A DNA stretch of 54,504 nt from an uncultured bacterium. Its GTDB lineage: Bacteria > Pseudomonadota > Gammaproteobacteria > Ga0077536. How positions within the stretch are numbered: position 1 is the stretch's first letter; every line of letters begins with the position of its first letter. The notes under the pieces were generated by a model. That model was not told the DNA's origin and did not search any database. It saw nothing but the letters and a program-made list of their open reading frames with translations. The translations under genes and the position numbers were made by a program. The DNA is taken from contig CAXGUU010000001.1 of NCBI GenBank assembly GCA_964012875.1, positions 1 to 54,504 of the forward strand, in the 5' to 3' direction. This document shows, piece after piece, positions 1-54,504 of the stretch.

Positions 1-1
1 G

Positions 2-280
2 TGCGCCTATGCGCTCAGCCAGATGCAGTTTCCCGGCCGCAAGGCGCTGTACATCGCTGCGCACTGTTCGCGCATCGTTGACTGGCCTGTGCCCGACGGT
101 CGTTTATTGTTGCGCGAATTGATTGAACATGCGACTCAGCCACAATTCGTCTACGCGCATCAGTGGCGTGAGGGCGATCTTGTCATTTACGACAATCGTG
201 CGACCATGCATCGTGCGCGTCCGTTTGAAGACACCCGCTATCGGCGCGAACTCCGACGAATCACCTCTCTCGATGTCTGA
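2..280 (+). CDS. TauD/TfdA-family Fe(II)/2-oxoglutarate dioxygenase, C-terminal part (5' end outside window)
   Basis: Open from the window edge in frame 2. The tail ...FVYAHQWREGDLVIYDNRATMHRARPF matches the conserved TauD/TfdA C-terminus. Stop TGA 278-280 overlaps the next start (ATGTCTGA). Confidence 0.75.
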   Translation, partial: CAYALSQMQFPGRKALYIAAHCSRIVDWPVPDGRLLLRELIEHATQPQFVYAHQWREGDLVIYDNRATMHRARPFEDTRYRRELRRITSLDV

Positions 281-1112
281 ATTTCGGACGCAGACACAAC
301 GCCGGATTTGGCTGATCGCCGTACTCCTGGCGGTTTCCTTCGACCTCGCATGGGCTGACGATATGCGCAGCCGCGCGGTTGCATTAGCCGAACATATTGA
401 ACTGTCGCTGCCATCGCGAGAGGGACCGCACCCTTTGGCCGTTCTCATGCCTGGATGCCTGAGCTGGCATCCTCACCATGAATTGTGGCGGACGCAGCTC
501 CTGGAACAAGGTTTCGCCGTGCTGCACGTCGACAGCTTTACCGCAGCCGGCATTACAAGCCCTGCCGCAATGCAGCGAGAGGTGTGTACCGGACGGCGTC
601 TGACGGGAGCGGATCGGGCTGGCGATTTGATTGCTGTCCTGAATGTCATGATCGAGCGTCCGGACATTGATGGCGCCCGCGTACTGGCCTGGGGTTGGTC
701 GCATGGCGCATTTTCTCTATTCGAAACACTGATGCGCCTTGAGGCGGGAATACGGCCGCCAAACCTCGACGATTTGCCGCCGCCTGCAACGTTGAATTTT
801 GAGGCTGTTTTTCTTTACTACCCCTATTGCGGTCCGGGCTCCCTCGATGGTTCCGACGGATACCCGAGTGCAACGTCGACGCTCGTGTTTCATGGCGATC
901 GCGATGTGATTACCAATCCGCGGGCGTGCCGGCGCCGGGCGCAGTTACTTGCTGCAGCCGGCGCGGACATTGAATTCGTTTCGTTGGCCGGGGCCGGGCA
1001 TTGGTTCGACAACCATCAGGCGCCCGCCGCGTATGACGCCAGCGCAGCGGCGCGGGCACGCGCACGGATCGATAGCCTTGTGCACGAACTAAATGGTGGC
1101 GAAGATGATTGA
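273..1112 (+). CDS. Secreted dienelactone-hydrolase-family alpha/beta hydrolase
   Basis: Track ORF 123..1112 trimmed to ATG 273. The N-terminus MSEFRTQTQRRIWLIAVLLAVSFDLAWA looks like a signal peptide. GWSHG nucleophile elbow and C-terminal GAGHWF are present. Confidence 0.7.
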   Translation: MSEFRTQTQRRIWLIAVLLAVSFDLAWADDMRSRAVALAEHIELSLPSREGPHPLAVLMPGCLSWHPHHELWRTQLLEQGFAVLHVDSFTAAGITSPAAMQREVCTGRRLTGADRAGDLIAVLNVMIERPDIDGARVLAWGWSHGAFSLFETLMRLEAGIRPPNLDDLPPPATLNFEAVFLYYPYCGPGSLDGSDGYPSATSTLVFHGDRDVITNPRACRRRAQLLAAAGADIEFVSLAGAGHWFDNHQAPAAYDASAAARARARIDSLVHELNGGEDD

Positions 1113-1464
1113 GGATGTTCGCATCGAAAGCATCAGCGCGATCACGCTCTTTACCGCTGACATGCCCAGCGCCGTCGCTTTTTACGAGGCCCTGGGTTTT
1201 GAGCTCATCTATGGCGGCGCGAACGATCCGTTCAGCAGTTTTCGTGCTGGTTCGAGCTACGTTAACGTCGCCGCTGGCGTTGCACCGGAATCCTTATGGG
1301 GGCGAGTTATCATTTATGTCAGTGATGTGGACGCTATGTACCGCCAGGCGATTGCGGTCGGCTTCAAGCCCGAGTTTGCACCGTCAGACGCGCCCTGGAA
1401 GGAACGCTATTTTCACATCCGTGACCCGGATGGTAATGAACTCAGCTTTGCCAAACCGCTTTAG
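1093..1464 (+). CDS. VOC (glyoxalase/bleomycin-resistance) family protein
   Basis: 123-aa ORF with FYEALGF...HIRDPDGNELSF, typical of the VOC fold. Alternative start at ATG 1105 gives an ATGATTGA overlap with the upstream stop. Confidence 0.8.
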   Translation: MVAKMIEDVRIESISAITLFTADMPSAVAFYEALGFELIYGGANDPFSSFRAGSSYVNVAAGVAPESLWGRVIIYVSDVDAMYRQAIAVGFKPEFAPSDAPWKERYFHIRDPDGNELSFAKPL

Positions 1465-1476
1465 TGCGGCTGACGG

Positions 1477-3093
1477 CTAGCCAGCGGATGCTGCTGCGGC
1501 GGAACCGGTTAATACGAAACCCTCATAGCCTGCTGCGACAACGACTTCGCATTTCTCACGGTAGGGACCTACGCCACCAATGTAGGGCATGAACACGGTT
1601 GGTTTACCCGGCACGTTCGCACCCATGTACCACGAATTAGCCAACGGAAAGAGCGTGCCCTGCGCGATCTCGTTCACGTGCGCGACCCAGGCCTGTTGTG
1701 CCTCGCTCGTCGCTTCGATGGACTGGCAATTGCGATGTTTAAGGTAGTCCAGGCAGTCTGCGATCCAGTCGACGTGCTGCTCGATGGAAATCATCATATT
1801 GCTCATGACCGACGGACTGCCAGGGCCGGTAATTGTGAACAGATTCGGAAAGCCCGCGATCTGTAGTCCAAGATAGGTTTCCGGTCCACTGGCCCAGCAG
1901 TCGCGCAGGCACAGGCCACCTTTACCTCGAATATCAACGTTGCTGATCGCGCCGGTCATCGCATCGAAGCCCGTGGCACACACGATGCTGTCGAACTCGC
2001 GTTCGCCCGCGGATGTGCGAATGCCGCTTTCCGTCACGCATTCGATTGGGGTCTTCTTAAGGTCGACCAGCTCAACATGCGGTTGATTAAAGGTGTCGTA
2101 GTAGCCGCTATCAAGACAGGCCCGCTTGGTGCCGATGGGGAAACTGTCGGGGCACAGCGTCTCTGCCACGTCGGGGTTATCTACGGTCTCCCGAATTTTA
2201 TTGCGAACGAACTCGCAGGCCGTGTCATTGGCGTCTTTGCTCACCAACAAATCGTTGAAGCTTTGCAGAATACCGACCAATGTGCCCTGGTCCCACCCGG
2301 CCTGGAAGCGGCGGTTGCGCTCGCTCTCGTCGACCTCCAGGGCGCTGTCGAGCATCTCCGGATCCGGTACCCCGAAGGACGAATACCGCGAGAGCTGTCG
2401 GTGTTGCTCGTATTTGGCTTTACGGTTCCTGATTTCTTCTCGGTTGAGCGGCCGGTTCAGTGCCGGGAGGCTAAATGCCGGTGTGCGTTGGTACACGGTG
2501 AGGCGCTCGGCCTGGCTGGCAATGATCGGAATGGATTGGATCGCCGACGAGCCGGTACCAATTACGGCCACGCGCTGTCCACTGAAATCGATACCTTCGC
2601 GTGGCCAGTCAGCGCTGTGGTAGCGGGTACCTTTGAATTGCTCAAGGCCCTCGATGTCAATCGGCTTGGGCACAGACAAACAGCCCGTGGCAAAAACCAG
2701 AAACTGGCAATCGCGCGTTTCCCCGTTATCGAGTGTCAAGGTCCATCTCGCCTGTGCTTCGTCATAGCTCGCCGCAGTCACCCGGGTGTTGAAGAGGATG
2801 TCGCGTCGCAAGTCGAAACGATCGGCGACGTGGTTGGCGTAACGCAGGATCTCCGGCTGGGTCGCGTATTTCTCGCTCCATTCCCATTCCTGTTGCAGCG
2901 CGTGATCGAAGGAGTAGGAATAATCCAGGCTTTCAACGTCGCAGCGCGCCCCGGGGTAGCGGTTCCAGTACCATGTGCCGCCGACATTGTCGCCCGCTTC
3001 AATAACCTGCGTTGAAAAACCGGACTGGCGCAGACGATGCAGCATGTACATACCGCCGAATCCTGCGCCAACTACGATTACATCATTGCTCAT
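1477..3093 (-). CDS. Baeyer-Villiger (flavin-containing) monooxygenase
   Basis: 538 aa. N-terminal GAGFGG FAD fold, GGTWYWNRYPGARCD, BVMO fingerprint FKGTRYHSADWP (FxGxxxHxxxWP) and a second GTGSSA Rossmann motif. Confidence 0.9.
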   Translation of the reverse strand: MSNDVIVVGAGFGGMYMLHRLRQSGFSTQVIEAGDNVGGTWYWNRYPGARCDVESLDYSYSFDHALQQEWEWSEKYATQPEILRYANHVADRFDLRRDILFNTRVTAASYDEAQARWTLTLDNGETRDCQFLVFATGCLSVPKPIDIEGLEQFKGTRYHSADWPREGIDFSGQRVAVIGTGSSAIQSIPIIASQAERLTVYQRTPAFSLPALNRPLNREEIRNRKAKYEQHRQLSRYSSFGVPDPEMLDSALEVDESERNRRFQAGWDQGTLVGILQSFNDLLVSKDANDTACEFVRNKIRETVDNPDVAETLCPDSFPIGTKRACLDSGYYDTFNQPHVELVDLKKTPIECVTESGIRTSAGEREFDSIVCATGFDAMTGAISNVDIRGKGGLCLRDCWASGPETYLGLQIAGFPNLFTITGPGSPSVMSNMMISIEQHVDWIADCLDYLKHRNCQSIEATSEAQQAWVAHVNEIAQGTLFPLANSWYMGANVPGKPTVFMPYIGGVGPYREKCEVVVAAGYEGFVLTGSAAAASAG

Positions 3094-3197
3094 CAGTTTT
3101 TTCCCGAGTTACACCAGGTCCATCAAGCTTATCCGATGCACACGGGACCTGGCTGTTGCTGCGTTTTATGCAATTAAGAGGGCGGTATCATAAGTTG

Positions 3198-3941
3198 ATG
3201 CAGAAATGGCGTAAACGAATGAGTTGGGTCTTACTTGCCATCCTGTTAGGACCGCTGTGGGTTGGGGTCACCGGTCCGGTCAGTCTGACGAGTGATTGGC
3301 GGACCGCCAGCCGTGAAAGCATGGGGATCGCGCCCGACCCCGGTCGAACGTCCGAAGCTGTGGTTCAGGTCTATGCCGCGCGCGCGTTTAACTGGCGCGG
3401 GCTTTTTGCGGTTCACACCTGGATTGCGATCAAGGCGCCGCATGCGCGGCGATTTGTAGTGCATCAGGTCCTCGGGTGGAACGCATGGCGCGACCTGTCC
3501 GTTGTGGACGCGCGCGAAGCGGTCCCCGATCGACGCTGGTATGGTGCCGACGCAGAGCTTTTACTCGATCGCCGGGGCGACGATGCCGAAGCGCTTATAC
3601 CGCTGATTGAAGCTGCGATCTCGCGCTACCCTTACAGCCACGAATACCGCCTGTGGCCCGGACCCAATAGCAACACTTTTATTGCCTTTGTCGGCCGCGA
3701 GGTTCCTGAACTTGGCATGCATCTGCCAGTCACCGCCATTGGCAAAGACTACCTGGCAGATGAAAGTATTCTCGGTCGGGCGCCAAGTGGCACCGGGTTC
3801 CAGTTTTCATTACTTGGCGCGTTCGGATTTCTTGCGTCGAAAACGGAAGGGCTGGAACTCAATGTTTTGGGCTTGGTGTTCGGTGTCGATCCATTCGGGT
3901 TCGCCATCAAGTTGCCCGGAATCGGACGGGTCGGCATGTAA
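3198..3941 (+). CDS. DUF3750-like membrane-anchored protein
   Basis: Track ORF 3012..3941 trimmed to ATG 3198 (MQKWRKRMSWVLLAILLGPLW, N-terminal TM segment). Family assignment is from memory of the HTWIAIK...LWPGPNSNTF pattern. Confidence 0.55.
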   Translation: MQKWRKRMSWVLLAILLGPLWVGVTGPVSLTSDWRTASRESMGIAPDPGRTSEAVVQVYAARAFNWRGLFAVHTWIAIKAPHARRFVVHQVLGWNAWRDLSVVDAREAVPDRRWYGADAELLLDRRGDDAEALIPLIEAAISRYPYSHEYRLWPGPNSNTFIAFVGREVPELGMHLPVTAIGKDYLADESILGRAPSGTGFQFSLLGAFGFLASKTEGLELNVLGLVFGVDPFGFAIKLPGIGRVGM

Positions 3942-4199
3942 GCCGGCCGCCCCCGACTCCATGCCGCGACCAGCGGCAGTGCGCCCCTGGCCGATGTCAT
4001 GGTTATGGCCGCTGCGCAGGCCTGCGGCAAACCCATGACCTGGCTTCGCGCATCGACCGCGCATTTCTTTTACCCCTGTCGGAATTAATCGCGACCGCAA
4101 GCTTTGATGTCAATAAGCTCAGCCTCGAGATTCCGGAAACCGCCGCGATTACGCACAGCGACGATACTAGTCAGTTAACCGCCAGCCCGTTTTGGGTTG

Positions 4200-4904
4200 C
4201 TACCAGACTTCGCCAAAGGGCCGGACTTCGACGTTAAACGACCAGGCGGAGCGATCCTGGTGCGCGACATTGAATACCGTTTCAGCGATTCCTGAAGGTT
4301 GAATGAAAAAATCGTCGGGCTTGTCCGGCATCATCTTGCGTGTCCAGTCGAGATCGATGACCGCATCGATGACGACGTAGGCAACGTGCACACCTTTTGG
4401 TCCCAATTCGCGGGCTATGGATTCTGCGAGAATACGCTGCGCGGCCTTGGTCGGAGCGAACGACGCAAAGTTTGCTTTGCCACGTAATGCCGATGTGTTG
4501 CCCGTGGCCATGATGACGCCTTCGCCCGCCTCGATCATTTTCGGCGCCAGTGCCCGCGCGAAATACAACAATCCCATCGCATTGACCTGGAAATGGTGAT
4601 TGAAATCTCTGGGTTCGATTTCCATGAAGTTGCCGAACGTGGCGGCGACTGCGTTGTGAATGAAGACGTTCGGCTGGCCGAGATCACTCGAAATTTGTTC
4701 CACGGTCTGGCTGACAGCGGCCTCGTCGCTGACATCGCACGCGTATCCGGTCGCGCCATCGATTTCTGCTTCCAGTGCGGAAAGCCGTTCGGTGTTGCGC
4801 GCGATCATGGCAACACGGTAGCCAGCGGCGGCGAAGCGCCGCGTCATGGCGGCGCCGGTACCCGGCCCGACACCGGTGATTAGACAGATTTTCTCACTCA
4901 TCAC
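4200..4904 (-). CDS. SDR-family oxidoreductase
   Basis: 234 aa with TGVGPGTG cofactor-binding motif near the N-terminus and classical SDR length. Confidence 0.85.
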   Translation of the reverse strand: MMSEKICLITGVGPGTGAAMTRRFAAAGYRVAMIARNTERLSALEAEIDGATGYACDVSDEAAVSQTVEQISSDLGQPNVFIHNAVAATFGNFMEIEPRDFNHHFQVNAMGLLYFARALAPKMIEAGEGVIMATGNTSALRGKANFASFAPTKAAQRILAESIARELGPKGVHVAYVVIDAVIDLDWTRKMMPDKPDDFFIQPSGIAETVFNVAHQDRSAWSFNVEVRPFGEVW

Positions 4905-5032
4905 TCTTCTCCATCGCCACTGGGACGCAAGGCTGCTATTACAACGCGGCCGGGCCGAACACTCAAACCAATCGAGCCACGACCGCGTTTCCGTCGATTA
5001 CACTTTAGCGGACCTTGCAATCGGAGTACGCG

Positions 5033-6037
5033 ATGGATGCTTATCGGATTATCGGCATAGAGTCTTCGCCCTATGCCGTCAAAGTGCGCGCGGTTATGCG
5101 CTATCGCCATCTGCCGCACCGGTGGATCGCACGAATGCCTCAGTTCTTCACTGAAACTGCTGATGTCCGGCCGCTGATCATGCCGGTCGTGCAATTTCCC
5201 GATGGCACTTACCACACCGACAGCACCCCCATCATCTATCGGCTGGAAGATCTTCATCCTAGTCAGCGCAGTGTCTTGCCAGACATGCCTGCGCTGGCGT
5301 TTGTGGCCGCGCTTATCGAAGACTTCGCCGACGAGTGGGTAACCAAGGCCCTGTTCAACTACCGATTCTCATCGGCGGGTGATCAACAAGCCGGTGCTGC
5401 CTGGGTCATGGATGACGCCCACCCTGACCTGGCGCACGAAGAACTCGCGCACTTTGTGGAGAGTTTTATTGAGCGCCAGGTCAAACGCATGCCGCTGGTT
5501 GGCTGCACGCCGAAAAACACACCGGTGCTTACCGAGTCCTACTTCGCACTGCTTGGCGTGCTTGAGCAGTTCGTTGCGACCGATCGTTTTTTGTTCGGCT
5601 CACGCCCTTCAATTGCCGATTTTGGCCTCTACGCGCAACTCAAAACCATGGCGACGGATCCGACCGCCGGCGAACTGATGCGGGAGCGCGCGCCGCGCCT
5701 GCGCCGCTGGATCGGGCGTACGGATGACATGTCTGGCGTCGACGGGGAGTGGCGTGCTGATGTTTCCTCATTGCCGCCGGCGACCCTTGCCGTGCTTGAA
5801 CTCTGTGGGCGTTATTACCTGCCGTTGCTTGAAGCGAATGCCGCGGCCATGGACGCGGGCGAGGGCGAATTTAGCGTCACGCTCAACGGGCGCGAGTTTC
5901 GCCAGTCGGTATTCCGGTACCACAAAAAATGTTTCGCTTTTCTGCGCAGTCGCTATGACAATTTGTCAGCATCCGAACGGGCAAGCGTGCAGCCGCTGCT
6001 TGAACAGACTCAGTGCGCCGCGTATTTCGCCACCTGA
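5033..6037 (+). CDS. Glutathione S-transferase family protein (long form)
   Basis: Track ORF trimmed to ATG 5033, with GGAG 6 nt upstream. N-terminal thioredoxin-like GST_N pattern (SPYAVKVR...VPVVQFPDG-like) and a C-terminal helical domain. Confidence 0.7.
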   Translation: MDAYRIIGIESSPYAVKVRAVMRYRHLPHRWIARMPQFFTETADVRPLIMPVVQFPDGTYHTDSTPIIYRLEDLHPSQRSVLPDMPALAFVAALIEDFADEWVTKALFNYRFSSAGDQQAGAAWVMDDAHPDLAHEELAHFVESFIERQVKRMPLVGCTPKNTPVLTESYFALLGVLEQFVATDRFLFGSRPSIADFGLYAQLKTMATDPTAGELMRERAPRLRRWIGRTDDMSGVDGEWRADVSSLPPATLAVLELCGRYYLPLLEANAAAMDAGEGEFSVTLNGREFRQSVFRYHKKCFAFLRSRYDNLSASERASVQPLLEQTQCAAYFAT

Positions 6038-6056
6038 TGATCGCCTGTACTCAGGC

Positions 6057-6986
6057 TTAAACCTCGTCGGCGCCAGCGTCACGTCCCGCAGCCACGGTAC
6101 GGCGGTCAAACGAGATGGTCTTGATTAACGCATAGACGCTCGAACCCTCGCTAATCGCAAGTTGCGCCAGCGCTTCACGCGTGATTCGTGCGCGCAGACG
6201 CCCACCACCGATATCGACCAGCGTTTCCGCGAAAGCGGTATCCGTTTCCGGGGCGATTTGCGCAACCGTGCCTTTCAGAACATTGCGGATGCTGATGCCC
6301 TCCGGCTTGCGTGTTGCCAGCGCGACATCACGAGCCCGAATTCTGACGCGAACCATCTAACCCGCAGATGGATCAATTTCGGGGATAGAGATTTGTTGAC
6401 CGTCGACGTCCAGATTGGTGAGCTTGTAGCCGCGGTTGTGGCCAACGATAGTGGCGCTCAGTACAACGCCGGCCTCAAACCGTCCGGTTCCGGGATAGAG
6501 GGCGAGGCGCTCAAGAATGTCCTGCACCCGACGTTCGGCGATCTTCCGACCGGCAGAAATGACGACCATTTGATCAGCGAGCCGGATGACCTCCGCAAGG
6601 CCATGGCTGACGTAAACAATGGGTAAAGCTATCGATTCTCGTAGCACTTCAAAGTAGGGCAGAATTTCTTCTTTTGCTCTGCGATCGAGCGGAGACACGG
6701 GCTCGTCCATCAGCAGCACCCGCGGCGCTGAAAACAGGGCGCGGCCGATGGCCACGCGTTGCCGTTCATCTCCGGAAAGCGCTTTAAAGGACCGTTCGAG
6801 CAGGCCCTGAAAATTGAGTAACTCGATGATTTGCGCTTCGTGATCAAGCTCTATGCCGTTGCCGCGGCAGGCGCCGAAGTGCAGGTTCCGCAGAACAGAA
6901 AGGTGATTGAACAAACTGGTGTTCCGGAAGACGTAGCCGACTTCGCGACGATGGGGTGGCACGAAACAACCGGTCGCATCGTCATG
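6057..6986 (-). pseudogene. modC: Molybdate ABC transporter ATPase modC remnant: lacks the Walker A region and has an in-frame TAG before the TOBE domain
   Basis: Track ORFs 6357..6962 and 6057..6356 are in the same frame, separated only by TAG 6359-6357. The sequence ...DDATGCFVPPHRREVGYVF...LSGDERQRVAIGRAL...LLMDEP... then VRVRIRARDVALA...SIRNVLKG follows the E. coli ModC order from about residue 50 onward. No P-loop is present, and TAG 6989-6987 closes the frame upstream. Confidence 0.8.
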
Positions 6987-7134
6987 CTAGGAACACGTCG
7001 AATGGCGCGCCGGCGTATATCTGCGCGTACAGCGCACCGGTTGAAGCGAACAGCAGTCGCGTACTGAGAGCCGTCTCGCGTTCGAACGTCCGGGTCAGGC
7101 TTTTTGCGCAGGTATTGAAGTTCGCCCCCGCATT
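6982..7134 (-). pseudogene. modA: modA (periplasmic molybdate-binding protein) internal fragment, about 50 codons
   Basis: My hand translation of the - strand from 7134 gives NAGANFNTCAKSLTRTFERETALSTRLLFASTGALYAQIYAGAPFDVFLA*. This aligns with E. coli ModA ...FAAASLTNAMQDIATQFKKEKGVDVVSSFASSGTLARQIEAGAPADLFISAD. It has no start or signal peptide and abuts the modC remnant. Confidence 0.6.
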
Positions 7135-7461
7135 TCATTGTGCGCCTGGTGCGCTGTAGTCGATATCCTTTGCGACCGTCATTGCCGCGACCGCATCGTC
7201 CATCGATATCAGTGGTGTGACTAGCGTATTGCCGACACCGCCTGCGACATCGGCCAAAGCAACCGCCAATGCCGCAACGTCACTCTCAAGTTCGACCAGG
7301 ATAACTGCATCCCATTCACCGAAAGTGAAATAGAAATCGATCAGGCTGCCGCCCAGTTTTTCCATGATGAGGCTCGCCTGCGGTTTGCGATCCTGTGGCT
7401 TGCGAACGAGACCGCCGGCGCTGTCGGCATTGTACTTAATCTGAATCATGTATCGGCGCAC
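7135..7461 (-). CDS. GYD-domain protein
   Basis: 108 aa with FTFGEWDAVILVE (the GxYD-type core). GTG start at 7461 is preceded by GGAGA with a 7-nt spacer. Confidence 0.7.
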   Translation of the reverse strand: MRRYMIQIKYNADSAGGLVRKPQDRKPQASLIMEKLGGSLIDFYFTFGEWDAVILVELESDVAALAVALADVAGGVGNTLVTPLISMDDAVAAMTVAKDIDYSAPGAQ

Positions 7462-7640
7462 TGTTAATTCTCCGGGATTTTTCGATATGGCGCGTTGGGT
7501 TGATCGCCATTACGCGCGTGCTTGCATTTCAGTATATAGATTCATCCCGACCCGGCGCCTGGATGCTCGCGTACGCAGGTTGCGTTCGCCAGTGTTGGCA
7601 GCCCATCATAGTGTCATCCGTTTATTAAGGAGTGGATGGA

Positions 7641-8510
7641 ATGAATATCGGATTTTTTGGAATCGGGCCCGGGCCTGCCGCGGACCCTGACGTCATCAAG
7701 GTTATCGCCACGACTTGCGAGGACTGCGGTTACTACTCACTGTGGGCGCCCGAGCACATTGTGTTGTTGGATAAATACTCATCGAAGTATCCCTATACCC
7801 AGGACGGTGTGATGCCCTTTCCAACGATGGAAATTGACCTGCTTGACCCGTTCCTGGCGTTGACTTTCGCCGCGGCAGTGACGAAGAGGATCCGACTTGG
7901 TACCGGCATCTGCCTCGTCCCTGAACGTCATCCGCTTACGACAGCCAAGGAAGTTGCGAGCCTCGACAAGCTCAGTGGCGGCCGGTTCGATTTCGGCGTT
8001 GGTATCGGTTGGTTGAAAGAGGAGTTCGACGCGCTTGGTATCTCTTGGCCGAGACGCGCGCAACGCACCCGGGATTACCTCGCAGCCATGCTGTCATTGT
8101 GGACCGAAAGCGTGAGCGCGCACAGTGGCGAGTTCTGCAGTTTCGAACCTGTTCGCTCATTCCCGAAGCCGGTTCAGGATCCGCATCCGCCAATCATATT
8201 CGGCGGCGAAAGCGAACCGGCATTGCGGCGTGTAGGGGAGATTGGCAACGGCTGGTGGGGGGTGAACGTCACGGTTGAGGCGGCGAAGGATCATTTGCAG
8301 ACCATTGCGAGGTTCGCCGAAGAGGCCGGTCGCGATCCCAAGGACCTGACCCACGCTGTGTCGCCCGGGATTGGTGTCCCGGTAACTAAGGCCGAGGTCG
8401 AACAATACGCCGAACTCGGAGTCGATCAGGTGATTGTCGGCGCGTTTGCGGAAAGCGCGGACGAATACCGTTCAATTATCGAGCAAACGGCTGAGGAGCT
8501 CATCGCGTAA
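7641..8510 (+). CDS. Luciferase-like (LLM) flavin/F420-dependent oxidoreductase
   Basis: Trimmed to ATG 7641, with AAGGAG 8 nt upstream. Contains SLWAPEH...LGTGICLVPERHP...GVGIGWLKEEF, typical of the LLM TIM barrel. Confidence 0.85.
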   Translation: MNIGFFGIGPGPAADPDVIKVIATTCEDCGYYSLWAPEHIVLLDKYSSKYPYTQDGVMPFPTMEIDLLDPFLALTFAAAVTKRIRLGTGICLVPERHPLTTAKEVASLDKLSGGRFDFGVGIGWLKEEFDALGISWPRRAQRTRDYLAAMLSLWTESVSAHSGEFCSFEPVRSFPKPVQDPHPPIIFGGESEPALRRVGEIGNGWWGVNVTVEAAKDHLQTIARFAEEAGRDPKDLTHAVSPGIGVPVTKAEVEQYAELGVDQVIVGAFAESADEYRSIIEQTAEELIA

Positions 8511-8520
8511 TGGAGACCGA

Positions 8521-8547
8521 TGCTGGTGCGCGACACGCGCACCAGCA
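8521..8547. terminator. Perfect 12-bp stem / 3-nt loop hairpin 10 nt after the LLM stop
   Basis: TGCTGGTGCGCG-aca-CGCGCACCAGCA. No T-tract follows, so intrinsic-terminator function is uncertain. Confidence 0.4.
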
Positions 8548-8660
8548 CCGCTTCGTCGAGCGCTTAAACGAGCCTGGTTCCACAGCGCCACCTGACACAA
8601 CTTAGTGGGTTTCGCTGATCACGGCGCTCAAGATCAAGCGGAAAGCGCAACGCATTAGCC

Positions 8661-8765
8661 TGTTTTTAATGAAAAAATTATTTAGAAAGCACTAATGGTT
8701 ATGAGAAATTTATAATTATTTTCATGCATAGGCCATTATTACGTCCAAATGAGATAGAACGTTCA
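8661..8765. other. AT-rich island (about 26% G+C by hand count) in a 480-bp convergent intergenic region
   Basis: tgtttttaatgaaaaaattatttagaaagcactaatggttatgagaaatttataattattttcatgcata... contrasts sharply with the flanking GC-rich DNA. No ORF longer than 10 codons lies inside it. Confidence 0.6.
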
Positions 8766-8990
8766 TGCCACAGGAACAGCGCCTGAACTCGGAGTACCCA
8801 AGGACATCTGAAGATCGTAGACCGTTTCCGACCAGTATGATTCGCGGCTATTGCGAATATGAGGGGCCAGAACACCGCTCGAGCATCGAGCGGCGCCGCC
8901 CACGCGCGACGTTGGCACCATCAATGGGACCGGTACCGACCATCAAAACGCCGCGTTAGGCTGCGGTTTCGAGCTGACATTCGTTTCGGA

Positions 8991-10541
8991 TCAAGGTCGG
9001 AACGGAAACGCGACGGCACCGGTGCGCAATGCGCGTCGGGCGAGCTTGACCCAGCGACAAAGGTGGGCGCGCGTGTGGGAGGGCTCGATGATTTCTTCAA
9101 TTTCGAAGTGCTCGGCACCGCGCAGCGGTGAGCGCACCCGATTCAGTCTCGTTTTAATCTCGGCCAAGTGAGTATCGTAGTCGGAGGCGGCCTCCAACTC
9201 CGCCTTGTAGGCAACCTCGATGCCACCCTCGATGGGTAATGAGCCCCAGTCGCCCGACGGCCAGGCCATACGAAAATGATGGCTGCCAGGTTTTTGATTC
9301 GCGGCACCGGCCACGCCAAATGCTTTCCGGACAACAACCGCGCAGAACGGTACCGTGGATTGACCGAGGGCCGCGAGCGCCTGCGAACCAAAACGGATGG
9401 TGGCTTCGGCCTCGGCCTGTTTACCGATCAAAAACCCCGGACAGTCCTCGAGATGGACAATTGGCAGGTGAAAGGTCGAGGCAATGTCCAGCAGACGAAT
9501 CAATTTACGTGCCGCATCTGCCGTCCACGCGCCGCCATAGACGTATGGATCTTCGGCGAACAATGCCACCGGCACGCCGTCCAGGCGCGCGAACCCACTG
9601 ATGATCGATTTGCCCCAGCCGCCTCCGATTTCAAAAAAGGAGTCGCGATCGACGATCGCATCGATGACCGTTCGCATCTTATAAACCTGGCGCGGGTTCT
9701 TCGGCACGATGGCGTTGAGTTCCGGGGCGCTCCGTTGCGGCGAATCATCGTGCTCGGTCAGTGGTGGTAACTCATCGACATTTTGCGGCAGATAAGACAG
9801 GAATCGTTTTGCCCGCTCGAAAGCTTCTGTTTCGGTCTCGGCCTCGTCGTCTATTGCGCCGTTGCCGGTATGGATCGCGCTTGCGCCTAGTTCTTCTTTA
9901 GACACTTTGCCGAGGCCGGCCCATTCGACCAGCGCGGGACCTGCTATCATCATCTGCGCGGTATCTCTCACAATGACCGAATAATGGCTGGTGGCCACCC
10001 GCGCCGCACCGATACCAGCGACCGAGCCAAGTGCCAAAGCCACTGACGGCGCGACGCTCAAATGTTGTACCACCAGCTCCCAACCTTTGAGTCGCGGAAT
10101 GAAGGTACGGCCTGCAAGTTCGATCGACTTGACGGAGCCGCCGCCACCCATTCCGTCAACGAGCCGGATGTGCGGTAACTTGAGTTCCAGCGCCAGGCCT
10201 TCGGCCTGTGCGCGTTTTTCAGGGATATGCGCTTCCGCGGAGCCGCCACGCACGGTGAAATCGTCGCCGGAGACGATCACCGGTCGGCCGTCGATCTCGG
10301 CGTCACCGAAGAGGAAATTCGAAGGTTTGACGGTGACGAGATCGCCGTTGTCGTCGTATTCCGCGCTGCCAGCGAGCTTGCCGATTTCGTGGAAACTGTC
10401 GCGGTCGACGATGGCCTGGAACCGTTCCCGGATGGTCAGTTTGCCAAAGTGATGTTGGCGTTCAACCTTGTCGACGCCGCCCATGGCGTCAGCGAGTGTC
10501 TCGCGCGCGGCGAGCTCGTCAAGTTCCTTGTCCCAGGTCAT
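8991..10541 (-). CDS. Acyl-CoA carboxylase carboxyltransferase (beta-subunit family)
   Basis: 516 aa. Has the two-domain crotonase-like CT pattern (DDFTVRGGS..., GGAWTADAARKLIRLLD..., FHLPIVHLEDCPGF). Confidence 0.85.
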   Translation of the reverse strand: MTWDKELDELAARETLADAMGGVDKVERQHHFGKLTIRERFQAIVDRDSFHEIGKLAGSAEYDDNGDLVTVKPSNFLFGDAEIDGRPVIVSGDDFTVRGGSAEAHIPEKRAQAEGLALELKLPHIRLVDGMGGGGSVKSIELAGRTFIPRLKGWELVVQHLSVAPSVALALGSVAGIGAARVATSHYSVIVRDTAQMMIAGPALVEWAGLGKVSKEELGASAIHTGNGAIDDEAETETEAFERAKRFLSYLPQNVDELPPLTEHDDSPQRSAPELNAIVPKNPRQVYKMRTVIDAIVDRDSFFEIGGGWGKSIISGFARLDGVPVALFAEDPYVYGGAWTADAARKLIRLLDIASTFHLPIVHLEDCPGFLIGKQAEAEATIRFGSQALAALGQSTVPFCAVVVRKAFGVAGAANQKPGSHHFRMAWPSGDWGSLPIEGGIEVAYKAELEAASDYDTHLAEIKTRLNRVRSPLRGAEHFEIEEIIEPSHTRAHLCRWVKLARRALRTGAVAFPFRP

Positions 10542-10664
10542 AGCGTCATTCCGCCCGTGGTGAGTCCAGACAAGCGACCGAGATTACCCGATCCTGCTGC
10601 TCGATTGGCGACGCTCACTCGGCGCTCATGATTTAATGCTTGCAACTTCAGATGAGACGACGAC

Positions 10665-11492
10665 ATGACTACGGCTACGGAACGCAAAGCTATATTCATT
10701 ACCGGCGCCGCCAGCGGCATGGGCCGCGAAACAGCGCGACTTTTTTGCGCGGGCGGTTGGTTCGTTGGCGCCTATGATGTGGATTACGAAGGCCTGCAGA
10801 CTTTACAGGAAGCGTTGGGCCGCGACGCCTGCTTGATCAGAAAACTCGATGTATCGGATCGCGAAGACTATCGCGAAGCCCTGACCGAGTTTGCGAACGC
10901 GACCGGCGGCAAACTCGATTTATTGTTCAATAACGCCGGGATTGGCAGGGCCGGTTTCTTCGATGAGCAAAGTTTCGACGACGTAATGGCGGTGGTTAAC
11001 GTCAATTTCGTTGGCGTATTGAATGGCATCCATCTTGCGTGCGATCTGCTGAGGGCGACGCCAAACTCCTTGTGTTTCACGACCTCGTCATCATCGGCGA
11101 CTTACGGCATGCCGGGCATAGCGGTTTACTCGGCGACAAAGCATGCTGTCAAAGGCCTGACCGAAGCCTTGTCGATTGAACTCAGCCGGTACGGTGTCAG
11201 GGTTGCCGATACCTTACCTGGGCTCATCGATACCGCGATCCTGCCAGACGAGCTCAAACAGAATGCTGCCAAAGAAGGGATGTTCCGTCTCATTCCGCCG
11301 ATTGAAGTGGCGCGGGCGGTGTGGGCGTCCTATCACGATGACCCCGACCGTCTGCACTGGTTTGTGCCCGAGGAAATTGCAGAACTCGACAAGGCCTCCG
11401 CACTCGATCCGGAAGGCACTCGTGAGCAGCTCGCGACCCGTGGTGAAATCGGCGCCATGATGGAAAAGGCGCGCGCGGCGGCAGGCGGCTGA
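10665..11492 (+). CDS. SDR-family oxidoreductase
   Basis: TGAASGMG cofactor motif, NNAG, and YSATKHAV (YxxxK catalytic motif). Confidence 0.85.
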
Positions 11493-11523
11493 CAGATCGC
11501 TCGCTGGAATCGACCGATACAGG

Positions 11524-12009
11524 TTGCCATCGGGTCTCCGACGTAAAGTGGCGTTCAAGGTCTGGGTTGATGCCGATGGTTGCCCGAAACCAGCAAAGGA
11601 GATTCTCTTTCGTGCAGCAGATCGAACCGGCATTAAAGTAACGCTCGTCGCTAACCACATGCTGTGGGTTCCGCCATCGCCCAATATCGAATTCGTAAAT
11701 GTTGGTGCCGGTTTTGATGTCGCCGATGATCGCATTGCAGAATTGCTCGAAGCAGGAGATCTGGTCGTGACAAGCGACATTCCGCTCGCTGCTGATGTGC
11801 TCGAGCTTGGCGCACTGGCGCTTACGCCTCGTGGCGAGCCTTTCGATCCTGAGACGATCAGACAGCGACTGACCATGCGCGACTTCATGGAGACGATGCG
11901 AGGCAGCGGCGTCGTCAGTGGTGGACCCTCGGCCTATGACGCACGTGACAAGCAGGCTTTCGCTAATGCACTCGATCGCATCCTGACCCGCGCAACGGCT
12001 GCGCGCTGA
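11524..12009 (+). CDS. YaiI/YqxD (UPF0178/DUF188) family protein
   Basis: VWVDADGCP...VTSDIPLAA..., characteristic of the family. Start is uncertain (TTG 11524 or GTG 11548). Confidence 0.75.
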
Positions 12010-12046
12010 CCTATACTTGTGATCTACCGCCCACCCTGGAGTCAAC

Positions 12047-13225
12047 ATGCAATGGTGTTCGGCGATTAGTCGCCAAACGGATCTGGACACGGCGCTGACC
12101 GACATCGGGTCGCAAATCAGCGCCGTGCTAACGCTGCCGCCCGACCTTGTTTTCGTCTTTGCGTCCGAGCATTACCTGCCCCGCTTCGATGAACTACCGG
12201 GACGGGTGCGCGCGGCCCTGAATGCAGATCGGATCGTTGGTGGCTCAGCCAGCGGTGTAATCGCTGCGAATCAGGAAATCGAGTTTGAACCAGGGCTTGC
12301 AATACTCGCGGCCTCGCTGCCCGACGTTGATATCGAGTGCTGGCACCTTGAGCAGCACGACCTCGCCCCCGGCACTGCACACAGCGAGCGCTGCGCGGCG
12401 CTGGCGGCACGCGACCCGGGACAGCTGATCCTGTTGGCTGATCCATTCAGTTTTCCGCCCGAACAACTCCTGCACGCACTCGAAACTGCATTCGCGACCA
12501 GCACCATTGCCGGCGGCCTGGTGAGTGGTGGTCGCAGTCCCGGCGAAATGGCCCTGTTCGTCGATGACAAGTGCTACCACTCCGGCGCGATCGTAATGGC
12601 GCTCAATGGCAACATAGAAATGCTGACGGCGGTCGCTCAGGGCTGCCGGCCTATCGGCGAGCCAATGTTTGCGACCGCCGTCGACCAGAATCAACTGCTG
12701 GCGCTCGATGATCGCTCGCCAGTCGAAGTACTGAACCAGCTCTATGGCCAGGCGTCCGATCACGACAAGCAACTGATGCAGCATTCGCTCTTTGTTGGCC
12801 TGGCGATGCGTGCCGGCGAATCAACCTACGGTCAGGGCGATTACTTAATCAGGAATGTCATCGGTGCTGACCAGGGCAGCGGGTCCATCGCGGTTGCAGC
12901 TCACCTGCACCCCAATCAGGTCGTGCAATTCCACCTGCGTGACGCCAAAACCTCGGCCGATGATTTACGCCAGGTACTCGGTCGCCTTGAGTCGGCACTG
13001 GGCTCGGGCACACCCGATGGCGCATTGCTTTTTTCGTGCACCGGCCGCGGCCGCGGACTCTATGGTGAAAGCGGTCATGATTCCGCCAGTTTTACCGAAA
13101 CCATCGGCCAGCTGCCGCTCGGCGGTTTCTTTTGTAACGGTGAGATCGGGCCCGTCGGGGGCGCTACCTTTGTGCATGGGTATACGAGCTCGTTCGCCGT
13201 TTTCAGACCCATAACGTCAGAATAA
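12047..13225 (+). CDS. FIST-domain signal-transduction protein
   Basis: 392 aa. N-terminal DLVFVFAS...GGSASGVI and C-terminal GFFCNGEIGP...HGYTSSFAVF match the FIST_N/FIST_C pattern. Confidence 0.75.
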   Translation: MQWCSAISRQTDLDTALTDIGSQISAVLTLPPDLVFVFASEHYLPRFDELPGRVRAALNADRIVGGSASGVIAANQEIEFEPGLAILAASLPDVDIECWHLEQHDLAPGTAHSERCAALAARDPGQLILLADPFSFPPEQLLHALETAFATSTIAGGLVSGGRSPGEMALFVDDKCYHSGAIVMALNGNIEMLTAVAQGCRPIGEPMFATAVDQNQLLALDDRSPVEVLNQLYGQASDHDKQLMQHSLFVGLAMRAGESTYGQGDYLIRNVIGADQGSGSIAVAAHLHPNQVVQFHLRDAKTSADDLRQVLGRLESALGSGTPDGALLFSCTGRGRGLYGESGHDSASFTETIGQLPLGGFFCNGEIGPVGGATFVHGYTSSFAVFRPITSE

Positions 13226-13240
13226 GCGGCTGTCTCGGCT

Positions 13241-14059
13241 TCAGTTCAGCTGTCGGTTCAGATCACTGAGGCGCTCGACCATATCGTCAAATTCGGTTGC
13301 GGTAGAATAGCGCGAGGCCTGAATGTAATGCGCCGCACCGATTGTCTTGCACGCGCCCAGGGTTTCCACGGCTTCGTCCTGCGAATCCGGTAAGCCGCCA
13401 ATCAGTACCATGGCAGGGCACGGCTTACCTGCCGCGTCGGCCATTTCCGCGAGCTTGTCATAGCGTGGTTTTAGTTTGTCAGCGTCCAGCCCTATCGGTA
13501 ACCAACCATCACCGACCCGCACGGTCCGTTCAAGTGCAGCATCGGTCATACCGCCGACATAAATCGGAGGGCACGGTGGCCTGGGCCGGAATAGAAACGG
13601 TTGTCCATTCAGTTCAACAACATCGTCATCGGCATGGAAGCATTCGAGAATAAAGTCGATGGTCTCGTCCGTGATTTTGCCGCGCTGATTCTTAGGCACA
13701 TTCAGCACCTTGAATTCGGGTTCCATCCAGCCGGGGCCGATACCGAAATGCAAGCGGCCGCCCGAAAGCGCCTGAATGCTGGCAATCCACTTTGCCGTCG
13801 GCAAGGCGGTGCGGTAGGGCAACACCAGCACACTGACGCCAAGTTCAATGGTTCTGGTGGCAGCAGCGAAATACGACAGGACCGCCAACGGGTCCAGCCA
13901 GATTCCCTCGGAACCCTCGGCATCGTCTGGCGGAATGGCGATGTGGTCGACCGTCCAGATGTGCGCGAGACCGGCTGCTTCCGCGCTCTCGGCTGCATGG
14001 CGGATGAGTTCGGCTGTTGCTGCAGGTCCCATGTTCCTGATCGCCGTACCGATTTTCAT
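13241..14059 (-). CDS. LLM-class flavin/F420-dependent oxidoreductase
   Basis: 272 aa with HIWTVDH...LSGGRLHFGIGPGWMEPEF...GDGWLP. Confidence 0.85.
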   Translation of the reverse strand: MKIGTAIRNMGPAATAELIRHAAESAEAAGLAHIWTVDHIAIPPDDAEGSEGIWLDPLAVLSYFAAATRTIELGVSVLVLPYRTALPTAKWIASIQALSGGRLHFGIGPGWMEPEFKVLNVPKNQRGKITDETIDFILECFHADDDVVELNGQPFLFRPRPPCPPIYVGGMTDAALERTVRVGDGWLPIGLDADKLKPRYDKLAEMADAAGKPCPAMVLIGGLPDSQDEAVETLGACKTIGAAHYIQASRYSTATEFDDMVERLSDLNRQLN

Positions 14060-14222
14060 AATGAGGCTCCCCGTTCGTCCAGCAAACGCGCGCCAGTGTA
14101 CCGGGATTTCCGCGTCAAGGTATCTCCTAACGCGAACCGGCCGGCTTGTTCGTGCACCCCCGGTCAGATGTTAAGGTGCCTCGGCAATCGCAGCTGCGCA
14201 GACATCAACAGGGAGACAGGCA

Positions 14223-14471
14223 GTGAAAATGACAGTCGAGATCAGTATGTATCCGGTGCGGGATGAGTACCTGCCGCCAATCAAGCATTTCATTGCCGAG
14301 CTCAATCAATATCGGGAGCTGAACGTCGACACCACACCAACATCGACCCGCGTTACTGGCGACTACGACGCGGTCATGGCGATGTTGAATGCGACCATGA
14401 AAGCGAGTTACGAACGCTACGGCACCTCGGTTTTCGTGACCAAGTTTTTGCCCGGCTATGTTGCTGAGTAG
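14223..14471 (+). CDS. YkoF/MTH1187-like (DUF77, thiamine-binding-type) small protein
   Basis: 82 aa, MKMTVEISMYPV... ferredoxin-like pattern. GGGAGA lies 6 nt upstream of GTG 14223. Confidence 0.55.
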   Translation: MKMTVEISMYPVRDEYLPPIKHFIAELNQYRELNVDTTPTSTRVTGDYDAVMAMLNATMKASYERYGTSVFVTKFLPGYVAE

Positions 14472-14557
14472 AGTTACGCCGGAGCGATGTCAGGTTCTTG
14501 CGAATGGGTATGGTTCTTGAGCTGATCCCGCGCTTGCCGACCACCTCCGCAAGGGTA

Positions 14558-15565
14558 TCAGTCGAGCAGCTTCAGTAAACCGGCATAGCTCGCCTCCAAG
14601 GCACCCGGTTCCGGCGGCATGGCGTTCAATAACATGATTTCGTCCAGCGTCCCCTCATACTCGGCCAGGCGTCGCCGGCAGTCGGCAACCGTTCCTGCGA
14701 TTGTAAGCTGATCGATACATTCATCCGGGATCGCGTCGACCGCCGCTTCCAGCTTGCCGGCCGGCATGAGCTTGAGTAAATCGTCTGCTGATTTCGAGAA
14801 ACCCTGCTCCCGCATGGTGAACTCGTAATAAGGGTGGGGCAGGGGCGCATAGAGATGACATATTGCCTCTCGGGCTGCGCGTCGTGCCCGCTCCCGATCC
14901 TCGTCAACCGCAGTGATGGCGACGGCATTCCATTTAAGGCTGGTGAAATCCCGATCGACCTCTGCGGCAGCCGCGCGTGCCTGCGGTTTGATCATCTCGT
15001 CCACATAGGTTGCCGATAAGGTGGCGCCGCCGGCAATACCATCGGCAACCTGCGCTGCAACCCGCATCATGCGCGGAAATACGGCAGCCAGGTAAACCGG
15101 GTAGGGCCTATCGCCGGGGTCAACGGACGGCGTCCATTCCATGTTGTAGATCTTGCCGCTGTAACTGACTGTCTCGCCCAGCCGTGTGCGCCCGATGATT
15201 TTCATCAGCTCAACGTACTCGCGCATGCGCGTCAGCACGCGCTCGTGCGGAATGCCCTGCCATTGTTCGTTGATGATGCGGTTACCGCCACCAACGCCGA
15301 GTATGAGGCGCCCGCTTGAAAACTCGTTGAAATCAACTGCGGCCATGCCGGCCAGGTAGGGACTGCGGCCGTAAGCGTTCAGCACATAGGGCGCGAGCCG
15401 AACGCGTTGGGTGGCCGCGGCCATGGCAGTCAGGGTGACCCAGCCACTGCGCCAGGCTTCAGCCATTGCCAGCGTCGAAAAGCCGCGGGCGTCAGCATTG
15501 CATGCGACCGCGGTCATCTCCGATACGGTTACTCCACCGCCGACAAAAATAATGCCTGTATCCAT
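14558..15565 (-). CDS. LLM-class flavin-dependent oxidoreductase
   Basis: Track ORF trimmed to ATG 15565, with AGGAG 6 nt upstream. Contains MAEAWRSGW...SGRLILGVGGGN. Confidence 0.85.
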   Translation of the reverse strand: MDTGIIFVGGGVTVSEMTAVACNADARGFSTLAMAEAWRSGWVTLTAMAAATQRVRLAPYVLNAYGRSPYLAGMAAVDFNEFSSGRLILGVGGGNRIINEQWQGIPHERVLTRMREYVELMKIIGRTRLGETVSYSGKIYNMEWTPSVDPGDRPYPVYLAAVFPRMMRVAAQVADGIAGGATLSATYVDEMIKPQARAAAAEVDRDFTSLKWNAVAITAVDEDRERARRAAREAICHLYAPLPHPYYEFTMREQGFSKSADDLLKLMPAGKLEAAVDAIPDECIDQLTIAGTVADCRRRLAEYEGTLDEIMLLNAMPPEPGALEASYAGLLKLLD

Positions 15566-15721
15566 TGTTTCGCTCCTAACAGGGTGATGCAAAATGTAGC
15601 GAGGAAGGTCAGGGGCAAGAGGCGGGTGAGGCGAGGACCGGAGCATGCTGATCCAAAAGGGGCCAGGCGCCGAACCTGCAACGCTGCCCGTGGCCTCCGC
15701 AGTAGTTTTGCATCACCGTGT

Positions 15722-17509
15722 TTAACCCTCGCCGTCGTCGTCACCGGTACCCGCGCCGACTGGTGGCGGCACGACGTTCAGGCCGAGTGTGGCGCTGACA
15801 ATCCCGCGGGCCGCTTCGCGCCCATATTCGTGTGAGTTTGCCTCGGTTTGCGGGACGGCGAATTCGCCGCCCTGTGGGGCAGGCGGAGAGTCTCCAGCCT
15901 GTTTCATGTACAGCGTTTGCGTCGGGTAGGCGAACTCAACGCCTAGTTTGGCCGCCAGGCGCAGGGAGTCCAGCAAAAAGCGGTGGCGTTCGCGCAGCTC
16001 CGTGCCCCAGTCCGGTGTTTCCCAGAAGACGTAGATCAGGATCTCGAGCGCCGAGTCGCCGAAATTATTGAAGTATATGTGGAAGCTGTCTTTGCGCATG
16101 TAGGGGTGGATTCGCACCAGTTCACGCAGGCCCTCGCAGAACGAATCGATACGCTCGGCCGGGGTGTCGTAGGCGATTCCGTACTTGCAACTCAGGCGGC
16201 GGTATTGTCGTTGTCCCATGTTATCGACGTTGGCCGTGATCAGGGTCGAGTTGGGGACTGAGACCAGGGAGTTGTAGAACGTCCGTATGCGGGTGCTGCG
16301 AAAGCCGATGCGCTCGACCGTGCCTTCGACATCGCCAATCACAACCCAGTCACCGACATTGAATGTCTGGTCGAGCAGTACAGTGATCGAACCAAAAAGA
16401 TTGCCGGCCACGTCTTTCGCTGCCAGCGCGAAGGCGAGGCCGCCGAGACCGAGGCCCGCGAGCAGGCTGGTGACGTCAACATCGAGGTTGTCGGCGATGA
16501 ATACCCCACCCGTGACCGTAATGAACACCTTGATGGTCTTTGTGGCCAGCGGGACCAGCGCGTCATCGAGCTTACTCTCGGTCGTGAGCGCCTTGTTTTG
16601 CAGGAATGCGGTCAGTAGATCGACCAGTCGGTAGGCGCCCCACACGGCCGACAGGCAGGCCAGGAATTTGACCGAGACCAACAGTATTGCGAGTGCGTTG
16701 GCCGGCAGGCCAAGCAGGTTGAGGCCTGCCCACCACACCAGCGCCATGGCCATCAAGCCAAGCGGCCGCAGGATGGTGTCATCGACCCGCCGAAAGGATC
16801 CTTCAGCAAAGCGCTTACGCCAGGTTCTCGCGAATATGCGCAGGAAGCCGGCGACGAGCTTGTCGACGATGAAACCGATGAAAATAATGGCCAGGATACC
16901 GAACCATTGCCAGCGTTCGAGCGTGAAAGTCGTTTGCCGCCAGTCGTCAGAAAGCTTGCGGCGGATTTGCAGGTGCATAGGCAGGTGGCTTAAGCGCGCT
17001 TCTGCTTCTTCCGCATCTGCGGCAGCGAGCAACTCATCGAGGATGGTTGGTAGAGCTGCAACCGTGGCTGCAGAAAATTGCCAGCCCACATGTTCTTTGA
17101 ACTCGATTGAGACCTTGCCGGAACTGTAGGTGTTGAATACGAACGGCGCGCCCGAGGTTCTGGTCGAGAATTTTTTCGTATTCGGTTCTCGCGTGAGGTC
17201 GATAACTTCTTGCAACAGGTAGACGAGCTCGGCACCTTTTTCGTCGCGGACCAGGGGATTCACGTCACTCAAATCGAGTGTCGAAACCGCGGCCTTGAGC
17301 GAGCCGCTCACACCTTCGTCAACGCCCTGCATGGCGGACAGAAAGGTCTCCACGGTGGCGCGTGGCGTCACCAGGGTCTCCGGTATCGGCGCTGGTTCAG
17401 CGGCTGGCGCGGGTTGTGTCGGAAGAACCTGGCCGCCGGCGACGCCGGGCCCCGATAACAGCGCCACCAACGCGAGTACTAAGGCGGCAATTTGACGGCG
17501 TGAGGTCAT
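15722..17509 (-). CDS. Mechanosensitive ion channel (MscS family) with signal peptide and large N-terminal domain
   Basis: 595 aa with several TM segments, followed by the MscS beta-domain pattern FNVGDWVVIGDVEGTVERIGFRSTRIRT. Confidence 0.85.
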   Translation of the reverse strand: MTSRRQIAALVLALVALLSGPGVAGGQVLPTQPAPAAEPAPIPETLVTPRATVETFLSAMQGVDEGVSGSLKAAVSTLDLSDVNPLVRDEKGAELVYLLQEVIDLTREPNTKKFSTRTSGAPFVFNTYSSGKVSIEFKEHVGWQFSAATVAALPTILDELLAAADAEEAEARLSHLPMHLQIRRKLSDDWRQTTFTLERWQWFGILAIIFIGFIVDKLVAGFLRIFARTWRKRFAEGSFRRVDDTILRPLGLMAMALVWWAGLNLLGLPANALAILLVSVKFLACLSAVWGAYRLVDLLTAFLQNKALTTESKLDDALVPLATKTIKVFITVTGGVFIADNLDVDVTSLLAGLGLGGLAFALAAKDVAGNLFGSITVLLDQTFNVGDWVVIGDVEGTVERIGFRSTRIRTFYNSLVSVPNSTLITANVDNMGQRQYRRLSCKYGIAYDTPAERIDSFCEGLRELVRIHPYMRKDSFHIYFNNFGDSALEILIYVFWETPDWGTELRERHRFLLDSLRLAAKLGVEFAYPTQTLYMKQAGDSPPAPQGGEFAVPQTEANSHEYGREAARGIVSATLGLNVVPPPVGAGTGDDDGEG

Positions 17510-17587
17510 GGGTTCAAGCGCTCCTGGCAGGTATCGTGGAAGTACGGCCGCGGTGAAAATCCGCAGGCAACCCGGCGTCCGCGCGGT

Positions 17588-18799
17588 CTAACTGTTGTCT
17601 TCCATTGTGCCGATTACCTGGTCCTGTTCAAGCGCTGCAATGGCTTCGGCGTCAAGTCCGAGTTCCCCACGCAGAACCTCATGATTGTGCTCACCCAGGC
17701 GCGGTACATGACGACCGACTGTCGCATGCGTTTCAGAAAAGAGGAAGGCCGTGTTTGGCACTTTGAGCGGCCCTTCGGCGTCTTCGATTTCGGTCAACAT
17801 GCCACGATGCAATAACTGCGGGTCGCCATCGAGGTCACGCACATGCCGATAACGCGCGCATGGCAGGTTATGAGATTCAAACGCGTCGATGCATTGGTCG
17901 CAGCTATGATTGCGCGTCCACTGCTCGATTTCCCCTTGCAGAAAATCGTAGTTGTGCACCCGCGCCGTCGTCGTTTTAAAGCGCTCATCGTTAAGCATGT
18001 CGGATTTGCCGATGATCCTGACCAAGGCTTCAAAGTGATGTTGATTGAGTGGCACCACAATGACAAAACCGTCAGTCGTTTCGAGCGGTCCGTAGTGACG
18101 GTCGTTCATATCACCGAGAAACGCGGTCTGAAAATCCTTGTGCATGTTCGCCAGGAGGATGTCCTGCATGGCGATGTCGATGTACTGGCCCCGTCCCGTT
18201 TTCTCGCGATGGTACAGCGCCGCCATGATGGCGCCGAACGCTTGTTGTGCGGCCCCCGTGTCGCCGATAGGTAAGCCCATGTTGAGCGGCTTGGTCTGGC
18301 CGACCTGACTACGCAGATAAACGTACTCGAAACCACTGGTCGCCTGGACGATTGGGGCATAGGCCGGGCGCCAGGCTTCGGGCCCGGTTTGCCCGTAACC
18401 GGACACTGAACACATGATCAGCTGCTCATTAAGCTCCTGCAGTTTTTCGTATTCGAGGCCGAGGCGCTGCATGACGCCGGGACTGAAATTCTCCACGACC
18501 ACGTCATGGGTTTTAACGAGTCCCCGGCAGATCTCAATGGCCCGATCCTGCTTCAGATCCAGCGACAGGCAACGCTTGCCGCTGTTCATGGCACTGAAGA
18601 GCGCGCTAGTCTTGCCGCGCATGGGACCGGCGTGGCGTAGGATTTCGCCACTGAGACCTTCGACTTTCAGTACGGCAGCGCCGAGATCAGCCATCATCCG
18701 GGTGCAATACGAACCGGCAATTACGGCGGTAAAGTCGAGGACTTTGACGCCGTCCAGAATACGGGGGCCGGATTCGCTGCGGTTTTGCTCGATGGACAT
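17588..18799 (-). CDS. CaiB/BaiF family (class III) CoA-transferase
   Basis: 403 aa. LDGVKVLDFTAVIAGSYCTRMMADLGAAVLKVE is the typical N-terminus. Confidence 0.85.
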   Translation of the reverse strand: MSIEQNRSESGPRILDGVKVLDFTAVIAGSYCTRMMADLGAAVLKVEGLSGEILRHAGPMRGKTSALFSAMNSGKRCLSLDLKQDRAIEICRGLVKTHDVVVENFSPGVMQRLGLEYEKLQELNEQLIMCSVSGYGQTGPEAWRPAYAPIVQATSGFEYVYLRSQVGQTKPLNMGLPIGDTGAAQQAFGAIMAALYHREKTGRGQYIDIAMQDILLANMHKDFQTAFLGDMNDRHYGPLETTDGFVIVVPLNQHHFEALVRIIGKSDMLNDERFKTTTARVHNYDFLQGEIEQWTRNHSCDQCIDAFESHNLPCARYRHVRDLDGDPQLLHRGMLTEIEDAEGPLKVPNTAFLFSETHATVGRHVPRLGEHNHEVLRGELGLDAEAIAALEQDQVIGTMEDNS

Positions 18800-18897
18800 G
18801 ATGCCGGTGTCGTTTTACCTGGACGGGGAGCGTGCCGGATTATAGCGCCGTCTGGCTGTTGCCGGCGCGGACCATGCCGAATCCGTGGAATTTCCTC

Positions 18898-19842
18898 TCA
18901 GGCACGGCCATGTGGCGTGTTGAAGTCCAGATCAGGACCTTTGGGGATCAATCCGTTCTGATCGACTGTGCGGTAATAGCCATACTTGATTTTTTCGATG
19001 TCGACCGTGCCCGCAACACCGGGAAGCTGGTAAAGGTCGCGGCAGTAGGGCCACAGGTTCGGGTAGTCGACGATCCGCCGTTTGTTACATTTGTAAAGCG
19101 GGTAGTACACGCAGTCGAAACGTACCAGGCAGGCGAACAGCCGCCAGTCCGGTTCTGTTGGTCTTTCGCCGAGCAGGTAGCGTGACGTTTCTAGTTTTTG
19201 GTCGAGCTGATCGAGCGCTGCAAACAACTGGTCGAAACCGGCTTCGTAGTCGCGCTGGTTTTTCGCCAGCAGGCAGCGGTAGACACCGTCTGTAACGCGG
19301 TCGCCAACAAACGTGTTCAAGCTGTCAATTTCGGCGCGGAGTTGCTCGGGGAAAAAATTTAGTTCGGGGTGCCGGGCAAGGTGATCGAATTCACAGTTGA
19401 GCATGCGCGCAATTGCGCCGGAGTCGTTGTTCACGATCCGACCGGTCTGCTTGTCCCACAGGATGGGTATGCTGACCCGCCCTGTGAACGAATCATCGCT
19501 CGCCGAGTAAAACTGGTGCAGGTGGGTCGCGCCCAGATTGGGATCGCGATAATCACCGGTATCGCCGAACCACCAGCCATCCATGCTCATCGCGGGATCG
19601 AGTTCAACAGCAGCGATAACGTGGTCGAGTCCCTTTAATTCTCGCGTCACCACGCCACGGTGCGACCAGGGGCAGGTGCGGTTGAAGTAGAGGACGTAGC
19701 GGCCGCTTTCGGCGGCATACGTTGTGCTGCCATCGGCACTGATACGATCGCCGAAGCCGGCGGAAAAGCGAACCTGTTTACCGTCGCGCACGAAGCCGGA
19801 GATGTCCTCGCGCTGCCATTTCCCGTCCACCAACATACCCAT
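18898..19842 (-). CDS. Glutathionyl-hydroquinone reductase (Xi/omega-like GST, YqjG/ECM4 type)
   Basis: 314 aa, GRYVLYFNRTCPWSHRGVVTREL (CPWxHR active-site motif). Confidence 0.85.
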   Translation of the reverse strand: MGMLVDGKWQREDISGFVRDGKQVRFSAGFGDRISADGSTTYAAESGRYVLYFNRTCPWSHRGVVTRELKGLDHVIAAVELDPAMSMDGWWFGDTGDYRDPNLGATHLHQFYSASDDSFTGRVSIPILWDKQTGRIVNNDSGAIARMLNCEFDHLARHPELNFFPEQLRAEIDSLNTFVGDRVTDGVYRCLLAKNQRDYEAGFDQLFAALDQLDQKLETSRYLLGERPTEPDWRLFACLVRFDCVYYPLYKCNKRRIVDYPNLWPYCRDLYQLPGVAGTVDIEKIKYGYYRTVDQNGLIPKGPDLDFNTPHGRA

Positions 19843-19857
19843 CGTCGCGCTCCCTGC

Positions 19858-20529
19858 TCAGTCAACACCTGGATGGCGCTGGCCCCAACGGTCGTGGAAG
19901 GTCAGTTCGCGTGAGGGTTTTCGGGTTACCGGACCGAAGTTTCCTTTGGGATAACCGATGGGGATGACCGCGACAACGCCCTGGTTCGCCGGCAGTTCAA
20001 GCCGCTCAGCTAGTTCATTTTCGAAGACTTGCTGCATCGTGGTAAGGCTGGCGCCAAGTCCCCTGGCGCGGCAGGCCAGCAGCACGTTCTGGATGGCCGG
20101 ATACACCGAGCCGTAGCTCGGCGGCGCCACGCCGATGCGTTCGTCTTCAGGGACGGCAAAGGGCCAGTCGCGTTCGCCGACCACAATTAACAGGACGGGC
20201 ACATCCTTCATGGTTTTGCCGAAAGCCATGGCCGTGCGCACATTGCGGGCAAAGGCGGAATTATCATCGTCGGCAGGTTGCATAGCACTGAAGCGCGTTT
20301 GCATGGCGTGGTCATAATGCTCACCAAAAAAGGCCTTGATATCCGGATCACGCACGACAATGAAGTGATAGGGTTGTGAATTCAGCGAATTCGGTGCGCA
20401 CGACGCCGCATCGAGAATTTCTTCGATCAGCGCCTGTGGTACCGGGTCCGGCTTCAACCGCCGCATCGGGCGGCAATTTTGCATGATGTGGAAAACATCC
20501 TGATTATCGAGACTGTTGTGGTTGGTCAT
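19858..20529 (-). CDS. Nitroreductase family protein
   Basis: 223 aa. RRLKPDPVP...AASCAPNSLNSQPYHFIVV is typical of the family. Confidence 0.8.
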   Translation of the reverse strand: MTNHNSLDNQDVFHIMQNCRPMRRLKPDPVPQALIEEILDAASCAPNSLNSQPYHFIVVRDPDIKAFFGEHYDHAMQTRFSAMQPADDDNSAFARNVRTAMAFGKTMKDVPVLLIVVGERDWPFAVPEDERIGVAPPSYGSVYPAIQNVLLACRARGLGASLTTMQQVFENELAERLELPANQGVVAVIPIGYPKGNFGPVTRKPSRELTFHDRWGQRHPGVD

Positions 20530-20636
20530 GCCTGGTTCGTCAGCTTGGGAAAATACATGGGCATATTATTCGGTGTGCGTTTCGCAGGCGACCTTGCCAC
20601 GCCTGCTCAAGGCCGAACTACCCTGAGGTGCTGCTC

Positions 20637-21239
20637 ATGCTGAAATTTTTCATGAAGACTTTCGTCAAAGGCCTGCTGGCTTTCCTGCCAGTATTTCTCA
20701 CTATCTATGCCATCTACTATCTGGGCGGGTGGCTGAATCGCATCAGCAATGTGGCGGCACAGTGGCTGGTGCCGGGGGCCCCTGAATTTCCGGGGCTGGG
20801 GATCGCCATCGTGGTCGCCGCGATTTTTGTCCTCGGTGTATTGGTGTCGACCAGGGTGACACGTTGGGCCTACGAACTCGTTGAGACGCCGCTGACCCAT
20901 CTGCCCGTCGTCAAAGATCTCTACAGCGCGTTTAAACAATTGACCATCCTGATCACCCCTTCCGACGAGCGTGTTGTTGGCCAGGTGGTCGCCGTGACCC
21001 ACCCGGAACAACCAGTATCCGTGGTCGGCATCCTGATGCGGGGCGACACTGAAGACCTTGATGACAACATCGCCGCGTCTGACGCCGTCGCCGTCTATTT
21101 TCCGATGAGCTACCAGGTTGGTGGCTACACGCTCTTCATACCCCGAAGCTGGATCCGTCCCGTCGATTTGTCGGTCGAGTCCGCCATGCGACAGGCGCTG
21201 ACCGGCTGGATTCATGAAGGTACTGGTCAAAACCCCTGA
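20637..21239 (+). CDS. DUF502-family membrane protein
   Basis: Two N-terminal TM helices (FVKGLLAFLPVFLTIYAIYYL...) and a ...PGLGIAIV... pattern. Start trimmed to ATG 20637. Confidence 0.65.
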   Translation: MLKFFMKTFVKGLLAFLPVFLTIYAIYYLGGWLNRISNVAAQWLVPGAPEFPGLGIAIVVAAIFVLGVLVSTRVTRWAYELVETPLTHLPVVKDLYSAFKQLTILITPSDERVVGQVVAVTHPEQPVSVVGILMRGDTEDLDDNIAASDAVAVYFPMSYQVGGYTLFIPRSWIRPVDLSVESAMRQALTGWIHEGTGQNP

Positions 21240-21284
21240 TCGGAATAAAATGCGCCGCGCGAAATCCAAGAGCAGTCATTTCTG

Positions 21285-21974
21285 ATGAACAAAAGCGTCG
21301 CGACCAATCTGATCGCGCTGGCGGTCATTCTCGCCGGCACGGCTGCACCACACTACGGTGATATCGTCTTCATGACGGGGCTGTTCGCATTGTCGGGCGG
21401 CGTAACCAACTGGCTCGCCGTGCACATGCTGTTCGAGAAGATCCCTTTCCTGTACGGCTCCGGCGTCATTCCGCACCGATTCGAAGAATTCAAGGCGGGC
21501 ATCAAAGCGCTGATCGTGCAGGAGTTCTTCACGCGCGAGCACATCGAACGATTCTTCAGCGAGAATGGCACCGCCTCGGTTGACAGCATCACGCAGAAGA
21601 TCGATTTCGACCACGTTTTTGCCCACATCACCGACGCAATTGCCGAATCATCGATGGGCAATATGTTGAACATGGTTGGCGGTGTTGCCGCCCTCGCGCC
21701 GCTGAAAGAGCCGGTGACGGAGAAACTCAAACACGTTATCGCGGAACTGGCAGCAAAACCGCTGGATGACGGGGCTGAAAGGGGTGACTTCACCGACGGG
21801 CTGATAGCCCAGATCGAAAGCATTATCGATAATCGTCTTGCCGAACTCACGCCGGAGATGGTCAAAAATATCGTTGAAGACATGATTCGCAAGCACCTGG
21901 GATGGCTGGTCGTCTGGGGCGGTGTTTTCGGCGGCCTGATTGGCCTGATTGTGAGCCTGGGGGAGTTCTATTGA
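21285..21974 (+). CDS. DUF445-family membrane protein
   Basis: GGVTNWLAVHMLFEKIPFLYGSGVIP and a C-terminal TM segment. Family recalled from memory. Confidence 0.55.
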   Translation: MNKSVATNLIALAVILAGTAAPHYGDIVFMTGLFALSGGVTNWLAVHMLFEKIPFLYGSGVIPHRFEEFKAGIKALIVQEFFTREHIERFFSENGTASVDSITQKIDFDHVFAHITDAIAESSMGNMLNMVGGVAALAPLKEPVTEKLKHVIAELAAKPLDDGAERGDFTDGLIAQIESIIDNRLAELTPEMVKNIVEDMIRKHLGWLVVWGGVFGGLIGLIVSLGEFY

Positions 21975-22300
21975 GGTGTACCTGGGGTACGCGTCGCGGC
22001 TACGGTAAACAATTTCGAGCGCGCTTTACGATTAAGTATTTCGATCGCCCCTGCAGATAACGACAATCGCCGGCCGGGCGGTGAGCCAGGCGCAATGGTC
22101 GGTTAATACGAGGCCAGCGCGGGCCAGGCCGGTTCGCAGGCTGTGACGCAGTCATCGCGAAATTGCGGCGAGAAAAACAGCATCGCCGGGGAAAAGGGCG
22201 GCAAGTGCGAGTCCTTCTGATAGGTGCTGGGCAAGGGCGCTTATTGGCGATACCGCCAGTAGCTGGCCGCGGCGGAGAACGCGCATTCTGCCCACCGGGT

Positions 22301-22543
22301 TTATTTCAGTTTTGATGCCCACACGGCGAGGCGATGCCTCATGGCCTGCTGAGAAATCTGCTCCTGAGGTATAGGCTGGATAATCTTATCGTGGACCAGC
22401 AAGCGGTAGATGTATTCGATTTTCAGACCGGCGGAATCCGTTGGCTCGAACTCTACGACCCCTCTTTCCTCGCCGTATTTCATTCCTTCGACGATCGCCT
22501 TTCGCACCAATTCCTTTTCGTTTTTGACCTTTTTCATGCGCAT
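22301..22543 (-). CDS. Hypothetical 80-aa K/E-rich protein (lower-GC ORF downstream of the amidohydrolase)
   Basis: It is the only ORF of at least 60 aa that lies wholly within this gap. GGGGA lies just upstream of ATG 22543. I recognise no family. Confidence 0.4.
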   Translation of the reverse strand: MRMKKVKNEKELVRKAIVEGMKYGEERGVVEFEPTDSAGLKIEYIYRLLVHDKIIQPIPQEQISQQAMRHRLAVWASKLK

Positions 22544-22597
22544 GAGTCCCCGCGATCGCAGTCGGCGATGCCCGGTTGGTTTCGGTACGGCAATACG

Positions 22598-23614
22598 TCA
22601 GTCCGGCGCTACGCCTTTCGGCACCTTGTAGACCGTCGCTGCGGTGTCATGAAACATCGCCACCTGTTCATCTTCTGAGTAGCTTTGGGCGAGTCGTTTG
22701 AAGGCATTCCAGAGCACGGCGTAACTGCAACTGACCTTGTCGACCGGAAAGTTGCTTTCGAACATGCAGCGTTCGGGCCCGAAGTTTTCAATAGCGAAGT
22801 GGTAGTAATGCCCATTCGTTTGCGCGAGGTCCTCGGAGCTGACGCCTACGGCGCGTTTATGTAGGTCAAAGCCGTTGATCGGCATGGCTAGTCCACCAAG
22901 TTTCGCGTAAACATTTCTGCACTTTGCCAGTTCTGCGACAGACTGTTTCCAGGCCGTGAATACTTCATCACGTTGGTCTTTAAACGGTCCAATGCCAAGT
23001 GGCCCGCCGAAGTGATCAAAGATGATTATCTGATCCGGAAAGGCCCGTGCTAGCGCGGTCAGATCGTCTATCTGCGGATGATAGAGCCAGGCGTCAAACG
23101 TGAGATTCCGCTTCTTCAATTCCCGCATACCTTCGTGAAACAAAGGCCGGCTTAGCAGGTCCTGAGTTGGCCTGGTGTGCGAATTGCGGATAGCGTCGCT
23201 GTCGGACCAGCCGCTGGCATGGCGAATCCCGACAAAACGTTTGCTTGCCGCGATATGGCCATCGAGCACTTCTCCGACCGCGCTTCCTAATGTCAGATCG
23301 GCGAAGCCAACGATTGACGCACACAGTTTTGCCTTGCCGTAGTTGCCGCTTGCACTCATGGCGGCCATGCCATTGACGAACTCCGTTTCGCCCACCGGCT
23401 TCATCGCTTCGGGGCCGTTTGCGCGATACATCGCCATGCACTCCATGAATACCGTACTGACCACGTTGTGTCCGCTTGATACGTCAGCCAGCAGTTCGTC
23501 AAGCAGGTACCTATGATGGGGGTAGTCCCATAAATGATGATGCGGATCGCAAATCGCCCGATCGGGATCGATGATAGGTTCCTCGGGCATCTGCGGTCGG
23601 GTGGTTTCGCTCAT
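22598..23614 (-). CDS. Amidohydrolase-2 (ACMSD-like TIM-barrel metal hydrolase/decarboxylase) family protein
   Basis: 338 aa, ICDPHHHLWD metal-binding start motif and ...FDHFGGP.... Confidence 0.8.
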   Translation of the reverse strand: MSETTRPQMPEEPIIDPDRAICDPHHHLWDYPHHRYLLDELLADVSSGHNVVSTVFMECMAMYRANGPEAMKPVGETEFVNGMAAMSASGNYGKAKLCASIVGFADLTLGSAVGEVLDGHIAASKRFVGIRHASGWSDSDAIRNSHTRPTQDLLSRPLFHEGMRELKKRNLTFDAWLYHPQIDDLTALARAFPDQIIIFDHFGGPLGIGPFKDQRDEVFTAWKQSVAELAKCRNVYAKLGGLAMPINGFDLHKRAVGVSSEDLAQTNGHYYHFAIENFGPERCMFESNFPVDKVSCSYAVLWNAFKRLAQSYSEDEQVAMFHDTAATVYKVPKGVAPD

Positions 23615-23650
23615 GTTGGCAGACTACCTGATGCGGCGGCTCGGTCGGAG

Positions 23651-23666
23651 ACAGTATATTAAATTC
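23651..23666 (-). promoter_or_regulatory. Conserved 16-nt element (reads GAATTTAATATACTGT on the - strand), 36 nt upstream of the amidohydrolase ATG
   Basis: One of four copies matching GAATTNAATATACTGT at 15 of 16 positions. Contains a -10-like TATACT. Confidence 0.6.
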
Positions 23667-23730
23667 TCTCGTGCCCGCGACGGGTCGCTGGTGAGGCCGT
23701 GTTAGGCACGAACTCGAAGTCGACCAACAC

Positions 23731-23746
23731 GAATTCAATATACTGT
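23731..23746 (+). promoter_or_regulatory. Conserved 16-nt element GAATTCAATATACTGT, 22 nt upstream of the SSS transporter ATG
   Basis: Inverted partner of 23651..23666. It is followed by CCCCGAA, as is the copy at 53720. Confidence 0.6.
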
Positions 23747-23768
23747 CCCCGAATGAGGGAGGAGTCTG

Positions 23769-25358
23769 ATGCCGGAAGTTGATGAGTCGTTGCGCCTGTG
23801 GGGCTGGTTTTTTCTGGCCCTGTACATCCTGGCGATGATGGGGTTTGGTTACCTCGGGATGCGACGCGTGACCTCGAGTGACGACTTTGCCACCGCGCGT
23901 GGCGGTTACGGACCGGTGTTTCTGGCCTTTGCCCTGACCGCCACGGCGGCGAGTGGCGGCACCTTCGTCGGCATACCGGCAATCGGATACACCAGCGGCA
24001 TCTCGGTCTTCTGGTATTCGACCTTTTACCCGCTGGGACTGTATTTCGGGCTTGTGCTGTGTCTGCGCGGTATCCGCCGTGCGGGCGCCGCGTTTGGCAC
24101 GCGGTCGATGCCGGAATACTTAGGCGAGCGTTTCGATTCCGACGCGCTGCGCATTCTTGCGGCTCTCTTTTCGCTCCTGCTCTTGTTCTACCTCGCCGGA
24201 CAGTTGCTCGCCGGTGCCGTGATGTTTAACAAGATGATGGGTGTCGATCTCTTCCCGGCGCTGGTGACAACGGCGGTCATCATCATGGTTTACATCGTCA
24301 TCGGCGGCGCCCACGCGGATATTCTGACTGACGGTGTGCAGGGCGCACTGATGCTGGCACTCGCGATTGCCGTCGCCATCATGTTCTTTTCCGGGGTCGG
24401 TGTGGTCGGTGGTTTCGGCGGCATGATGGAAAACCTGCGTCAGCAGGATCCAGCCTTAACGTCGCTGTTTCATCCGACCACGCCGTTTCTCGATTCGAAG
24501 TGGGATGTATTCGCCTTGTTCCTGATGCATGCACCGCTTGGCCTTCTACCGCATGTTGGCAACAAGCTCTGGGCGCTGAAAAGCGATAGCGATCAAAACA
24601 AATTCATTGCGCTGTCGTTCGGCTTCGGCATGCTGCTCCCGCTCATCGCTACCGGTGGTATTCTCGCCCGTGCGCTGTTGGGTGATGCCCTTCTCATTGA
24701 AGGTGCGAGCCCGAATGACGCCATTCCCTCGTTGTTTATCGTCCTGTTACCGACCTGGCTCGCGGCACTGGTCGGTGCCGGTGTGCTTGCCGCGGTGATG
24801 TCCACTGCAGACGGATTGGTTGTCTCGACATCACAGATTTTTGCCAACGATATCTACCGGCTGTCGATTGTGCCGCGCCTCAAAAACAAGCCGAGCGAAG
24901 CGACGATTGATCGCGTGGCATTAATCACCAGTCGAGCGGGCTCGGTAATCGTCGTTTCCGGTTCTATCTGGCTCGCCTGGGTATCCCAGTCCATGAACGT
25001 GGCGTTGCTCATTGCGGCTGGTATCGGCGGCATGATCGCGGCGATTGCGGGGCCCATCTTTGCCGGTATTCTGTGGGAAGGCGCGACCAGAGTAGGCGCA
25101 CTCGCCGGGTTCGTGGTCGGCGGTTTTTCCTTTGTGCCTATTAAAGCGGGTTGGATCGATGCCGAATGGTTTATTGGCGGGCCGCTTGAGGCCGCTGGTT
25201 CCTGGCTCGCGGCGCAGGCGGCCAACCCGTTCGCCTGCGGCACGATATCGGCACTGTTGTCGTTGGCCACGGTGGTCCTGGTTTCGTGGTTTACCGAACG
25301 GCCGAGTGAGGCGCATTTAAACAAGGTCTTCGGTGAGGGCCGGGCGCCTGCTACATAG
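23769..25358 (+). CDS. Sodium:solute symporter (SSS) family transporter
   Basis: 529 aa with about 13 hydrophobic segments. GGAGG SD upstream. DFATARGGYG... is typical of the SSS N-terminus. Confidence 0.9.
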   Translation: MPEVDESLRLWGWFFLALYILAMMGFGYLGMRRVTSSDDFATARGGYGPVFLAFALTATAASGGTFVGIPAIGYTSGISVFWYSTFYPLGLYFGLVLCLRGIRRAGAAFGTRSMPEYLGERFDSDALRILAALFSLLLLFYLAGQLLAGAVMFNKMMGVDLFPALVTTAVIIMVYIVIGGAHADILTDGVQGALMLALAIAVAIMFFSGVGVVGGFGGMMENLRQQDPALTSLFHPTTPFLDSKWDVFALFLMHAPLGLLPHVGNKLWALKSDSDQNKFIALSFGFGMLLPLIATGGILARALLGDALLIEGASPNDAIPSLFIVLLPTWLAALVGAGVLAAVMSTADGLVVSTSQIFANDIYRLSIVPRLKNKPSEATIDRVALITSRAGSVIVVSGSIWLAWVSQSMNVALLIAAGIGGMIAAIAGPIFAGILWEGATRVGALAGFVVGGFSFVPIKAGWIDAEWFIGGPLEAAGSWLAAQAANPFACGTISALLSLATVVLVSWFTERPSEAHLNKVFGEGRAPAT

Positions 25359-25427
25359 CCCACAGACTGGCCACGGATTGTCTCGAAGCGCTACAGTAGG
25401 TGGTACTTGGATCGAGACGGTTCAGCC

Positions 25428-26069
25428 ATGACGCAAATCGAAGTATTCAGCCCGATCGCGCAAAGCCGTGTGTTATCGCGCGAACTCGCATCCCGCAGTG
25501 GCGATCTCGCATCCAAACGCGTCGCCTTGCTCGACAACCTCAAGGCCAATGCCGGCGCCCTGCTCGAAGGGGTCGCCGCCAAAATGCAGACGGCCAATCC
25601 CGGCGTCGAAGTGTGCCGCTTTGAGAAGGAAGCAACAGCGGCCGCATCGGATGTTGTGATGGCGCATTTGAAAACTTTCGATGCCGTTGTTCTTGCCATC
25701 GCGGACTGAGGCTCCTGTACGTCGTGGAGTGTCCATGACTCGATTGAACTGGAGCAACTGGGTGTGCCGACGGCACTCCTGTGCACCGACGAGTTCGGAC
25801 CGTTGGCCCGGGCAGAGTCGGAAGTGCTAGGCATGCCGGGTCTGCCCTTAATCGCAATACCGCATCCGCTCGCTGGTAATGAGCATGGTCTTGTCACGGC
25901 TAAGGCCGCGGCGATTGCAGGCGAAGTACGTGATGCGCTCAGCGCTCCGGTTGACGAGGTCACCACACGCTACCGGGGGAGATTCACGACCTTGACCGAG
26001 CGCCGTCTGAGCGACGGTGCGGTCTGCGTTGACGAAGTGTGCGCGCTAGACCCGGCGATGGCGCGCTGA
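25428..26069 (+). CDS. Candidate selenoprotein with U-G-S-C motif (in-frame TGA 25707-25709 read as Sec)
   Basis: Track ORFs 25407..25709 and 25764..26069 share a frame and the 54 nt between them are open. Read-through gives 213 aa, ...FDAVVLAIAD-U-GSCTSWSVHD.... The second ORF has only a GTG and no SD. Confidence 0.65.
25703..25734 (+). other. Candidate SECIS-like hairpin enclosing the UGA
   Basis: GGAC[UGAG]GCUCC-(10-nt loop UGUACGUCGU)-GGAGU GUCC. A 4-bp outer stem and a 5-bp inner stem (one G.U pair), with UGA in the bulge. Folded by hand only. Confidence 0.3.
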
Positions 26070-26083
26070 GCGTTGCCTGGACG

Positions 26084-27106
26084 ATGACGATGGCGCAAAC
26101 GATTCGTCTCGACGCCGACACGATTGACGATACTTTCGAAGCGGAAGGCTGGAGCGACGGCTTGCCGGTCGTGCCGCCGACGCCGGCGCGCGTGAACGCC
26201 ATGCTGGCTCAAAGTGGATGGGATGCAAGCCATGAATTCGGCACCATGCCGCCGCGTCACGGCGTCGTCACGCCACACATTCTTGCCGTCAACGCGGTCA
26301 TGGCCGGGTGCCGTCCCGAGTACTTTCCGGTTGTGGTTGCGGCAGTACGGGCGATACTTGACCCGCTGTTTAACCTGTTCGCGGTGCAGGCGACGACCCA
26401 TCCTTGCGGACCTTGCGTGATCGTCAACGGACCCATCGCTGGCGAACTCGGCATTAACGCCCGTTATGGTGCCTTCGGCCCCGGCACGCGGGCCAATGCG
26501 ACCATCGGCCGCGCTATTCGTTTGATCCTCATGAACGTCGGTGGCGCCAGGCCCGGGATACTCGACCGCTCGACCCAGGGGCAGCCAGCCAAGTACGCCT
26601 GTTGCGTCGCTGAGAACGAGGCCGAAAGCCCGTTTGAACCGCTGCACGTGAGTCGCGGTTTTGACGCCGACGAGTCAGTCGTCACCGTAACCGCCGCCGA
26701 AGGCCCGCACAATCTGAACGATCACGTCAGCGACAAGGCCGCCGGGATTCTTGCCACACTACGCGGCGCGATGAACGACATGGGGTCAAATAATGCCTAC
26801 CTGTATGGCAATCCGACCCTGGCGCTGGGCCCCGAGCATGCTGCCATTATCGCAGCTGGTGGCTACGATCGGCGCCGGCTGCAACAGTTCGTATTCGACG
26901 AAGTGCGTATCGAGCGCAAGCACTGGCTTGAAGGCGGTATGGCAAAAATGTTCAACGATGATTTCGCTGATGCCAGCGCCATTCCTATTATTCGGCGCCC
27001 CGAAGACTTACTGGTTATGGTCGTCGGTGGCTTCGGGCGGCACTCCTGCTGGCTGCCGACTTTCGGCGAGAGTACGCAAGCGGTATCGATGCGGGTGGAG
27101 CGTTAG
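26084..27106 (+). CDS. Conserved uncharacterised protein with DGLPVVPPT and HPCGPC (thioredoxin-like CxxC) motifs
   Basis: Track ORF 26039..27106 trimmed to ATG 26084, 14 nt after the upstream stop. Coding-like composition, 340 aa. I recognise no family. Confidence 0.75.
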   Translation: MTMAQTIRLDADTIDDTFEAEGWSDGLPVVPPTPARVNAMLAQSGWDASHEFGTMPPRHGVVTPHILAVNAVMAGCRPEYFPVVVAAVRAILDPLFNLFAVQATTHPCGPCVIVNGPIAGELGINARYGAFGPGTRANATIGRAIRLILMNVGGARPGILDRSTQGQPAKYACCVAENEAESPFEPLHVSRGFDADESVVTVTAAEGPHNLNDHVSDKAAGILATLRGAMNDMGSNNAYLYGNPTLALGPEHAAIIAAGGYDRRRLQQFVFDEVRIERKHWLEGGMAKMFNDDFADASAIPIIRRPEDLLVMVVGGFGRHSCWLPTFGESTQAVSMRVER

Positions 27107-27175
27107 AATCGCTGTCATGGAACAACGAGCAGGGCAGCAGAGCTGCCGCCATAACCTTTTCAAGAGGAGATGCAT

Positions 27176-28525
27176 ATGAACAGTGCTGCGGTCGACCAAC
27201 TGGGATTTTCGATTGAAGGCGACGTATTACGCGCTGGCGATGCCGGTTATGACGAGGCGCGAACGATCTGGAACGCGATGATCGACAAGCGTCCTGCACT
27301 GATTGCGCGTTGCCGGAACGCAACCGATGTTCGGGCAGCTGTTCGCTTCGCGCGCGACAATGGCCTTCTGGTCTCGGTTCGTGGCGGTGGCCACAATGTC
27401 GCGGGGAATGCCATCTGCGACGACGGTCTGATGATCGATTTGTCGCTGATGAAAGAGGTGCAAATTGATAAGGCGGCGGCACGGGTCAAAGTGGGTGGTG
27501 GTGCGACGCTGGGCGATCTGGATCGTGCGACGTACGCCGAGGGCCTGGCCGTACCCGCTGGTATCGTTTCTGAAACGGGCGTCGGTGGACTGACACTGGG
27601 TGGTGGCGTCGGCTGGCTGGTGCGCAAGCACGGTATGACCTGCGACAACCTGGTGTCGGCGGAAGTGGTTACCGCTGACGGTCGTATTGTCACGGCAAGT
27701 GCCAGCGAGAACGACGATTTGTTCTGGGGACTGCGTGGTGGCGGGGGCAATTTTGGCGTGGTTACCACGTTCGAGTTCAAGGCCTATCCGCTGACTACGG
27801 TGGTCGGCGGCATGATCCTCTTCCCGCGCGACGACGCCGCCGAGGTCTATCGTTTCTACCGCGATTTCACCAAGCAGGCACCACTCGATCTGACCGCTTA
27901 TTGCGCATGCCTGTGTACGCCCGATGGCATGCCGGTGACAGCAGTCATTGCGTGTTACAGCGGCGATCTGGCGCAGGCCGAGTCGGTCCTCGCGCCGCTC
28001 AGGAGTTTCGGCAATCCGGTCGCCGACATGCTGCAGGAAATGCCGCGTATCGACATGCAGACGATGTTTGACGCCGGCTTCCCGTATGGAAATCGTAACT
28101 ACTGGAAATCGGCCTTCGTGGACGAATTGACCGACGATGCCATCGACATTGTCGTTGAACGTGCCAATCTCAATCCGTCACCCTTGTCGGCATTGATGAT
28201 CGAGTACTACTACGGCGGTCCGTCAAGCGAGATTGGCGAAACTGAAACTGCGTTCGCGCACCGCGCCGCACAGTATGACGTCGGCATCGTCGGGCAATGG
28301 GTCGAGAGCAGCGACGACCACAAGAATATGAGCTGGGTGCGCGAAACCTATGATGCGCTTGCGCCGTTTAACAACGGGCGCATTTACGCCAACCTGATGG
28401 GTAGTGACCAGATGACCGACGAGCTGCAAAGTGCATTCGGCCCCAACTATGAGCGTCTGGTGGCACTGAAGCGTAAATACGACCCGGATAATTTTTTCCG
28501 ACTGAACCAGAACATCAAGCCCTGA
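27176..28525 (+). CDS. FAD-linked oxidase (PCMH FAD_binding_4 domain plus BBE-like C-terminus)
   Basis: RGGGHNVAGNA...GGGVGWL...GLRGGGGNFGVVT and C-terminal KYDPDNFFRLNQNIKP. AAGAGGAG SD precedes ATG 27176. Confidence 0.85.
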   Translation: MNSAAVDQLGFSIEGDVLRAGDAGYDEARTIWNAMIDKRPALIARCRNATDVRAAVRFARDNGLLVSVRGGGHNVAGNAICDDGLMIDLSLMKEVQIDKAAARVKVGGGATLGDLDRATYAEGLAVPAGIVSETGVGGLTLGGGVGWLVRKHGMTCDNLVSAEVVTADGRIVTASASENDDLFWGLRGGGGNFGVVTTFEFKAYPLTTVVGGMILFPRDDAAEVYRFYRDFTKQAPLDLTAYCACLCTPDGMPVTAVIACYSGDLAQAESVLAPLRSFGNPVADMLQEMPRIDMQTMFDAGFPYGNRNYWKSAFVDELTDDAIDIVVERANLNPSPLSALMIEYYYGGPSSEIGETETAFAHRAAQYDVGIVGQWVESSDDHKNMSWVRETYDALAPFNNGRIYANLMGSDQMTDELQSAFGPNYERLVALKRKYDPDNFFRLNQNIKP

Positions 28526-28536
28526 TTTCGATTGCG

Positions 28537-28558
28537 CCGCGCGCTGCTGGAAGCGCGG
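28537..28558 (+). terminator. Weak hairpin (6-bp GC stem, 10-nt loop) followed by TTT after the FAD-oxidase stop
   Basis: CCGCGC-gctgctggaa-GCGCGG-ttt. Confidence 0.3.
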
Positions 28559-28566
28559 TTTAAGGT

Positions 28567-30091
28567 ATGACGATGACCGCCAACCTGCGTGCCCTGCCGG
28601 AGGGCGCGCAGATCCTGTGATATCGGATCAAGCGCGTGCTGGGCCAGGGGGGCTTTGGCATCACCTACCTGGCGGACGATAAAAACCTGCAGCAACAGGT
28701 CGCGCTGAAGGAATATTTTCCCTCGGCCTTTGCCGTACGCGGGCCGGACAGTGCAGTGGTCGCGGCATCGGCCGATGTCGCCGGTGAGTTCCAGTGGGGG
28801 TCTCGAGCGCTTTGTGGAAGAGGGGCGTACGCTCGCAAAGTTTGATCACCCGGGTATTATGCGCGTGCAGTCAGTCTTTGAGCATTCGGGGACTGCCTAT
28901 CTTGTAATGCGCTATGAAAACGGAGAAACGCTGAGCGATCTGCTGAAGCGTGAACCGCGCTTACCTGAAGAGCGAGTTGTCGCGCTCCTTGATGACGTGA
29001 TGGATGGTTTGTCCCAGGTCCATGAGGCCGGCTTTATTCATCGCGACATCAATCCGGGGAACCTGTTCCTGCGTGAGCGTGGCGGCGCGCTGTTGATTGA
29101 TTTCGGCGCCGCGCACCAGTCGCTTGGTGAGCACAGCCAGAGCCTGACAGCGATCGTCTCGCCCGGTTATGCGCCGTTCGAACAATATTTCAGCGACGGT
29201 GCCAGGCAGGGGCCATGGACAGATATTTATGCACGGGATGCGACGGCCTATCGGGCGGTATCCGGCGTTGCGCCCATGCCGGCTGTCGATCGATCGCGTG
29301 CTTTGTTGAGCGGCCAGTCCGACACCCTCGTACACCTGGAATCATTGGACAATGTCATGGTGAGCGCGAATTTCCTGGCTGCGGTGAATGCCGCGATGCA
29401 GTTTCAGCCCGAAGCGCGCCCACAGTCCGCGCAAGACTGGCGGGAGATTTTCCAGCACGGCGTCGATGCTGTAGCCGCAGAGCCCAGTGAAGCGCCAACG
29501 ATGATGGCCGAAGCGGAAACGATCCTAGCCGCAGCCGATGCGGAACCAAAAAAGGCCTGGTACAAAAAGAAGCGCCACGTCATTCTCCTGATTGTTTTCG
29601 CACTGTTCGTACTGTTCGGAAGAGATGAACCGGGTCGCAACCAAGGGCCGGCGGTCGGCACGGATGTGAGTATCGCTGATGACACTCGGCGCGACGCATC
29701 ACGGGATGGGGGAGATCTTGATCGCCGTGACGCTGCTGTCGAGGCACGGCCAGCAACGGATATTTCGACGGAAATCCCGGAAAACCGCATAGCGCGCTTG
29801 TTGGACGAAGCCGGAAACGATATTGCCGAGCAGCGCCTGACCCGTCCCCCCGTGAACAATGCGGTCGAAAAATACACAGCGGTACTGGCGCTCGACCCGG
29901 ACAATCAGTCGGCGCGCGAGGGAATCGACCTCGTCGCCAGGCGTTACCTTGAAATGGCACGTTCCAAAGATCGGAAGTTGCCGCAAACTTTTGATGCTGC
30001 CGTTCAGGCACTGAAAAACGGTGAGGTCGAGAAGGCGCGCAAGTTGTTACGCAACGCGGCGAAGCGGGCTGGCGCTAAAGCACGGAATTAG
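28567..30091 (+). pseudogene. Hanks-type Ser/Thr protein kinase with TM segment and C-terminal repeat domain, disrupted by an in-frame TGA and a +1 frameshift
   Basis: MTMTANLRALPEGAQIL-TGA(28618)-YRIKRVLGQGGFGITY...VALKEY...EFQWG continues in the +1 frame as GLERFVEEGRTLAKFDHPGI...HRDINPGN...DFG...SPGYAPFE. The shift lies in the G5 run 28796-28800. Confidence 0.75.
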
Positions 30092-30147
30092 GGCACCGAC
30101 TCGGGTCGCTTACGAGCGTAGCCTTGCTTGCGCTGTTTGGTCTCGCG

Positions 30148-31878
30148 CTAGGCGGGCGTTTGCGGACCACGAATTAAACGACCCGGCAACGCGCCGGTGG
30201 CTTCGCCGTCTTCGAAAGTCACGTCGCCCCGCAGGATGGTCGTGTGATAGCCGGACGCCCGCTGAATCAGTCGCTGACCGGACGCGGGCAGGTCATAAAC
30301 CATTTCCGGCAATGGCAGCGAGAGATTGTCGAAGTCAATGAGGTTAATGTCTGCCCGCATGCCTGGTTCTATCAACCCGCGGTCCAGGAAACCGTAAAGT
30401 GCGGCCGTATCCCGTGTCTGCATTTTGATCGCCTGCTCCAGTCCGATTCGCTCGCCACGCGCACGATCGCGCACAAAATGCGAGAGTAAGTAAGTCGGTG
30501 CACTGGCGTCGCAGATCATGCCGCAGTGCGCGCCACCATCACTGATCCCGAGCACGGTATTGGGGTGCAGCATCATTTCCCGGGCAACGTCGTAGTTACC
30601 CGCGTTGTAATTAAACAGCGGTGAATACAGGAAGGCTTTGCCCTCGCTTTCGAGCAGCAGGTCGTAGGCGGCTTCTTCCGCGGACTTGCCTTCGCGCCGG
30701 GCGATCGCGTCGACGCTCAAATCCGCCCCCGGTTCATACTCCGGCGGTTCGCCGAGTCGAAAAATACGATCATAGTCAGCGATCGTTGTATTCATGGCCT
30801 TGCCTTCCATGAACAACAGACGCAGCAGTCGTGCGGGCCGTGAGTCAGGCCCTTGGAGAATTTTTGCCCTTACCTCGGGCTTGCGCATCATCGCGACGCG
30901 TTCAGCCAGGGGTAAATGCGCAATGCTCTGATAAGCGGTCCGGCCGGTGAACGGGTGTGTCCCTTCCAAACACATCAGGCACCCGGGCGGTCGAATCGCC
31001 ACCTGCGGATACATGCCGTGGTGGCGTCTAGCGGCATAGTCCAGCAGCCGCTCCCACTGCGACGGGTCTTCATCGTTCTGCACGCAGGCATAGGTTACCT
31101 TGCAGCCGCTGTTGTCGATAATGTCGTCCATCCACAGCAGCTCGTCTGTTTCGGGGGCAAGGTCAGACGCGACTTCAAACACTGCGCTCCCGGCTTTGCC
31201 CATGGCATTAGCGATGGTGGTCAGTTCGATCGCATCGGCGTCGGTGCCGGGAACAACTTCGCCGTCTATTGAACGGTGCAGGATCGTGCGCGAGGTCGTG
31301 AAACCGACCGCGCCCGCGCGAACCGCCTCGGCGACAATCTCGGCCATTGCCTTACGCTCATCTTCGTTCGCTTCGACATCGGTCGCGCCGCGCTCGCCCA
31401 TGACATAGGCGCGCACGGCCCCGTGTGGGACCTGCGCCGCAAGATCCATCGCGCGGGTTGAGCGGTTCAGGGCATCGAGGTATTCGGGAAAGGTTTCCCA
31501 GTCCCATTTAATGCCTTCGGCCAGGGCCGTGCCGGGAATATCTTCAACGCCTTCCATGAGGCCGATGAGCCAGTCATGTTTGGCCGGATTGGCTGGTGCG
31601 AAGCCAACGCCACAATTGCCCATTACGGCAGTTGTTACACCATGCCAGGACGAGGGCGTGAGGTAGGGATCCCAGGTAGCCTGGCCGTCGTAATGGGTGT
31701 GCACGTCGACCCAGCCTGGGGCGAGTAACAAACCGTTCGCGTTGATCTCGCGTCTGGCCGGCCCGAGTTTGCCCCCGACGGCGGCGATGGTATCGCCATC
31801 AATGGCGACATCGCCGTTGAAGCGGTCGCCGCCAGAGCCGTCGACAACTTGGGCGTTGCGAATAACCAGATCGTGCAT
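30148..31878 (-). CDS. N-acyl-D-amino-acid deacylase (D-aminoacylase) family amidohydrolase
   Basis: Trimmed to ATG 31878. MHDLVIRNAQVVDGSG...DVAIDGDTIAAVG...GWVDVHTHYDGQ is the typical family N-terminus. Confidence 0.85.
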   Translation of the reverse strand: MHDLVIRNAQVVDGSGGDRFNGDVAIDGDTIAAVGGKLGPARREINANGLLLAPGWVDVHTHYDGQATWDPYLTPSSWHGVTTAVMGNCGVGFAPANPAKHDWLIGLMEGVEDIPGTALAEGIKWDWETFPEYLDALNRSTRAMDLAAQVPHGAVRAYVMGERGATDVEANEDERKAMAEIVAEAVRAGAVGFTTSRTILHRSIDGEVVPGTDADAIELTTIANAMGKAGSAVFEVASDLAPETDELLWMDDIIDNSGCKVTYACVQNDEDPSQWERLLDYAARRHHGMYPQVAIRPPGCLMCLEGTHPFTGRTAYQSIAHLPLAERVAMMRKPEVRAKILQGPDSRPARLLRLLFMEGKAMNTTIADYDRIFRLGEPPEYEPGADLSVDAIARREGKSAEEAAYDLLLESEGKAFLYSPLFNYNAGNYDVAREMMLHPNTVLGISDGGAHCGMICDASAPTYLLSHFVRDRARGERIGLEQAIKMQTRDTAALYGFLDRGLIEPGMRADINLIDFDNLSLPLPEMVYDLPASGQRLIQRASGYHTTILRGDVTFEDGEATGALPGRLIRGPQTPA

Positions 31879-31997
31879 TACAGAGTCCTGTCTCGAATGA
31901 AGTGTTCTTTGTAGACAGGCCAGTATATCCAGCGTCCGGCCAAGCTGCGATATGCTTAACAATCAACGCGTCGGGGTGGCGCCGCCAAGGGGACATC

Positions 31998-32756
31998 ATG
32001 GGGCAGCAAGGCAAACTCAAGGTCGAAGATTTCGGGGCATCGATGCCGGTCACCGGAGAGGCCATACAGAAACCGCCGTTCTATTACCGCGATATGGATA
32101 TGATGTTTCTGACCTATCGCACTGATGAAGCCGCCGCCGTGGCCTGGTTGCCTGAGGCGCTGGAACTCGATGAGCCGGCGCTCGTGACCATTATTCTCGC
32201 TTATTACGGGTGGTCCACATTCGGGCCTTACTACGAGGCGATGATGGCCATTCGGTCGCGCATGAACGGCAAGGTCTATAGCTACTATCCGGCGCTTTTC
32301 ACAGACAACGAGGCGCCCTTAATCGGGGGCCGCGAAATATGGGGCTTCGCCAAGAAGCTGGCGCATATGGAAATCAAACACGAAAGTGAGGTCATGATGG
32401 GGCTGGTCGAGCGGCCGAAAGGAAATCGTTTGATCACAGCCACCATGCGCAACGTCACGCCTGTCGCGGTCGAGGATTTCGCCCTGACACCGAGCATCTC
32501 ACTGAAGATGATTCCGTGCGCGACCGATGCAACGCGTCCGGCTTTGGCGCAGTTGATCGGCAGTTCGCTCGCACTCAAGCCGCATATCGGCAGCAACGGC
32601 ATCCCGCATATCTGGAGTGGACCGGGTACTGTTTCCTACGACGTACCGTCCGCGATTGATCCCTGGTGCAAACTGCCGGTCCTTGAAATGGTGGCCTGCG
32701 TGTCGGGCCGTTTTGACGCCGTGCTCGGACACGGCGAAATACTGGCCGAGCTTTAA
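31998..32756 (+). CDS. Acetoacetate decarboxylase (ADC) family protein
   Basis: Trimmed to ATG 31998, with AAGGGGA upstream. PPFYYRDMDMMFLTYRTD...GGREIWGFAKK match the ADC family pattern. Confidence 0.8.
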   Translation: MGQQGKLKVEDFGASMPVTGEAIQKPPFYYRDMDMMFLTYRTDEAAAVAWLPEALELDEPALVTIILAYYGWSTFGPYYEAMMAIRSRMNGKVYSYYPALFTDNEAPLIGGREIWGFAKKLAHMEIKHESEVMMGLVERPKGNRLITATMRNVTPVAVEDFALTPSISLKMIPCATDATRPALAQLIGSSLALKPHIGSNGIPHIWSGPGTVSYDVPSAIDPWCKLPVLEMVACVSGRFDAVLGHGEILAEL

Positions 32757-32790
32757 TGCAAACCTTAATTTCATCAGCAGGTAAAGGACG

Positions 32791-33435
32791 ATGATCAAGA
32801 TCTACGGCACGACAATCAGTAACTATCACAACACCGCGAAACTGGCGCTGATCGAAAAGGGCGTCGAGTTTGACGAAATCGATCAGTTTCCGGGGCAGGA
32901 TGAAAAGATCCTGGCGGCGAGCCCCATGGGCAAGGTGCCCTGGATCGAAGTTGACGGCAAACCTTTGAGCGAAGTGAATGTGATCTTCGACTATCTCGAG
33001 GACACCTGCCCCAACCCGCCCATGTATCCTCAGGTTCCCTGGGAGCGCGCGAAAGCCAAGGAGATTATTCGCGTCGTCGAGCTCTACTGTGATGCCGCTG
33101 CACGGCGCCATATTTCGACGGTGTACTTCGGCGCAGACGTTGACCAGACGGCTTTCGATGAAGTGAGACCGGCGCTCGAAAACGGCCTGCGAGCATTCAA
33201 ACAGCTCGCCCGGTTCTCACCGTACGTTGCCGGCAGTGATTTTGGTTTCGCCGACATCGCGACCTTCTTTCAGTTGCAGTTCACCAACCTTCACACCCGC
33301 AAGATCTATGACTGGGACTTCATCGCGGAAGACAGCGCCTTGAGTGACTATTTCGCGATGTTGTCCGAGCGTCCGTCACTCAGGGAAGTCAATGGCGTAA
33401 TGCAGGCGACTATGACTAAAGTCTTGCCGCAGTAG
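32791..33435 (+). CDS. Glutathione S-transferase
   Basis: 214 aa with canonical GST_N (MIKIYG...SPMGKVPWIEVDG) and GST_C halves. Confidence 0.85.
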   Translation: MIKIYGTTISNYHNTAKLALIEKGVEFDEIDQFPGQDEKILAASPMGKVPWIEVDGKPLSEVNVIFDYLEDTCPNPPMYPQVPWERAKAKEIIRVVELYCDAAARRHISTVYFGADVDQTAFDEVRPALENGLRAFKQLARFSPYVAGSDFGFADIATFFQLQFTNLHTRKIYDWDFIAEDSALSDYFAMLSERPSLREVNGVMQATMTKVLPQ

Positions 33436-33586
33436 TTGTTTTCGCGCAGTGGTGACACGGCAGCGCGGCTTTTTGCGGGGACCTTTTCCATAGACTACTA
33501 AGCCAAAAGCCGCGGTCAGCGTCACCTGAGTTTGCCGACACCCGGTCAAGTAGAATCATCGGCTTCTAATTTTCAGGTCTGTCACG

Positions 33587-35164
33587 ATGTCCGACGATTC
33601 GCGAACTTCCGGTAAGGACGACGGTTTCGATCTCGCTCGCCTCCAGGATGCGAAAACCCGCGCTCTGGCGATGGGCGGCGAGGCGCGGCTGAGCCGCAAA
33701 CGTGATGCCGGCCAGTTAAATGCACGTGAGCGCATCGATTGTCTGCTGGATGACAACAGCTTTCGGGAGCAGGGGCTGCTGGCAGTCAGTGATCGTCACG
33801 AAGACCGGGCGAGGACGCCCGCCGACGGCAAGATTACGGGCTTCGGGCGAATCGATGACCGGGCCGTTTTTGTCGCTGCAGACGACGCCACCATCAAGGC
33901 GGGGGCTTACGGTCGCGTCGGCAGTGACAAGGGGCACCACGCACTCGAGTACGCCATTCGCAAGGGCTTTCCCTGTATCAACCTCGGCGAGGCGGGCGGC
34001 GGTCGCATCCCGGACATTATGGGTGCGGTCGGCATGATGCATATTGTTCTGCCGATAGATCAGCCGACCCGCGACCGCTTTGTACCTTACGTTGCTACCA
34101 TCATGGGTGACTGCCACGGCGGCCCTACCTTTTATGCCGCGATTGCAGACATCGTGATTCAGGTTAAAGGCTCGGTCATGGCGGTCACCGGTTCGCCGGT
34201 ACTGGCGGCGGCGACGGGTGAGGAAGTCGAACCGCAGGATCTCGGTGGCTGGGAGCTGCACGCTAAAGTTACGGGACAGGTCGACCTGTTTGCCGACGAC
34301 GACGAACAATGCCTGCAACTCGTTCGCAAGGTACTGTCTTACCTGCCTTCAAACGCCAATCATCTGCCACCAGTTGTGCCGTCTGACGATTCGCCGGAAC
34401 GACGTCTGGATGAAATCTACGACATGTTGCCGGCATCACCGCGCAAGGGCTATGACATGCGACGGGTGTTGAAACTGATTGCCGATGCCGACAGTGTGCT
34501 GGAGCTGAAACCTTTCTACGATCGTGCACTGATTACTGCTTTCGCACGGCTCGACGGGCGGGTCGTCGGCTTGCTTGCCAACAACCCCATGTTCAATGCC
34601 GGTGCCATGGGGTGGGGCGCATGCGAAAAAGCGACTTCGTTTATCGCCCTCTGCGATTCATTCCACATTCCCCTGGTGTTCCTGCACGATACCCCTGGCT
34701 TTTTCGTGAGCAAAGCGGCGGAAGAACACAAGATGCCACTACGCATCATGCAGTTCATCGACGCCCTGCATCATGCAACGGTGCCCAAGGTCGCCGTCAT
34801 TGTGCGCAAGTCCTACGGCATGGCGCACTGCAATATGCTGGGCGGCAACATGGGCGCGGACTGCCTGCTGGCGTGGCCGACGGCCGACGTTTCCTTCATG
34901 GCGCCGGACGTTGCCGTCAACGTCGTCTATGGGCGCGATCTGGATAAGGCCGAAGATCGAGAGGCTGAGCGTGACCGCCTGCTGGCCGACATGAAAGAAA
35001 TCAACGGGCCCTGGGAGGCGGCGGGTCTGAATATCATCCACGACATTATCGACCCCGCCGATACGCGGACTGAACTCTGCCGCGCGCTGGAGCGGGCACG
35101 CGGGCCCGACGGCGAAATGGGCCGGAGCGAGCGTAAGATCGCCAGCTGGCCGACGAATTTCTAG
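33587..35164 (+). CDS. Acyl-CoA carboxylase carboxyltransferase (beta-subunit family), second paralogue
   Basis: 525 aa with a two-domain CT pattern (DDATIKAG..., FHIPLVFLHDTPGF, WPTADVSFM). Confidence 0.85.
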   Translation: MSDDSRTSGKDDGFDLARLQDAKTRALAMGGEARLSRKRDAGQLNARERIDCLLDDNSFREQGLLAVSDRHEDRARTPADGKITGFGRIDDRAVFVAADDATIKAGAYGRVGSDKGHHALEYAIRKGFPCINLGEAGGGRIPDIMGAVGMMHIVLPIDQPTRDRFVPYVATIMGDCHGGPTFYAAIADIVIQVKGSVMAVTGSPVLAAATGEEVEPQDLGGWELHAKVTGQVDLFADDDEQCLQLVRKVLSYLPSNANHLPPVVPSDDSPERRLDEIYDMLPASPRKGYDMRRVLKLIADADSVLELKPFYDRALITAFARLDGRVVGLLANNPMFNAGAMGWGACEKATSFIALCDSFHIPLVFLHDTPGFFVSKAAEEHKMPLRIMQFIDALHHATVPKVAVIVRKSYGMAHCNMLGGNMGADCLLAWPTADVSFMAPDVAVNVVYGRDLDKAEDREAERDRLLADMKEINGPWEAAGLNIIHDIIDPADTRTELCRALERARGPDGEMGRSERKIASWPTNF

Positions 35165-35169
35165 CTTGG

Positions 35170-35391
35170 TCAGGTGGTCAGTGCAACAACGGCCTGACCT
35201 TCGCCGACGAAATCGCCTTCTTTGACCAGTATTTCGCTGACCGTACCGGCGAGCGTACTTTGAATGGGTACTTCCATTTTCATTGATTCGAGTATGACCA
35301 CCGTCATGCCATCCTCGACCTGATCGCCGACCGCGACCTCAATTTTCCAGACGTTGCCCGGAATCTCGGATAGTACGTGCTGATTCGCCAT
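35170..35391 (-). CDS. Stand-alone biotin carboxyl carrier (biotinyl domain) protein, 73 aa
   Basis: Trimmed to ATG 35391. VVILESMKMEVPI carries the (A/S)MKM biotinylation motif. Confidence 0.85.
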   Translation of the reverse strand: MANQHVLSEIPGNVWKIEVAVGDQVEDGMTVVILESMKMEVPIQSTLAGTVSEILVKEGDFVGEGQAVVALTT

Positions 35392-35476
35392 GATATGTTC
35401 GTTGGCCCCTGTCGTTTTGCGAACGCCTGGATGAGTGGCGAATGCGCGGCAGCGCGAATTATAAGGAGACGGTAGC

Positions 35477-35866
35477 ATGCTCGACTACACCACGCTTAAA
35501 GATGCCGGTGGCCTGACGCCGTGGCCGCCGATGGAAGAACTGCCCTTTGTCAAAGTCCTCGATGGCAGCCCGGTACATTCCGGCCGCTTCGATGTCGGTG
35601 GTTTCGGCATGCGCACCATGACCGGCGTGTGGGAATGCACCCCCGGCAAATTCGAATACACCTATCCGGGTGACGAAATCTGCACTTTACTTGAAGGTGA
35701 AATCAGCCTGGTCGATGAAGACGGTAAGACCCATGAGTATCGCGCCGGGGATACGTTCTACATGCGCAAAAACGAAGTTGCCGTGTGGACGGTAAGCAAG
35801 ACGGTCAGGAAAATTTTCTATATCCATGACCCGGACAGCGAGGAACTGTCACACAAAGCAGCCTGA
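35477..35866 (+). CDS. Cupin (DUF861/EutQ-like) domain protein
   Basis: 129 aa. GVWECTPGKFEYTYPGDEICTLLEGE...GDTFYMRKN is typical of cupin_3. Confidence 0.75.
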   Translation: MLDYTTLKDAGGLTPWPPMEELPFVKVLDGSPVHSGRFDVGGFGMRTMTGVWECTPGKFEYTYPGDEICTLLEGEISLVDEDGKTHEYRAGDTFYMRKNEVAVWTVSKTVRKIFYIHDPDSEELSHKAA

Positions 35867-35871
35867 TTGCG

Positions 35872-38265
35872 ATGACTGCTTCCGGGCAGACGCGCCAGCA
35901 TGGCTACTGCGCGCTGTGCTGGTCGAGTTGCGGGTGCATATCGGTTGTTGAAGACGGCAAGCTGATTGCCGTCGAACCCGATCCTGGCCACCCGACCGGC
36001 GAAGCCTTATGCGGTAAGGGATTGGCTGCGCGGGACTATGTTTACAGCGAGGCGCGTCAGCTCTATCCGATGAAGCGCACGCGCCCGAAGGGTGATCCTG
36101 ATCCGGGCTGGCAACGCATCAGCTGGGATGAGGCGCTGGATACGGCAGCAGCCGAAATCAGACGCATTGTGGAAGCAAGCGGTAGCGAATCGGTCGCGTT
36201 CAGCCTAACAACCAGCGCCGGCACTGCCATGCAGGACAGCGCGCCGTTCGTCGAACGTCTACGCCATGCTGTCGGTAGCCCGAACGAGATCGCATCGATC
36301 GAACTCTGCGATTTCTCAAAAGACTTCGTTTATCCGCACACCTTCGGTACGCCGATGCCCATCAGCGAAGTTGAAAACGGCGACTGCATCATTCTCTGGG
36401 GACACAACCCCAGTTCTACCTGGCTCGCCTTCGCCCGGCGTGTGACCCAAGCGCTCAGGCGCGGGGTGAAACTGATCGTCATGGACCCGGTACGTGTCGG
36501 GTTCGCGGCCAAGGCTGATCAATGGTTGCGAGTACGCCCTGGCAGCGACGGTGCGCTGGCCTTGTCGCTAGCGCATGTGATGATCGAGGAAGAGCTGTTC
36601 GATCGAGACTTTGTTTCAACCTGGAGTAATGGCCCGTTTCTCATCCGCGATGACACAGATGCGATGCTGACTGCCGCCGATTTATACGAAGGCGGTGACG
36701 AATCCGCGCGAGTTGCCTGGCATACCGCTGCGAACGCTGCCGTTCTGTACGATGTTGCCGCCGGGGCCTATGTCGACAATGTTGAACCGCAGGCGTTGCA
36801 GCTTCGTGGCGCGGTGACCGTTGATACGCTGACGGGCGCAGTGACCTGTCGCCCTGCTTTTGACGCCTATGCAAACCTGTGCGCTGAGTATGCCCCGGAG
36901 CGTGCGGCGGAAATCGCTTGGATCGAGGCCCCACAGATTCGTGAAACCGCACGCTTGATCGGAAGCAGTCAGGCGGTGTCCTGCCACGCCTGGGCGGGTC
37001 TCGAAATGCATTCGAATACCAGTCAGACGGGCCGAGCGATCGCTTGCTTGTATGCTTTGACCGGCTGTTTCGATGCGCCCGGTGGCAATGTAATACTCAA
37101 CCCCGTTCCGGCGAACACCATCTGGGGGCAGGAATTGATGCCGGCCGGGATGACGGCAAAACCGGTCGGGCTGGAAGAGCGACCGCTTGGTCCTGAGTCG
37201 ATTTTTGGTTGGATAACAATCGACGGATTCTACAAAGCCGTGCTTGAGAGAAAACCCTACGGCATCAACGCATTAGTCAGCTTCGGTCTGAATATGTTGG
37301 TGTCACACGCTGATGGTGAACGTGGCAAACGGGCGCTGGAGGCGCTCGATTTCATGGTGCACGCCGACTTGTTCATGACGCCAACCGCTCAAAACGCGGA
37401 TATTTTTTTGCCGGTCAACACGCCGTGGGAACGCGAGGCCATGAAGACGGATTTTTATGCCGACCAGGCCGCCACCTCGCACGTGCAGTTGCGCCAGAAG
37501 GTAATTGAGCCCTTAGGCGAAAGTCAGTCTGATGCCTGGATTGCGATGGAACTTGGCAAGCGGCTGGGGTATGGCGATGCATTCTGGGATGGCGACTTAG
37601 ATGCTGCCAGACGGCAGGTGCTGGAACCCAGTGGTATAGATCTCGAGCAACTGCGCGCAGCGCCTGCAGGTATCAATCTGGGGTTGGAATCGCGCTACCG
37701 CAAATACACCGAAGAAATGGACGGACATCCTGTGGGATTCGGAACGCCCAGCAAACGCGTAGAGTTGTATTCCGAGACGCTTCACGCCAATGGCTACGAC
37801 CCGCTGCCACGCTACCTCGAGCCCGCAGTTGGCCCCTATTCGCGGCCGGATCTGGCGAAGGATTTTCCCCTGGTCCTGACCGATACGAAGACACCGCATT
37901 TCATTCATAGCCAGTACCGGCACGTTGCACGCCTGCGTCGCCATGAACGCGAGCCGCGCATCGAGATGCATCCTGAAACTGCCGAAGCACGGGGTATCAA
38001 TGAAGGGGATTGGGTCAACGTCCGGACACCGCATGCGGGCGCTCGCATGGTCGCGCGTTTTGCACCGGCGATGGATCGCAGGGTCGTGCGCGCGACAGCC
38101 GGTTGGTGGCAACCGTGTGATGGACTTTCGGTGCCGGGCTACGATGCCGAAAGTGACGAAGGTGCGAACTACAATCGCATGATAAGTAATGAACACGCCG
38201 ACCCGGTCGGCGGTTGCACCGCGAACAAGTCGTACCTGTGTGAAGTTACGCCCGCCGACAGCTAA
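35872..38265 (+). CDS. Molybdopterin (bis-MGD) oxidoreductase, DMSO-reductase superfamily, with N-terminal Fe-S Cys cluster
   Basis: 797 aa with CALCWSSCGC...C near the N-terminus, the right length and the C-terminal barrel pattern. Substrate unknown. Confidence 0.85.
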   Translation: MTASGQTRQHGYCALCWSSCGCISVVEDGKLIAVEPDPGHPTGEALCGKGLAARDYVYSEARQLYPMKRTRPKGDPDPGWQRISWDEALDTAAAEIRRIVEASGSESVAFSLTTSAGTAMQDSAPFVERLRHAVGSPNEIASIELCDFSKDFVYPHTFGTPMPISEVENGDCIILWGHNPSSTWLAFARRVTQALRRGVKLIVMDPVRVGFAAKADQWLRVRPGSDGALALSLAHVMIEEELFDRDFVSTWSNGPFLIRDDTDAMLTAADLYEGGDESARVAWHTAANAAVLYDVAAGAYVDNVEPQALQLRGAVTVDTLTGAVTCRPAFDAYANLCAEYAPERAAEIAWIEAPQIRETARLIGSSQAVSCHAWAGLEMHSNTSQTGRAIACLYALTGCFDAPGGNVILNPVPANTIWGQELMPAGMTAKPVGLEERPLGPESIFGWITIDGFYKAVLERKPYGINALVSFGLNMLVSHADGERGKRALEALDFMVHADLFMTPTAQNADIFLPVNTPWEREAMKTDFYADQAATSHVQLRQKVIEPLGESQSDAWIAMELGKRLGYGDAFWDGDLDAARRQVLEPSGIDLEQLRAAPAGINLGLESRYRKYTEEMDGHPVGFGTPSKRVELYSETLHANGYDPLPRYLEPAVGPYSRPDLAKDFPLVLTDTKTPHFIHSQYRHVARLRRHEREPRIEMHPETAEARGINEGDWVNVRTPHAGARMVARFAPAMDRRVVRATAGWWQPCDGLSVPGYDAESDEGANYNRMISNEHADPVGGCTANKSYLCEVTPADS

Positions 38266-38295
38266 GCCGCGTCGGGTGCCCGGCATCAGCGAGCA

Positions 38296-39090
38296 ATGAG
38301 TTCAACCACGACCAACGAAGGCGATATGCCGACGGGCTTTTTCATCGTGGCTCGCGAGCCGGGCGCCGAACATCCGGCCTTACCGACCTGGGCCAACCGT
38401 GAAACGGATCCCGCACACCTGGCCGGGCGAGCTGACGGGTCGGTCGTGCTGAGGCCGATAACTTCAGTGCCAGGGGCGTTTCATTTGCTGAACGTCCTTT
38501 CGCGCGAAGAGTGCGAAAGCATTGTCAAACTGACAGAAGGCCTCGGCTATCTCCCCGACGCCGCGGTTTCGTTGCCGCGCTCGGTTCGGCACAACGATAA
38601 CGTCACCTGGGTTGCCGACCAGCAAACCGTCGACCAGTTGTGGCTGCGTTGCGAACCACTGCTGGCTGATCTGGAGCACCAGCATTTTGGTAAGCCGGCG
38701 GTCGGGCTGAATGCGCGTTTTCGTTTTTATCGCTACAGTGTCGGTGATTACTTCAAACCGCATACTGACGGTGCTTGGCCCGGCAGTGCCGTTATCGACG
38801 ACCAGCTCATTACTGATGCCTATGGTGATCGTTACAGCCAGTTGTCGTTCGTTTTGTTTCTCAGTGATGGTTTTGAAGGCGGCCGCACAGAATTCTTTGT
38901 CGACCGCGATCAGCCACAACAGCCAGCACGTGATCCGAACCGGGCGAATATTGTTCAGGTCGGGACGCCCATAGGTGCGGCCATCTGTTTTCCGCACGGA
39001 TTGCATCCGCTTCACTGCCTGCACAGCTCGGAAACCATCACCCACGGTACTAAGTACATCTTTCGCACGGACATCTTGTGCGCGCTATGA
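38296..39090 (+). CDS. 2OG-Fe(II) oxygenase (prolyl-4-hydroxylase-like)
   Basis: RFYRYSVGDYFKPHTDG (HxD) and a distal H (FPHGLHPLH). Confidence 0.75.
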   Translation: MSSTTTNEGDMPTGFFIVAREPGAEHPALPTWANRETDPAHLAGRADGSVVLRPITSVPGAFHLLNVLSREECESIVKLTEGLGYLPDAAVSLPRSVRHNDNVTWVADQQTVDQLWLRCEPLLADLEHQHFGKPAVGLNARFRFYRYSVGDYFKPHTDGAWPGSAVIDDQLITDAYGDRYSQLSFVLFLSDGFEGGRTEFFVDRDQPQQPARDPNRANIVQVGTPIGAAICFPHGLHPLHCLHSSETITHGTKYIFRTDILCAL

Positions 39091-39159
39091 GTTAAGCGGG
39101 GTCGTTTCGCTTACCATGGCGTTTCCCAAACACCCCGTTGCACACTAAATACTTTCCCT

Positions 39160-40452
39160 ATGGCCGGTACGCCGAATCAATCTGCCCCGACAACCACGGC
39201 CATCCGGCGTTGGTACATTGTTGGCGTACTCACGCTGGTCTACATATTTAACTTTATCGATCGCCAGATCATCTCCGTTCTGCAGGAGCCGATGCGAGTC
39301 GAACTGGGCTTGTCTGACACCCAGCTCGGGCTGCTCCAAGGCCTGACCTTCGCCCTGTTTTACGTCGCCATGGGTATTCCGCTGGCGCGCTGGGCCGATG
39401 TTGGCGTGCGCCGCAACGTTGTCGCGCTGGCGGTCGGCACGTGGAGTGTCATGACCGCTCTGTGCGGTGTAGCCCAGAATTTTGTGCACCTGCTCGTCGC
39501 TCGTATCGGTGTCGGCATTGGTGAGGCAGGGGGTAGCCCTCCGTCGCATTCAATCATTTCCGATCTATTTCCGCCGGGGCGCCGGGCCTTACCGCTCGCA
39601 GTGTATTCGAGCGGCATCACTTTTGGCGTATTTGTGGCCTACGTGTTTGGCGCCTGGGTCAGTGACAACTTTGGCTGGCGTATCGTGTTTATCGCGCTCG
39701 GGATTCCCGGCGTGTTGCTGGCATTGTTGGTTCGGTTCACCGTCGGGGAGCCGCCGCGCGGGCAGTTCGACGGGCCTGACGGCGATCGCCATCCGCCGTC
39801 CATGCTGAGTGTCATCAAGCAACTCTTTGCCAGCAAGACGTTCGTACACCTGTCACTTGCAGCTGCTATGCACGCCTTTGTCGGTTATGGCGTGGCGGCT
39901 TTTCTGGTCTCTCACTACGTACGCAGTTTCGCCATACCTGTTGATGACATCAGCCGCGTGGCGCTGCCGCTCGGCTTCATCATTGGCCTCGGTGGCATGG
40001 TGGGCAATTTTATGGGTGGTTACCTGAGTGATCGCATGAGTCCGCGCGATGCGCGCTGGGCGATGTGGATCCCCGCTATCGCGAATGTTCTGACGGTGCC
40101 GTTCGCCGCGGTTGCGATTCTGAGTCGCGACTTTTATTTCTCGCTTGCGATGTATGTGATCCCGCTGACCTTTGCCTACATCTATCTTGGCCCCACGCTG
40201 GCGACAACGCATGCACTGGTGCAGCCGCGGATGCGTGCAATGGCATCGGCAGTGTTGTTTTTTATCGTCAACCTGATTGGGCTCGGTTTCGGGCCGACCA
40301 TGGTGGGCGCAATCAGCGACGCGTTGATTCCAGGCTATGGCACCGATTCGTTGCGTTACGCTATCGTGCTGACATTTCTTTTCAATATCTGGAGCGCTGT
40401 GCATTACTGGTATGCGTCTAAGCATATGCGTACTGAACTCGCCGGGCAGTAA
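39160..40452 (+). CDS. MFS transporter
   Basis: 430 aa with about 12 TM segments and FIDRQ..., GxxADxxGRR-like loop (ARWADVGVRRN). Confidence 0.85.
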   Translation: MAGTPNQSAPTTTAIRRWYIVGVLTLVYIFNFIDRQIISVLQEPMRVELGLSDTQLGLLQGLTFALFYVAMGIPLARWADVGVRRNVVALAVGTWSVMTALCGVAQNFVHLLVARIGVGIGEAGGSPPSHSIISDLFPPGRRALPLAVYSSGITFGVFVAYVFGAWVSDNFGWRIVFIALGIPGVLLALLVRFTVGEPPRGQFDGPDGDRHPPSMLSVIKQLFASKTFVHLSLAAAMHAFVGYGVAAFLVSHYVRSFAIPVDDISRVALPLGFIIGLGGMVGNFMGGYLSDRMSPRDARWAMWIPAIANVLTVPFAAVAILSRDFYFSLAMYVIPLTFAYIYLGPTLATTHALVQPRMRAMASAVLFFIVNLIGLGFGPTMVGAISDALIPGYGTDSLRYAIVLTFLFNIWSAVHYWYASKHMRTELAGQ

Positions 40453-40477
40453 ACGGTTGGCGATCCAGGGATGTTGG

Positions 40478-40966
40478 TCAGCGGCCCTTGAGTAAGCCAC
40501 TTTGTTCATCGATGGGCATGAACTCGTCGGCAGCGTCGATCAACGATTGCGCGGTCAATGCGGGAACGCCGCAAATCGTGACATGAACGCCATGGTCGCG
40601 CTTGATCTTTTCCACCAGCACCTCGAAGTCGCCATCTCCTGACAACAGCATGATCCTGTCTACTTCGCTGGCCGTTTCCAGCACGTCGATGGTGATACCG
40701 ACATCCCAGTCGCCCTTGGCTGAGCCGTCAGCGCGCCGGATGTAGGGTTTTAACCTGACGGTAAACCCTATTTGCCGCAGCGCGTGTTGGAATTTCTGCT
40801 GGCTCTCGTCGCCGCGGTCGGTGGCATAGGCATAGGCCGTCATGACGTCCCCTGAAACCGAAGCCGTCTGCCACAGCCGGCGATAGTCGAACTGACGCCC
40901 GTAAGCCTCTCGCGTGGTGTAGTAGATGTTTTGAACATCGGCGAAGATGGTGAGTTTTGTTGTCAT
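40478..40966 (-). CDS. NYN/LabA-like (DUF88) domain protein
   Basis: MTTKLTIFADVQNIYY...IMLLSGDGDFEVLV. The longer GTG start at 41020 is possible. Confidence 0.75.
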   Translation of the reverse strand: MTTKLTIFADVQNIYYTTREAYGRQFDYRRLWQTASVSGDVMTAYAYATDRGDESQQKFQHALRQIGFTVRLKPYIRRADGSAKGDWDVGITIDVLETASEVDRIMLLSGDGDFEVLVEKIKRDHGVHVTICGVPALTAQSLIDAADEFMPIDEQSGLLKGR

Positions 40967-41069
40967 GCGAAACCGATTTTCAGGCGAATCCCATGGAAGT
41001 TGAGGTCGAGACGTTGGCACGCCCCTGATTTAACACCTTACACTGCCAGCACATGTTGGAGAAAAATCC

Positions 41070-41459
41070 TTGATTCATGGAAGCTGCCTGTGCGGCGATG
41101 TTGCCTACGAAGTGGCCGGAGAATTCTCGAGCGTGCATAACTGCCATTGCTCCCGTTGCCGCAAGGCCTGCGCAGCCGCGCACGCCACCAATGGATTCAC
41201 GGCACTGAAAAATCTTCGGTTTACGCGCGGGCGTGAGCAGATTCGGACCCACCACCTCGCAGACGCGAAATTTTTCTCACAGGCGTTCTGCCGGCGATGT
41301 GGATCGGCAATGCCGCAGTTCCTGGATTCGATCGATGTCGCCATGGTGCCTTTTGGCTCGCTTGATGACGATCCGAGCCGAAGTGCCGACGATCACATCT
41401 ACGTCGGATCGAAATCGACCTGGTACCCGATTACGGACACACTGCCTCAGAAAGAATAA
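41070..41459 (+). CDS. GFA (glutathione-dependent formaldehyde-activating / CENP-V) family protein
   Basis: GSCLCGDVAYEV...CHCSRCRK Zn-binding Cys pattern. TTG start. Confidence 0.8.
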   Translation: MIHGSCLCGDVAYEVAGEFSSVHNCHCSRCRKACAAAHATNGFTALKNLRFTRGREQIRTHHLADAKFFSQAFCRRCGSAMPQFLDSIDVAMVPFGSLDDDPSRSADDHIYVGSKSTWYPITDTLPQKE

Positions 41460-41491
41460 ACAGGAGCTACAGTCCCCAGGGAGAGGGACTC

Positions 41492-41899
41492 ATGATTCAA
41501 CGCAGCAATCCTGACGTCGGCTACCTTGCCGATGATGTTTTCGAAGCCTGCGCCTTTACACAATCCATCAGGACGAGCAGTCATCTGTATCTGTCCGGCA
41601 TCGCGCCATTGCGCGGGCCCAATGACAACGTCGAGCTGGTCGGCGCCGGCGATATCAGGGCGCAGGTCAGTTTCTGCCCCGAGGTCCTGCAGGCTTGTCT
41701 GGCCGCGGAGGACGTGAGCCTTGAACGTTGGGTTGCTCACACGGTCTACGGCACCGACATGAACGAACTACACAAGACTGCCGACATTTTTGTCGATGTC
41801 TTCGCCGATCACCCGCCAACCAGCACCTGGGTTGAGATTAAAGGACTCTTTGTCCCGGGGCAGATGGTCGAAATTACCGGTTTTGCCGTACTCGACTGA
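41492..41899 (+). CDS. RidA/YjgF family protein
   Basis: 135 aa with ...HLYLSGI... and a C-terminal ...VEITGFAVL pattern. Confidence 0.75.
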   Translation: MIQRSNPDVGYLADDVFEACAFTQSIRTSSHLYLSGIAPLRGPNDNVELVGAGDIRAQVSFCPEVLQACLAAEDVSLERWVAHTVYGTDMNELHKTADIFVDVFADHPPTSTWVEIKGLFVPGQMVEITGFAVLD

Positions 41900-41908
41900 G
41901 CCGCCGAA

Positions 41909-42844
41909 TCAACCCGACAACTTGTCGTCCGGCAACGGGATGTCGTAGTACGGTCGTCCGACCGCGTCGGCGTCGGCGATGCGCAGCCGCTGCAATTGGG
42001 CATCGCGTTCGCGCAAACCGCCGTAAATATCGCCGGCGCTGTCGCCGGCCGTGCCGTTCAGAAATTCATTGGGATCCTGATGGTCAACGAAGCCCAGGGC
42101 CGCCGTTCCCAATGCGTAGCCCATCAATTCCTGAACTTTTTTCGGGAGTTTGCGGGCTTCTTCTAGGGGTACGGCGAGGTATTGGTTTTCTTCCTGCCGC
42201 AGCCAACCGAGCGAGTAGTGTAGGGCTAGGCCGTAGCGCGCGCTGTCGGCGCGATTCTCGCCGCCGCCATGAAACGTGCTGCCGACATACAGCAGTACTG
42301 AACCTGCCGGCATTTCAGCGACGACAATTTCTTCGGCCGTGGGCGCGCGTTCGTCGGTCCAGTGCCGCGAGCCGGGAACCAGGCGTGTCGCCCCGTTCTC
42401 AGCAGTGAAATCCGTTAGAGCCCACATGCTGGCGAGTAACATCGGCGGCGCCGGATTCTGAATCGGATAAAAACCCGCATCACGATGCAGGGCCTGGGCG
42501 GTTTCGCCCGGCTCGATATACATGACGCCGGTGTAGTTGACCTGGTAGCGCGCGCAGTAGGGCAGCAACAGCAAATCAGCGACTGACAGTACCAAGGGTT
42601 CGGTCAGCAGCGCCTGCACTGCAGTTGAGCGCATCAGCAAACGGCCGAAGCGCCGGGTCAGCACGCCCATCATGCTTTCGAACCCGGGCTCGCGCGCATC
42701 AATGTGCGGTTGCAGCTCGCGGGTGACCCTGGCGATCAGGTCTGGTGCTGCCAGGTTTTCGATGATGACGTAGCCGTCACGTTCCAGGGCCAGGACGATG
42801 TCCGCCGCGGTATCGCTGGGTTTAAACCGATTAAGAGATATCAC
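41909..42844 (-). CDS. Phytanoyl-CoA dioxygenase (PhyH) family Fe(II)/2OG oxygenase
   Basis: 311 aa. QALHRDAGF (HxD) ...TFHGGGEN. GTG start overlaps the hyuA stop (GTGA). Confidence 0.8.
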   Translation of the reverse strand: MISLNRFKPSDTAADIVLALERDGYVIIENLAAPDLIARVTRELQPHIDAREPGFESMMGVLTRRFGRLLMRSTAVQALLTEPLVLSVADLLLLPYCARYQVNYTGVMYIEPGETAQALHRDAGFYPIQNPAPPMLLASMWALTDFTAENGATRLVPGSRHWTDERAPTAEEIVVAEMPAGSVLLYVGSTFHGGGENRADSARYGLALHYSLGWLRQEENQYLAVPLEEARKLPKKVQELMGYALGTAALGFVDHQDPNEFLNGTAGDSAGDIYGGLRERDAQLQRLRIADADAVGRPYYDIPLPDDKLSG

Positions 42845-44907
42845 AACGCGATATTAATCAGCGAGCTGCCGTCAGCCTGAACAACAAGCACGTCTTCGGG
42901 GTTTACAACCACAGTCGTCGTCGGGAATTCAACGATGGCCGGACCCACAATGCGATCACCCACCGCAAGTTCCGTGCCCTGGTAGATATCCGTCATGCAC
43001 TCATCATCGACCGCCGCCATGTAGGCGGGCCGGCGCCCCGAGGGTTTCACGTCGCCTTTTGAGTCGCGTGCGATACGGCCCTTCGGCGCAGCACGGCTGC
43101 CGGTCGCTGAGAGGCGCCAGTGCAGACATTCAATGGGTTGGTCGCGCATCGAGTAGGTGAAGCGCTTTTCGTGCTCTGCGTGAAAATCGTCTTCAAGTTT
43201 GCGCAGAAAAGCATCATCGATAGGCCCGTCCGGCAGCGGCACAGTCAGATTATGGACCTGCCCCGGGTAACGCCCCTCAACGTGACGCAGAAACCGAATT
43301 TCGTCGGCTTTGAAACCGTCCCCTTCGAGCTGGGCCTGGCCTTCCTGGATTAAATCTTCGAACACTGCCTCGATCTGTTTGCCGACGCCGTCGGCATTCG
43401 AGTGGCAATGAGACAGGCGCACATAATCGTGGCGCACCGGGGTGACCGCCATGCCAAAGGCGCAAAGCCCGCCCGCTGAACTGGGTACCAGCACTTCACT
43501 GATGCGCAGCATGCGTGCGAGTTCCGCCGCATGGAGCCCGCCGGCGCCGCCTCCGGCAACCATGACGTAATCGCGTGGATCGATACCGCGTTCAATCGAA
43601 ACCGCGCGAATCGCTGTTGCCATATTCGAATTGACGATGGTGATGATGCCGGCTGCTGCCGCTTTGACGCTGAGGTCCAGGGGCTTGGCGACATGGTTTT
43701 CAATCGCGGTTACTGCCAGTTCGGTGTCCAGCGATCGGCGGCCGCCGAGAAACGCGCCTGCCGCCATGCGTCCGCTGACGAGATTGGCGTCGGTCACCGC
43801 TGGTTGTTCGCCGCCGCGCCCGTAGCAGGCGGGCCCGGGTTGTGAGCCCGCGCTTTGCGGGCCGACGCGCAATGAGTTGCCGCTGTCGATCCAGGCGATA
43901 GAGCCGCCGCCCGCGCCAACCGACAGTACTTCGACGCCATTGACGCCAATCGGCTGGTTGGCAACCTGAATGTCGCTGGACATTACCGCTTCGCCGTCGC
44001 GCAGCAGGCACACATCGAAGCTGGTACCACCCATGTCGACCACGATCAGTTTGTCCGGGGCCTTGGTCGTGGCGGCGTAATGTGCGCCCGCGGCAGGGCC
44101 TGCTGCGGGGCCTGAAGCGACCGCGTTCACTGGCCGGGCCAGTAATTCAGGTACACCGGCGCAACCGCCATTGACCTGCATGATGAGCGGACGGTGTGGC
44201 AGGCCGCCAGCCTGCATTGCAGACTCGAAGGCACGCAGGTAGTTGCTGATAATCGGCGCAATATAAGCACTCAGAATGGTTGAGGAGGTGCGTTCCCATT
44301 CGCGAATTTCCGGCAGGATGTCTGCCGAACAGACGACGTCGACATCCGGCAGTTCTTCGCGCAGGATTTCGGCAGTCCGGTGTTCGTGGCTGGCATCGAC
44401 GATTGACCACAGGTAGGCAACGGCGATGGCCTTGACGCCGTGCTGTTTCAATTCAGCCGCGGCCGTCCGGACCGCATCTTCGTCCAGCGGTTTCACTTCA
44501 GAACCATCAACGGCCGTGCGTTGCGGAATGCCTAGGCGCAGGTAGCGCGGAACAAAATCTTTGGGCTTTTGCAGATGCACGTTGAAGCGCTCCGGCTTGG
44601 CGCCTTTGCCGAGGTGGATGACGTCGCGAAAGCCTTCGGTACAGAGTAATCCAATCACCGGGCCGTTGCGCTGAATCAGCGCATTGGTCGCCATGGTCTG
44701 ACCGTGAACCAGAAATTCCGTCGTTTCCAGCAGTTGTTCTACCGGCGTTTCGATCTCAGATGCAATGCCGGCGAGACCCCGGGTAATGGCGCGCAGCGGC
44801 TCATCCGGTGTCGAATCTTCCTTGTAAACCAGGAACTGCCCGTTGTCCTGCAGTAAAACAACGTCGGTAAAGGTGCCGCCGATATCAATCCCGATTCGGT
44901 TACCCAT
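42841..44907 (-). CDS. Hydantoinase/oxoprolinase A-type subunit (HyuA family)
   Basis: Trimmed to ATG 44907 (MGNRIGIDIGGTFTDVV). 8-nt overlap with the hyuB stop. Confidence 0.9.
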   Translation of the reverse strand: MGNRIGIDIGGTFTDVVLLQDNGQFLVYKEDSTPDEPLRAITRGLAGIASEIETPVEQLLETTEFLVHGQTMATNALIQRNGPVIGLLCTEGFRDVIHLGKGAKPERFNVHLQKPKDFVPRYLRLGIPQRTAVDGSEVKPLDEDAVRTAAAELKQHGVKAIAVAYLWSIVDASHEHRTAEILREELPDVDVVCSADILPEIREWERTSSTILSAYIAPIISNYLRAFESAMQAGGLPHRPLIMQVNGGCAGVPELLARPVNAVASGPAAGPAAGAHYAATTKAPDKLIVVDMGGTSFDVCLLRDGEAVMSSDIQVANQPIGVNGVEVLSVGAGGGSIAWIDSGNSLRVGPQSAGSQPGPACYGRGGEQPAVTDANLVSGRMAAGAFLGGRRSLDTELAVTAIENHVAKPLDLSVKAAAAGIITIVNSNMATAIRAVSIERGIDPRDYVMVAGGGAGGLHAAELARMLRISEVLVPSSAGGLCAFGMAVTPVRHDYVRLSHCHSNADGVGKQIEAVFEDLIQEGQAQLEGDGFKADEIRFLRHVEGRYPGQVHNLTVPLPDGPIDDAFLRKLEDDFHAEHEKRFTYSMRDQPIECLHWRLSATGSRAAPKGRIARDSKGDVKPSGRRPAYMAAVDDECMTDIYQGTELAVGDRIVGPAIVEFPTTTVVVNPEDVLVVQADGSSLINIAL

Positions 44908-46804
44908 TGCTGTCCTCCTGGAAATGCTCGGCAATGGTCGGCGCCTCAATGTAGCGGTCGCCATCCCGCATATTGCGCTCGACCCAGGTACCCGAGGCCG
45001 GTTTGACCGGATCGATCATCGGCAGGTCATCGCGATGCAGCTCTGCACGGTGTGCCGCGGTTGCTTCGACGTCGAGCGTGCGTTCAAAGTCATCGTTCAG
45101 TACCACGCCAAAAACATCGCGACAGGATTCTTCGCTGATCAGGCCGTCGCGCAGGCTTTGACGCACCTCTTCGGCGTCGCGCTTCAGGGGGTCGCCCCAA
45201 CCACCGCCGCCGGACGAATAGGCCGTCCAGGATTCGCCTTCGCGCACTAGCGCCTGGCCGGCGACGGACACATAGGTGCGTGCTCCATTTTCGTGTTCGA
45301 TGTAAATCCCTCCGCCCGGACTCATGCGACCACCGTTTACACCGTGTGGCGGATTGCGCGAGCCTTCGCCAAAGCCCACCGCTTCCATGTCACCGGCAAT
45401 CGGGCGATAACGCGTGCGCGTACCCGCGCCGCCGACCCATTGTCCGGCGCCCATAGAGTCGGTTTCGATTTCATTGAAATCAATGCGCAGCGGATAGAGC
45501 AGTTCGACTTCTTCGGTCGACGCCGAAGTCAGACCGCCCATGCCGGCGATGGTCCCGATCATGGGCCAGCCATCGGCATCCTTGGCAGCGCCGCCGCCAC
45601 CCATACCATTAAACAACATGCAGCCCCATTCCTTACCGTTGCGGCCGTCGATACCGTTGAAGTTCGGCATATGTCCGGCATGGCATGAGCCGGCGGGAAC
45701 ACGCTCAGGCACTGCATTTGCCATCGTGATATTGATGACATCGTGCATGGGATCGGCCGGGTTTGTAGTGGCACCGCCGACAGCGGCAGGGTATTCGGCC
45801 TTGCATATTGTATTGGGCTCGGCGTCCGCAGTAATGTGTTGAAGTACCCCATGGTTGTGGGGGATGTCGGGATCGATGTAGTAGAGAAACGGAATGGTGG
45901 CGGTCGCCATTCTTACCGCGTGCGTGGCGTTGAATGAACCGGTGGATGGTGGCCCGCCATCGTACTGGACCTGGATCTCTGCGCCCTTTTTTGTCACCGT
46001 CGCCCGAATCGGCACATCGGTTGCACCGTTGCCGTCGGTGTCGGTCCAGGTTTCGCCGTGGTAAACACCGTCCGGGATACGGCTGAATTCTTCCCTTGCA
46101 CGATGGTCAGCGTACTCCATCAGGCCATCGCTGTAGCGAACGACTTCGTCTCGGCCGTATTGCTCGCACAGCTCCACCAGGCCGTTGCGAGCGACGCCGC
46201 ATGCGCCGAGCTGCGCGCGCAGGTCGCCGTGCAGGGCGTCGCGGTAACGCACATTGGCCAGATAGAGTGCGACGATGTCGTGGCGCTCTACGCCGCGGTC
46301 AACCAGTTTGGTTGGCGGTATGACAATGCCTTCCTGAAAGATTGAACGCGCCGCCGGCACTATGCTTGACGCTTCGCCGGCGCCGCAATCGAGCTGGTGG
46401 CCACGGGCGACGGTCCAGAATACGTGCCTGCCCTCGACAAAGACCGGCATGGCAGTGACGAGATCAGGTATGTGGGTGTTGCCCCGGTAGGGATCGTTGG
46501 CAATGAAGACATCGCCTTCGTGAATATCACCTTCGAATACGCCGACGATTTCGACCAGCAATTCGCGAATGCTGTTGCAGTGAATAGGCAGGCATTCCGC
46601 CATGGTTACCTGGCGCGGCCCGCTCTCGTGTGCATCGTAGATCATGCACGAGTAATCACGCGCCAGTGCGATGACCGAAGTCCAGGCCGTTTGCTCCATT
46701 GCCAGGGTCATTTCCTGACCAATGGCTTCAAAGCGGTTACGAATCACGCTGAAAGTAATGGGATCGAAGTCCTTGATGGATTCGTCCTGCATGACAGTCG
46801 CCAT
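44900..46804 (-). CDS. Hydantoinase B/oxoprolinase B-type subunit (HyuB family)
   Basis: Trimmed to ATG 46804, with GGGGAG upstream. DPITFSVIRNRFEAIGQEM is the typical HyuB N-terminus. Confidence 0.9.
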   Translation of the reverse strand: MATVMQDESIKDFDPITFSVIRNRFEAIGQEMTLAMEQTAWTSVIALARDYSCMIYDAHESGPRQVTMAECLPIHCNSIRELLVEIVGVFEGDIHEGDVFIANDPYRGNTHIPDLVTAMPVFVEGRHVFWTVARGHQLDCGAGEASSIVPAARSIFQEGIVIPPTKLVDRGVERHDIVALYLANVRYRDALHGDLRAQLGACGVARNGLVELCEQYGRDEVVRYSDGLMEYADHRAREEFSRIPDGVYHGETWTDTDGNGATDVPIRATVTKKGAEIQVQYDGGPPSTGSFNATHAVRMATATIPFLYYIDPDIPHNHGVLQHITADAEPNTICKAEYPAAVGGATTNPADPMHDVINITMANAVPERVPAGSCHAGHMPNFNGIDGRNGKEWGCMLFNGMGGGGAAKDADGWPMIGTIAGMGGLTSASTEEVELLYPLRIDFNEIETDSMGAGQWVGGAGTRTRYRPIAGDMEAVGFGEGSRNPPHGVNGGRMSPGGGIYIEHENGARTYVSVAGQALVREGESWTAYSSGGGGWGDPLKRDAEEVRQSLRDGLISEESCRDVFGVVLNDDFERTLDVEATAAHRAELHRDDLPMIDPVKPASGTWVERNMRDGDRYIEAPTIAEHFQEDSNG

Positions 46805-46960
46805 GGTGATGCTCCCCTGAAAAGACTGAGGGGGCATTCTCTGCCTGATATGGTTTTTAGGTCAAACCGGCGAAAAAAGCGCAATTTCAAGTCCAGGCCG
46901 GTTGCACCGCCCGCTAGGGCATAGCATTCTTTAACTAGTTTGCAGAGGGAAGATGGGCTT

Positions 46961-47935
46961 ATGACTGTGGCTGCCGGTTTACGCACGCTTAAGGTTGGAC
47001 TATTGCTGCCGCAGGCAGACGGTATGCGCGGTCCGGGGGTGCGCGGCTGGCGGCAGGTCGCGGAAATGGCCCAGGTCGCCGAGGACGTGGGCTTCGATTC
47101 TCTGTGGTTGGTCGACCACCTGCTGTACAAGCTCGAAGGCGAGAACACCGCGCGCGGCTACTGGGAGGTCTGGTCCCTGCTCTCAGCCATTGCCGCCGTC
47201 ACTTCCCGGGTTGAACTCGGTACACTGGTGCTCGCAATGGGCTGGCGCAACCCGGCCTTGCTCGCAAAGATGGCGGACACGGTCGAAGAAATCAGCGGCG
47301 GGCGTCTGATCCTGGGTTTGGGTTCGGGTTACCACCGCTTCGAATACGACGCGTTCGGGTTCCCATTCGATTACAAGGTCAGTCGTTTCGAAGAAGCCAT
47401 TCAGATTCTCCACGGCTTGTTGCGCAACGGTGCCGTCGATTTTGAGGGTAAGTACCACGTCGCGCGTGAATGTGAACTCCTGCCGCGTGGCCCGCGGCCG
47501 CAGGGCCCCCCGATTCTGATGGGCACGGTGCAGCCGCGCATGATGGCCTGCATGGCCAGGTATGCAGATCTGTGGAACGCCTACTACGACGATACCCACA
47601 ACAAGGTCGAGGGCATCAAACGCCTGCGTCCCGTGGTGGACGAGGCCTGTGAAAAGGAAGGGCGCGACCCCGCCACACTAGAACGGACGGTCACAGTGCT
47701 GGTCGCAGATGACACGGCCGATCCGTGGTGGGACAAACTCCCAACTAACAACTGGGTCGAACAAGGACCGTTGAAACCGCTGATGGGCGAGCCCCAGGTC
47801 ATCGCCGAAGCGATACTCGAATACGAACGCGAAGGTGTCTCGCATTTACAGGTGTGTCTGGAACCAACCGACACTAAATCCATCGAGACGTTCGGCGCGG
47901 TACTCGAAGCCATTAACAGGGCGAGTACAATTTGA
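46961..47935 (+). CDS. LLM-class flavin/F420-dependent oxidoreductase
   Basis: Trimmed to ATG 46961, with AGAGGGAAG upstream. FDSLWLVDHL...SGGRLILGLGSGY. Confidence 0.85.
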   Translation: MTVAAGLRTLKVGLLLPQADGMRGPGVRGWRQVAEMAQVAEDVGFDSLWLVDHLLYKLEGENTARGYWEVWSLLSAIAAVTSRVELGTLVLAMGWRNPALLAKMADTVEEISGGRLILGLGSGYHRFEYDAFGFPFDYKVSRFEEAIQILHGLLRNGAVDFEGKYHVARECELLPRGPRPQGPPILMGTVQPRMMACMARYADLWNAYYDDTHNKVEGIKRLRPVVDEACEKEGRDPATLERTVTVLVADDTADPWWDKLPTNNWVEQGPLKPLMGEPQVIAEAILEYEREGVSHLQVCLEPTDTKSIETFGAVLEAINRASTI

Positions 47936-47960
47936 GGAAGCCGACACTGGAATTATTCAG

Positions 47961-48254
47961 GTGACATCAGGCGAAGTCGAAAAATTCGCCGGTGACCTGC
48001 CGGGTCTTCGATACGCAGCCGGACCGGTGACCCAGGACTGGCAGTTTCTCGGTCGCGCAGTGTTTGACAGGATTGCGGCGGATTCACGGCGAATCGCGGG
48101 CACCCAGTCTGCTTTTGAAGGTTGTCGACTGGCGGTGGAGGGCGACGAATCGTTGGGTCTCCAGGTCTTATCTCAGGTCCCTGAGTTCAAATTGCGCAAC
48201 ATCGCCCCGTGGTTGAGTTTGATTGCACGCGCGGTCTGGAATGCCCGACGCTAA
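47961..48254 (+). CDS. Possible hypothetical protein (97 aa, GTG start)
   Basis: Tail of track ORF 47835..48254, which lies in an otherwise empty 450-bp convergent gap. GC3 is moderately high. No SD and no recognisable family. Confidence 0.25.
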   Translation: MTSGEVEKFAGDLPGLRYAAGPVTQDWQFLGRAVFDRIAADSRRIAGTQSAFEGCRLAVEGDESLGLQVLSQVPEFKLRNIAPWLSLIARAVWNARR

Positions 48255-48385
48255 ACGTGTGCGCCCGAGCCATCCGACCAGGACGCGCCGACAGCGATAC
48301 AGATGGCGATTGATTGCTAAGGACGGGTGATAAAAGCGGTCGAGGGATTAAATCTTGTACCCATCGACACGCACTAAATTATTTA

Positions 48386-49807
48386 TTAGCCGGACTTGAA
48401 CGGCGACACCCCGGCCGGTGCAAAACGCATTGCTAATTTGGCGTAACCTGAAGGTTCACGGCCTTCATCGTCGGCACGATCTTTAGCCGCGAGTGCACTG
48501 CGAATCAATTTCGATCCGACCATGCGAAAGGGTTCCGGTGGGAAGTCACGCTCGGCCGGCCGCACCAGGCCGCATTCCGACCATTCGTCCTGTTTCTCCA
48601 ACGCCATTGCGCCGAGGATGCGTCCGGCCAGGTGGCAGGGGCCGATACCATTGCCGGAAAATCCGGCCGCGTAAACCACATTCTCACGATCGTCGAGGCG
48701 CCAGAAGCGCGGGATGCCGGCCTTGGAGCGATCGATGGGGCCGCGCCAGCTTTTGTGAATGCCGGCGCTGGCGAGTGTCGGAAAGGTTTTGTGCATGGCT
48801 TGCATCAGCGAGGCTTCGTGTTCGGAGGCGCCTTCCACTTCCTTTCCGATGCGACCGCCAAAGGAAAACGTGCCCGCCATGCCACCCTTACCGAACGCGA
48901 GTCGGCGGTCGCGCGTGGTGCGGTAGTACTCAACCAGCGTGCGGCCGTCGGAAACAGTGAGGCCATCTTTGTACCCCAGCGCATCCAACGCTTCCGGTAT
49001 CGGCGGCGTCACCACCATGTCACTGGTGACAACGACAATCGACTTGCGGATCTCCGCCCAGCGTGACGCCCAGGCATTCATCGCGAGTACCACGCGGTCA
49101 GCCTTGATGCGTCCGCGCGGCGTCCGGATAAGCGCCGGCGCACCGTGCTCCAGATTTTCCAGTGGCGTGTGTTCATAAATCTCGACGCCGCGCTCCAGCG
49201 CTACCCGTCTGAGGCCGCGCGCCAGCAGCGCCGGTTGCACGCGCGCCGAGTGACGTTCAAATGCACCACCGATATGCGCGGCCGTGCCGCTGCGTGCTGC
49301 CGCAATGTCCGCCTGCCAGGGTTCGATCGGGCAGAGGCCGTGCTTGCCGATGGCTTCGATGGTTTCGTTCCATAGGCCCAGTTGAGCCTGGTTTCCCGCC
49401 GCCCATAACCAACCGTCGTACTGGATGTCGGCGTCAATCTCGTGGGATTTGCAAAAGGCCATGACGTCGCTGACGGAATCATCCGAAGCCTGGGCGATGC
49501 GTAAGGCTTCGTCGTCGCCGCAGACTTTCTGAATCGAGGTGTACTTCGCCCACAAGGACAAGAGAAACCCGGCATTGCGGCCACTCGCGCCCGAGCCGCA
49601 CACGTCCTTTTCGATCAGAACGACTCTGATCGATGGCTCAAAGGCCTTGATATCCAGCGCCGTCCACAACCCCGTATAGCCGCCACCGACGATGCAGACG
49701 TCAGCCGCGATGTCGCCCGCCAGTGGTAACGCTGATTCGACACCGGCGGCGCTGTCCGCTGCCAGTGCTTCGTCAAGCCAGAAACTTCGGCCGCTGTGCT
49801 GGTTCAT
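48386..49807 (-). CDS. FAD-dependent (DAO-family) oxidoreductase
   Basis: Trimmed to ATG 49807. DVCIVGGGYTGLWTA dinucleotide fold, about 470 aa. Confidence 0.85.
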   Translation of the reverse strand: MNQHSGRSFWLDEALAADSAAGVESALPLAGDIAADVCIVGGGYTGLWTALDIKAFEPSIRVVLIEKDVCGSGASGRNAGFLLSLWAKYTSIQKVCGDDEALRIAQASDDSVSDVMAFCKSHEIDADIQYDGWLWAAGNQAQLGLWNETIEAIGKHGLCPIEPWQADIAAARSGTAAHIGGAFERHSARVQPALLARGLRRVALERGVEIYEHTPLENLEHGAPALIRTPRGRIKADRVVLAMNAWASRWAEIRKSIVVVTSDMVVTPPIPEALDALGYKDGLTVSDGRTLVEYYRTTRDRRLAFGKGGMAGTFSFGGRIGKEVEGASEHEASLMQAMHKTFPTLASAGIHKSWRGPIDRSKAGIPRFWRLDDRENVVYAAGFSGNGIGPCHLAGRILGAMALEKQDEWSECGLVRPAERDFPPEPFRMVGSKLIRSALAAKDRADDEGREPSGYAKLAMRFAPAGVSPFKSG

Positions 49808-49890
49808 GTCGATTTCCAATCCCGCCCGGATGTGATTGAGTGTAGTCTCTGCTGACCCCAACGCAAAGCGAGCGAAATTTAAAATCGGTA

Positions 49891-50508
49891 ATGACCACAT
49901 CGAATGACAAACTGACGTTGCGGCCAATGACGGTGGCCGACATTGACCAGGTACCCATGCAGTGCCATGGCCAGTCTGATGCGGTGAGCGAGCGGATCAG
50001 AACATTAGGCAGCACAGCAATCCTGGTCTTTGACGGCGAGCAGCACGTCGCCCAACTGCAGTTTCGCCGCTATGACGCAGCCCTCAGATCCCCCGATGGC
50101 ATCTGGGATCCGCTCTACTGGGGTGACTTTGGTGAAACCGCTCCTGATTTACCGCCAAACAGCCTCTCAGTGTTCTGCTACCACGTCGGCCAGGTCGACA
50201 ACACCGAAGCGCGCGACCCCAACTACCAGGGGCGCGGGATCGGGCTCGCGATGCTTGATTTCTTTCTCGACTGGGCGGACGCCGCGGGTTTTGAAACCAT
50301 TGCCGCGAAGTTCACGCCGAGCCCGCGCCCGGTAATGGGCTTCATGGGCGGACAACCTGCCGAGGCCTATGAGGCGCGCGGATTCAAGGTGGTCAACAGC
50401 TGGGTCGATCAGCAGTTGTACGACGTGCTCCGAGAAAAAGAACTGGTCGCGCGGGACGCGGAAGCAGATGACGTGGCGCGGGTCGGCTGCTGCGTGAAAA
50501 CGATCTAG
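49891..50508 (+). CDS. GNAT-family acetyltransferase-like protein
   Basis: QGRGIGLAML acetyl-CoA-binding-type motif. The rest is weakly diagnostic. Confidence 0.5.
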   Translation: MTTSNDKLTLRPMTVADIDQVPMQCHGQSDAVSERIRTLGSTAILVFDGEQHVAQLQFRRYDAALRSPDGIWDPLYWGDFGETAPDLPPNSLSVFCYHVGQVDNTEARDPNYQGRGIGLAMLDFFLDWADAAGFETIAAKFTPSPRPVMGFMGGQPAEAYEARGFKVVNSWVDQQLYDVLREKELVARDAEADDVARVGCCVKTI

Positions 50509-50957
50509 CGGTCGTCAACAGACGCCACGAGCATATTGATGAGAGCCAGGGTCGCGTGTGCGGCGAGCAGCAGCAACAGCCCCATCGCGAGTCGATCATG
50601 CAATGAAACCGCAGTCTGTTCCGTTGCCAGCCAGCCGCTTACACAAGTAGCGATGACGATGACATACAGGGCCCGGTGCACAGTGACGACCAGGCGCTCA
50701 TGCCCTTTGCTCAAACGCCATCCCAGGACGGGATTGGCGGACCGCAGTCGCCACGTGAGTCGGACCAGAATCAATCCCAGCAACGACCACCCCATAATGT
50801 TGTGGGTGGCGATTACGACATCGCGTTCATAGACTTTCGGGGGCACGTCGAGGCCGCTTATGCCAATATAGATAGCGATCACAAGCGCGACGCCAGTCCA
50901 GTGCAGGATGCGCCCCACCCAGCCGAATCCGGATTCACTGTTACGCCATTGGATCAT
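50505..50957 (-). CDS. Cytochrome b561 (CybB-type) membrane protein
   Basis: Trimmed to ATG 50957. Four TM helices with His in RILHWTG, ATHNIMGW and TVHRALY. Confidence 0.75.
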   Translation of the reverse strand: MIQWRNSESGFGWVGRILHWTGVALVIAIYIGISGLDVPPKVYERDVVIATHNIMGWSLLGLILVRLTWRLRSANPVLGWRLSKGHERLVVTVHRALYVIVIATCVSGWLATEQTAVSLHDRLAMGLLLLLAAHATLALINMLVASVDDR

Positions 50958-50988
50958 GGGCAGCGCACAAGCATGTGAGCCGGTCGGT

Positions 50989-51912
50989 TCAGGCCCCGAG
51001 CAGGGAAGGGACTGTTGCAATCGATTCGCGCAGCGCGCCCTGGCTCACGCCCTCTACGCGCAGGCGGGTGACCACCAGGTGCGTCGGGTTCAGGGCCTCA
51101 GCGTATTGCGCCAGCTTGTCTTCAACGTAAGCCGGTTCGCCGATGATAGTCCAGGCGTCGATATCTTTTGAGGTCTCAAGGCCGCGGGGCAGCTTGGTCG
51201 TGCGCAAATTCTCACGCAAGACGGCCAGCGTGTCCTTGTCCTTACTGACAAACACGGTGCGCATAAATGGCCGCGTGTTCATCGGCGCGTGTCCGGCCTC
51301 GCTGACTGCGGCGTCGTAGCGCCCGTAGTTTTTAACCAAGTCATCAAAAGTCTCAATGGGTGAGGCGAGGTAGGGCAGGCCGAGTCGTCCGGCCTGCGCT
51401 AACGCCTTCGGCCCGAAGGCCGCAACCCAGATCGGCGGGTGCGGTTGCTGTATCGGGCGCGGTTCCACCTGTACCGCCGACGAGCCGTCCTCATGCAGGG
51501 ACACGGCTTCGCCCGACCAGGCCTTCAACATGAGTTCGAGACTCCATTCAAACAATTCACGCTTGGTTTTCGGATTGATGTCAAAAGCGTGCAGGGTCTC
51601 TTTCGAATATCCGCGGCCAACACCAAGCAGCACGCGGCCCTGCGAGAGGCGATCGAGTACGGCAACCTGTTCGGCGGCGAGCAGGGGATTGCGCAGCGGC
51701 AGGAGGTAGGACGTGGTCGCCAGCTTCATCGCATCCGTACCTGCTGCAACAGCGGCGAGTTGGGTCAGCGGATCCGGGATGGCCTGGGGGTTGAAATGAT
51801 TCTCCGGCAACCAGAACGATCGGTAACCAAGCTTTTCAGCGAATGCCGCCTGCTCGGTGAGCGATCGAGCGCTGAGTTCGTCGAAGTCGAACGGTGTCAG
51901 GCCCAGTTCCAT
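50989..51912 (-). CDS. LLM-class flavin-dependent oxidoreductase
   Basis: 307 aa. YRSFWLPENH...QGRVLLGVGRGY. Confidence 0.85.
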   Translation of the reverse strand: MELGLTPFDFDELSARSLTEQAAFAEKLGYRSFWLPENHFNPQAIPDPLTQLAAVAAGTDAMKLATTSYLLPLRNPLLAAEQVAVLDRLSQGRVLLGVGRGYSKETLHAFDINPKTKRELFEWSLELMLKAWSGEAVSLHEDGSSAVQVEPRPIQQPHPPIWVAAFGPKALAQAGRLGLPYLASPIETFDDLVKNYGRYDAAVSEAGHAPMNTRPFMRTVFVSKDKDTLAVLRENLRTTKLPRGLETSKDIDAWTIIGEPAYVEDKLAQYAEALNPTHLVVTRLRVEGVSQGALRESIATVPSLLGA

Positions 51913-51913
51913 T

Positions 51914-52786
51914 TCAGTCGCTTTCCAGGCGCATCAGCGCTTCCTGAGAAAATGTGGCAACGAGTTTGCCGTCGCTGCTCCACACGCGACCATGCGCAAG
52001 GCCGCGGCTTTCCTCCGCGACCCCCGGCCACTGTTCGACAAAATGCCAGTTGTTCAAATCGAAGGCGCGGTGGTACCACATGGCGTGATCGAGGCTCACA
52101 AACATCGTGCCGGGCGTTCCCCAGGTCACGCCGAACGGCACCAGCAACGAATCTGACAGTGACTCGTCGCTTTGGTAGGCGAGCACGGCGCGCTGCAAGG
52201 CATCGTCATCGCGCGGCAGGCCAGCCGCTCGAATCCAATGTCGTATGCCTCCATCAGCCGAGGGGCCGGCCGGACACCACGGTGCGTTCAGGGGCCGCAG
52301 TTCCACCCCGCGCTCGGCTAAAGCCCATTCGGCGGCGAAGGGCAGCGGATCGAGGGTCTGCATCAGTTCGCGATAGTCGGGCAGGGCATCTGGCCTCGGC
52401 AGGTCTGCGAAGTCGGCCGGCGGCGCCGGTTCGATGCTGGACCCGGTCGCGGTCACGTTGAATGAAGCCATCAGAGTCAGGATCACTTTGCCGTGTTGAA
52501 AGCAATTGACCTGCCGCGCTGAAAAGCTGCGCCCGTCCCTGACGCGTTCGACTTGATATTCGAAAGGTTGGCCGGGTTCACCGCCGCGCAGGAAATAAGC
52601 GTGCATCGAGTGGATCGGACGGCCGTCGTCAATCGTCAGCTGTGCGGCAGCCGTCGCCTGGCCGAGCAGATGGCCGCCGTAAGTCCCTTCGGCGCCATCG
52701 TTGGTCGAACCGACGCCGCGCCAGCGGTCCTCGCCCGCAGGTTCCAGACTGAGCAATTCGATTAGTTGGGTAAGCGCGGAACTCAT
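51914..52786 (-). CDS. tesB: Acyl-CoA thioesterase II
   Basis: Trimmed to ATG 52786. LLSLEPAGEDRWRG...GGHLLGQA...HSMHAYFLRGG...VRDGRSFS matches the TesB double hot-dog pattern. Confidence 0.85.
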   Translation of the reverse strand: MSSALTQLIELLSLEPAGEDRWRGVGSTNDGAEGTYGGHLLGQATAAAQLTIDDGRPIHSMHAYFLRGGEPGQPFEYQVERVRDGRSFSARQVNCFQHGKVILTLMASFNVTATGSSIEPAPPADFADLPRPDALPDYRELMQTLDPLPFAAEWALAERGVELRPLNAPWCPAGPSADGGIRHWIRAAGLPRDDDALQRAVLAYQSDESLSDSLLVPFGVTWGTPGTMFVSLDHAMWYHRAFDLNNWHFVEQWPGVAEESRGLAHGRVWSSDGKLVATFSQEALMRLESD

Positions 52787-52793
52787 GTGGGTC

Positions 52794-53627
52794 TCAATCC
52801 TCGGGAATTTGATCGGCGACTTCAGCGAGTTTGTCGAGATGTTGCTGGTTGCCGAGATCACCGCCCAGCGTCCTCAGGCACAGATGCGTCAATCCGGTTG
52901 CGCGCCAGTTGCGCACACGATCTTTCCATTCAGCTTCGCGCGGGCCGACGACTGCAACACCCGCTTCCGTACCAATTTCGCTTGGATCACGTCCGGCCTC
53001 GCGTGCAGCTTCAGCGATTGCGCCCGATAACGCAGGGAATTGCTCTGGCGTTGCCAGCACGAACCAGCCGTCGGAAAGTTGTGCAATGCGATTGATGACC
53101 GACTGTACGGGTTCTGCCCGGGCACCGATCCAAATCGGAATCGGGCGCTGAACGGGCAGCGGGTTGATGCCGACGTTCTGTAATTCGTGGAAGCGACCAA
53201 TAAAAGTGACCTGTGCTTCGCACCAGAGCCGTTTAAGCACCTGGATCTGCTCGTCGCAGTTGCGGCCACGAGTTCGGAAGTCGGCGCCCATGGCCTGGTA
53301 CTCCGTTTCGTTGATACCGACGCCGACGCCGAGTCGCAGCCGTCCGCCGCTCAATCGATCAAGCTCGGCGGTCTGCTTCGCAACCAGTGCGGTCTGACGC
53401 AGGGGCAGGATAATGCACGACGGCACCAGCTCAATTTTCGATGTCACAGCGGCTATGTACGACAGCAAGGTCAACGGCTCGCGCAGGTGGCCGCTGTCCG
53501 GCCGGATGACCTGGTCGGGAATACGCAGATGGGTAAAGCCAAGAGATTCTGCGAGTTGTGCGAAGGCGACGATCGATTCCAGATCATCCGCCATTTCCCG
53601 AACCGGGAGAGAGACGCCGATTTTCAA
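52794..53627 (-). CDS. LLM-class flavin/F420-dependent oxidoreductase
   Basis: 277 aa. FTHLRIPDQV...SGGRLRLGVGVG. TTG is the first possible start, because TAA closes the frame 45 nt upstream. Confidence 0.8.
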   Translation of the reverse strand: MKIGVSLPVREMADDLESIVAFAQLAESLGFTHLRIPDQVIRPDSGHLREPLTLLSYIAAVTSKIELVPSCIILPLRQTALVAKQTAELDRLSGGRLRLGVGVGINETEYQAMGADFRTRGRNCDEQIQVLKRLWCEAQVTFIGRFHELQNVGINPLPVQRPIPIWIGARAEPVQSVINRIAQLSDGWFVLATPEQFPALSGAIAEAAREAGRDPSEIGTEAGVAVVGPREAEWKDRVRNWRATGLTHLCLRTLGGDLGNQQHLDKLAEVADQIPED

Positions 53628-53657
53628 AACGTGTTTTCCGTGTTGGCCATTTTGCGC

Positions 53658-53673
53658 ACAGTATATTTAATTC
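53658..53673 (-). promoter_or_regulatory. Conserved 16-nt element (reads GAATTAAATATACTGT on the - strand), 30 nt upstream of the LLM TTG start
   Basis: Perfect inverted repeat of 53720..53735. Same consensus as the 23.7-kb pair. Confidence 0.6.
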
Positions 53674-53719
53674 GCAGATTGACCGGAGTGCGAGACGGCC
53701 GGTGCAGGCGTGTCGATGT

Positions 53720-53735
53720 GAATTAAATATACTGT
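53720..53735 (+). promoter_or_regulatory. Conserved 16-nt element GAATTAAATATACTGT, 20 nt upstream of ATG 53756
   Basis: Followed by CCCCGAA, as is the copy at 23731. Confidence 0.6.
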
Positions 53736-53755
53736 CCCCGAACTAACGCGCGCCT

Positions 53756-54504
53756 ATGGACGCTTGTGGCATGGTCGGACGCACCAAGGACTATTTCTCA
53801 AAACAGTCGAAGGCCTACCAGCAGTTTCGACCGAGTTATCCGCAGGCCCTGTTCGATTTTTTTGAATCGCTCCTGCCCGATGGTGCAATCATCTGGGATT
53901 GTGCCGCCGGCAGCGGGCAGGCCAGCGTCCATTACAGCGACAAGGTGGCCTGCGTCGTTGCCACCGATCAGAGTGATAAGCAGCTCGCCCACGCGCCGGC
54001 GCATCCGCGGGTTCACTATGCCCAGTCGATGGCGGAAGTGACCCCGTTCCCGGACCACAGCGTCGATATGGTGACGGTTGCGCAGGCACTGCACTGGTTC
54101 GACTTCGACGCTTTTTTCCGGGAAGCAAAGCGTGTCGTCAGGCCGGGCGGCGTGGTCGCGGCCTGGACCTACAGTTTCCTGGACGTGACCCGGGCGCTCG
54201 GCACGGAAATCGACGCCGCTATACGCACTTTTTACTACGATGTGATCGGACCCCACTGGCCACCTGAGCGACGCTTCGTCGATGAGCGTTACACCACCAT
54301 CCCGTTCCCGCTGGCGCCAATCGAGGCACCGCAAATTTCTATCGAGGTCAGTTGGGATCTGGACGGCGTGATGGGGTATCTGGCGACGTGGTCTTCAGTG
54401 CAACGATACAAGGACGCCGGGTTCGACGATCCGCTGCCGGAGTTCCGGCGGATGCTTGAGGCGGTGTGGCCGACCGACGAGGTACTCGGGCCCGTTCATT
54501 GGCC
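53756..54504 (+). CDS. Class I SAM-dependent methyltransferase (Methyltransf_11-like), 3' end outside window
   Basis: Not in the ORF track because it has no stop in the window. My translation is M(DACGM)VGRTKDYFSKQSKAYQQFRPSYP...IWDCAAGSGQAS...VVATDQS...PFPDHSVDMVTVAQALHWFD...VVRPGGVVAAW. The alternative start is ATG 53771. Confidence 0.8.
   Translation, partial: MDACGMVGRTKDYFSKQSKAYQQFRPSYPQALFDFFESLLPDGAIIWDCAAGSGQASVHYSDKVACVVATDQSDKQLAHAPAHPRVHYAQSMAEVTPFPDHSVDMVTVAQALHWFDFDAFFREAKRVVRPGGVVAAWTYSFLDVTRALGTEIDAAIRTFYYDVIGPHWPPERRFVDERYTTIPFPLAPIEAPQISIEVSWDLDGVMGYLATWSSVQRYKDAGFDDPLPEFRRMLEAVWPTDEVLGPVHW

What the first reader, a model, noticed from the sequence alone, without database searches (positions are those of the whole stretch)
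23769..28525. Uncharacterised four-gene operon: SSS transporter, UGSC selenoprotein, CGPC-motif protein, FAD/BBE oxidase
Four same-strand genes are separated by gaps of 69, 14 and 69 nt. There is no internal terminator-like structure until the hairpin at 28537. The products are a Na+/solute symporter, a U-x-x-C protein, a 340-aa unknown protein with an HPCGPC motif (the thioredoxin active-site tetrapeptide CGPC) and an FAD-linked oxidase with a BBE-type C-terminus. A divergently transcribed amidohydrolase-2 gene shares the promoter region. I infer an import-plus-redox-conversion module for an unknown small molecule, in which a Sec/Cys and Cys/Cys pair may relay electrons. I know of no characterised pathway with this composition.
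Basis: inference. Interest (0 to 1): 0.75.

Follow-up and report, generated by a model that had tools for sequence, protein, structure and literature searches.

The report
Selenoprotein UGSC and its obligate partner
The four genes are real, but only two belong together across bacteria: a selenocysteine protein of long-unknown function (UGSC) and an unnamed 340-residue partner, which probably form a new selenium-dependent reductase, while the transporter and the FAD oxidase are local neighbours.

Summary
The sequence observation holds. Four co-directional genes (SSS transporter, UGSC selenoprotein with in-frame TGA at 25707, a 340-aa protein here called P3, and a FAD/BBE oxidase) lie opposite a divergent Amidohydro_2 gene.

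The four-gene operon is not a conserved unit. In 83 loci from other genomes, a UGSC gene sits next to P3 in 78. SSS and the FAD oxidase appear in 0 of 83. The closest relative (P3 83% identical) has Amidohydro_2/SSS/UGSC/P3 but no FAD oxidase.

UGSC and P3 are also often one polypeptide, in either domain order. P3 is additionally found fused to a thioredoxin-reductase-like flavoprotein, a ferredoxin:thioredoxin-reductase catalytic subunit, or an AhpC/TSA domain.

The CGPC motif is not conserved (both Cys in at most 6 of 69). The conserved P3 residues are C76, C174, D25, R143 and E177.

UGSC is a catalogued family (NF041046, PF24696) with no known function. It has a flavodoxin-like fold and weakly resembles the Sec region of GrdB/PrdB. 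P3 matches no Pfam, NCBIfam or PDB entry.

Best reading: a widespread, uncharacterised two-component Sec-dependent reductase with an unknown substrate.

The parts
25428..26069 (+). UGSC-family selenoprotein, 213 aa, with Sec at residue 94 in the motif D-U-G-S-C. It has a flavodoxin-like alpha/beta fold and a C-terminal C-V-D-E-V-C tail.
   Evidence: NF041046 scores 134.9 bits against a cutoff of 125; PF24696 E = 5.4e-44. Translation. Invariant residues P9, N37, K39, K67, D93, U94, G95, S96, C97. The UGSC domain of the fusion model matches flavodoxin-like structures such as lumazine synthase, CheY and succinyl-CoA synthetase beta.
25707..25709 (+). In-frame UGA read as selenocysteine.
   Evidence: A stop codon at this aligned position occurs in 79 of 82 UGSC homologs next to P3, and 74 of 75 internal stops are TGA.
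25721..25739 (+). SECIS-type hairpin GUCGUGGA-GUG-UCCAUGAC, lying 15-33 nt from the U of UGA. It is encoded within the conserved peptide T-S-W-S-V-H-D.
   Evidence: Fold. 67 of 74 unique homologous sequences keep at least 7 of 8 pairs. 93.6% of cells are paired, against 18-47% when the partner strand is slid. Compensatory changes are GC>AU and GC>CG. The loop is GUN in 71 of 74.
26084..27106 (+). P3: a 340-aa partner of UGSC from a large unnamed family. Conserved residues are D25, C76 (MAGC), R143, C174 and E177. The CGPC at 108-111 is lineage-specific.
   Evidence: No Pfam, NCBIfam or PDB sequence hit for P3 or for 69 relatives. 5138 clusters at 50% identity. AlphaFold2 pLDDT 96.2; Foldseek against PDB gives no hit with E < 1e-3 and TM no higher than 0.28. 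Conservation.
23769..25358 (+). Sodium:solute symporter (SSS) of unknown substrate. It is a neighbour of UGSC-P3 only in this lineage.
   Evidence: PF00474 E = 1.7e-54; TIGR00813 scores 176.5 bits, below its cutoff of 184. Adjacent in the close relative L084. Absent from 83 other loci and from four further close relatives.
22598..23614 (-). Divergent Amidohydro_2 (metal-dependent hydrolase or decarboxylase superfamily). A lineage-specific neighbour.
   Evidence: PF04909 E = 1.1e-29; the best NCBIfam match (L-fucono-1,5-lactonase) is far below its cutoff. Present in L084. A recognisable homolog occurs in 1 of 83 loci. The Amidohydro_2 family occurs 5 times among 249 flanking ORFs.
27176..28525 (+). 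FAD-linked oxidase (FAD_binding_4 plus a BBE C-terminus). It is not part of the conserved unit and lies in a ~3-kb segment that the nearest relative lacks.
   Evidence: PF01565 E = 2.2e-36 and PF08031 E = 4.5e-13; BagK/FevA1 scores 240 bits against a cutoff of 800. Absent from L084, where Amidohydro_3 follows P3 directly. Found in 0 of 83 loci.
28536..28559 (+). GC-rich hairpin after the oxidase stop codon; a weak candidate terminator.
   Evidence: 7-bp stem with a 10-nt loop, followed by UUUAAGG. -13.5 kcal/mol, z = +0.6 against shuffles. Not reported by the terminator scan.

Best explanation
The conserved functional unit is the gene pair UGSC (25428-26069) plus P3 (26084-27106), not the four-gene cluster.

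I infer that the two proteins form one enzyme, either as a tight heterodimer or, in many organisms, as a single fused polypeptide. This enzyme would be a selenocysteine-dependent thiol/selenol oxidoreductase.

P3 would supply the substrate pocket, using invariant D25, R143 and E177 and near-invariant C76 and C174. The flavodoxin-like UGSC domain would supply the redox-active U-G-S-C centre. After each turnover a selenenylsulfide or disulfide would be re-reduced. The reductant would be a thioredoxin-reductase-type flavoprotein, or thioredoxin or FTR-type donors.

The closest working analogy is the substrate-specific 'protein B' of the glycine, sarcosine, betaine and D-proline reductases (Sec subunit GrdB or PrdB plus a partner subunit). 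An alternative analogy is a thioredoxin-dependent reductase served by a dedicated redoxin.

In this genome and its nearest relative the pair sits behind an SSS transporter and opposite an Amidohydro_2 gene. These may feed it a small solute in this lineage only. The FAD/BBE oxidase is an unrelated later arrival.

Shown: the pairing, the fusions, Sec decoding, fold confidence and the lack of four-gene conservation. Inferred: reductase chemistry, the direction of electron flow and physical complex formation. The substrate is unknown.
For: Pairing. A UGSC homolog flanks P3 in 78 of 83 loci from at least 10 phyla or classes. 3 of the 5 exceptions are contig ends. The two genes share a strand in 77 of 78. 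The pair is also present in five further close relatives.

Fusions.
- 13 of 68 complete pairs are a single reading frame running through the Sec codon.
- About one third of the 150 best cluster representatives of P3 carry an N-terminal UGSC part.
- Both domain orders exist: P0125 and P0129 versus P0130 and P0188.
- P3 is also fused to Pyr_redox_2 (TrxR-like, CAVCD motif, E = 6e-41), to FeThRed_B (E = 2e-21) and to AhpC-TSA (E = 7.5e-7).
- A TrxR-like gene lies within 300 nt of the pair in 11 loci.

Structure. AlphaFold2 models the natural fusion P0125 as one compact body, with pLDDT 93.4 and pTM 0.93.

Resemblance to GrdB/PrdB. 12 of 23 UGSC members hit GrdB TIGR01917 (best E = 6e-6). 8 hit GrdF, 7 hit TIGR01918, 5 hit GrdH and 3 hit PrdB. 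All hits fall on C-terminal model positions ~317-430 of 431-435 (e.g. TIGR01917 335-397/431), which I take, from memory of the family and not from an alignment seen here, to be the Sec-containing region.

Sec usage. 79 of 82 copies use Sec here, and the GOS survey counted 255 Sec against 21 Cys forms (PMC2398784). A ratio this high is typical of a catalytic Sec.

Context. The flanks are otherwise unrelated: 144 Pfam families among 119 upstream ORFs and 152 among 130 downstream ORFs. The pair therefore behaves as a self-contained unit.
Against: No biochemical data exist for either family.

P3 has no detectable similarity to GrdE or PrdA, or to any other Pfam or NCBIfam model, or to any solved structure. 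The Prd/Grd analogy therefore rests on the Sec domain alone, at sub-threshold scores (17-21 bits against cutoffs of 65-602).

I had no model coordinates. I could not check whether Sec94 faces C76 or C174 of P3.

Most loci (about 70 of 83) have no reductase gene nearby. The window itself has none within the ORFs I annotated.

The weak Foldseek hits of P3 are to Fe-S hydro-lyases and cyclic amide hydrolases (TM about 0.25). This leaves non-redox chemistry open.
Confidence: 0.6

Rival explanations
1. All four genes (SSS, UGSC, P3, FAD/BBE oxidase) form one operon that imports a small molecule and converts it by redox chemistry. Electrons would be relayed from the U-x-x-C pair to a CGPC pair.
For: The genes are co-directional with short gaps of 69, 14 and 69 nt and no intergenic terminator-like site. 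SSS, UGSC, P3 and the divergent Amidohydro_2 are conserved in the closest relative, L084. Co-transcription in this organism is not excluded.
Against: SSS and the FAD oxidase are absent from 83 of 83 other loci, from four further relatives with 72-75% P3 identity, and from the top flanking families. L084 lacks the oxidase altogether. The CGPC motif is not conserved: C108 in 15 of 69 and C111 in 6 of 69. P3 shows no thioredoxin-fold match.
Confidence: 0.12
2. UGSC-P3 is a general antioxidant or repair system rather than a metabolic reductase. Examples would be a peroxidase, or a reductase of sulfoxides or of protein or low-molecular-weight disulfides. Sec would act as in Sec-peroxiredoxins or Sec-MsrA. 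This is a sub-case of the best explanation with a defined class of substrate.
For: The pair sits in very heterogeneous genomic contexts, like a housekeeping gene. In P0251 an AhpC/TSA domain replaces UGSC. Partners are of the TrxR and FTR type. Reviews list UGSC among presumed redox selenoproteins (PMC13188914).
Against: The UGSC domain matched flavodoxin-like structures, not thioredoxin or peroxiredoxin folds. P3 has invariant D, R and E residues that suggest binding of a charged small molecule. Tandem P3 paralogs in 23 loci suggest substrate diversification.
Confidence: 0.15
3. The four Cys/Sec ligands (U94 and C97 of UGSC, C76 and C174 of P3) bind a metal or Fe-S centre at the subunit interface. 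P3 would then be a hydro-lyase- or hydrolase-type enzyme, not a dithiol reductase.
For: The only Foldseek hits for P3, though weak, are class I (Fe-S) fumarate hydratases, Fe-S L-serine dehydratase and cyclic amide hydrolases (E = 3e-3 to 6, TM 0.22-0.28). Exactly two conserved Cys in P3 plus two in UGSC would make four ligands.
Against: TM scores are below 0.3 with rmsd above 11 Å, which is not significant. UGSC can be replaced by, or joined to, dithiol-disulfide exchange modules (TrxR, FTR-beta, AhpC/TSA), which points to thiol redox chemistry. A natural fusion, P0128, has lost the C-G-S-C motif entirely.
Confidence: 0.08
4. The TGA at 25707 is a true stop, from a pseudogene or an assembly error. 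The two halves would then be separate small ORFs.
For: Gene callers split the gene into 93-aa and ~100-aa ORFs in public records. No tRNA-Sec, selA, selB or selD was seen in the ORFs I annotated, and ARAGORN found no tRNA in the window.
Against: TGA occupies the same codon in 74 of 75 cases across phyla, with conserved protein sequence on both sides. Cys occupies that position in the three exceptions. A conserved, covarying SECIS hairpin follows. The curated NF041046 model names the family '(seleno)protein'.
Confidence: 0.02

Closest known systems
UGSC family (seleno)protein (NCBIfam NF041046, Pfam PF24696); the 'UGSC-containing protein' of Zhang and Gladyshev 2007/2008
   Same: The window protein scores above both curated cutoffs. 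It has the U-G-S-C motif, an in-frame UGA and a SECIS hairpin. It is a plain member of this family. [quoted passage not shown]
   Different: Nothing differs at the family level. The literature gives the family no function and guessed a thioredoxin-like fold. The AlphaFold2 model instead matches flavodoxin-like structures.
Selenoprotein B subunits of glycine, sarcosine, betaine and D-proline reductases (GrdB, GrdF, GrdH, PrdB; TIGR01917, TIGR01918, TIGR04483)
   Same: Both have a U-x-x-C redox motif. About half of the UGSC sequences show recurrent weak profile similarity to the C-terminal part of these models (positions ~317-430), which I take to hold the Sec, best E = 6e-6. Both work with a second, non-seleno subunit, use Sec almost exclusively, and are linked to a thioredoxin-reductase system (Grd/Prd properties are from established knowledge).
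   Different: Scores are far below the family cutoffs. UGSC is about 170-210 aa and corresponds only to the C-terminal part of GrdB. The partner P3 shows no similarity to the pyruvoyl proproteins GrdE or PrdA. No GrdA, GrdC, GrdD or PrdC genes appear in the window ORFs I annotated or among the recurrent neighbours. Hosts are mostly aerobic proteobacteria, actinobacteria and Chloroflexi, not amino-acid-fermenting clostridia.
'UGSC/Unknown_1 fusion' reported from the Global Ocean Sampling data (PMC2398784, Fig. S1A)
   Same: That report describes a UGSC protein fused to a conserved domain of unknown function that contains conserved Cys. This is very probably the UGSC-P3 fusion seen here.
   Different: The figure is held only as an image, so I could not confirm identity with P3. 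The paper does not report gene adjacency, reductase fusions, fold or scale (over 5000 clusters).
Thioredoxin-dependent reductases with C-terminal Cys-pair shuttles or dedicated redoxins (class I ribonucleotide reductase R1 C-x4-C tail, NrdH, MsrA/B, ArsC). This is an analogy only.
   Same: P3 is fused to, or sits beside, interchangeable dithiol donors: UGSC, an AhpC/TSA-type domain, TrxR and FTR-beta. A C-x-D-x-x-C tail sits at the C-terminus of either UGSC or P3. This is as expected for a redox shuttle. The comparison is my inference from textbook knowledge of RNR.
   Different: There is no sequence or fold relationship. The analogy concerns electron delivery only.

Membership tests
UGSC family (seleno)protein (NF041046 / PF24696) | Whole-protein HMM score above the curated cutoff | tested here: met
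   NF041046 scores 134.9 bits against a cutoff of 125. PF24696 scores 150.8 bits against a cutoff of 25.
UGSC family (seleno)protein (NF041046 / PF24696) | U/C-G-S-C motif at the conserved position, with U encoded by in-frame UGA | tested here: met
   D-U-G-S-C at residues 93-97, with TGA at 25707-25709. The motif is invariant in 23 aligned members.
UGSC family (seleno)protein (NF041046 / PF24696) | Bacterial SECIS stem-loop shortly downstream of the UGA | tested here: met
   Hairpin at 25721-25739. It is conserved in 67 of 74 unique sequences, with compensatory changes.
Glycine/betaine/sarcosine/D-proline reductase selenoprotein B (TIGR01918, TIGR01917, TIGR04483) | HMM score above the curated cutoff | tested here: not met
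   TIGR01918 scores 17.1 bits against a cutoff of 65.45. TIGR01917 scores 21.1 bits against 602. The matches are only local, to model positions about 317-430.
Glycine/betaine/sarcosine/D-proline reductase selenoprotein B (TIGR01918, TIGR01917, TIGR04483) | Partner subunit is a GrdE/PrdA-type self-cleaving pyruvoyl proprotein | tested here: not met
   None of 69 P3-family members hits any Pfam or NCBIfam model at E up to 10. Self-cleavage at C76 is conceivable but cannot be tested here.
Glycine/betaine/sarcosine/D-proline reductase selenoprotein B (TIGR01918, TIGR01917, TIGR04483) | Accompanying GrdA and GrdC/D (or PrdC) genes | tested here: not met
   They are not among the window ORFs annotated. 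They are also not among the 25 most frequent families in 249 flanking ORFs of 80 loci. The whole genome was not available.
   C108 is present in 15 of 69 and C111 in 6 of 69 homologs. Typical variants are HPVAPL, HPCAPL and NPVTPL.
   AlphaFold2 model with pLDDT 96.2. No thioredoxin-fold protein appears among the Foldseek PDB hits, and no Pfam thioredoxin-clan hit was found.
Conserved four-gene operon (SSS, UGSC, P3, FAD/BBE oxidase) | The same neighbours recur in other genomes | tested here: not met
   UGSC-P3 recurs in 78 of 83 loci. SSS is in 0 of 83 and the oxidase in 0 of 83. SSS recurs only in the 83%-identical relative L084, and the oxidase is absent there too.
Conserved four-gene operon (SSS, UGSC, P3, FAD/BBE oxidase) | Co-transcription of the four genes | not testable with these tools
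   Only indirect evidence is available: short gaps and no intergenic terminator-like site. A stable hairpin (-24.2 kcal/mol, z = -2.06) lies between SSS and UGSC.
Sodium:solute symporter family (PF00474) | Pfam domain above the gathering score | tested here: met
   185.7 bits against a cutoff of 22.8. No equivalog-level match was found, so the substrate is unknown.
VAO/BBE-type FAD-linked oxidase | FAD_binding_4 domain plus a BBE C-terminal domain | tested here: met
   PF01565 scores 125 bits and PF08031 scores 49.4 bits. The nearest named enzymes, BagK/FevA1, score 240 bits against a cutoff of 800, so this is not an equivalog.

The most novel reading that the evidence does not exclude
UGSC plus P3 (with optional P3 paralogs and a dedicated TrxR-like flavoprotein) is a previously unrecognised class of selenocysteine-dependent two-component reductase. 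It would be distantly patterned on the clostridial Grd/Prd 'protein B' enzymes. Unlike them, it has an unrelated catalytic partner with no solved relative in the PDB, and it is spread across aerobic Proteobacteria, Actinobacteria, Chloroflexi, Binatia, Methylomirabilota and haloarchaea. This would finally assign a role to one of the most abundant orphan selenoprotein families in aquatic metagenomes.
Probability: 0.4. Interest if true: 0.8.

Novelty: new variant of a known kind. Interest (0 to 1): 0.6.

Why it matters
UGSC has been listed since 2007-2008 among the most abundant selenoproteins of marine and freshwater metagenomes. A 2026 review still gives it no function.

This analysis shows that UGSC almost never occurs near P3 without being coupled to it. 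P3 belongs to a very large family (over 5000 clusters at 50% identity) that has no Pfam or NCBIfam model and no solved relative. P3 is repeatedly fused to disulfide reductases.

That turns an orphan selenoprotein into a defined and testable two-subunit enzyme. Cultivable hosts are available: Blastococcus, Vineibacter terrae, Robertmurraya, and Natrialba asiatica for the Cys form.

It also corrects the local picture. The transporter and the FAD oxidase should not be used to guess the substrate.

Tried and rejected
1. Sequence searches of P3, UGSC and their profiles against all PDB chains returned nothing meaningful.

2. Pfam and NCBIfam scans of 69 P3 relatives at E up to 10 gave only scattered single chance hits. 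This includes no hit to GrdE or PrdA.

3. Foldseek of the P3 model against PDB gave a best E of 2.8e-3 and TM no higher than 0.28. I treat these as non-matches.

4. I tried to model the window's own UGSC(U>C)+P3 as a concatenated pseudo-fusion with a paired alignment. I modelled the natural fusion P0125 instead. No coordinates are returned, so Sec-to-Cys distances could not be measured.

5. I searched for UGSC homologs in the protein database. Only 12 were found, because Sec genes are split by gene callers.

6. Rfam and tRNA scans of the window found nothing.

7. I compared intergenic regions with the closest relative, L084. They are not conserved, so this gave no regulatory insight.

8. I tried to confirm that 'Unknown_1' of the GOS paper is P3. 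The figure is held only as an image.

9. I considered the archaeal 'Nitrosocosmicus' Sec-containing locus L039 as a surprise. I rejected it as mis-binning because its GC content is 72%.

Full report
OBSERVATION

The window is a 54.5-kb contig of an uncultured gammaproteobacterium. The identical P3 protein, P0002, is recorded from an NCBI MAG on a 54504-bp contig.

ORF listing and translation confirm four + strand genes:
- an SSS transporter at 23769-25358;
- a 213-codon gene at 25428-26069, interrupted by TGA at 25707-25709;
- a 340-codon gene at 26084-27106, called P3 here;
- a FAD oxidase at 27176-28525, with an alternative ATG at 27170.

The gaps are 69, 14 and 69 nt. A divergent Amidohydro_2 gene lies at 22598-23614.

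Pfam and NCBIfam confirm the families: SSF, UGSC (PF24696; NF041046 at 134.9 bits, above its cutoff of 125), FAD_binding_4 plus BBE, and Amidohydro_2. P3 matches nothing.

No terminator-like site falls in the intergenic gaps. The hairpin after the oxidase (28536-28559) is real but no better than shuffled sequence.

THE SELENOPROTEIN IS REAL

I fetched 83 loci by similarity to P3. The neighbouring UGSC gene has a stop codon at the U position in 79 of 82 copies and Cys in 3. Of the internal stops, 74 of 75 are TGA.

An 8-bp hairpin (GUCGUGGA-GUN-UCCACGAC) lies 15-33 nt from the UGA, at window 25721-25739. It keeps at least 7 of 8 pairs in 67 of 74 unique sequences. 93.6% of cells are paired, against 18-47% when the 3' arm is slid. 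Compensatory GC>AU and GC>CG changes occur, and the loop is GUN in 71 of 74.

The hairpin is encoded by the conserved peptide T-S-W-S-V-H-D, so protein and RNA constraints overlap.

WHAT IS CONSERVED AROUND IT

A profile of P3 found more than 600 matches in the one-genome-per-species collection. I examined the best 80. They come from Gamma-, Alpha- and Betaproteobacteria, Binatia, Methylomirabilota/Rokubacteria, Chloroflexi/Dehalococcoidia, Acidimicrobiia, Actinomycetes, a Bacillota isolate and a haloarchaeon.

tblastn with the window's five proteins gave these results:
- A UGSC homolog lies beside P3 in 78 of 83 loci, and three of the five misses are contig ends.
- The two genes share a strand in 77 of 78.
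- UGSC is upstream in 67 and downstream in 10.
- SSS is found in 0 of 83, the FAD oxidase in 0 of 83 and the amidohydrolase in 1 of 83.

Pfam scans of 249 flanking ORFs found 144 and 152 different families upstream and downstream. The most frequent were TctC (18), Pyr_redox_2 (11), CoA_transf_3 (7), SDR (5), Amidohydro_2 (5) and Amidase (4). SSF and FAD_binding_4 were not among the top 25.

Close relatives tell the same story.
- L084 (P3 83% identical) has GST, nitroreductase, DUF502, DUF445, Amidohydro_2, SSF, UGSC and P3, as in the window. P3 is then followed directly by the Amidohydro_3 and ADC genes, which sit at 30148-32756 in the window. The ~3-kb stretch holding the FAD oxidase and a protein-kinase gene is therefore an indel.
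- Five other relatives with 65-75% identity have UGSC-P3 in entirely different surroundings.

It is emphatically not met for the UGSC-P3 pair.

FUSIONS

In 13 of 68 complete pairs the UGSC frame runs through the Sec codon straight into P3.

P3 has 5138 clusters at 50% identity with E below 1e-3. Among the 150 best representatives, 18 carry about 200 extra N-terminal residues. About 36 more carry 65-130 extra residues, which is the post-UGA half of UGSC left by gene callers.

Sequences and Pfam scans confirm the following architectures:
- UGSC(Cys)+P3 (P0125, P0129);
- P3+UGSC, ending exactly before the Sec codon (P0130, P0188);
- P3 plus a thioredoxin-reductase-like flavoprotein with a CAVCD motif (P0141, Pyr_redox_2, E = 6e-41);
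- the ferredoxin:thioredoxin-reductase catalytic chain plus P3 (P0212, E = 2e-21);
- AhpC/TSA plus P3 (P0251);
- tandem P3-P3 (P0145, P0162).

A TrxR-like gene lies within 300 nt of the pair in 11 loci. One example is the alphaproteobacterial arrangement TrxR, UGSC, P3, P3' in L064. 23 loci hold a second P3 paralog.

THE PROTEINS

P3 residues D25, R143 and E177 are invariant. C76 (motif MAGC) is present in 66 of 69 and C174 (motif KYxxCxAENE) in 63 of 69.

AlphaFold2 gives a very confident P3 model (pLDDT 96.2, pTM 0.94). Foldseek finds no PDB relative. The best E is 2.8e-3 and TM is no higher than 0.28, to Fe-S fumarate hydratases and cyclic amide hydrolases.

The natural fusion P0125 is modelled as one compact body (pLDDT 93.4, pTM 0.93). 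Its UGSC domain is a beta-alpha-beta sandwich, with the C-G-S-C motif at a strand-to-helix junction. It matches flavodoxin-like structures (lumazine synthase, CheY, succinyl-CoA synthetase beta; TM about 0.5 on the target). No thioredoxin-fold protein was among the listed matches, although the 2008 paper guessed a thioredoxin-like fold.

UGSC sequences recurrently hit the Sec-containing part of the protein-B selenoproteins of the glycine, sarcosine, betaine and D-proline reductases. 12 of 23 hit GrdB (best E = 6e-6), 8 hit GrdF, 7 hit TIGR01918, 5 hit GrdH and 3 hit PrdB. All scores are far below the family cutoffs.

A C-x-D-x-x-C tail is present on the window's UGSC (CVDEVC). In other lineages it sits on the C-terminus of UGSC (6 loci) or of P3 (3 loci).

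MECHANISM: INFERENCE

The evidence consists of the pairing, fusions in both orders, the compact fusion model, the interchangeability of UGSC with thioredoxin-fold, TrxR and FTR modules, and the near-exclusive use of Sec.

Together these fit one enzyme. P3 would bind a small, probably charged, substrate. The U-x-x-C centre would deliver two electrons or attack the substrate directly. The resulting selenenylsulfide or disulfide would be recycled by NAD(P)H through a TrxR-type flavoprotein or by cellular thioredoxin.

Two sub-models cannot be separated here:
- Prd/Grd-like, with Sec as the nucleophile on a substrate held by the partner. This might involve a pyruvoyl group made by cleavage at G75|C76, which is pure speculation.
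- Redoxin-like, with UGSC reducing a C76-C174 disulfide in P3.

The substrate is unknown. The very heterogeneous gene contexts argue against reading it from neighbours. In the window's lineage the SSS transporter and the Amidohydro_2 gene may be connected, but that rests on two genomes.

COMPARISON WITH WHAT IS KNOWN

The UGSC gene is an ordinary member of a catalogued family whose function is still unknown (PMC1976440, PMC2398784, PMC9312934, PMC13188914). A 'UGSC/Unknown_1 fusion' was noted in 2008 without follow-up. It is probably the same partner, but I could not verify this.

The system is not a member of the Grd/Prd reductases. Scores are below cutoff, there is no GrdE/PrdA-type partner, and no GrdA, GrdC or GrdD genes were seen. 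It may still work like them.

VERDICT

The sequence-level observation is confirmed. The four-gene operon and the CGPC relay are not supported. The UGSC-P3 coupling is strongly supported and extends to a widespread, uncharacterised Sec-dependent two-component enzyme.

My confidence is about 0.9 that UGSC-P3 is the true conserved functional unit. It is about 0.6 that the pair is a thiol/selenol reductase recycled by thioredoxin-type systems.

Noticed in passing
window 28570-30091 (+): The Ser/Thr protein-kinase gene downstream of the oxidase appears frameshifted. The glycine-rich loop and VALK motif (GQGGFGITY...VALKEYFP) are in ORF 28636-28845. The rest of the Pkinase domain (profile positions 43-253) is in another frame, in ORF 28730-30091. 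This is either a pseudogene or an assembly error.
   Followed up: partly
window 27107-30147 compared with L084 9027-9093: The FAD/BBE oxidase and the kinase form a ~3-kb segment that the closest relative lacks. There, Amidohydro_3 and ADC follow P3 directly. This is an insertion in the window or a deletion in the relative. No repeats or mobile-element genes were looked for at the borders.
   Followed up: partly
window 25369-25427 (SSS-UGSC intergenic): A stable stem-loop (-24.2 kcal/mol, z = -2.06, about 12-bp stem) ends just before the UGSC start codon and may cover its ribosome-binding site. The region is not conserved in L084. It could be an attenuator or a translational control element, or it could be chance.
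   Followed up: partly
window 26021-26038 (UGSC C-terminus); L073, L074 and L082 P3 C-termini: A C-x-D-x-x-C tail motif (CVDEVC in the window) sits at the C-terminus of UGSC in the gamma, Acidimicrobiia and Binatia group. In three betaproteobacterial and Dehalococcoidia loci it sits at the C-terminus of P3. It behaves like a movable redox or metal-binding tail.
   Followed up: partly
L064 6546-9965 (and L049, L053, L055, L057, L060, L062, L065, L067-L069, L077): Alphaproteobacterial loci carry a four-gene version: TrxR-like flavoprotein, UGSC(Sec), P3 and a divergent second P3 paralog. In L064 the second paralog is split over two frames (8783-9799 and 9417-9965), probably a sequencing frameshift.
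   Followed up: partly
L039 (record titled Candidatus Nitrosocosmicus sp.): A Sec-containing UGSC-P3 pair sits on a contig assigned to an ammonia-oxidising archaeon. The contig is 72% G+C, which is incompatible with that genus. It is almost certainly mis-binned rather than archaeal Sec usage.
   Followed up: yes
P0128 (553-aa natural fusion): One UGSC-P3 fusion has lost the C-G-S-C motif completely (AEIGGSLFG at that position) while keeping the rest of both domains. The UGSC domain may therefore also have a structural role.
   Followed up: no
L085 1188-1511, L086 1866-2189, L087 4428-4739, L088 4986-5303: In several gammaproteobacterial relatives a small DUF1840 gene (about 105 aa) lies on the opposite strand next to the UGSC-P3 pair. 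TauD-family dioxygenase genes also recur nearby (L088, the P0042 locus and three of the 130 downstream ORFs).
   Followed up: no
window 17588-18799 (-): A family III CoA-transferase gene lies about 6.6 kb upstream of UGSC. The same family is one of the more frequent families within 8 kb of P3 in other genomes (18 loci by clustering). This may only reflect how abundant these paralogs are in such genomes.
   Followed up: no

What the first reader, a model, noticed from the sequence alone, without database searches (positions are those of the whole stretch)
25428..26069. In-frame UGA inside one continuous reading frame: candidate U-G-S-C selenoprotein
The ORF track splits this locus into 25407..25709 and 25764..26069. 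Both pieces are in the same frame, and the only interruption is TGA 25707-25709. I translated the 54 nt between them and found them open (GSCTSWSVHDSIELEQLG). The downstream piece has only an internal GTG and no Shine-Dalgarno. Read-through gives a 213-aa protein with ...FDAVVLAIAD-U-GSCTSWSVHD..., a Sec-x-x-Cys redox motif analogous to CxxC. I recall an NCBI family named 'UGSC family (seleno)protein', but this is memory and is not verified here. The C-terminal half (GVPTALLCTDEF...LPLIAIPHPLAG) also loosely reminds me of GrdB/PrdB-type reductase selenoprotein B; that is a weak recollection. A standard gene caller would report two fragments or nothing.
Basis: partly seen in the sequence, partly recalled or inferred. 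Interest (0 to 1): 0.8.

Follow-up and report, generated by a model that had tools for sequence, protein, structure and literature searches.

The report
Misannotated UGSC selenoprotein gene with partner
This is a genuine selenocysteine-encoding gene of the known but functionally uncharacterised "UGSC" family, split into two "hypothetical proteins" in public annotation because its in-frame UGA was read as a stop, and it always sits beside (or is fused to) a second uncharacterised protein.

Summary
The frame from ATG 25428 to TGA 26069 is interrupted only by TGA 25707-25709, inside D-U-G-S-C. Read through, the 213-aa product passes the curated cut-offs of NCBIfam NF041046 "UGSC family (seleno)protein" (134.9 vs 125 bits) and Pfam PF24696. 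Each half alone fails NF041046. Twelve other unique relatives carry TGA in the same column, and 70 have Cys (DCGSCTSW). An 8-bp hairpin with a G-U-G loop starts 11 nt after the UGA and meets all four published bacterial SECIS criteria. Its synonymous sites are frozen in Sec forms only: the Ser codon is AGT in 12/12 Sec forms and AGC in 26/26 Cys forms. The family has been known since about 2007, so this is a new member of a known kind. Beyond the finding: the 340-aa gene downstream (26084-27106, no known family) is adjacent in every assessable locus and fused to UGSC in about ten proteins. The predicted UGSC fold is flavodoxin-like, not thioredoxin-like. Function remains inferred. No Sec machinery lies on this contig.

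The parts
25428..26069 (+). UGSC-family selenoprotein gene: 213 codons plus stop, with one in-frame UGA
   Evidence: It is a single frame, and NF041046 (134.9 bits) and PF24696 (150.8 bits) both span the UGA. The start ATG 25428 (MTQIEVF) matches the starts of L001 and L002 (MNTIEIL, MSELEIL).
25707..25709 (+). UGA codon read as selenocysteine (U94)
   Evidence: It is TGA in all 13 unique Sec-form sequences and TGY (Cys) in 70 Cys forms at the same column. UGA is otherwise the normal stop of 19 of 37 genes on the contig.
25716..25718 (+). Cys97 codon, the second residue of the U-x-x-C pair
   Evidence: It is invariant in alignment A2. The G-S-C-T-S-W motif that contains it was the pattern used to locate all 83 unique sequences, so that set is not an independent test.
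25721..25739 (+). SECIS-like hairpin GUCGUGGA-GUG-UCCAUGAC. It starts 11 nt after the UGA, and 19 nt separate the UGA from the loop.
   Evidence: Alone it folds at -9.3 kcal/mol with z = -3.76, and 0 of 200 shuffles fold as well. Twelve of 13 Sec forms make 8 of 8 pairs. Third-position entropy is zero at five of the six degenerate codons in +4..+10, against 0.6-1.9 bits in flanking codons with an invariant amino acid. The loop is GUG (GUA in L092) in Sec forms and GCG in Cys forms that encode the same peptide. It meets the bSECIS criteria quoted in PMC13188914.
26084..27106 (+). Obligate partner gene: 340 aa from ATG 26084, or 338 aa from ATG 26090 as in the NCBI record (ACPHUF_05665)
   Evidence: It is adjacent on the same strand in 76 of 82 UGSC-seeded loci, and the other 6 are cut by contig ends. 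It is 69-75% identical in L001 and L002. It is fused to UGSC in P0164, P0178, P0133 and others. It has no Pfam, NCBIfam or PDB match.
26309..26311 (+). Invariant Cys76 of the partner (motif AVMAGC)
   Evidence: It is invariant in A4. The motif is present in 184 of 190 retrieved partner-type proteins. In the fusion model it lies in a short loop between two helices.

Best explanation
Window 25428-26069 is one gene for a 213-residue selenoprotein of the UGSC family, from a marine gammaproteobacterial MAG.

How the UGA is decoded: UGA 25707-25709 is read as selenocysteine because an 8-bp hairpin with a G-U-G apical loop starts 11 nt downstream. In the standard bacterial mechanism such a hairpin binds SelB carrying Sec-tRNA(Sec) and holds it at the ribosome. 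That step is inferred from the hairpin's geometry and conservation, not shown.

What the protein looks like: it is predicted to be a flavodoxin-like alpha/beta domain. Sec94-Gly-Ser-Cys97 sits at the N-terminus of a helix, an arrangement suited to a nucleophilic selenolate that a neighbouring thiol can resolve into a selenenyl-sulfide.

How it most likely works: it probably does not act alone. It is the Sec-bearing subunit of a two-component enzyme. The other subunit is the 340-aa protein encoded 15 nt downstream (26084-27106), which has an invariant Cys76.

Shown: membership of the family; the Sec/Cys column; nucleotide-level constraint on the hairpin; strict gene adjacency and natural fusions; the predicted fold class; and remote similarity to the Sec region of GrdB/PrdB.

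Inferred: actual Sec insertion; physical contact with the partner; and a reductase chemistry in which the partner holds a substrate, Sec attacks it and Cys97 resolves the intermediate, by analogy with PrdB/PrdA and GrdB/GrdE. Substrate and reductant are unknown.
For: Family membership: (10 of 10 aligned members hit NF041046).

Sec/Cys pairing.

Gene-caller truncation at the UGA. About 62-64 of the best 150 representative clusters are short C-terminal fragments that lack the motif.

SECIS: judged against the criteria quoted. All five zero-entropy codons among the 24 degenerate codons with a conserved amino acid (invariant, or one exception in 13) fall within the six degenerate hairpin codons. 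By my arithmetic on the table that is 6/42504, about 1.4e-4. The Ser codon is AGT in 12/12 Sec forms and AGC in 26/26 Cys forms.

UGA is not reassigned: it is the stop of 19 of 37 genes.

Partner linkage. The fusion model has pLDDT 86 and pTM 0.87.

Fold: (core pLDDT above 90), with only flavodoxin-like matches.

GrdB-like Sec region.

Literature: the UGSC-containing protein is a major marine selenoprotein family of unknown function, and a UGSC/Unknown_1 fusion is noted (PMC2398784, PMC1976440, PMC13188914).
Against: No tRNA-Sec, selA, selB or selD lies on the contig, so the organism's ability to decode Sec is unverified.

The hairpin shows no compensatory covariation. Six pairs never vary and one varies only between G.U and G-C.

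Part of the stem is dictated by the conserved peptide. Six of the 17 Cys forms that encode TSWSVHD also make 8 of 8 pairs.

The Sec forms are a fairly close clade, and eleven of the thirteen unique sequences were reached through partner homologues, so they are not independent samples.

No Rfam family matches.

The reductase mechanism rests on E-values of 1e-4 to 4e-6 to GrdB models and on analogy. The partner shows no similarity to PrdA or GrdE. The Sec-to-Cys76 distance in the fusion model could not be read.
Confidence: 0.9

Rival explanations
1. The TGA is a true stop, and the locus holds two small independent genes (93 aa and 101 aa), as deposited in public annotation.
For: Gene callers report exactly these two products. 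A GGAG lies 9 nt upstream of GTG 25764. No Sec machinery is seen on the contig.
Against: The 18 codons between the TGA and the GTG are the most conserved part of the family (GSCTSW is invariant). Single-chain homologues with Cys at the column span both halves. Each half alone is below the NF041046 cut-off, while the read-through passes it. The start of the called second fragment varies between relatives, giving fragments of 82-121 aa. That is what miscalling would produce.
Confidence: 0.03
2. It is a pseudogene or assembly error: a Cys codon (TGY) mutated or was misread to TGA in a Cys-type UGSC gene.
For: A single base separates TGC/TGT from TGA. The source is a metagenome-assembled contig.
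Against: The same TGA occurs in 13 unique sequences from independent assemblies, including Acidimicrobiales MAGs and closed genomes of over 5 Mb. The fragment with identical sequence occurs on 6-10 contigs. Downstream codons remain under protein-level constraint and additional nucleotide-level constraint.
Confidence: 0.02
3. The UGA is recoded but not to selenocysteine. For example, Cys or Trp is inserted by near-cognate read-through, or by Cys-charged tRNA(Sec) when selenium is scarce.
For: Cys forms are functional in many lineages, so Cys at this site is tolerated. Marine surface selenium is low (general knowledge).
Against: A dedicated hairpin that meets the SECIS criteria, with the G-U loop signature specific to TGA forms, points to SelB-dependent decoding. 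The literature treats the family as a selenoprotein.
Confidence: 0.05
4. UGSC is a free-standing thioredoxin-like thiol/selenol oxidoreductase, as proposed in 2008, and its adjacency to the 340-aa gene is incidental to its mechanism.
For: The UxxC motif resembles CxxC. [quoted passage not shown]
Against: The AlphaFold model is a parallel beta-alpha repeat (five beta-alpha units), and Foldseek returns flavodoxin-like proteins, with no thioredoxin among the 50 hits listed. Adjacency holds in every assessable UGSC-seeded locus across phyla, in both gene orders, and there are full-length fusions.
Confidence: 0.1

Closest known systems
UGSC family (seleno)protein (NCBIfam NF041046; Pfam PF24696). 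This is the 'UGSC-containing protein' of Zhang & Gladyshev, first noted in Hyphomonas neptunium and in marine metagenomes.
   Same: The HMM score is above the curated cut-off. The D-U/C-G-S-C-T-S-W motif is in the same column. The Sec form predominates in aquatic metagenomes. A SECIS-like hairpin follows the UGA. The family is also fused to a second domain in some members.
   Different: Nothing essential differs: it is a member. Added here: the partner is present in every assessable locus. The predicted fold is flavodoxin-like rather than the 'Trx-like' fold suggested in 2008. A specific AGT/GUG loop signature separates Sec forms from Cys forms.
Selenoprotein B of glycine/sarcosine/betaine/D-proline reductases (GrdB, GrdF, GrdH, PrdB; TIGR01917, TIGR01918, NF040794, NF040795; Pfam PF07355)
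   Same: Both have a U-x-x-C motif. Weak but repeated profile similarity is centred on the Sec-bearing region (model positions about 335-398 of 431). Both work, or are proposed here to work, with a second substrate-binding subunit.
   Different: Scores are 14-21 bits against cut-offs of 65-800. The roughly 330-residue N-terminal part of GrdB is absent. No grdA, grdE, prdA or thioredoxin-system genes are adjacent. The hosts are aerobic marine and soil bacteria and haloarchaea, not amino-acid-fermenting anaerobes. The partner shows no similarity to PrdA or GrdE.
Bacterial SECIS elements (E. coli fdhF type; the bSECISearch consensus model)
   Same: A stem-loop lies inside the coding region just after the UGA. 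The stem is 8 bp, the apical loop is small and begins G-U, 19 nt separate the UGA from the loop, and the hairpin energy is -9.3 kcal/mol.
   Different: There is no sequence similarity to the fdhF element and no Rfam match. The loop is a triloop (GUG), or a pentaloop if the closing A-U opens. No bulged U is evident. SelB binding is untested.

Membership tests
UGSC family (seleno)protein (NF041046 / PF24696) | The whole-protein HMM score reaches the curated cut-off. | tested here: met
   NF041046 scores 134.9 bits against 125 (an equivalog model). PF24696 scores 150.8 bits against 25, over residues 6-172 of the 172-position model. This holds only for the read-through protein. The halves score 34.6 and 38.3 bits.
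UGSC family (seleno)protein (NF041046 / PF24696) | A U/C-G-S-C motif at the conserved column. | tested here: met
   The window has D93-U94-G95-S96-C97-T98-S99-W100. The column is invariant as C in the ten A2 rows (the three TGA codons were entered as C). It is TGA in 13 and TGY in 70 unique loci.
UGSC family (seleno)protein (NF041046 / PF24696) | In Sec forms, a SECIS element lies directly after the UGA. | tested here: met
   The hairpin at 25721-25739 meets all four bSECIS consensus criteria of PMC13188914 Fig. 2A. The constraint on synonymous sites is specific to Sec forms. There is no covariation.
UGSC family (seleno)protein (NF041046 / PF24696) | The host has the Sec-insertion machinery (selA, selB, selC, selD). 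| not testable with these tools
   None is on the 54.5-kb contig.
UGSC family (seleno)protein (NF041046 / PF24696) | Selenium is actually incorporated at U94. | not testable with these tools
   This needs 75Se labelling or mass spectrometry.
GrdB/PrdB-type reductase selenoprotein B (TIGR01917 / TIGR01918) | The HMM score reaches the curated cut-off over the full length of about 430 aa. | tested here: not met
   It scores 21.1 bits against 602.2 and 17.1 bits against 65.45. The match is limited to residues 73-151, aligned to model positions 325-398. Six of 10 relatives hit weakly. It is not a member. The similarity is a remote domain-level one.
GrdB/PrdB-type reductase selenoprotein B (TIGR01917 / TIGR01918) | An operon context with grdA/grdE/grdC/grdD or prdA and a thioredoxin system. 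| tested here: not met
   The neighbours are an SSF symporter, the unknown partner, an FAD/BBE oxidase and amidohydrolases. No such genes appear in the related loci.
Thioredoxin-fold oxidoreductases (the assignment suggested in PMC2398784) | A thioredoxin fold with CxxC/UxxC at the N-terminus of helix 1. | tested here: not met
   The model of the Cys homologue P0001 (core pLDDT above 90) has five parallel beta-alpha units. The Foldseek hits listed are flavodoxin/WrbA/SIS-like at TM 0.3-0.46, with no thioredoxin among them. This rests on prediction only.

The most novel reading that the evidence does not exclude
UGSC and its always-adjacent 340-aa partner form a previously unrecognised two-component selenium-dependent enzyme, widespread in aerobic marine and soil bacteria and in haloarchaea. 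The partner family has at least 8,000 proteins, no Pfam or NCBIfam model and no PDB relative. In this reading the partner, a new fold with an invariant Cys, binds the substrate. The GrdB/PrdB-like Sec-x-x-Cys module carries out a reductive or group-transfer step. That would give a function to one of the most abundant marine selenoprotein families, which has been 'unknown' since about 2007.
Probability: 0.3. Interest if true: 0.65.

Novelty: new member of a known kind. Interest (0 to 1): 0.33.

Why it matters
For the finding itself, the value is in annotation. A real selenoprotein gene is deposited as two hypothetical fragments, here and in many relatives, and the AGT/G-U-G loop signature gives a simple way to recognise Sec forms of this family.

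There is a broader point. UGSC is among the most abundant selenoprotein families in ocean metagenomes (255 Sec against 21 Cys sequences in GOS; PMC2398784) and it still has no function. Three results here turn an orphan into a testable two-protein system: it is strictly linked to, and sometimes fused with, one large uncharacterised protein family; its Sec region resembles that of GrdB/PrdB; and its predicted fold is flavodoxin-like rather than thioredoxin-like. Cultured organisms that carry a Cys-type fusion, such as Paraburkholderia caffeinilytica and Roseixanthobacter liquoris, make experiments feasible.

Tried and rejected
1. Rfam at gathering thresholds on the whole window, and at E <= 10 on 25680-25800, gave no SECIS or other family.

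2. Covariation analysis of the hairpin gave no compensatory changes and was uninformative because the hairpin is invariant. I relied instead on synonymous-site entropy and the Sec-versus-Cys contrast.

3. The metagenome scan was seeded on DCGSCTSW and so returned only Cys forms. I used it as a control set and reached Sec forms through partner homologues instead.

4. I tried to place the partner with Pfam and NCBIfam at E <= 1 on 13 diverse members, with single-sequence and profile searches of PDB sequences, and with Foldseek on the fusion model. Nothing emerged. No listed Foldseek hit aligns more than a single alpha/beta domain (mostly 150-225 columns, TMq <= 0.20).

5. Sequence search of the UGSC profile against PDB returned only chance-level hits.

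6. Conserved third genes: the SSF symporter, FAD oxidase and amidohydrolase neighbours are not conserved beyond the closest relatives (L083, and the amidohydrolase in L001).

7. The search for other selenoprotein genes on the contig gave eight further mechanical candidates. All translate to junk with no redox motif.

8. sel genes and tRNA-Sec are absent from the contig.

I used the exact post-UGA translation for the search, and the Cys homologue P0001 and the fusion P0164 for the structures.

10. Figure S1A of PMC2398784 (Unknown_1) is held only as an image, so its identity with the partner could not be confirmed.

11. Coordinates of the predicted models cannot be read, so the Sec-to-Cys76 distance could not be measured.

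Full report
**1. The observation**

ORFs 25407..25709 and 25764..26069 share a frame, and the only stop between ATG 25428 and the terminal TGA 26067-26069 is TGA 25707-25709. The 54 nt between the two ORFs translate to GSCTSWSVHDSIELEQLG. Reading through gives 213 residues, with D93-U94-G95-S96-C97.

One detail needs correcting. GGAG at 25751-25754 lies 9 nt before GTG 25764, so "no Shine-Dalgarno" is not strictly true. Those bases are the conserved Leu-Glu codons.

**2. Family membership**

With U written as C, the protein scores 134.9 bits on NCBIfam NF041046 "UGSC family (seleno)protein" against a curated cut-off of 125. The two halves alone score 34.6 and 38.3 bits. Pfam PF24696 (UGSC) matches residues 6-172 at 150.8 bits, straight across the UGA.

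The literature describes the "UGSC-containing protein" as a selenoprotein of unknown function. It was seen first in Hyphomonas neptunium and in ocean metagenomes (PMC1976440). It is one of the most abundant selenoprotein families in the Global Ocean Sampling data, with 255 Sec forms against 21 Cys forms (PMC2398784). The 2026 review still lists it as uncharacterised (PMC13188914).

**3. The Sec/Cys column**

Full-length homologues at 34-51% identity span the junction and carry DCGSCTSW. The two closest genomic relatives, both Gammaproteobacteria MAGs at 59-62% identity, have TGA at exactly this column.

I reached further relatives through the neighbouring gene. In total there are 13 unique Sec-form sequences with TGA at the column, including Acidimicrobiales MAGs and closed genomes of over 5 Mb. 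There are 70 unique Cys forms.

Gene callers split the Sec forms into an N-terminal fragment of 91-93 aa and a C-terminal fragment of roughly 82-121 aa; where Pfam hits are on record they are PF24696. The two fragments of this very contig are deposited as separate hypothetical proteins, including in Tara Oceans data. An exhaustive search with the post-UGA 119 residues found 498 representative clusters. Of the best 150, about 62-64 are short C-terminal fragments that lack the motif, which are miscalled Sec forms. About 60 have C-G-x-C, and about 16 are long or fused.

UGA is the ordinary stop of 19 of 37 genes on the contig, so there is no general reassignment.

**4. The recoding signal**

A hairpin, GUCGUGGA-GUG-UCCAUGAC (25721-25739), begins 11 nt after the UGA. 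On its own it folds at -9.3 kcal/mol with z = -3.76, and none of 200 shuffles folds as well.

It meets all four constraints of the published bacterial SECIS consensus (PMC13188914 Fig. 2A):
- apical loop of 3-9 nt (here 3);
- stem of 4-16 bp (here 8);
- G in the first two loop positions, usually followed by G or U (here G-U);
- 16-37 nt between the UGA and the loop (here 19), with MFE at or below -7.5 kcal/mol.

Across the 13 Sec forms the stem makes 8 of 8 pairs in 12 sequences and 7 of 8 in one. The only stem substitution is CAU to CAC, which turns a G.U pair into G-C. There is no compensatory covariation, so covariation says nothing either way.

Two other results carry the argument. First, five of the six degenerate codons in +4..+10 (ACG TCG TGG AGT GTC CAY GAC) have zero third-position entropy. 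Flanking codons that encode invariant amino acids show 0.6-1.9 bits. All five zero-entropy codons among the 24 degenerate codons with a conserved amino acid fall inside the six degenerate hairpin codons. By my arithmetic that is 6/42504, about 1.4e-4.

Second, Cys forms encode almost the same peptide and so act as a natural control. They average 5.4 of 8 pairs against 7.9 in Sec forms (Mann-Whitney p = 1e-7). Where they encode the identical TSWSVHD, the loop Ser codon is always AGC, giving a GCG loop. Sec forms always use AGT, giving GUG. The counts are 26 of 26 against 12 of 12.

There is a caveat. Part of the stem follows from the peptide, since 6 of the 17 Cys forms with TSWSVHD also make 8 of 8 pairs. 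The Sec forms are also a related clade. No Rfam family matches.

**5. The Sec machinery**

The contig holds no tRNA genes and no selA, selB or selD among its roughly 40 genes. This proposed refutation test therefore could not be run. No other credible in-frame-TGA gene is present on the contig.

**6. The surroundings: an obligate partner**

The window is a whole 54,504-bp contig of a Gammaproteobacteria MAG. The UGSC stop is followed 15 nt later by a 340-aa ORF (26084-27106). That ORF has no Pfam, NCBIfam or PDB match, even with profiles at permissive thresholds.

The gene is 69-75% identical and in the same position in L001 and L002. Among the 82 loci found by searching with UGSC alone, it is on the same strand next to UGSC in 76, either downstream or upstream. 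In one of these, L059, a single gene intervenes. The other six are cut by contig ends. The remaining neighbours, such as the SSF symporter and the FAD/BBE oxidase, are not conserved beyond the closest relatives.

The partner family has at least 8,000 members, and all the named ones are called hypothetical. Its invariant residues include DGLPxxPPT and Cys76 in AVMAGC. That motif is present in 184 of 190 retrieved proteins.

Natural UGSC-partner fusions of 543-562 aa exist. Two come from cultured bacteria, Paraburkholderia caffeinilytica and Roseixanthobacter liquoris, and NCBI names both "UGSC family (seleno)protein". A Sec-type fusion also occurs in L090. This is probably the "UGSC/Unknown_1 fusion" mentioned in PMC2398784. 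The figure is held only as an image, so I could not confirm that.

**7. Structure**

An AlphaFold model of the Cys homologue P0001 (51% identical) is confident in the core, with pLDDT above 90 for residues 20-180. It shows five parallel beta-alpha units, with C/U-G-S-C at the N-terminus of the helix that follows strand 3.

Foldseek against the PDB lists only flavodoxin/WrbA/SIS-like matches at TM 0.3-0.46, and no thioredoxin among them. The "Trx-like fold" suggested in 2008 is therefore not supported by prediction.

The fusion P0164 models with pLDDT 86 and pTM 0.87. The partner's invariant Cys sits in a short loop between two helices. No listed PDB hit aligns more than a single alpha/beta domain (mostly 150-225 columns, TMq <= 0.20), so the roughly 350-residue partner domain has no recognisable relative. 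Model coordinates could not be read, so I could not measure the Sec-to-Cys76 distance.

**8. Relation to GrdB/PrdB**

The window protein hits TIGR01917 (GrdB) at E = 1.2e-4 and TIGR01918 at 2e-3. The match covers residues 73-151, aligned to model positions 325-398, which is the Sec region. Six of ten family members hit TIGR01917 (best E = 4e-6), and several also hit GrdF and GrdH.

The scores are far below the cut-offs, the large N-terminal part of GrdB is missing, and no grd or prd genes are nearby. The protein is therefore not a member of that family. It does share a remotely similar Sec-bearing module. The papers that mention both UGSC and GrdB do so only within lists of selenoprotein families.

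**9. Mechanism**

Shown:
- one gene;
- membership of the UGSC family;
- a Sec/Cys column;
- a hairpin under nucleotide-level constraint that fits the SECIS model;
- strict linkage and fusion with one partner family;
- a flavodoxin-like predicted fold.

Inferred:
- SelB-dependent insertion of Sec at U94;
- a selenolate at a helix N-terminus that Cys97 resolves into a selenenyl-sulfide;
- action on, or together with, the partner, whose invariant Cys76 is the obvious candidate for a relay or catalytic residue. The analogy is PrdB/PrdA and GrdB/GrdE, where a substrate-holding subunit works with a Sec-x-x-Cys subunit.

Substrate and electron donor are unknown.

**10. Verdict**

It is a new, misannotated member of a selenoprotein family that has been known for nearly two decades, so its novelty as a finding is modest.

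The more interesting residue is the obligate partner of unknown fold and the GrdB-like, flavodoxin-like nature of the Sec module. Together they make the long-standing question of what UGSC proteins do experimentally approachable.

Noticed in passing
window 26084-27106 (+); also L001:4654-5715, L002:4681-5736 and 74 other loci: A 340-aa protein family with at least 8,000 members has no Pfam, NCBIfam or PDB relative. It is always next to UGSC and is sometimes fused to it. Its invariant features are Cys76 (AVMAGC) and DGLPxxPPT.
   Followed up: yes
P0164, P0178, P0133, P0135, P0136, P0139, P0140, P0150, P0191; L090:397-2184: There are natural single-chain UGSC-partner fusions of 543-562 aa. They include Cys forms in the cultured bacteria Paraburkholderia caffeinilytica and Roseixanthobacter liquoris, and a Sec-type fusion in L090 with TGA at 676-678.
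   Followed up: partly
L031, L046, L066, L075, L081, L082 (Cys-form loci): Six Cys forms keep the full 8-bp stem but have a GCG loop. Either the peptide TSWSVHD dictates most of the stem, or these are relics of recent Sec-to-Cys conversion.
   Followed up: partly
L089:2106, L096:2112 (Acidimicrobiales MAGs): Sec-form UGSC genes in Actinomycetota carry almost the same hairpin as the gammaproteobacterial ones, differing only by CAU to CAC. This suggests lateral transfer or very strong constraint.
   Followed up: no
P0217, P0254 (representative-library hits): Two family members have Ser at the Sec/Cys column (S-G-S-C). That would remove the nucleophile.
   Followed up: no
window 7632-8510, 13241-14059, 14558-15646, 46940-47935, 50989-51912, 52794-53627: The contig carries six luciferase-like monooxygenase paralogues. 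It also has three GST genes (5015-6037, 18898-19842, 32791-33435) and a hydantoinase A/B pair (42841-46837).
   Followed up: no
window 25751-25754: GGAG lies 9 nt upstream of the internal GTG 25764. It may help gene callers accept the spurious second ORF. The bases are the conserved Leu-Glu codons.
   Followed up: partly
window 35165-35871 and 35872-38265: An intact 797-aa molybdopterin oxidoreductase with no in-frame TGA is preceded by about 700 nt with no annotated gene.
   Followed up: no
window 23769-25358 and 22598-23614; L083:1-1757: The SSF-family symporter and the Amidohydro_2 gene upstream of UGSC are syntenic only in the closest relative, L083. They are not part of the conserved module.
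   Followed up: partly
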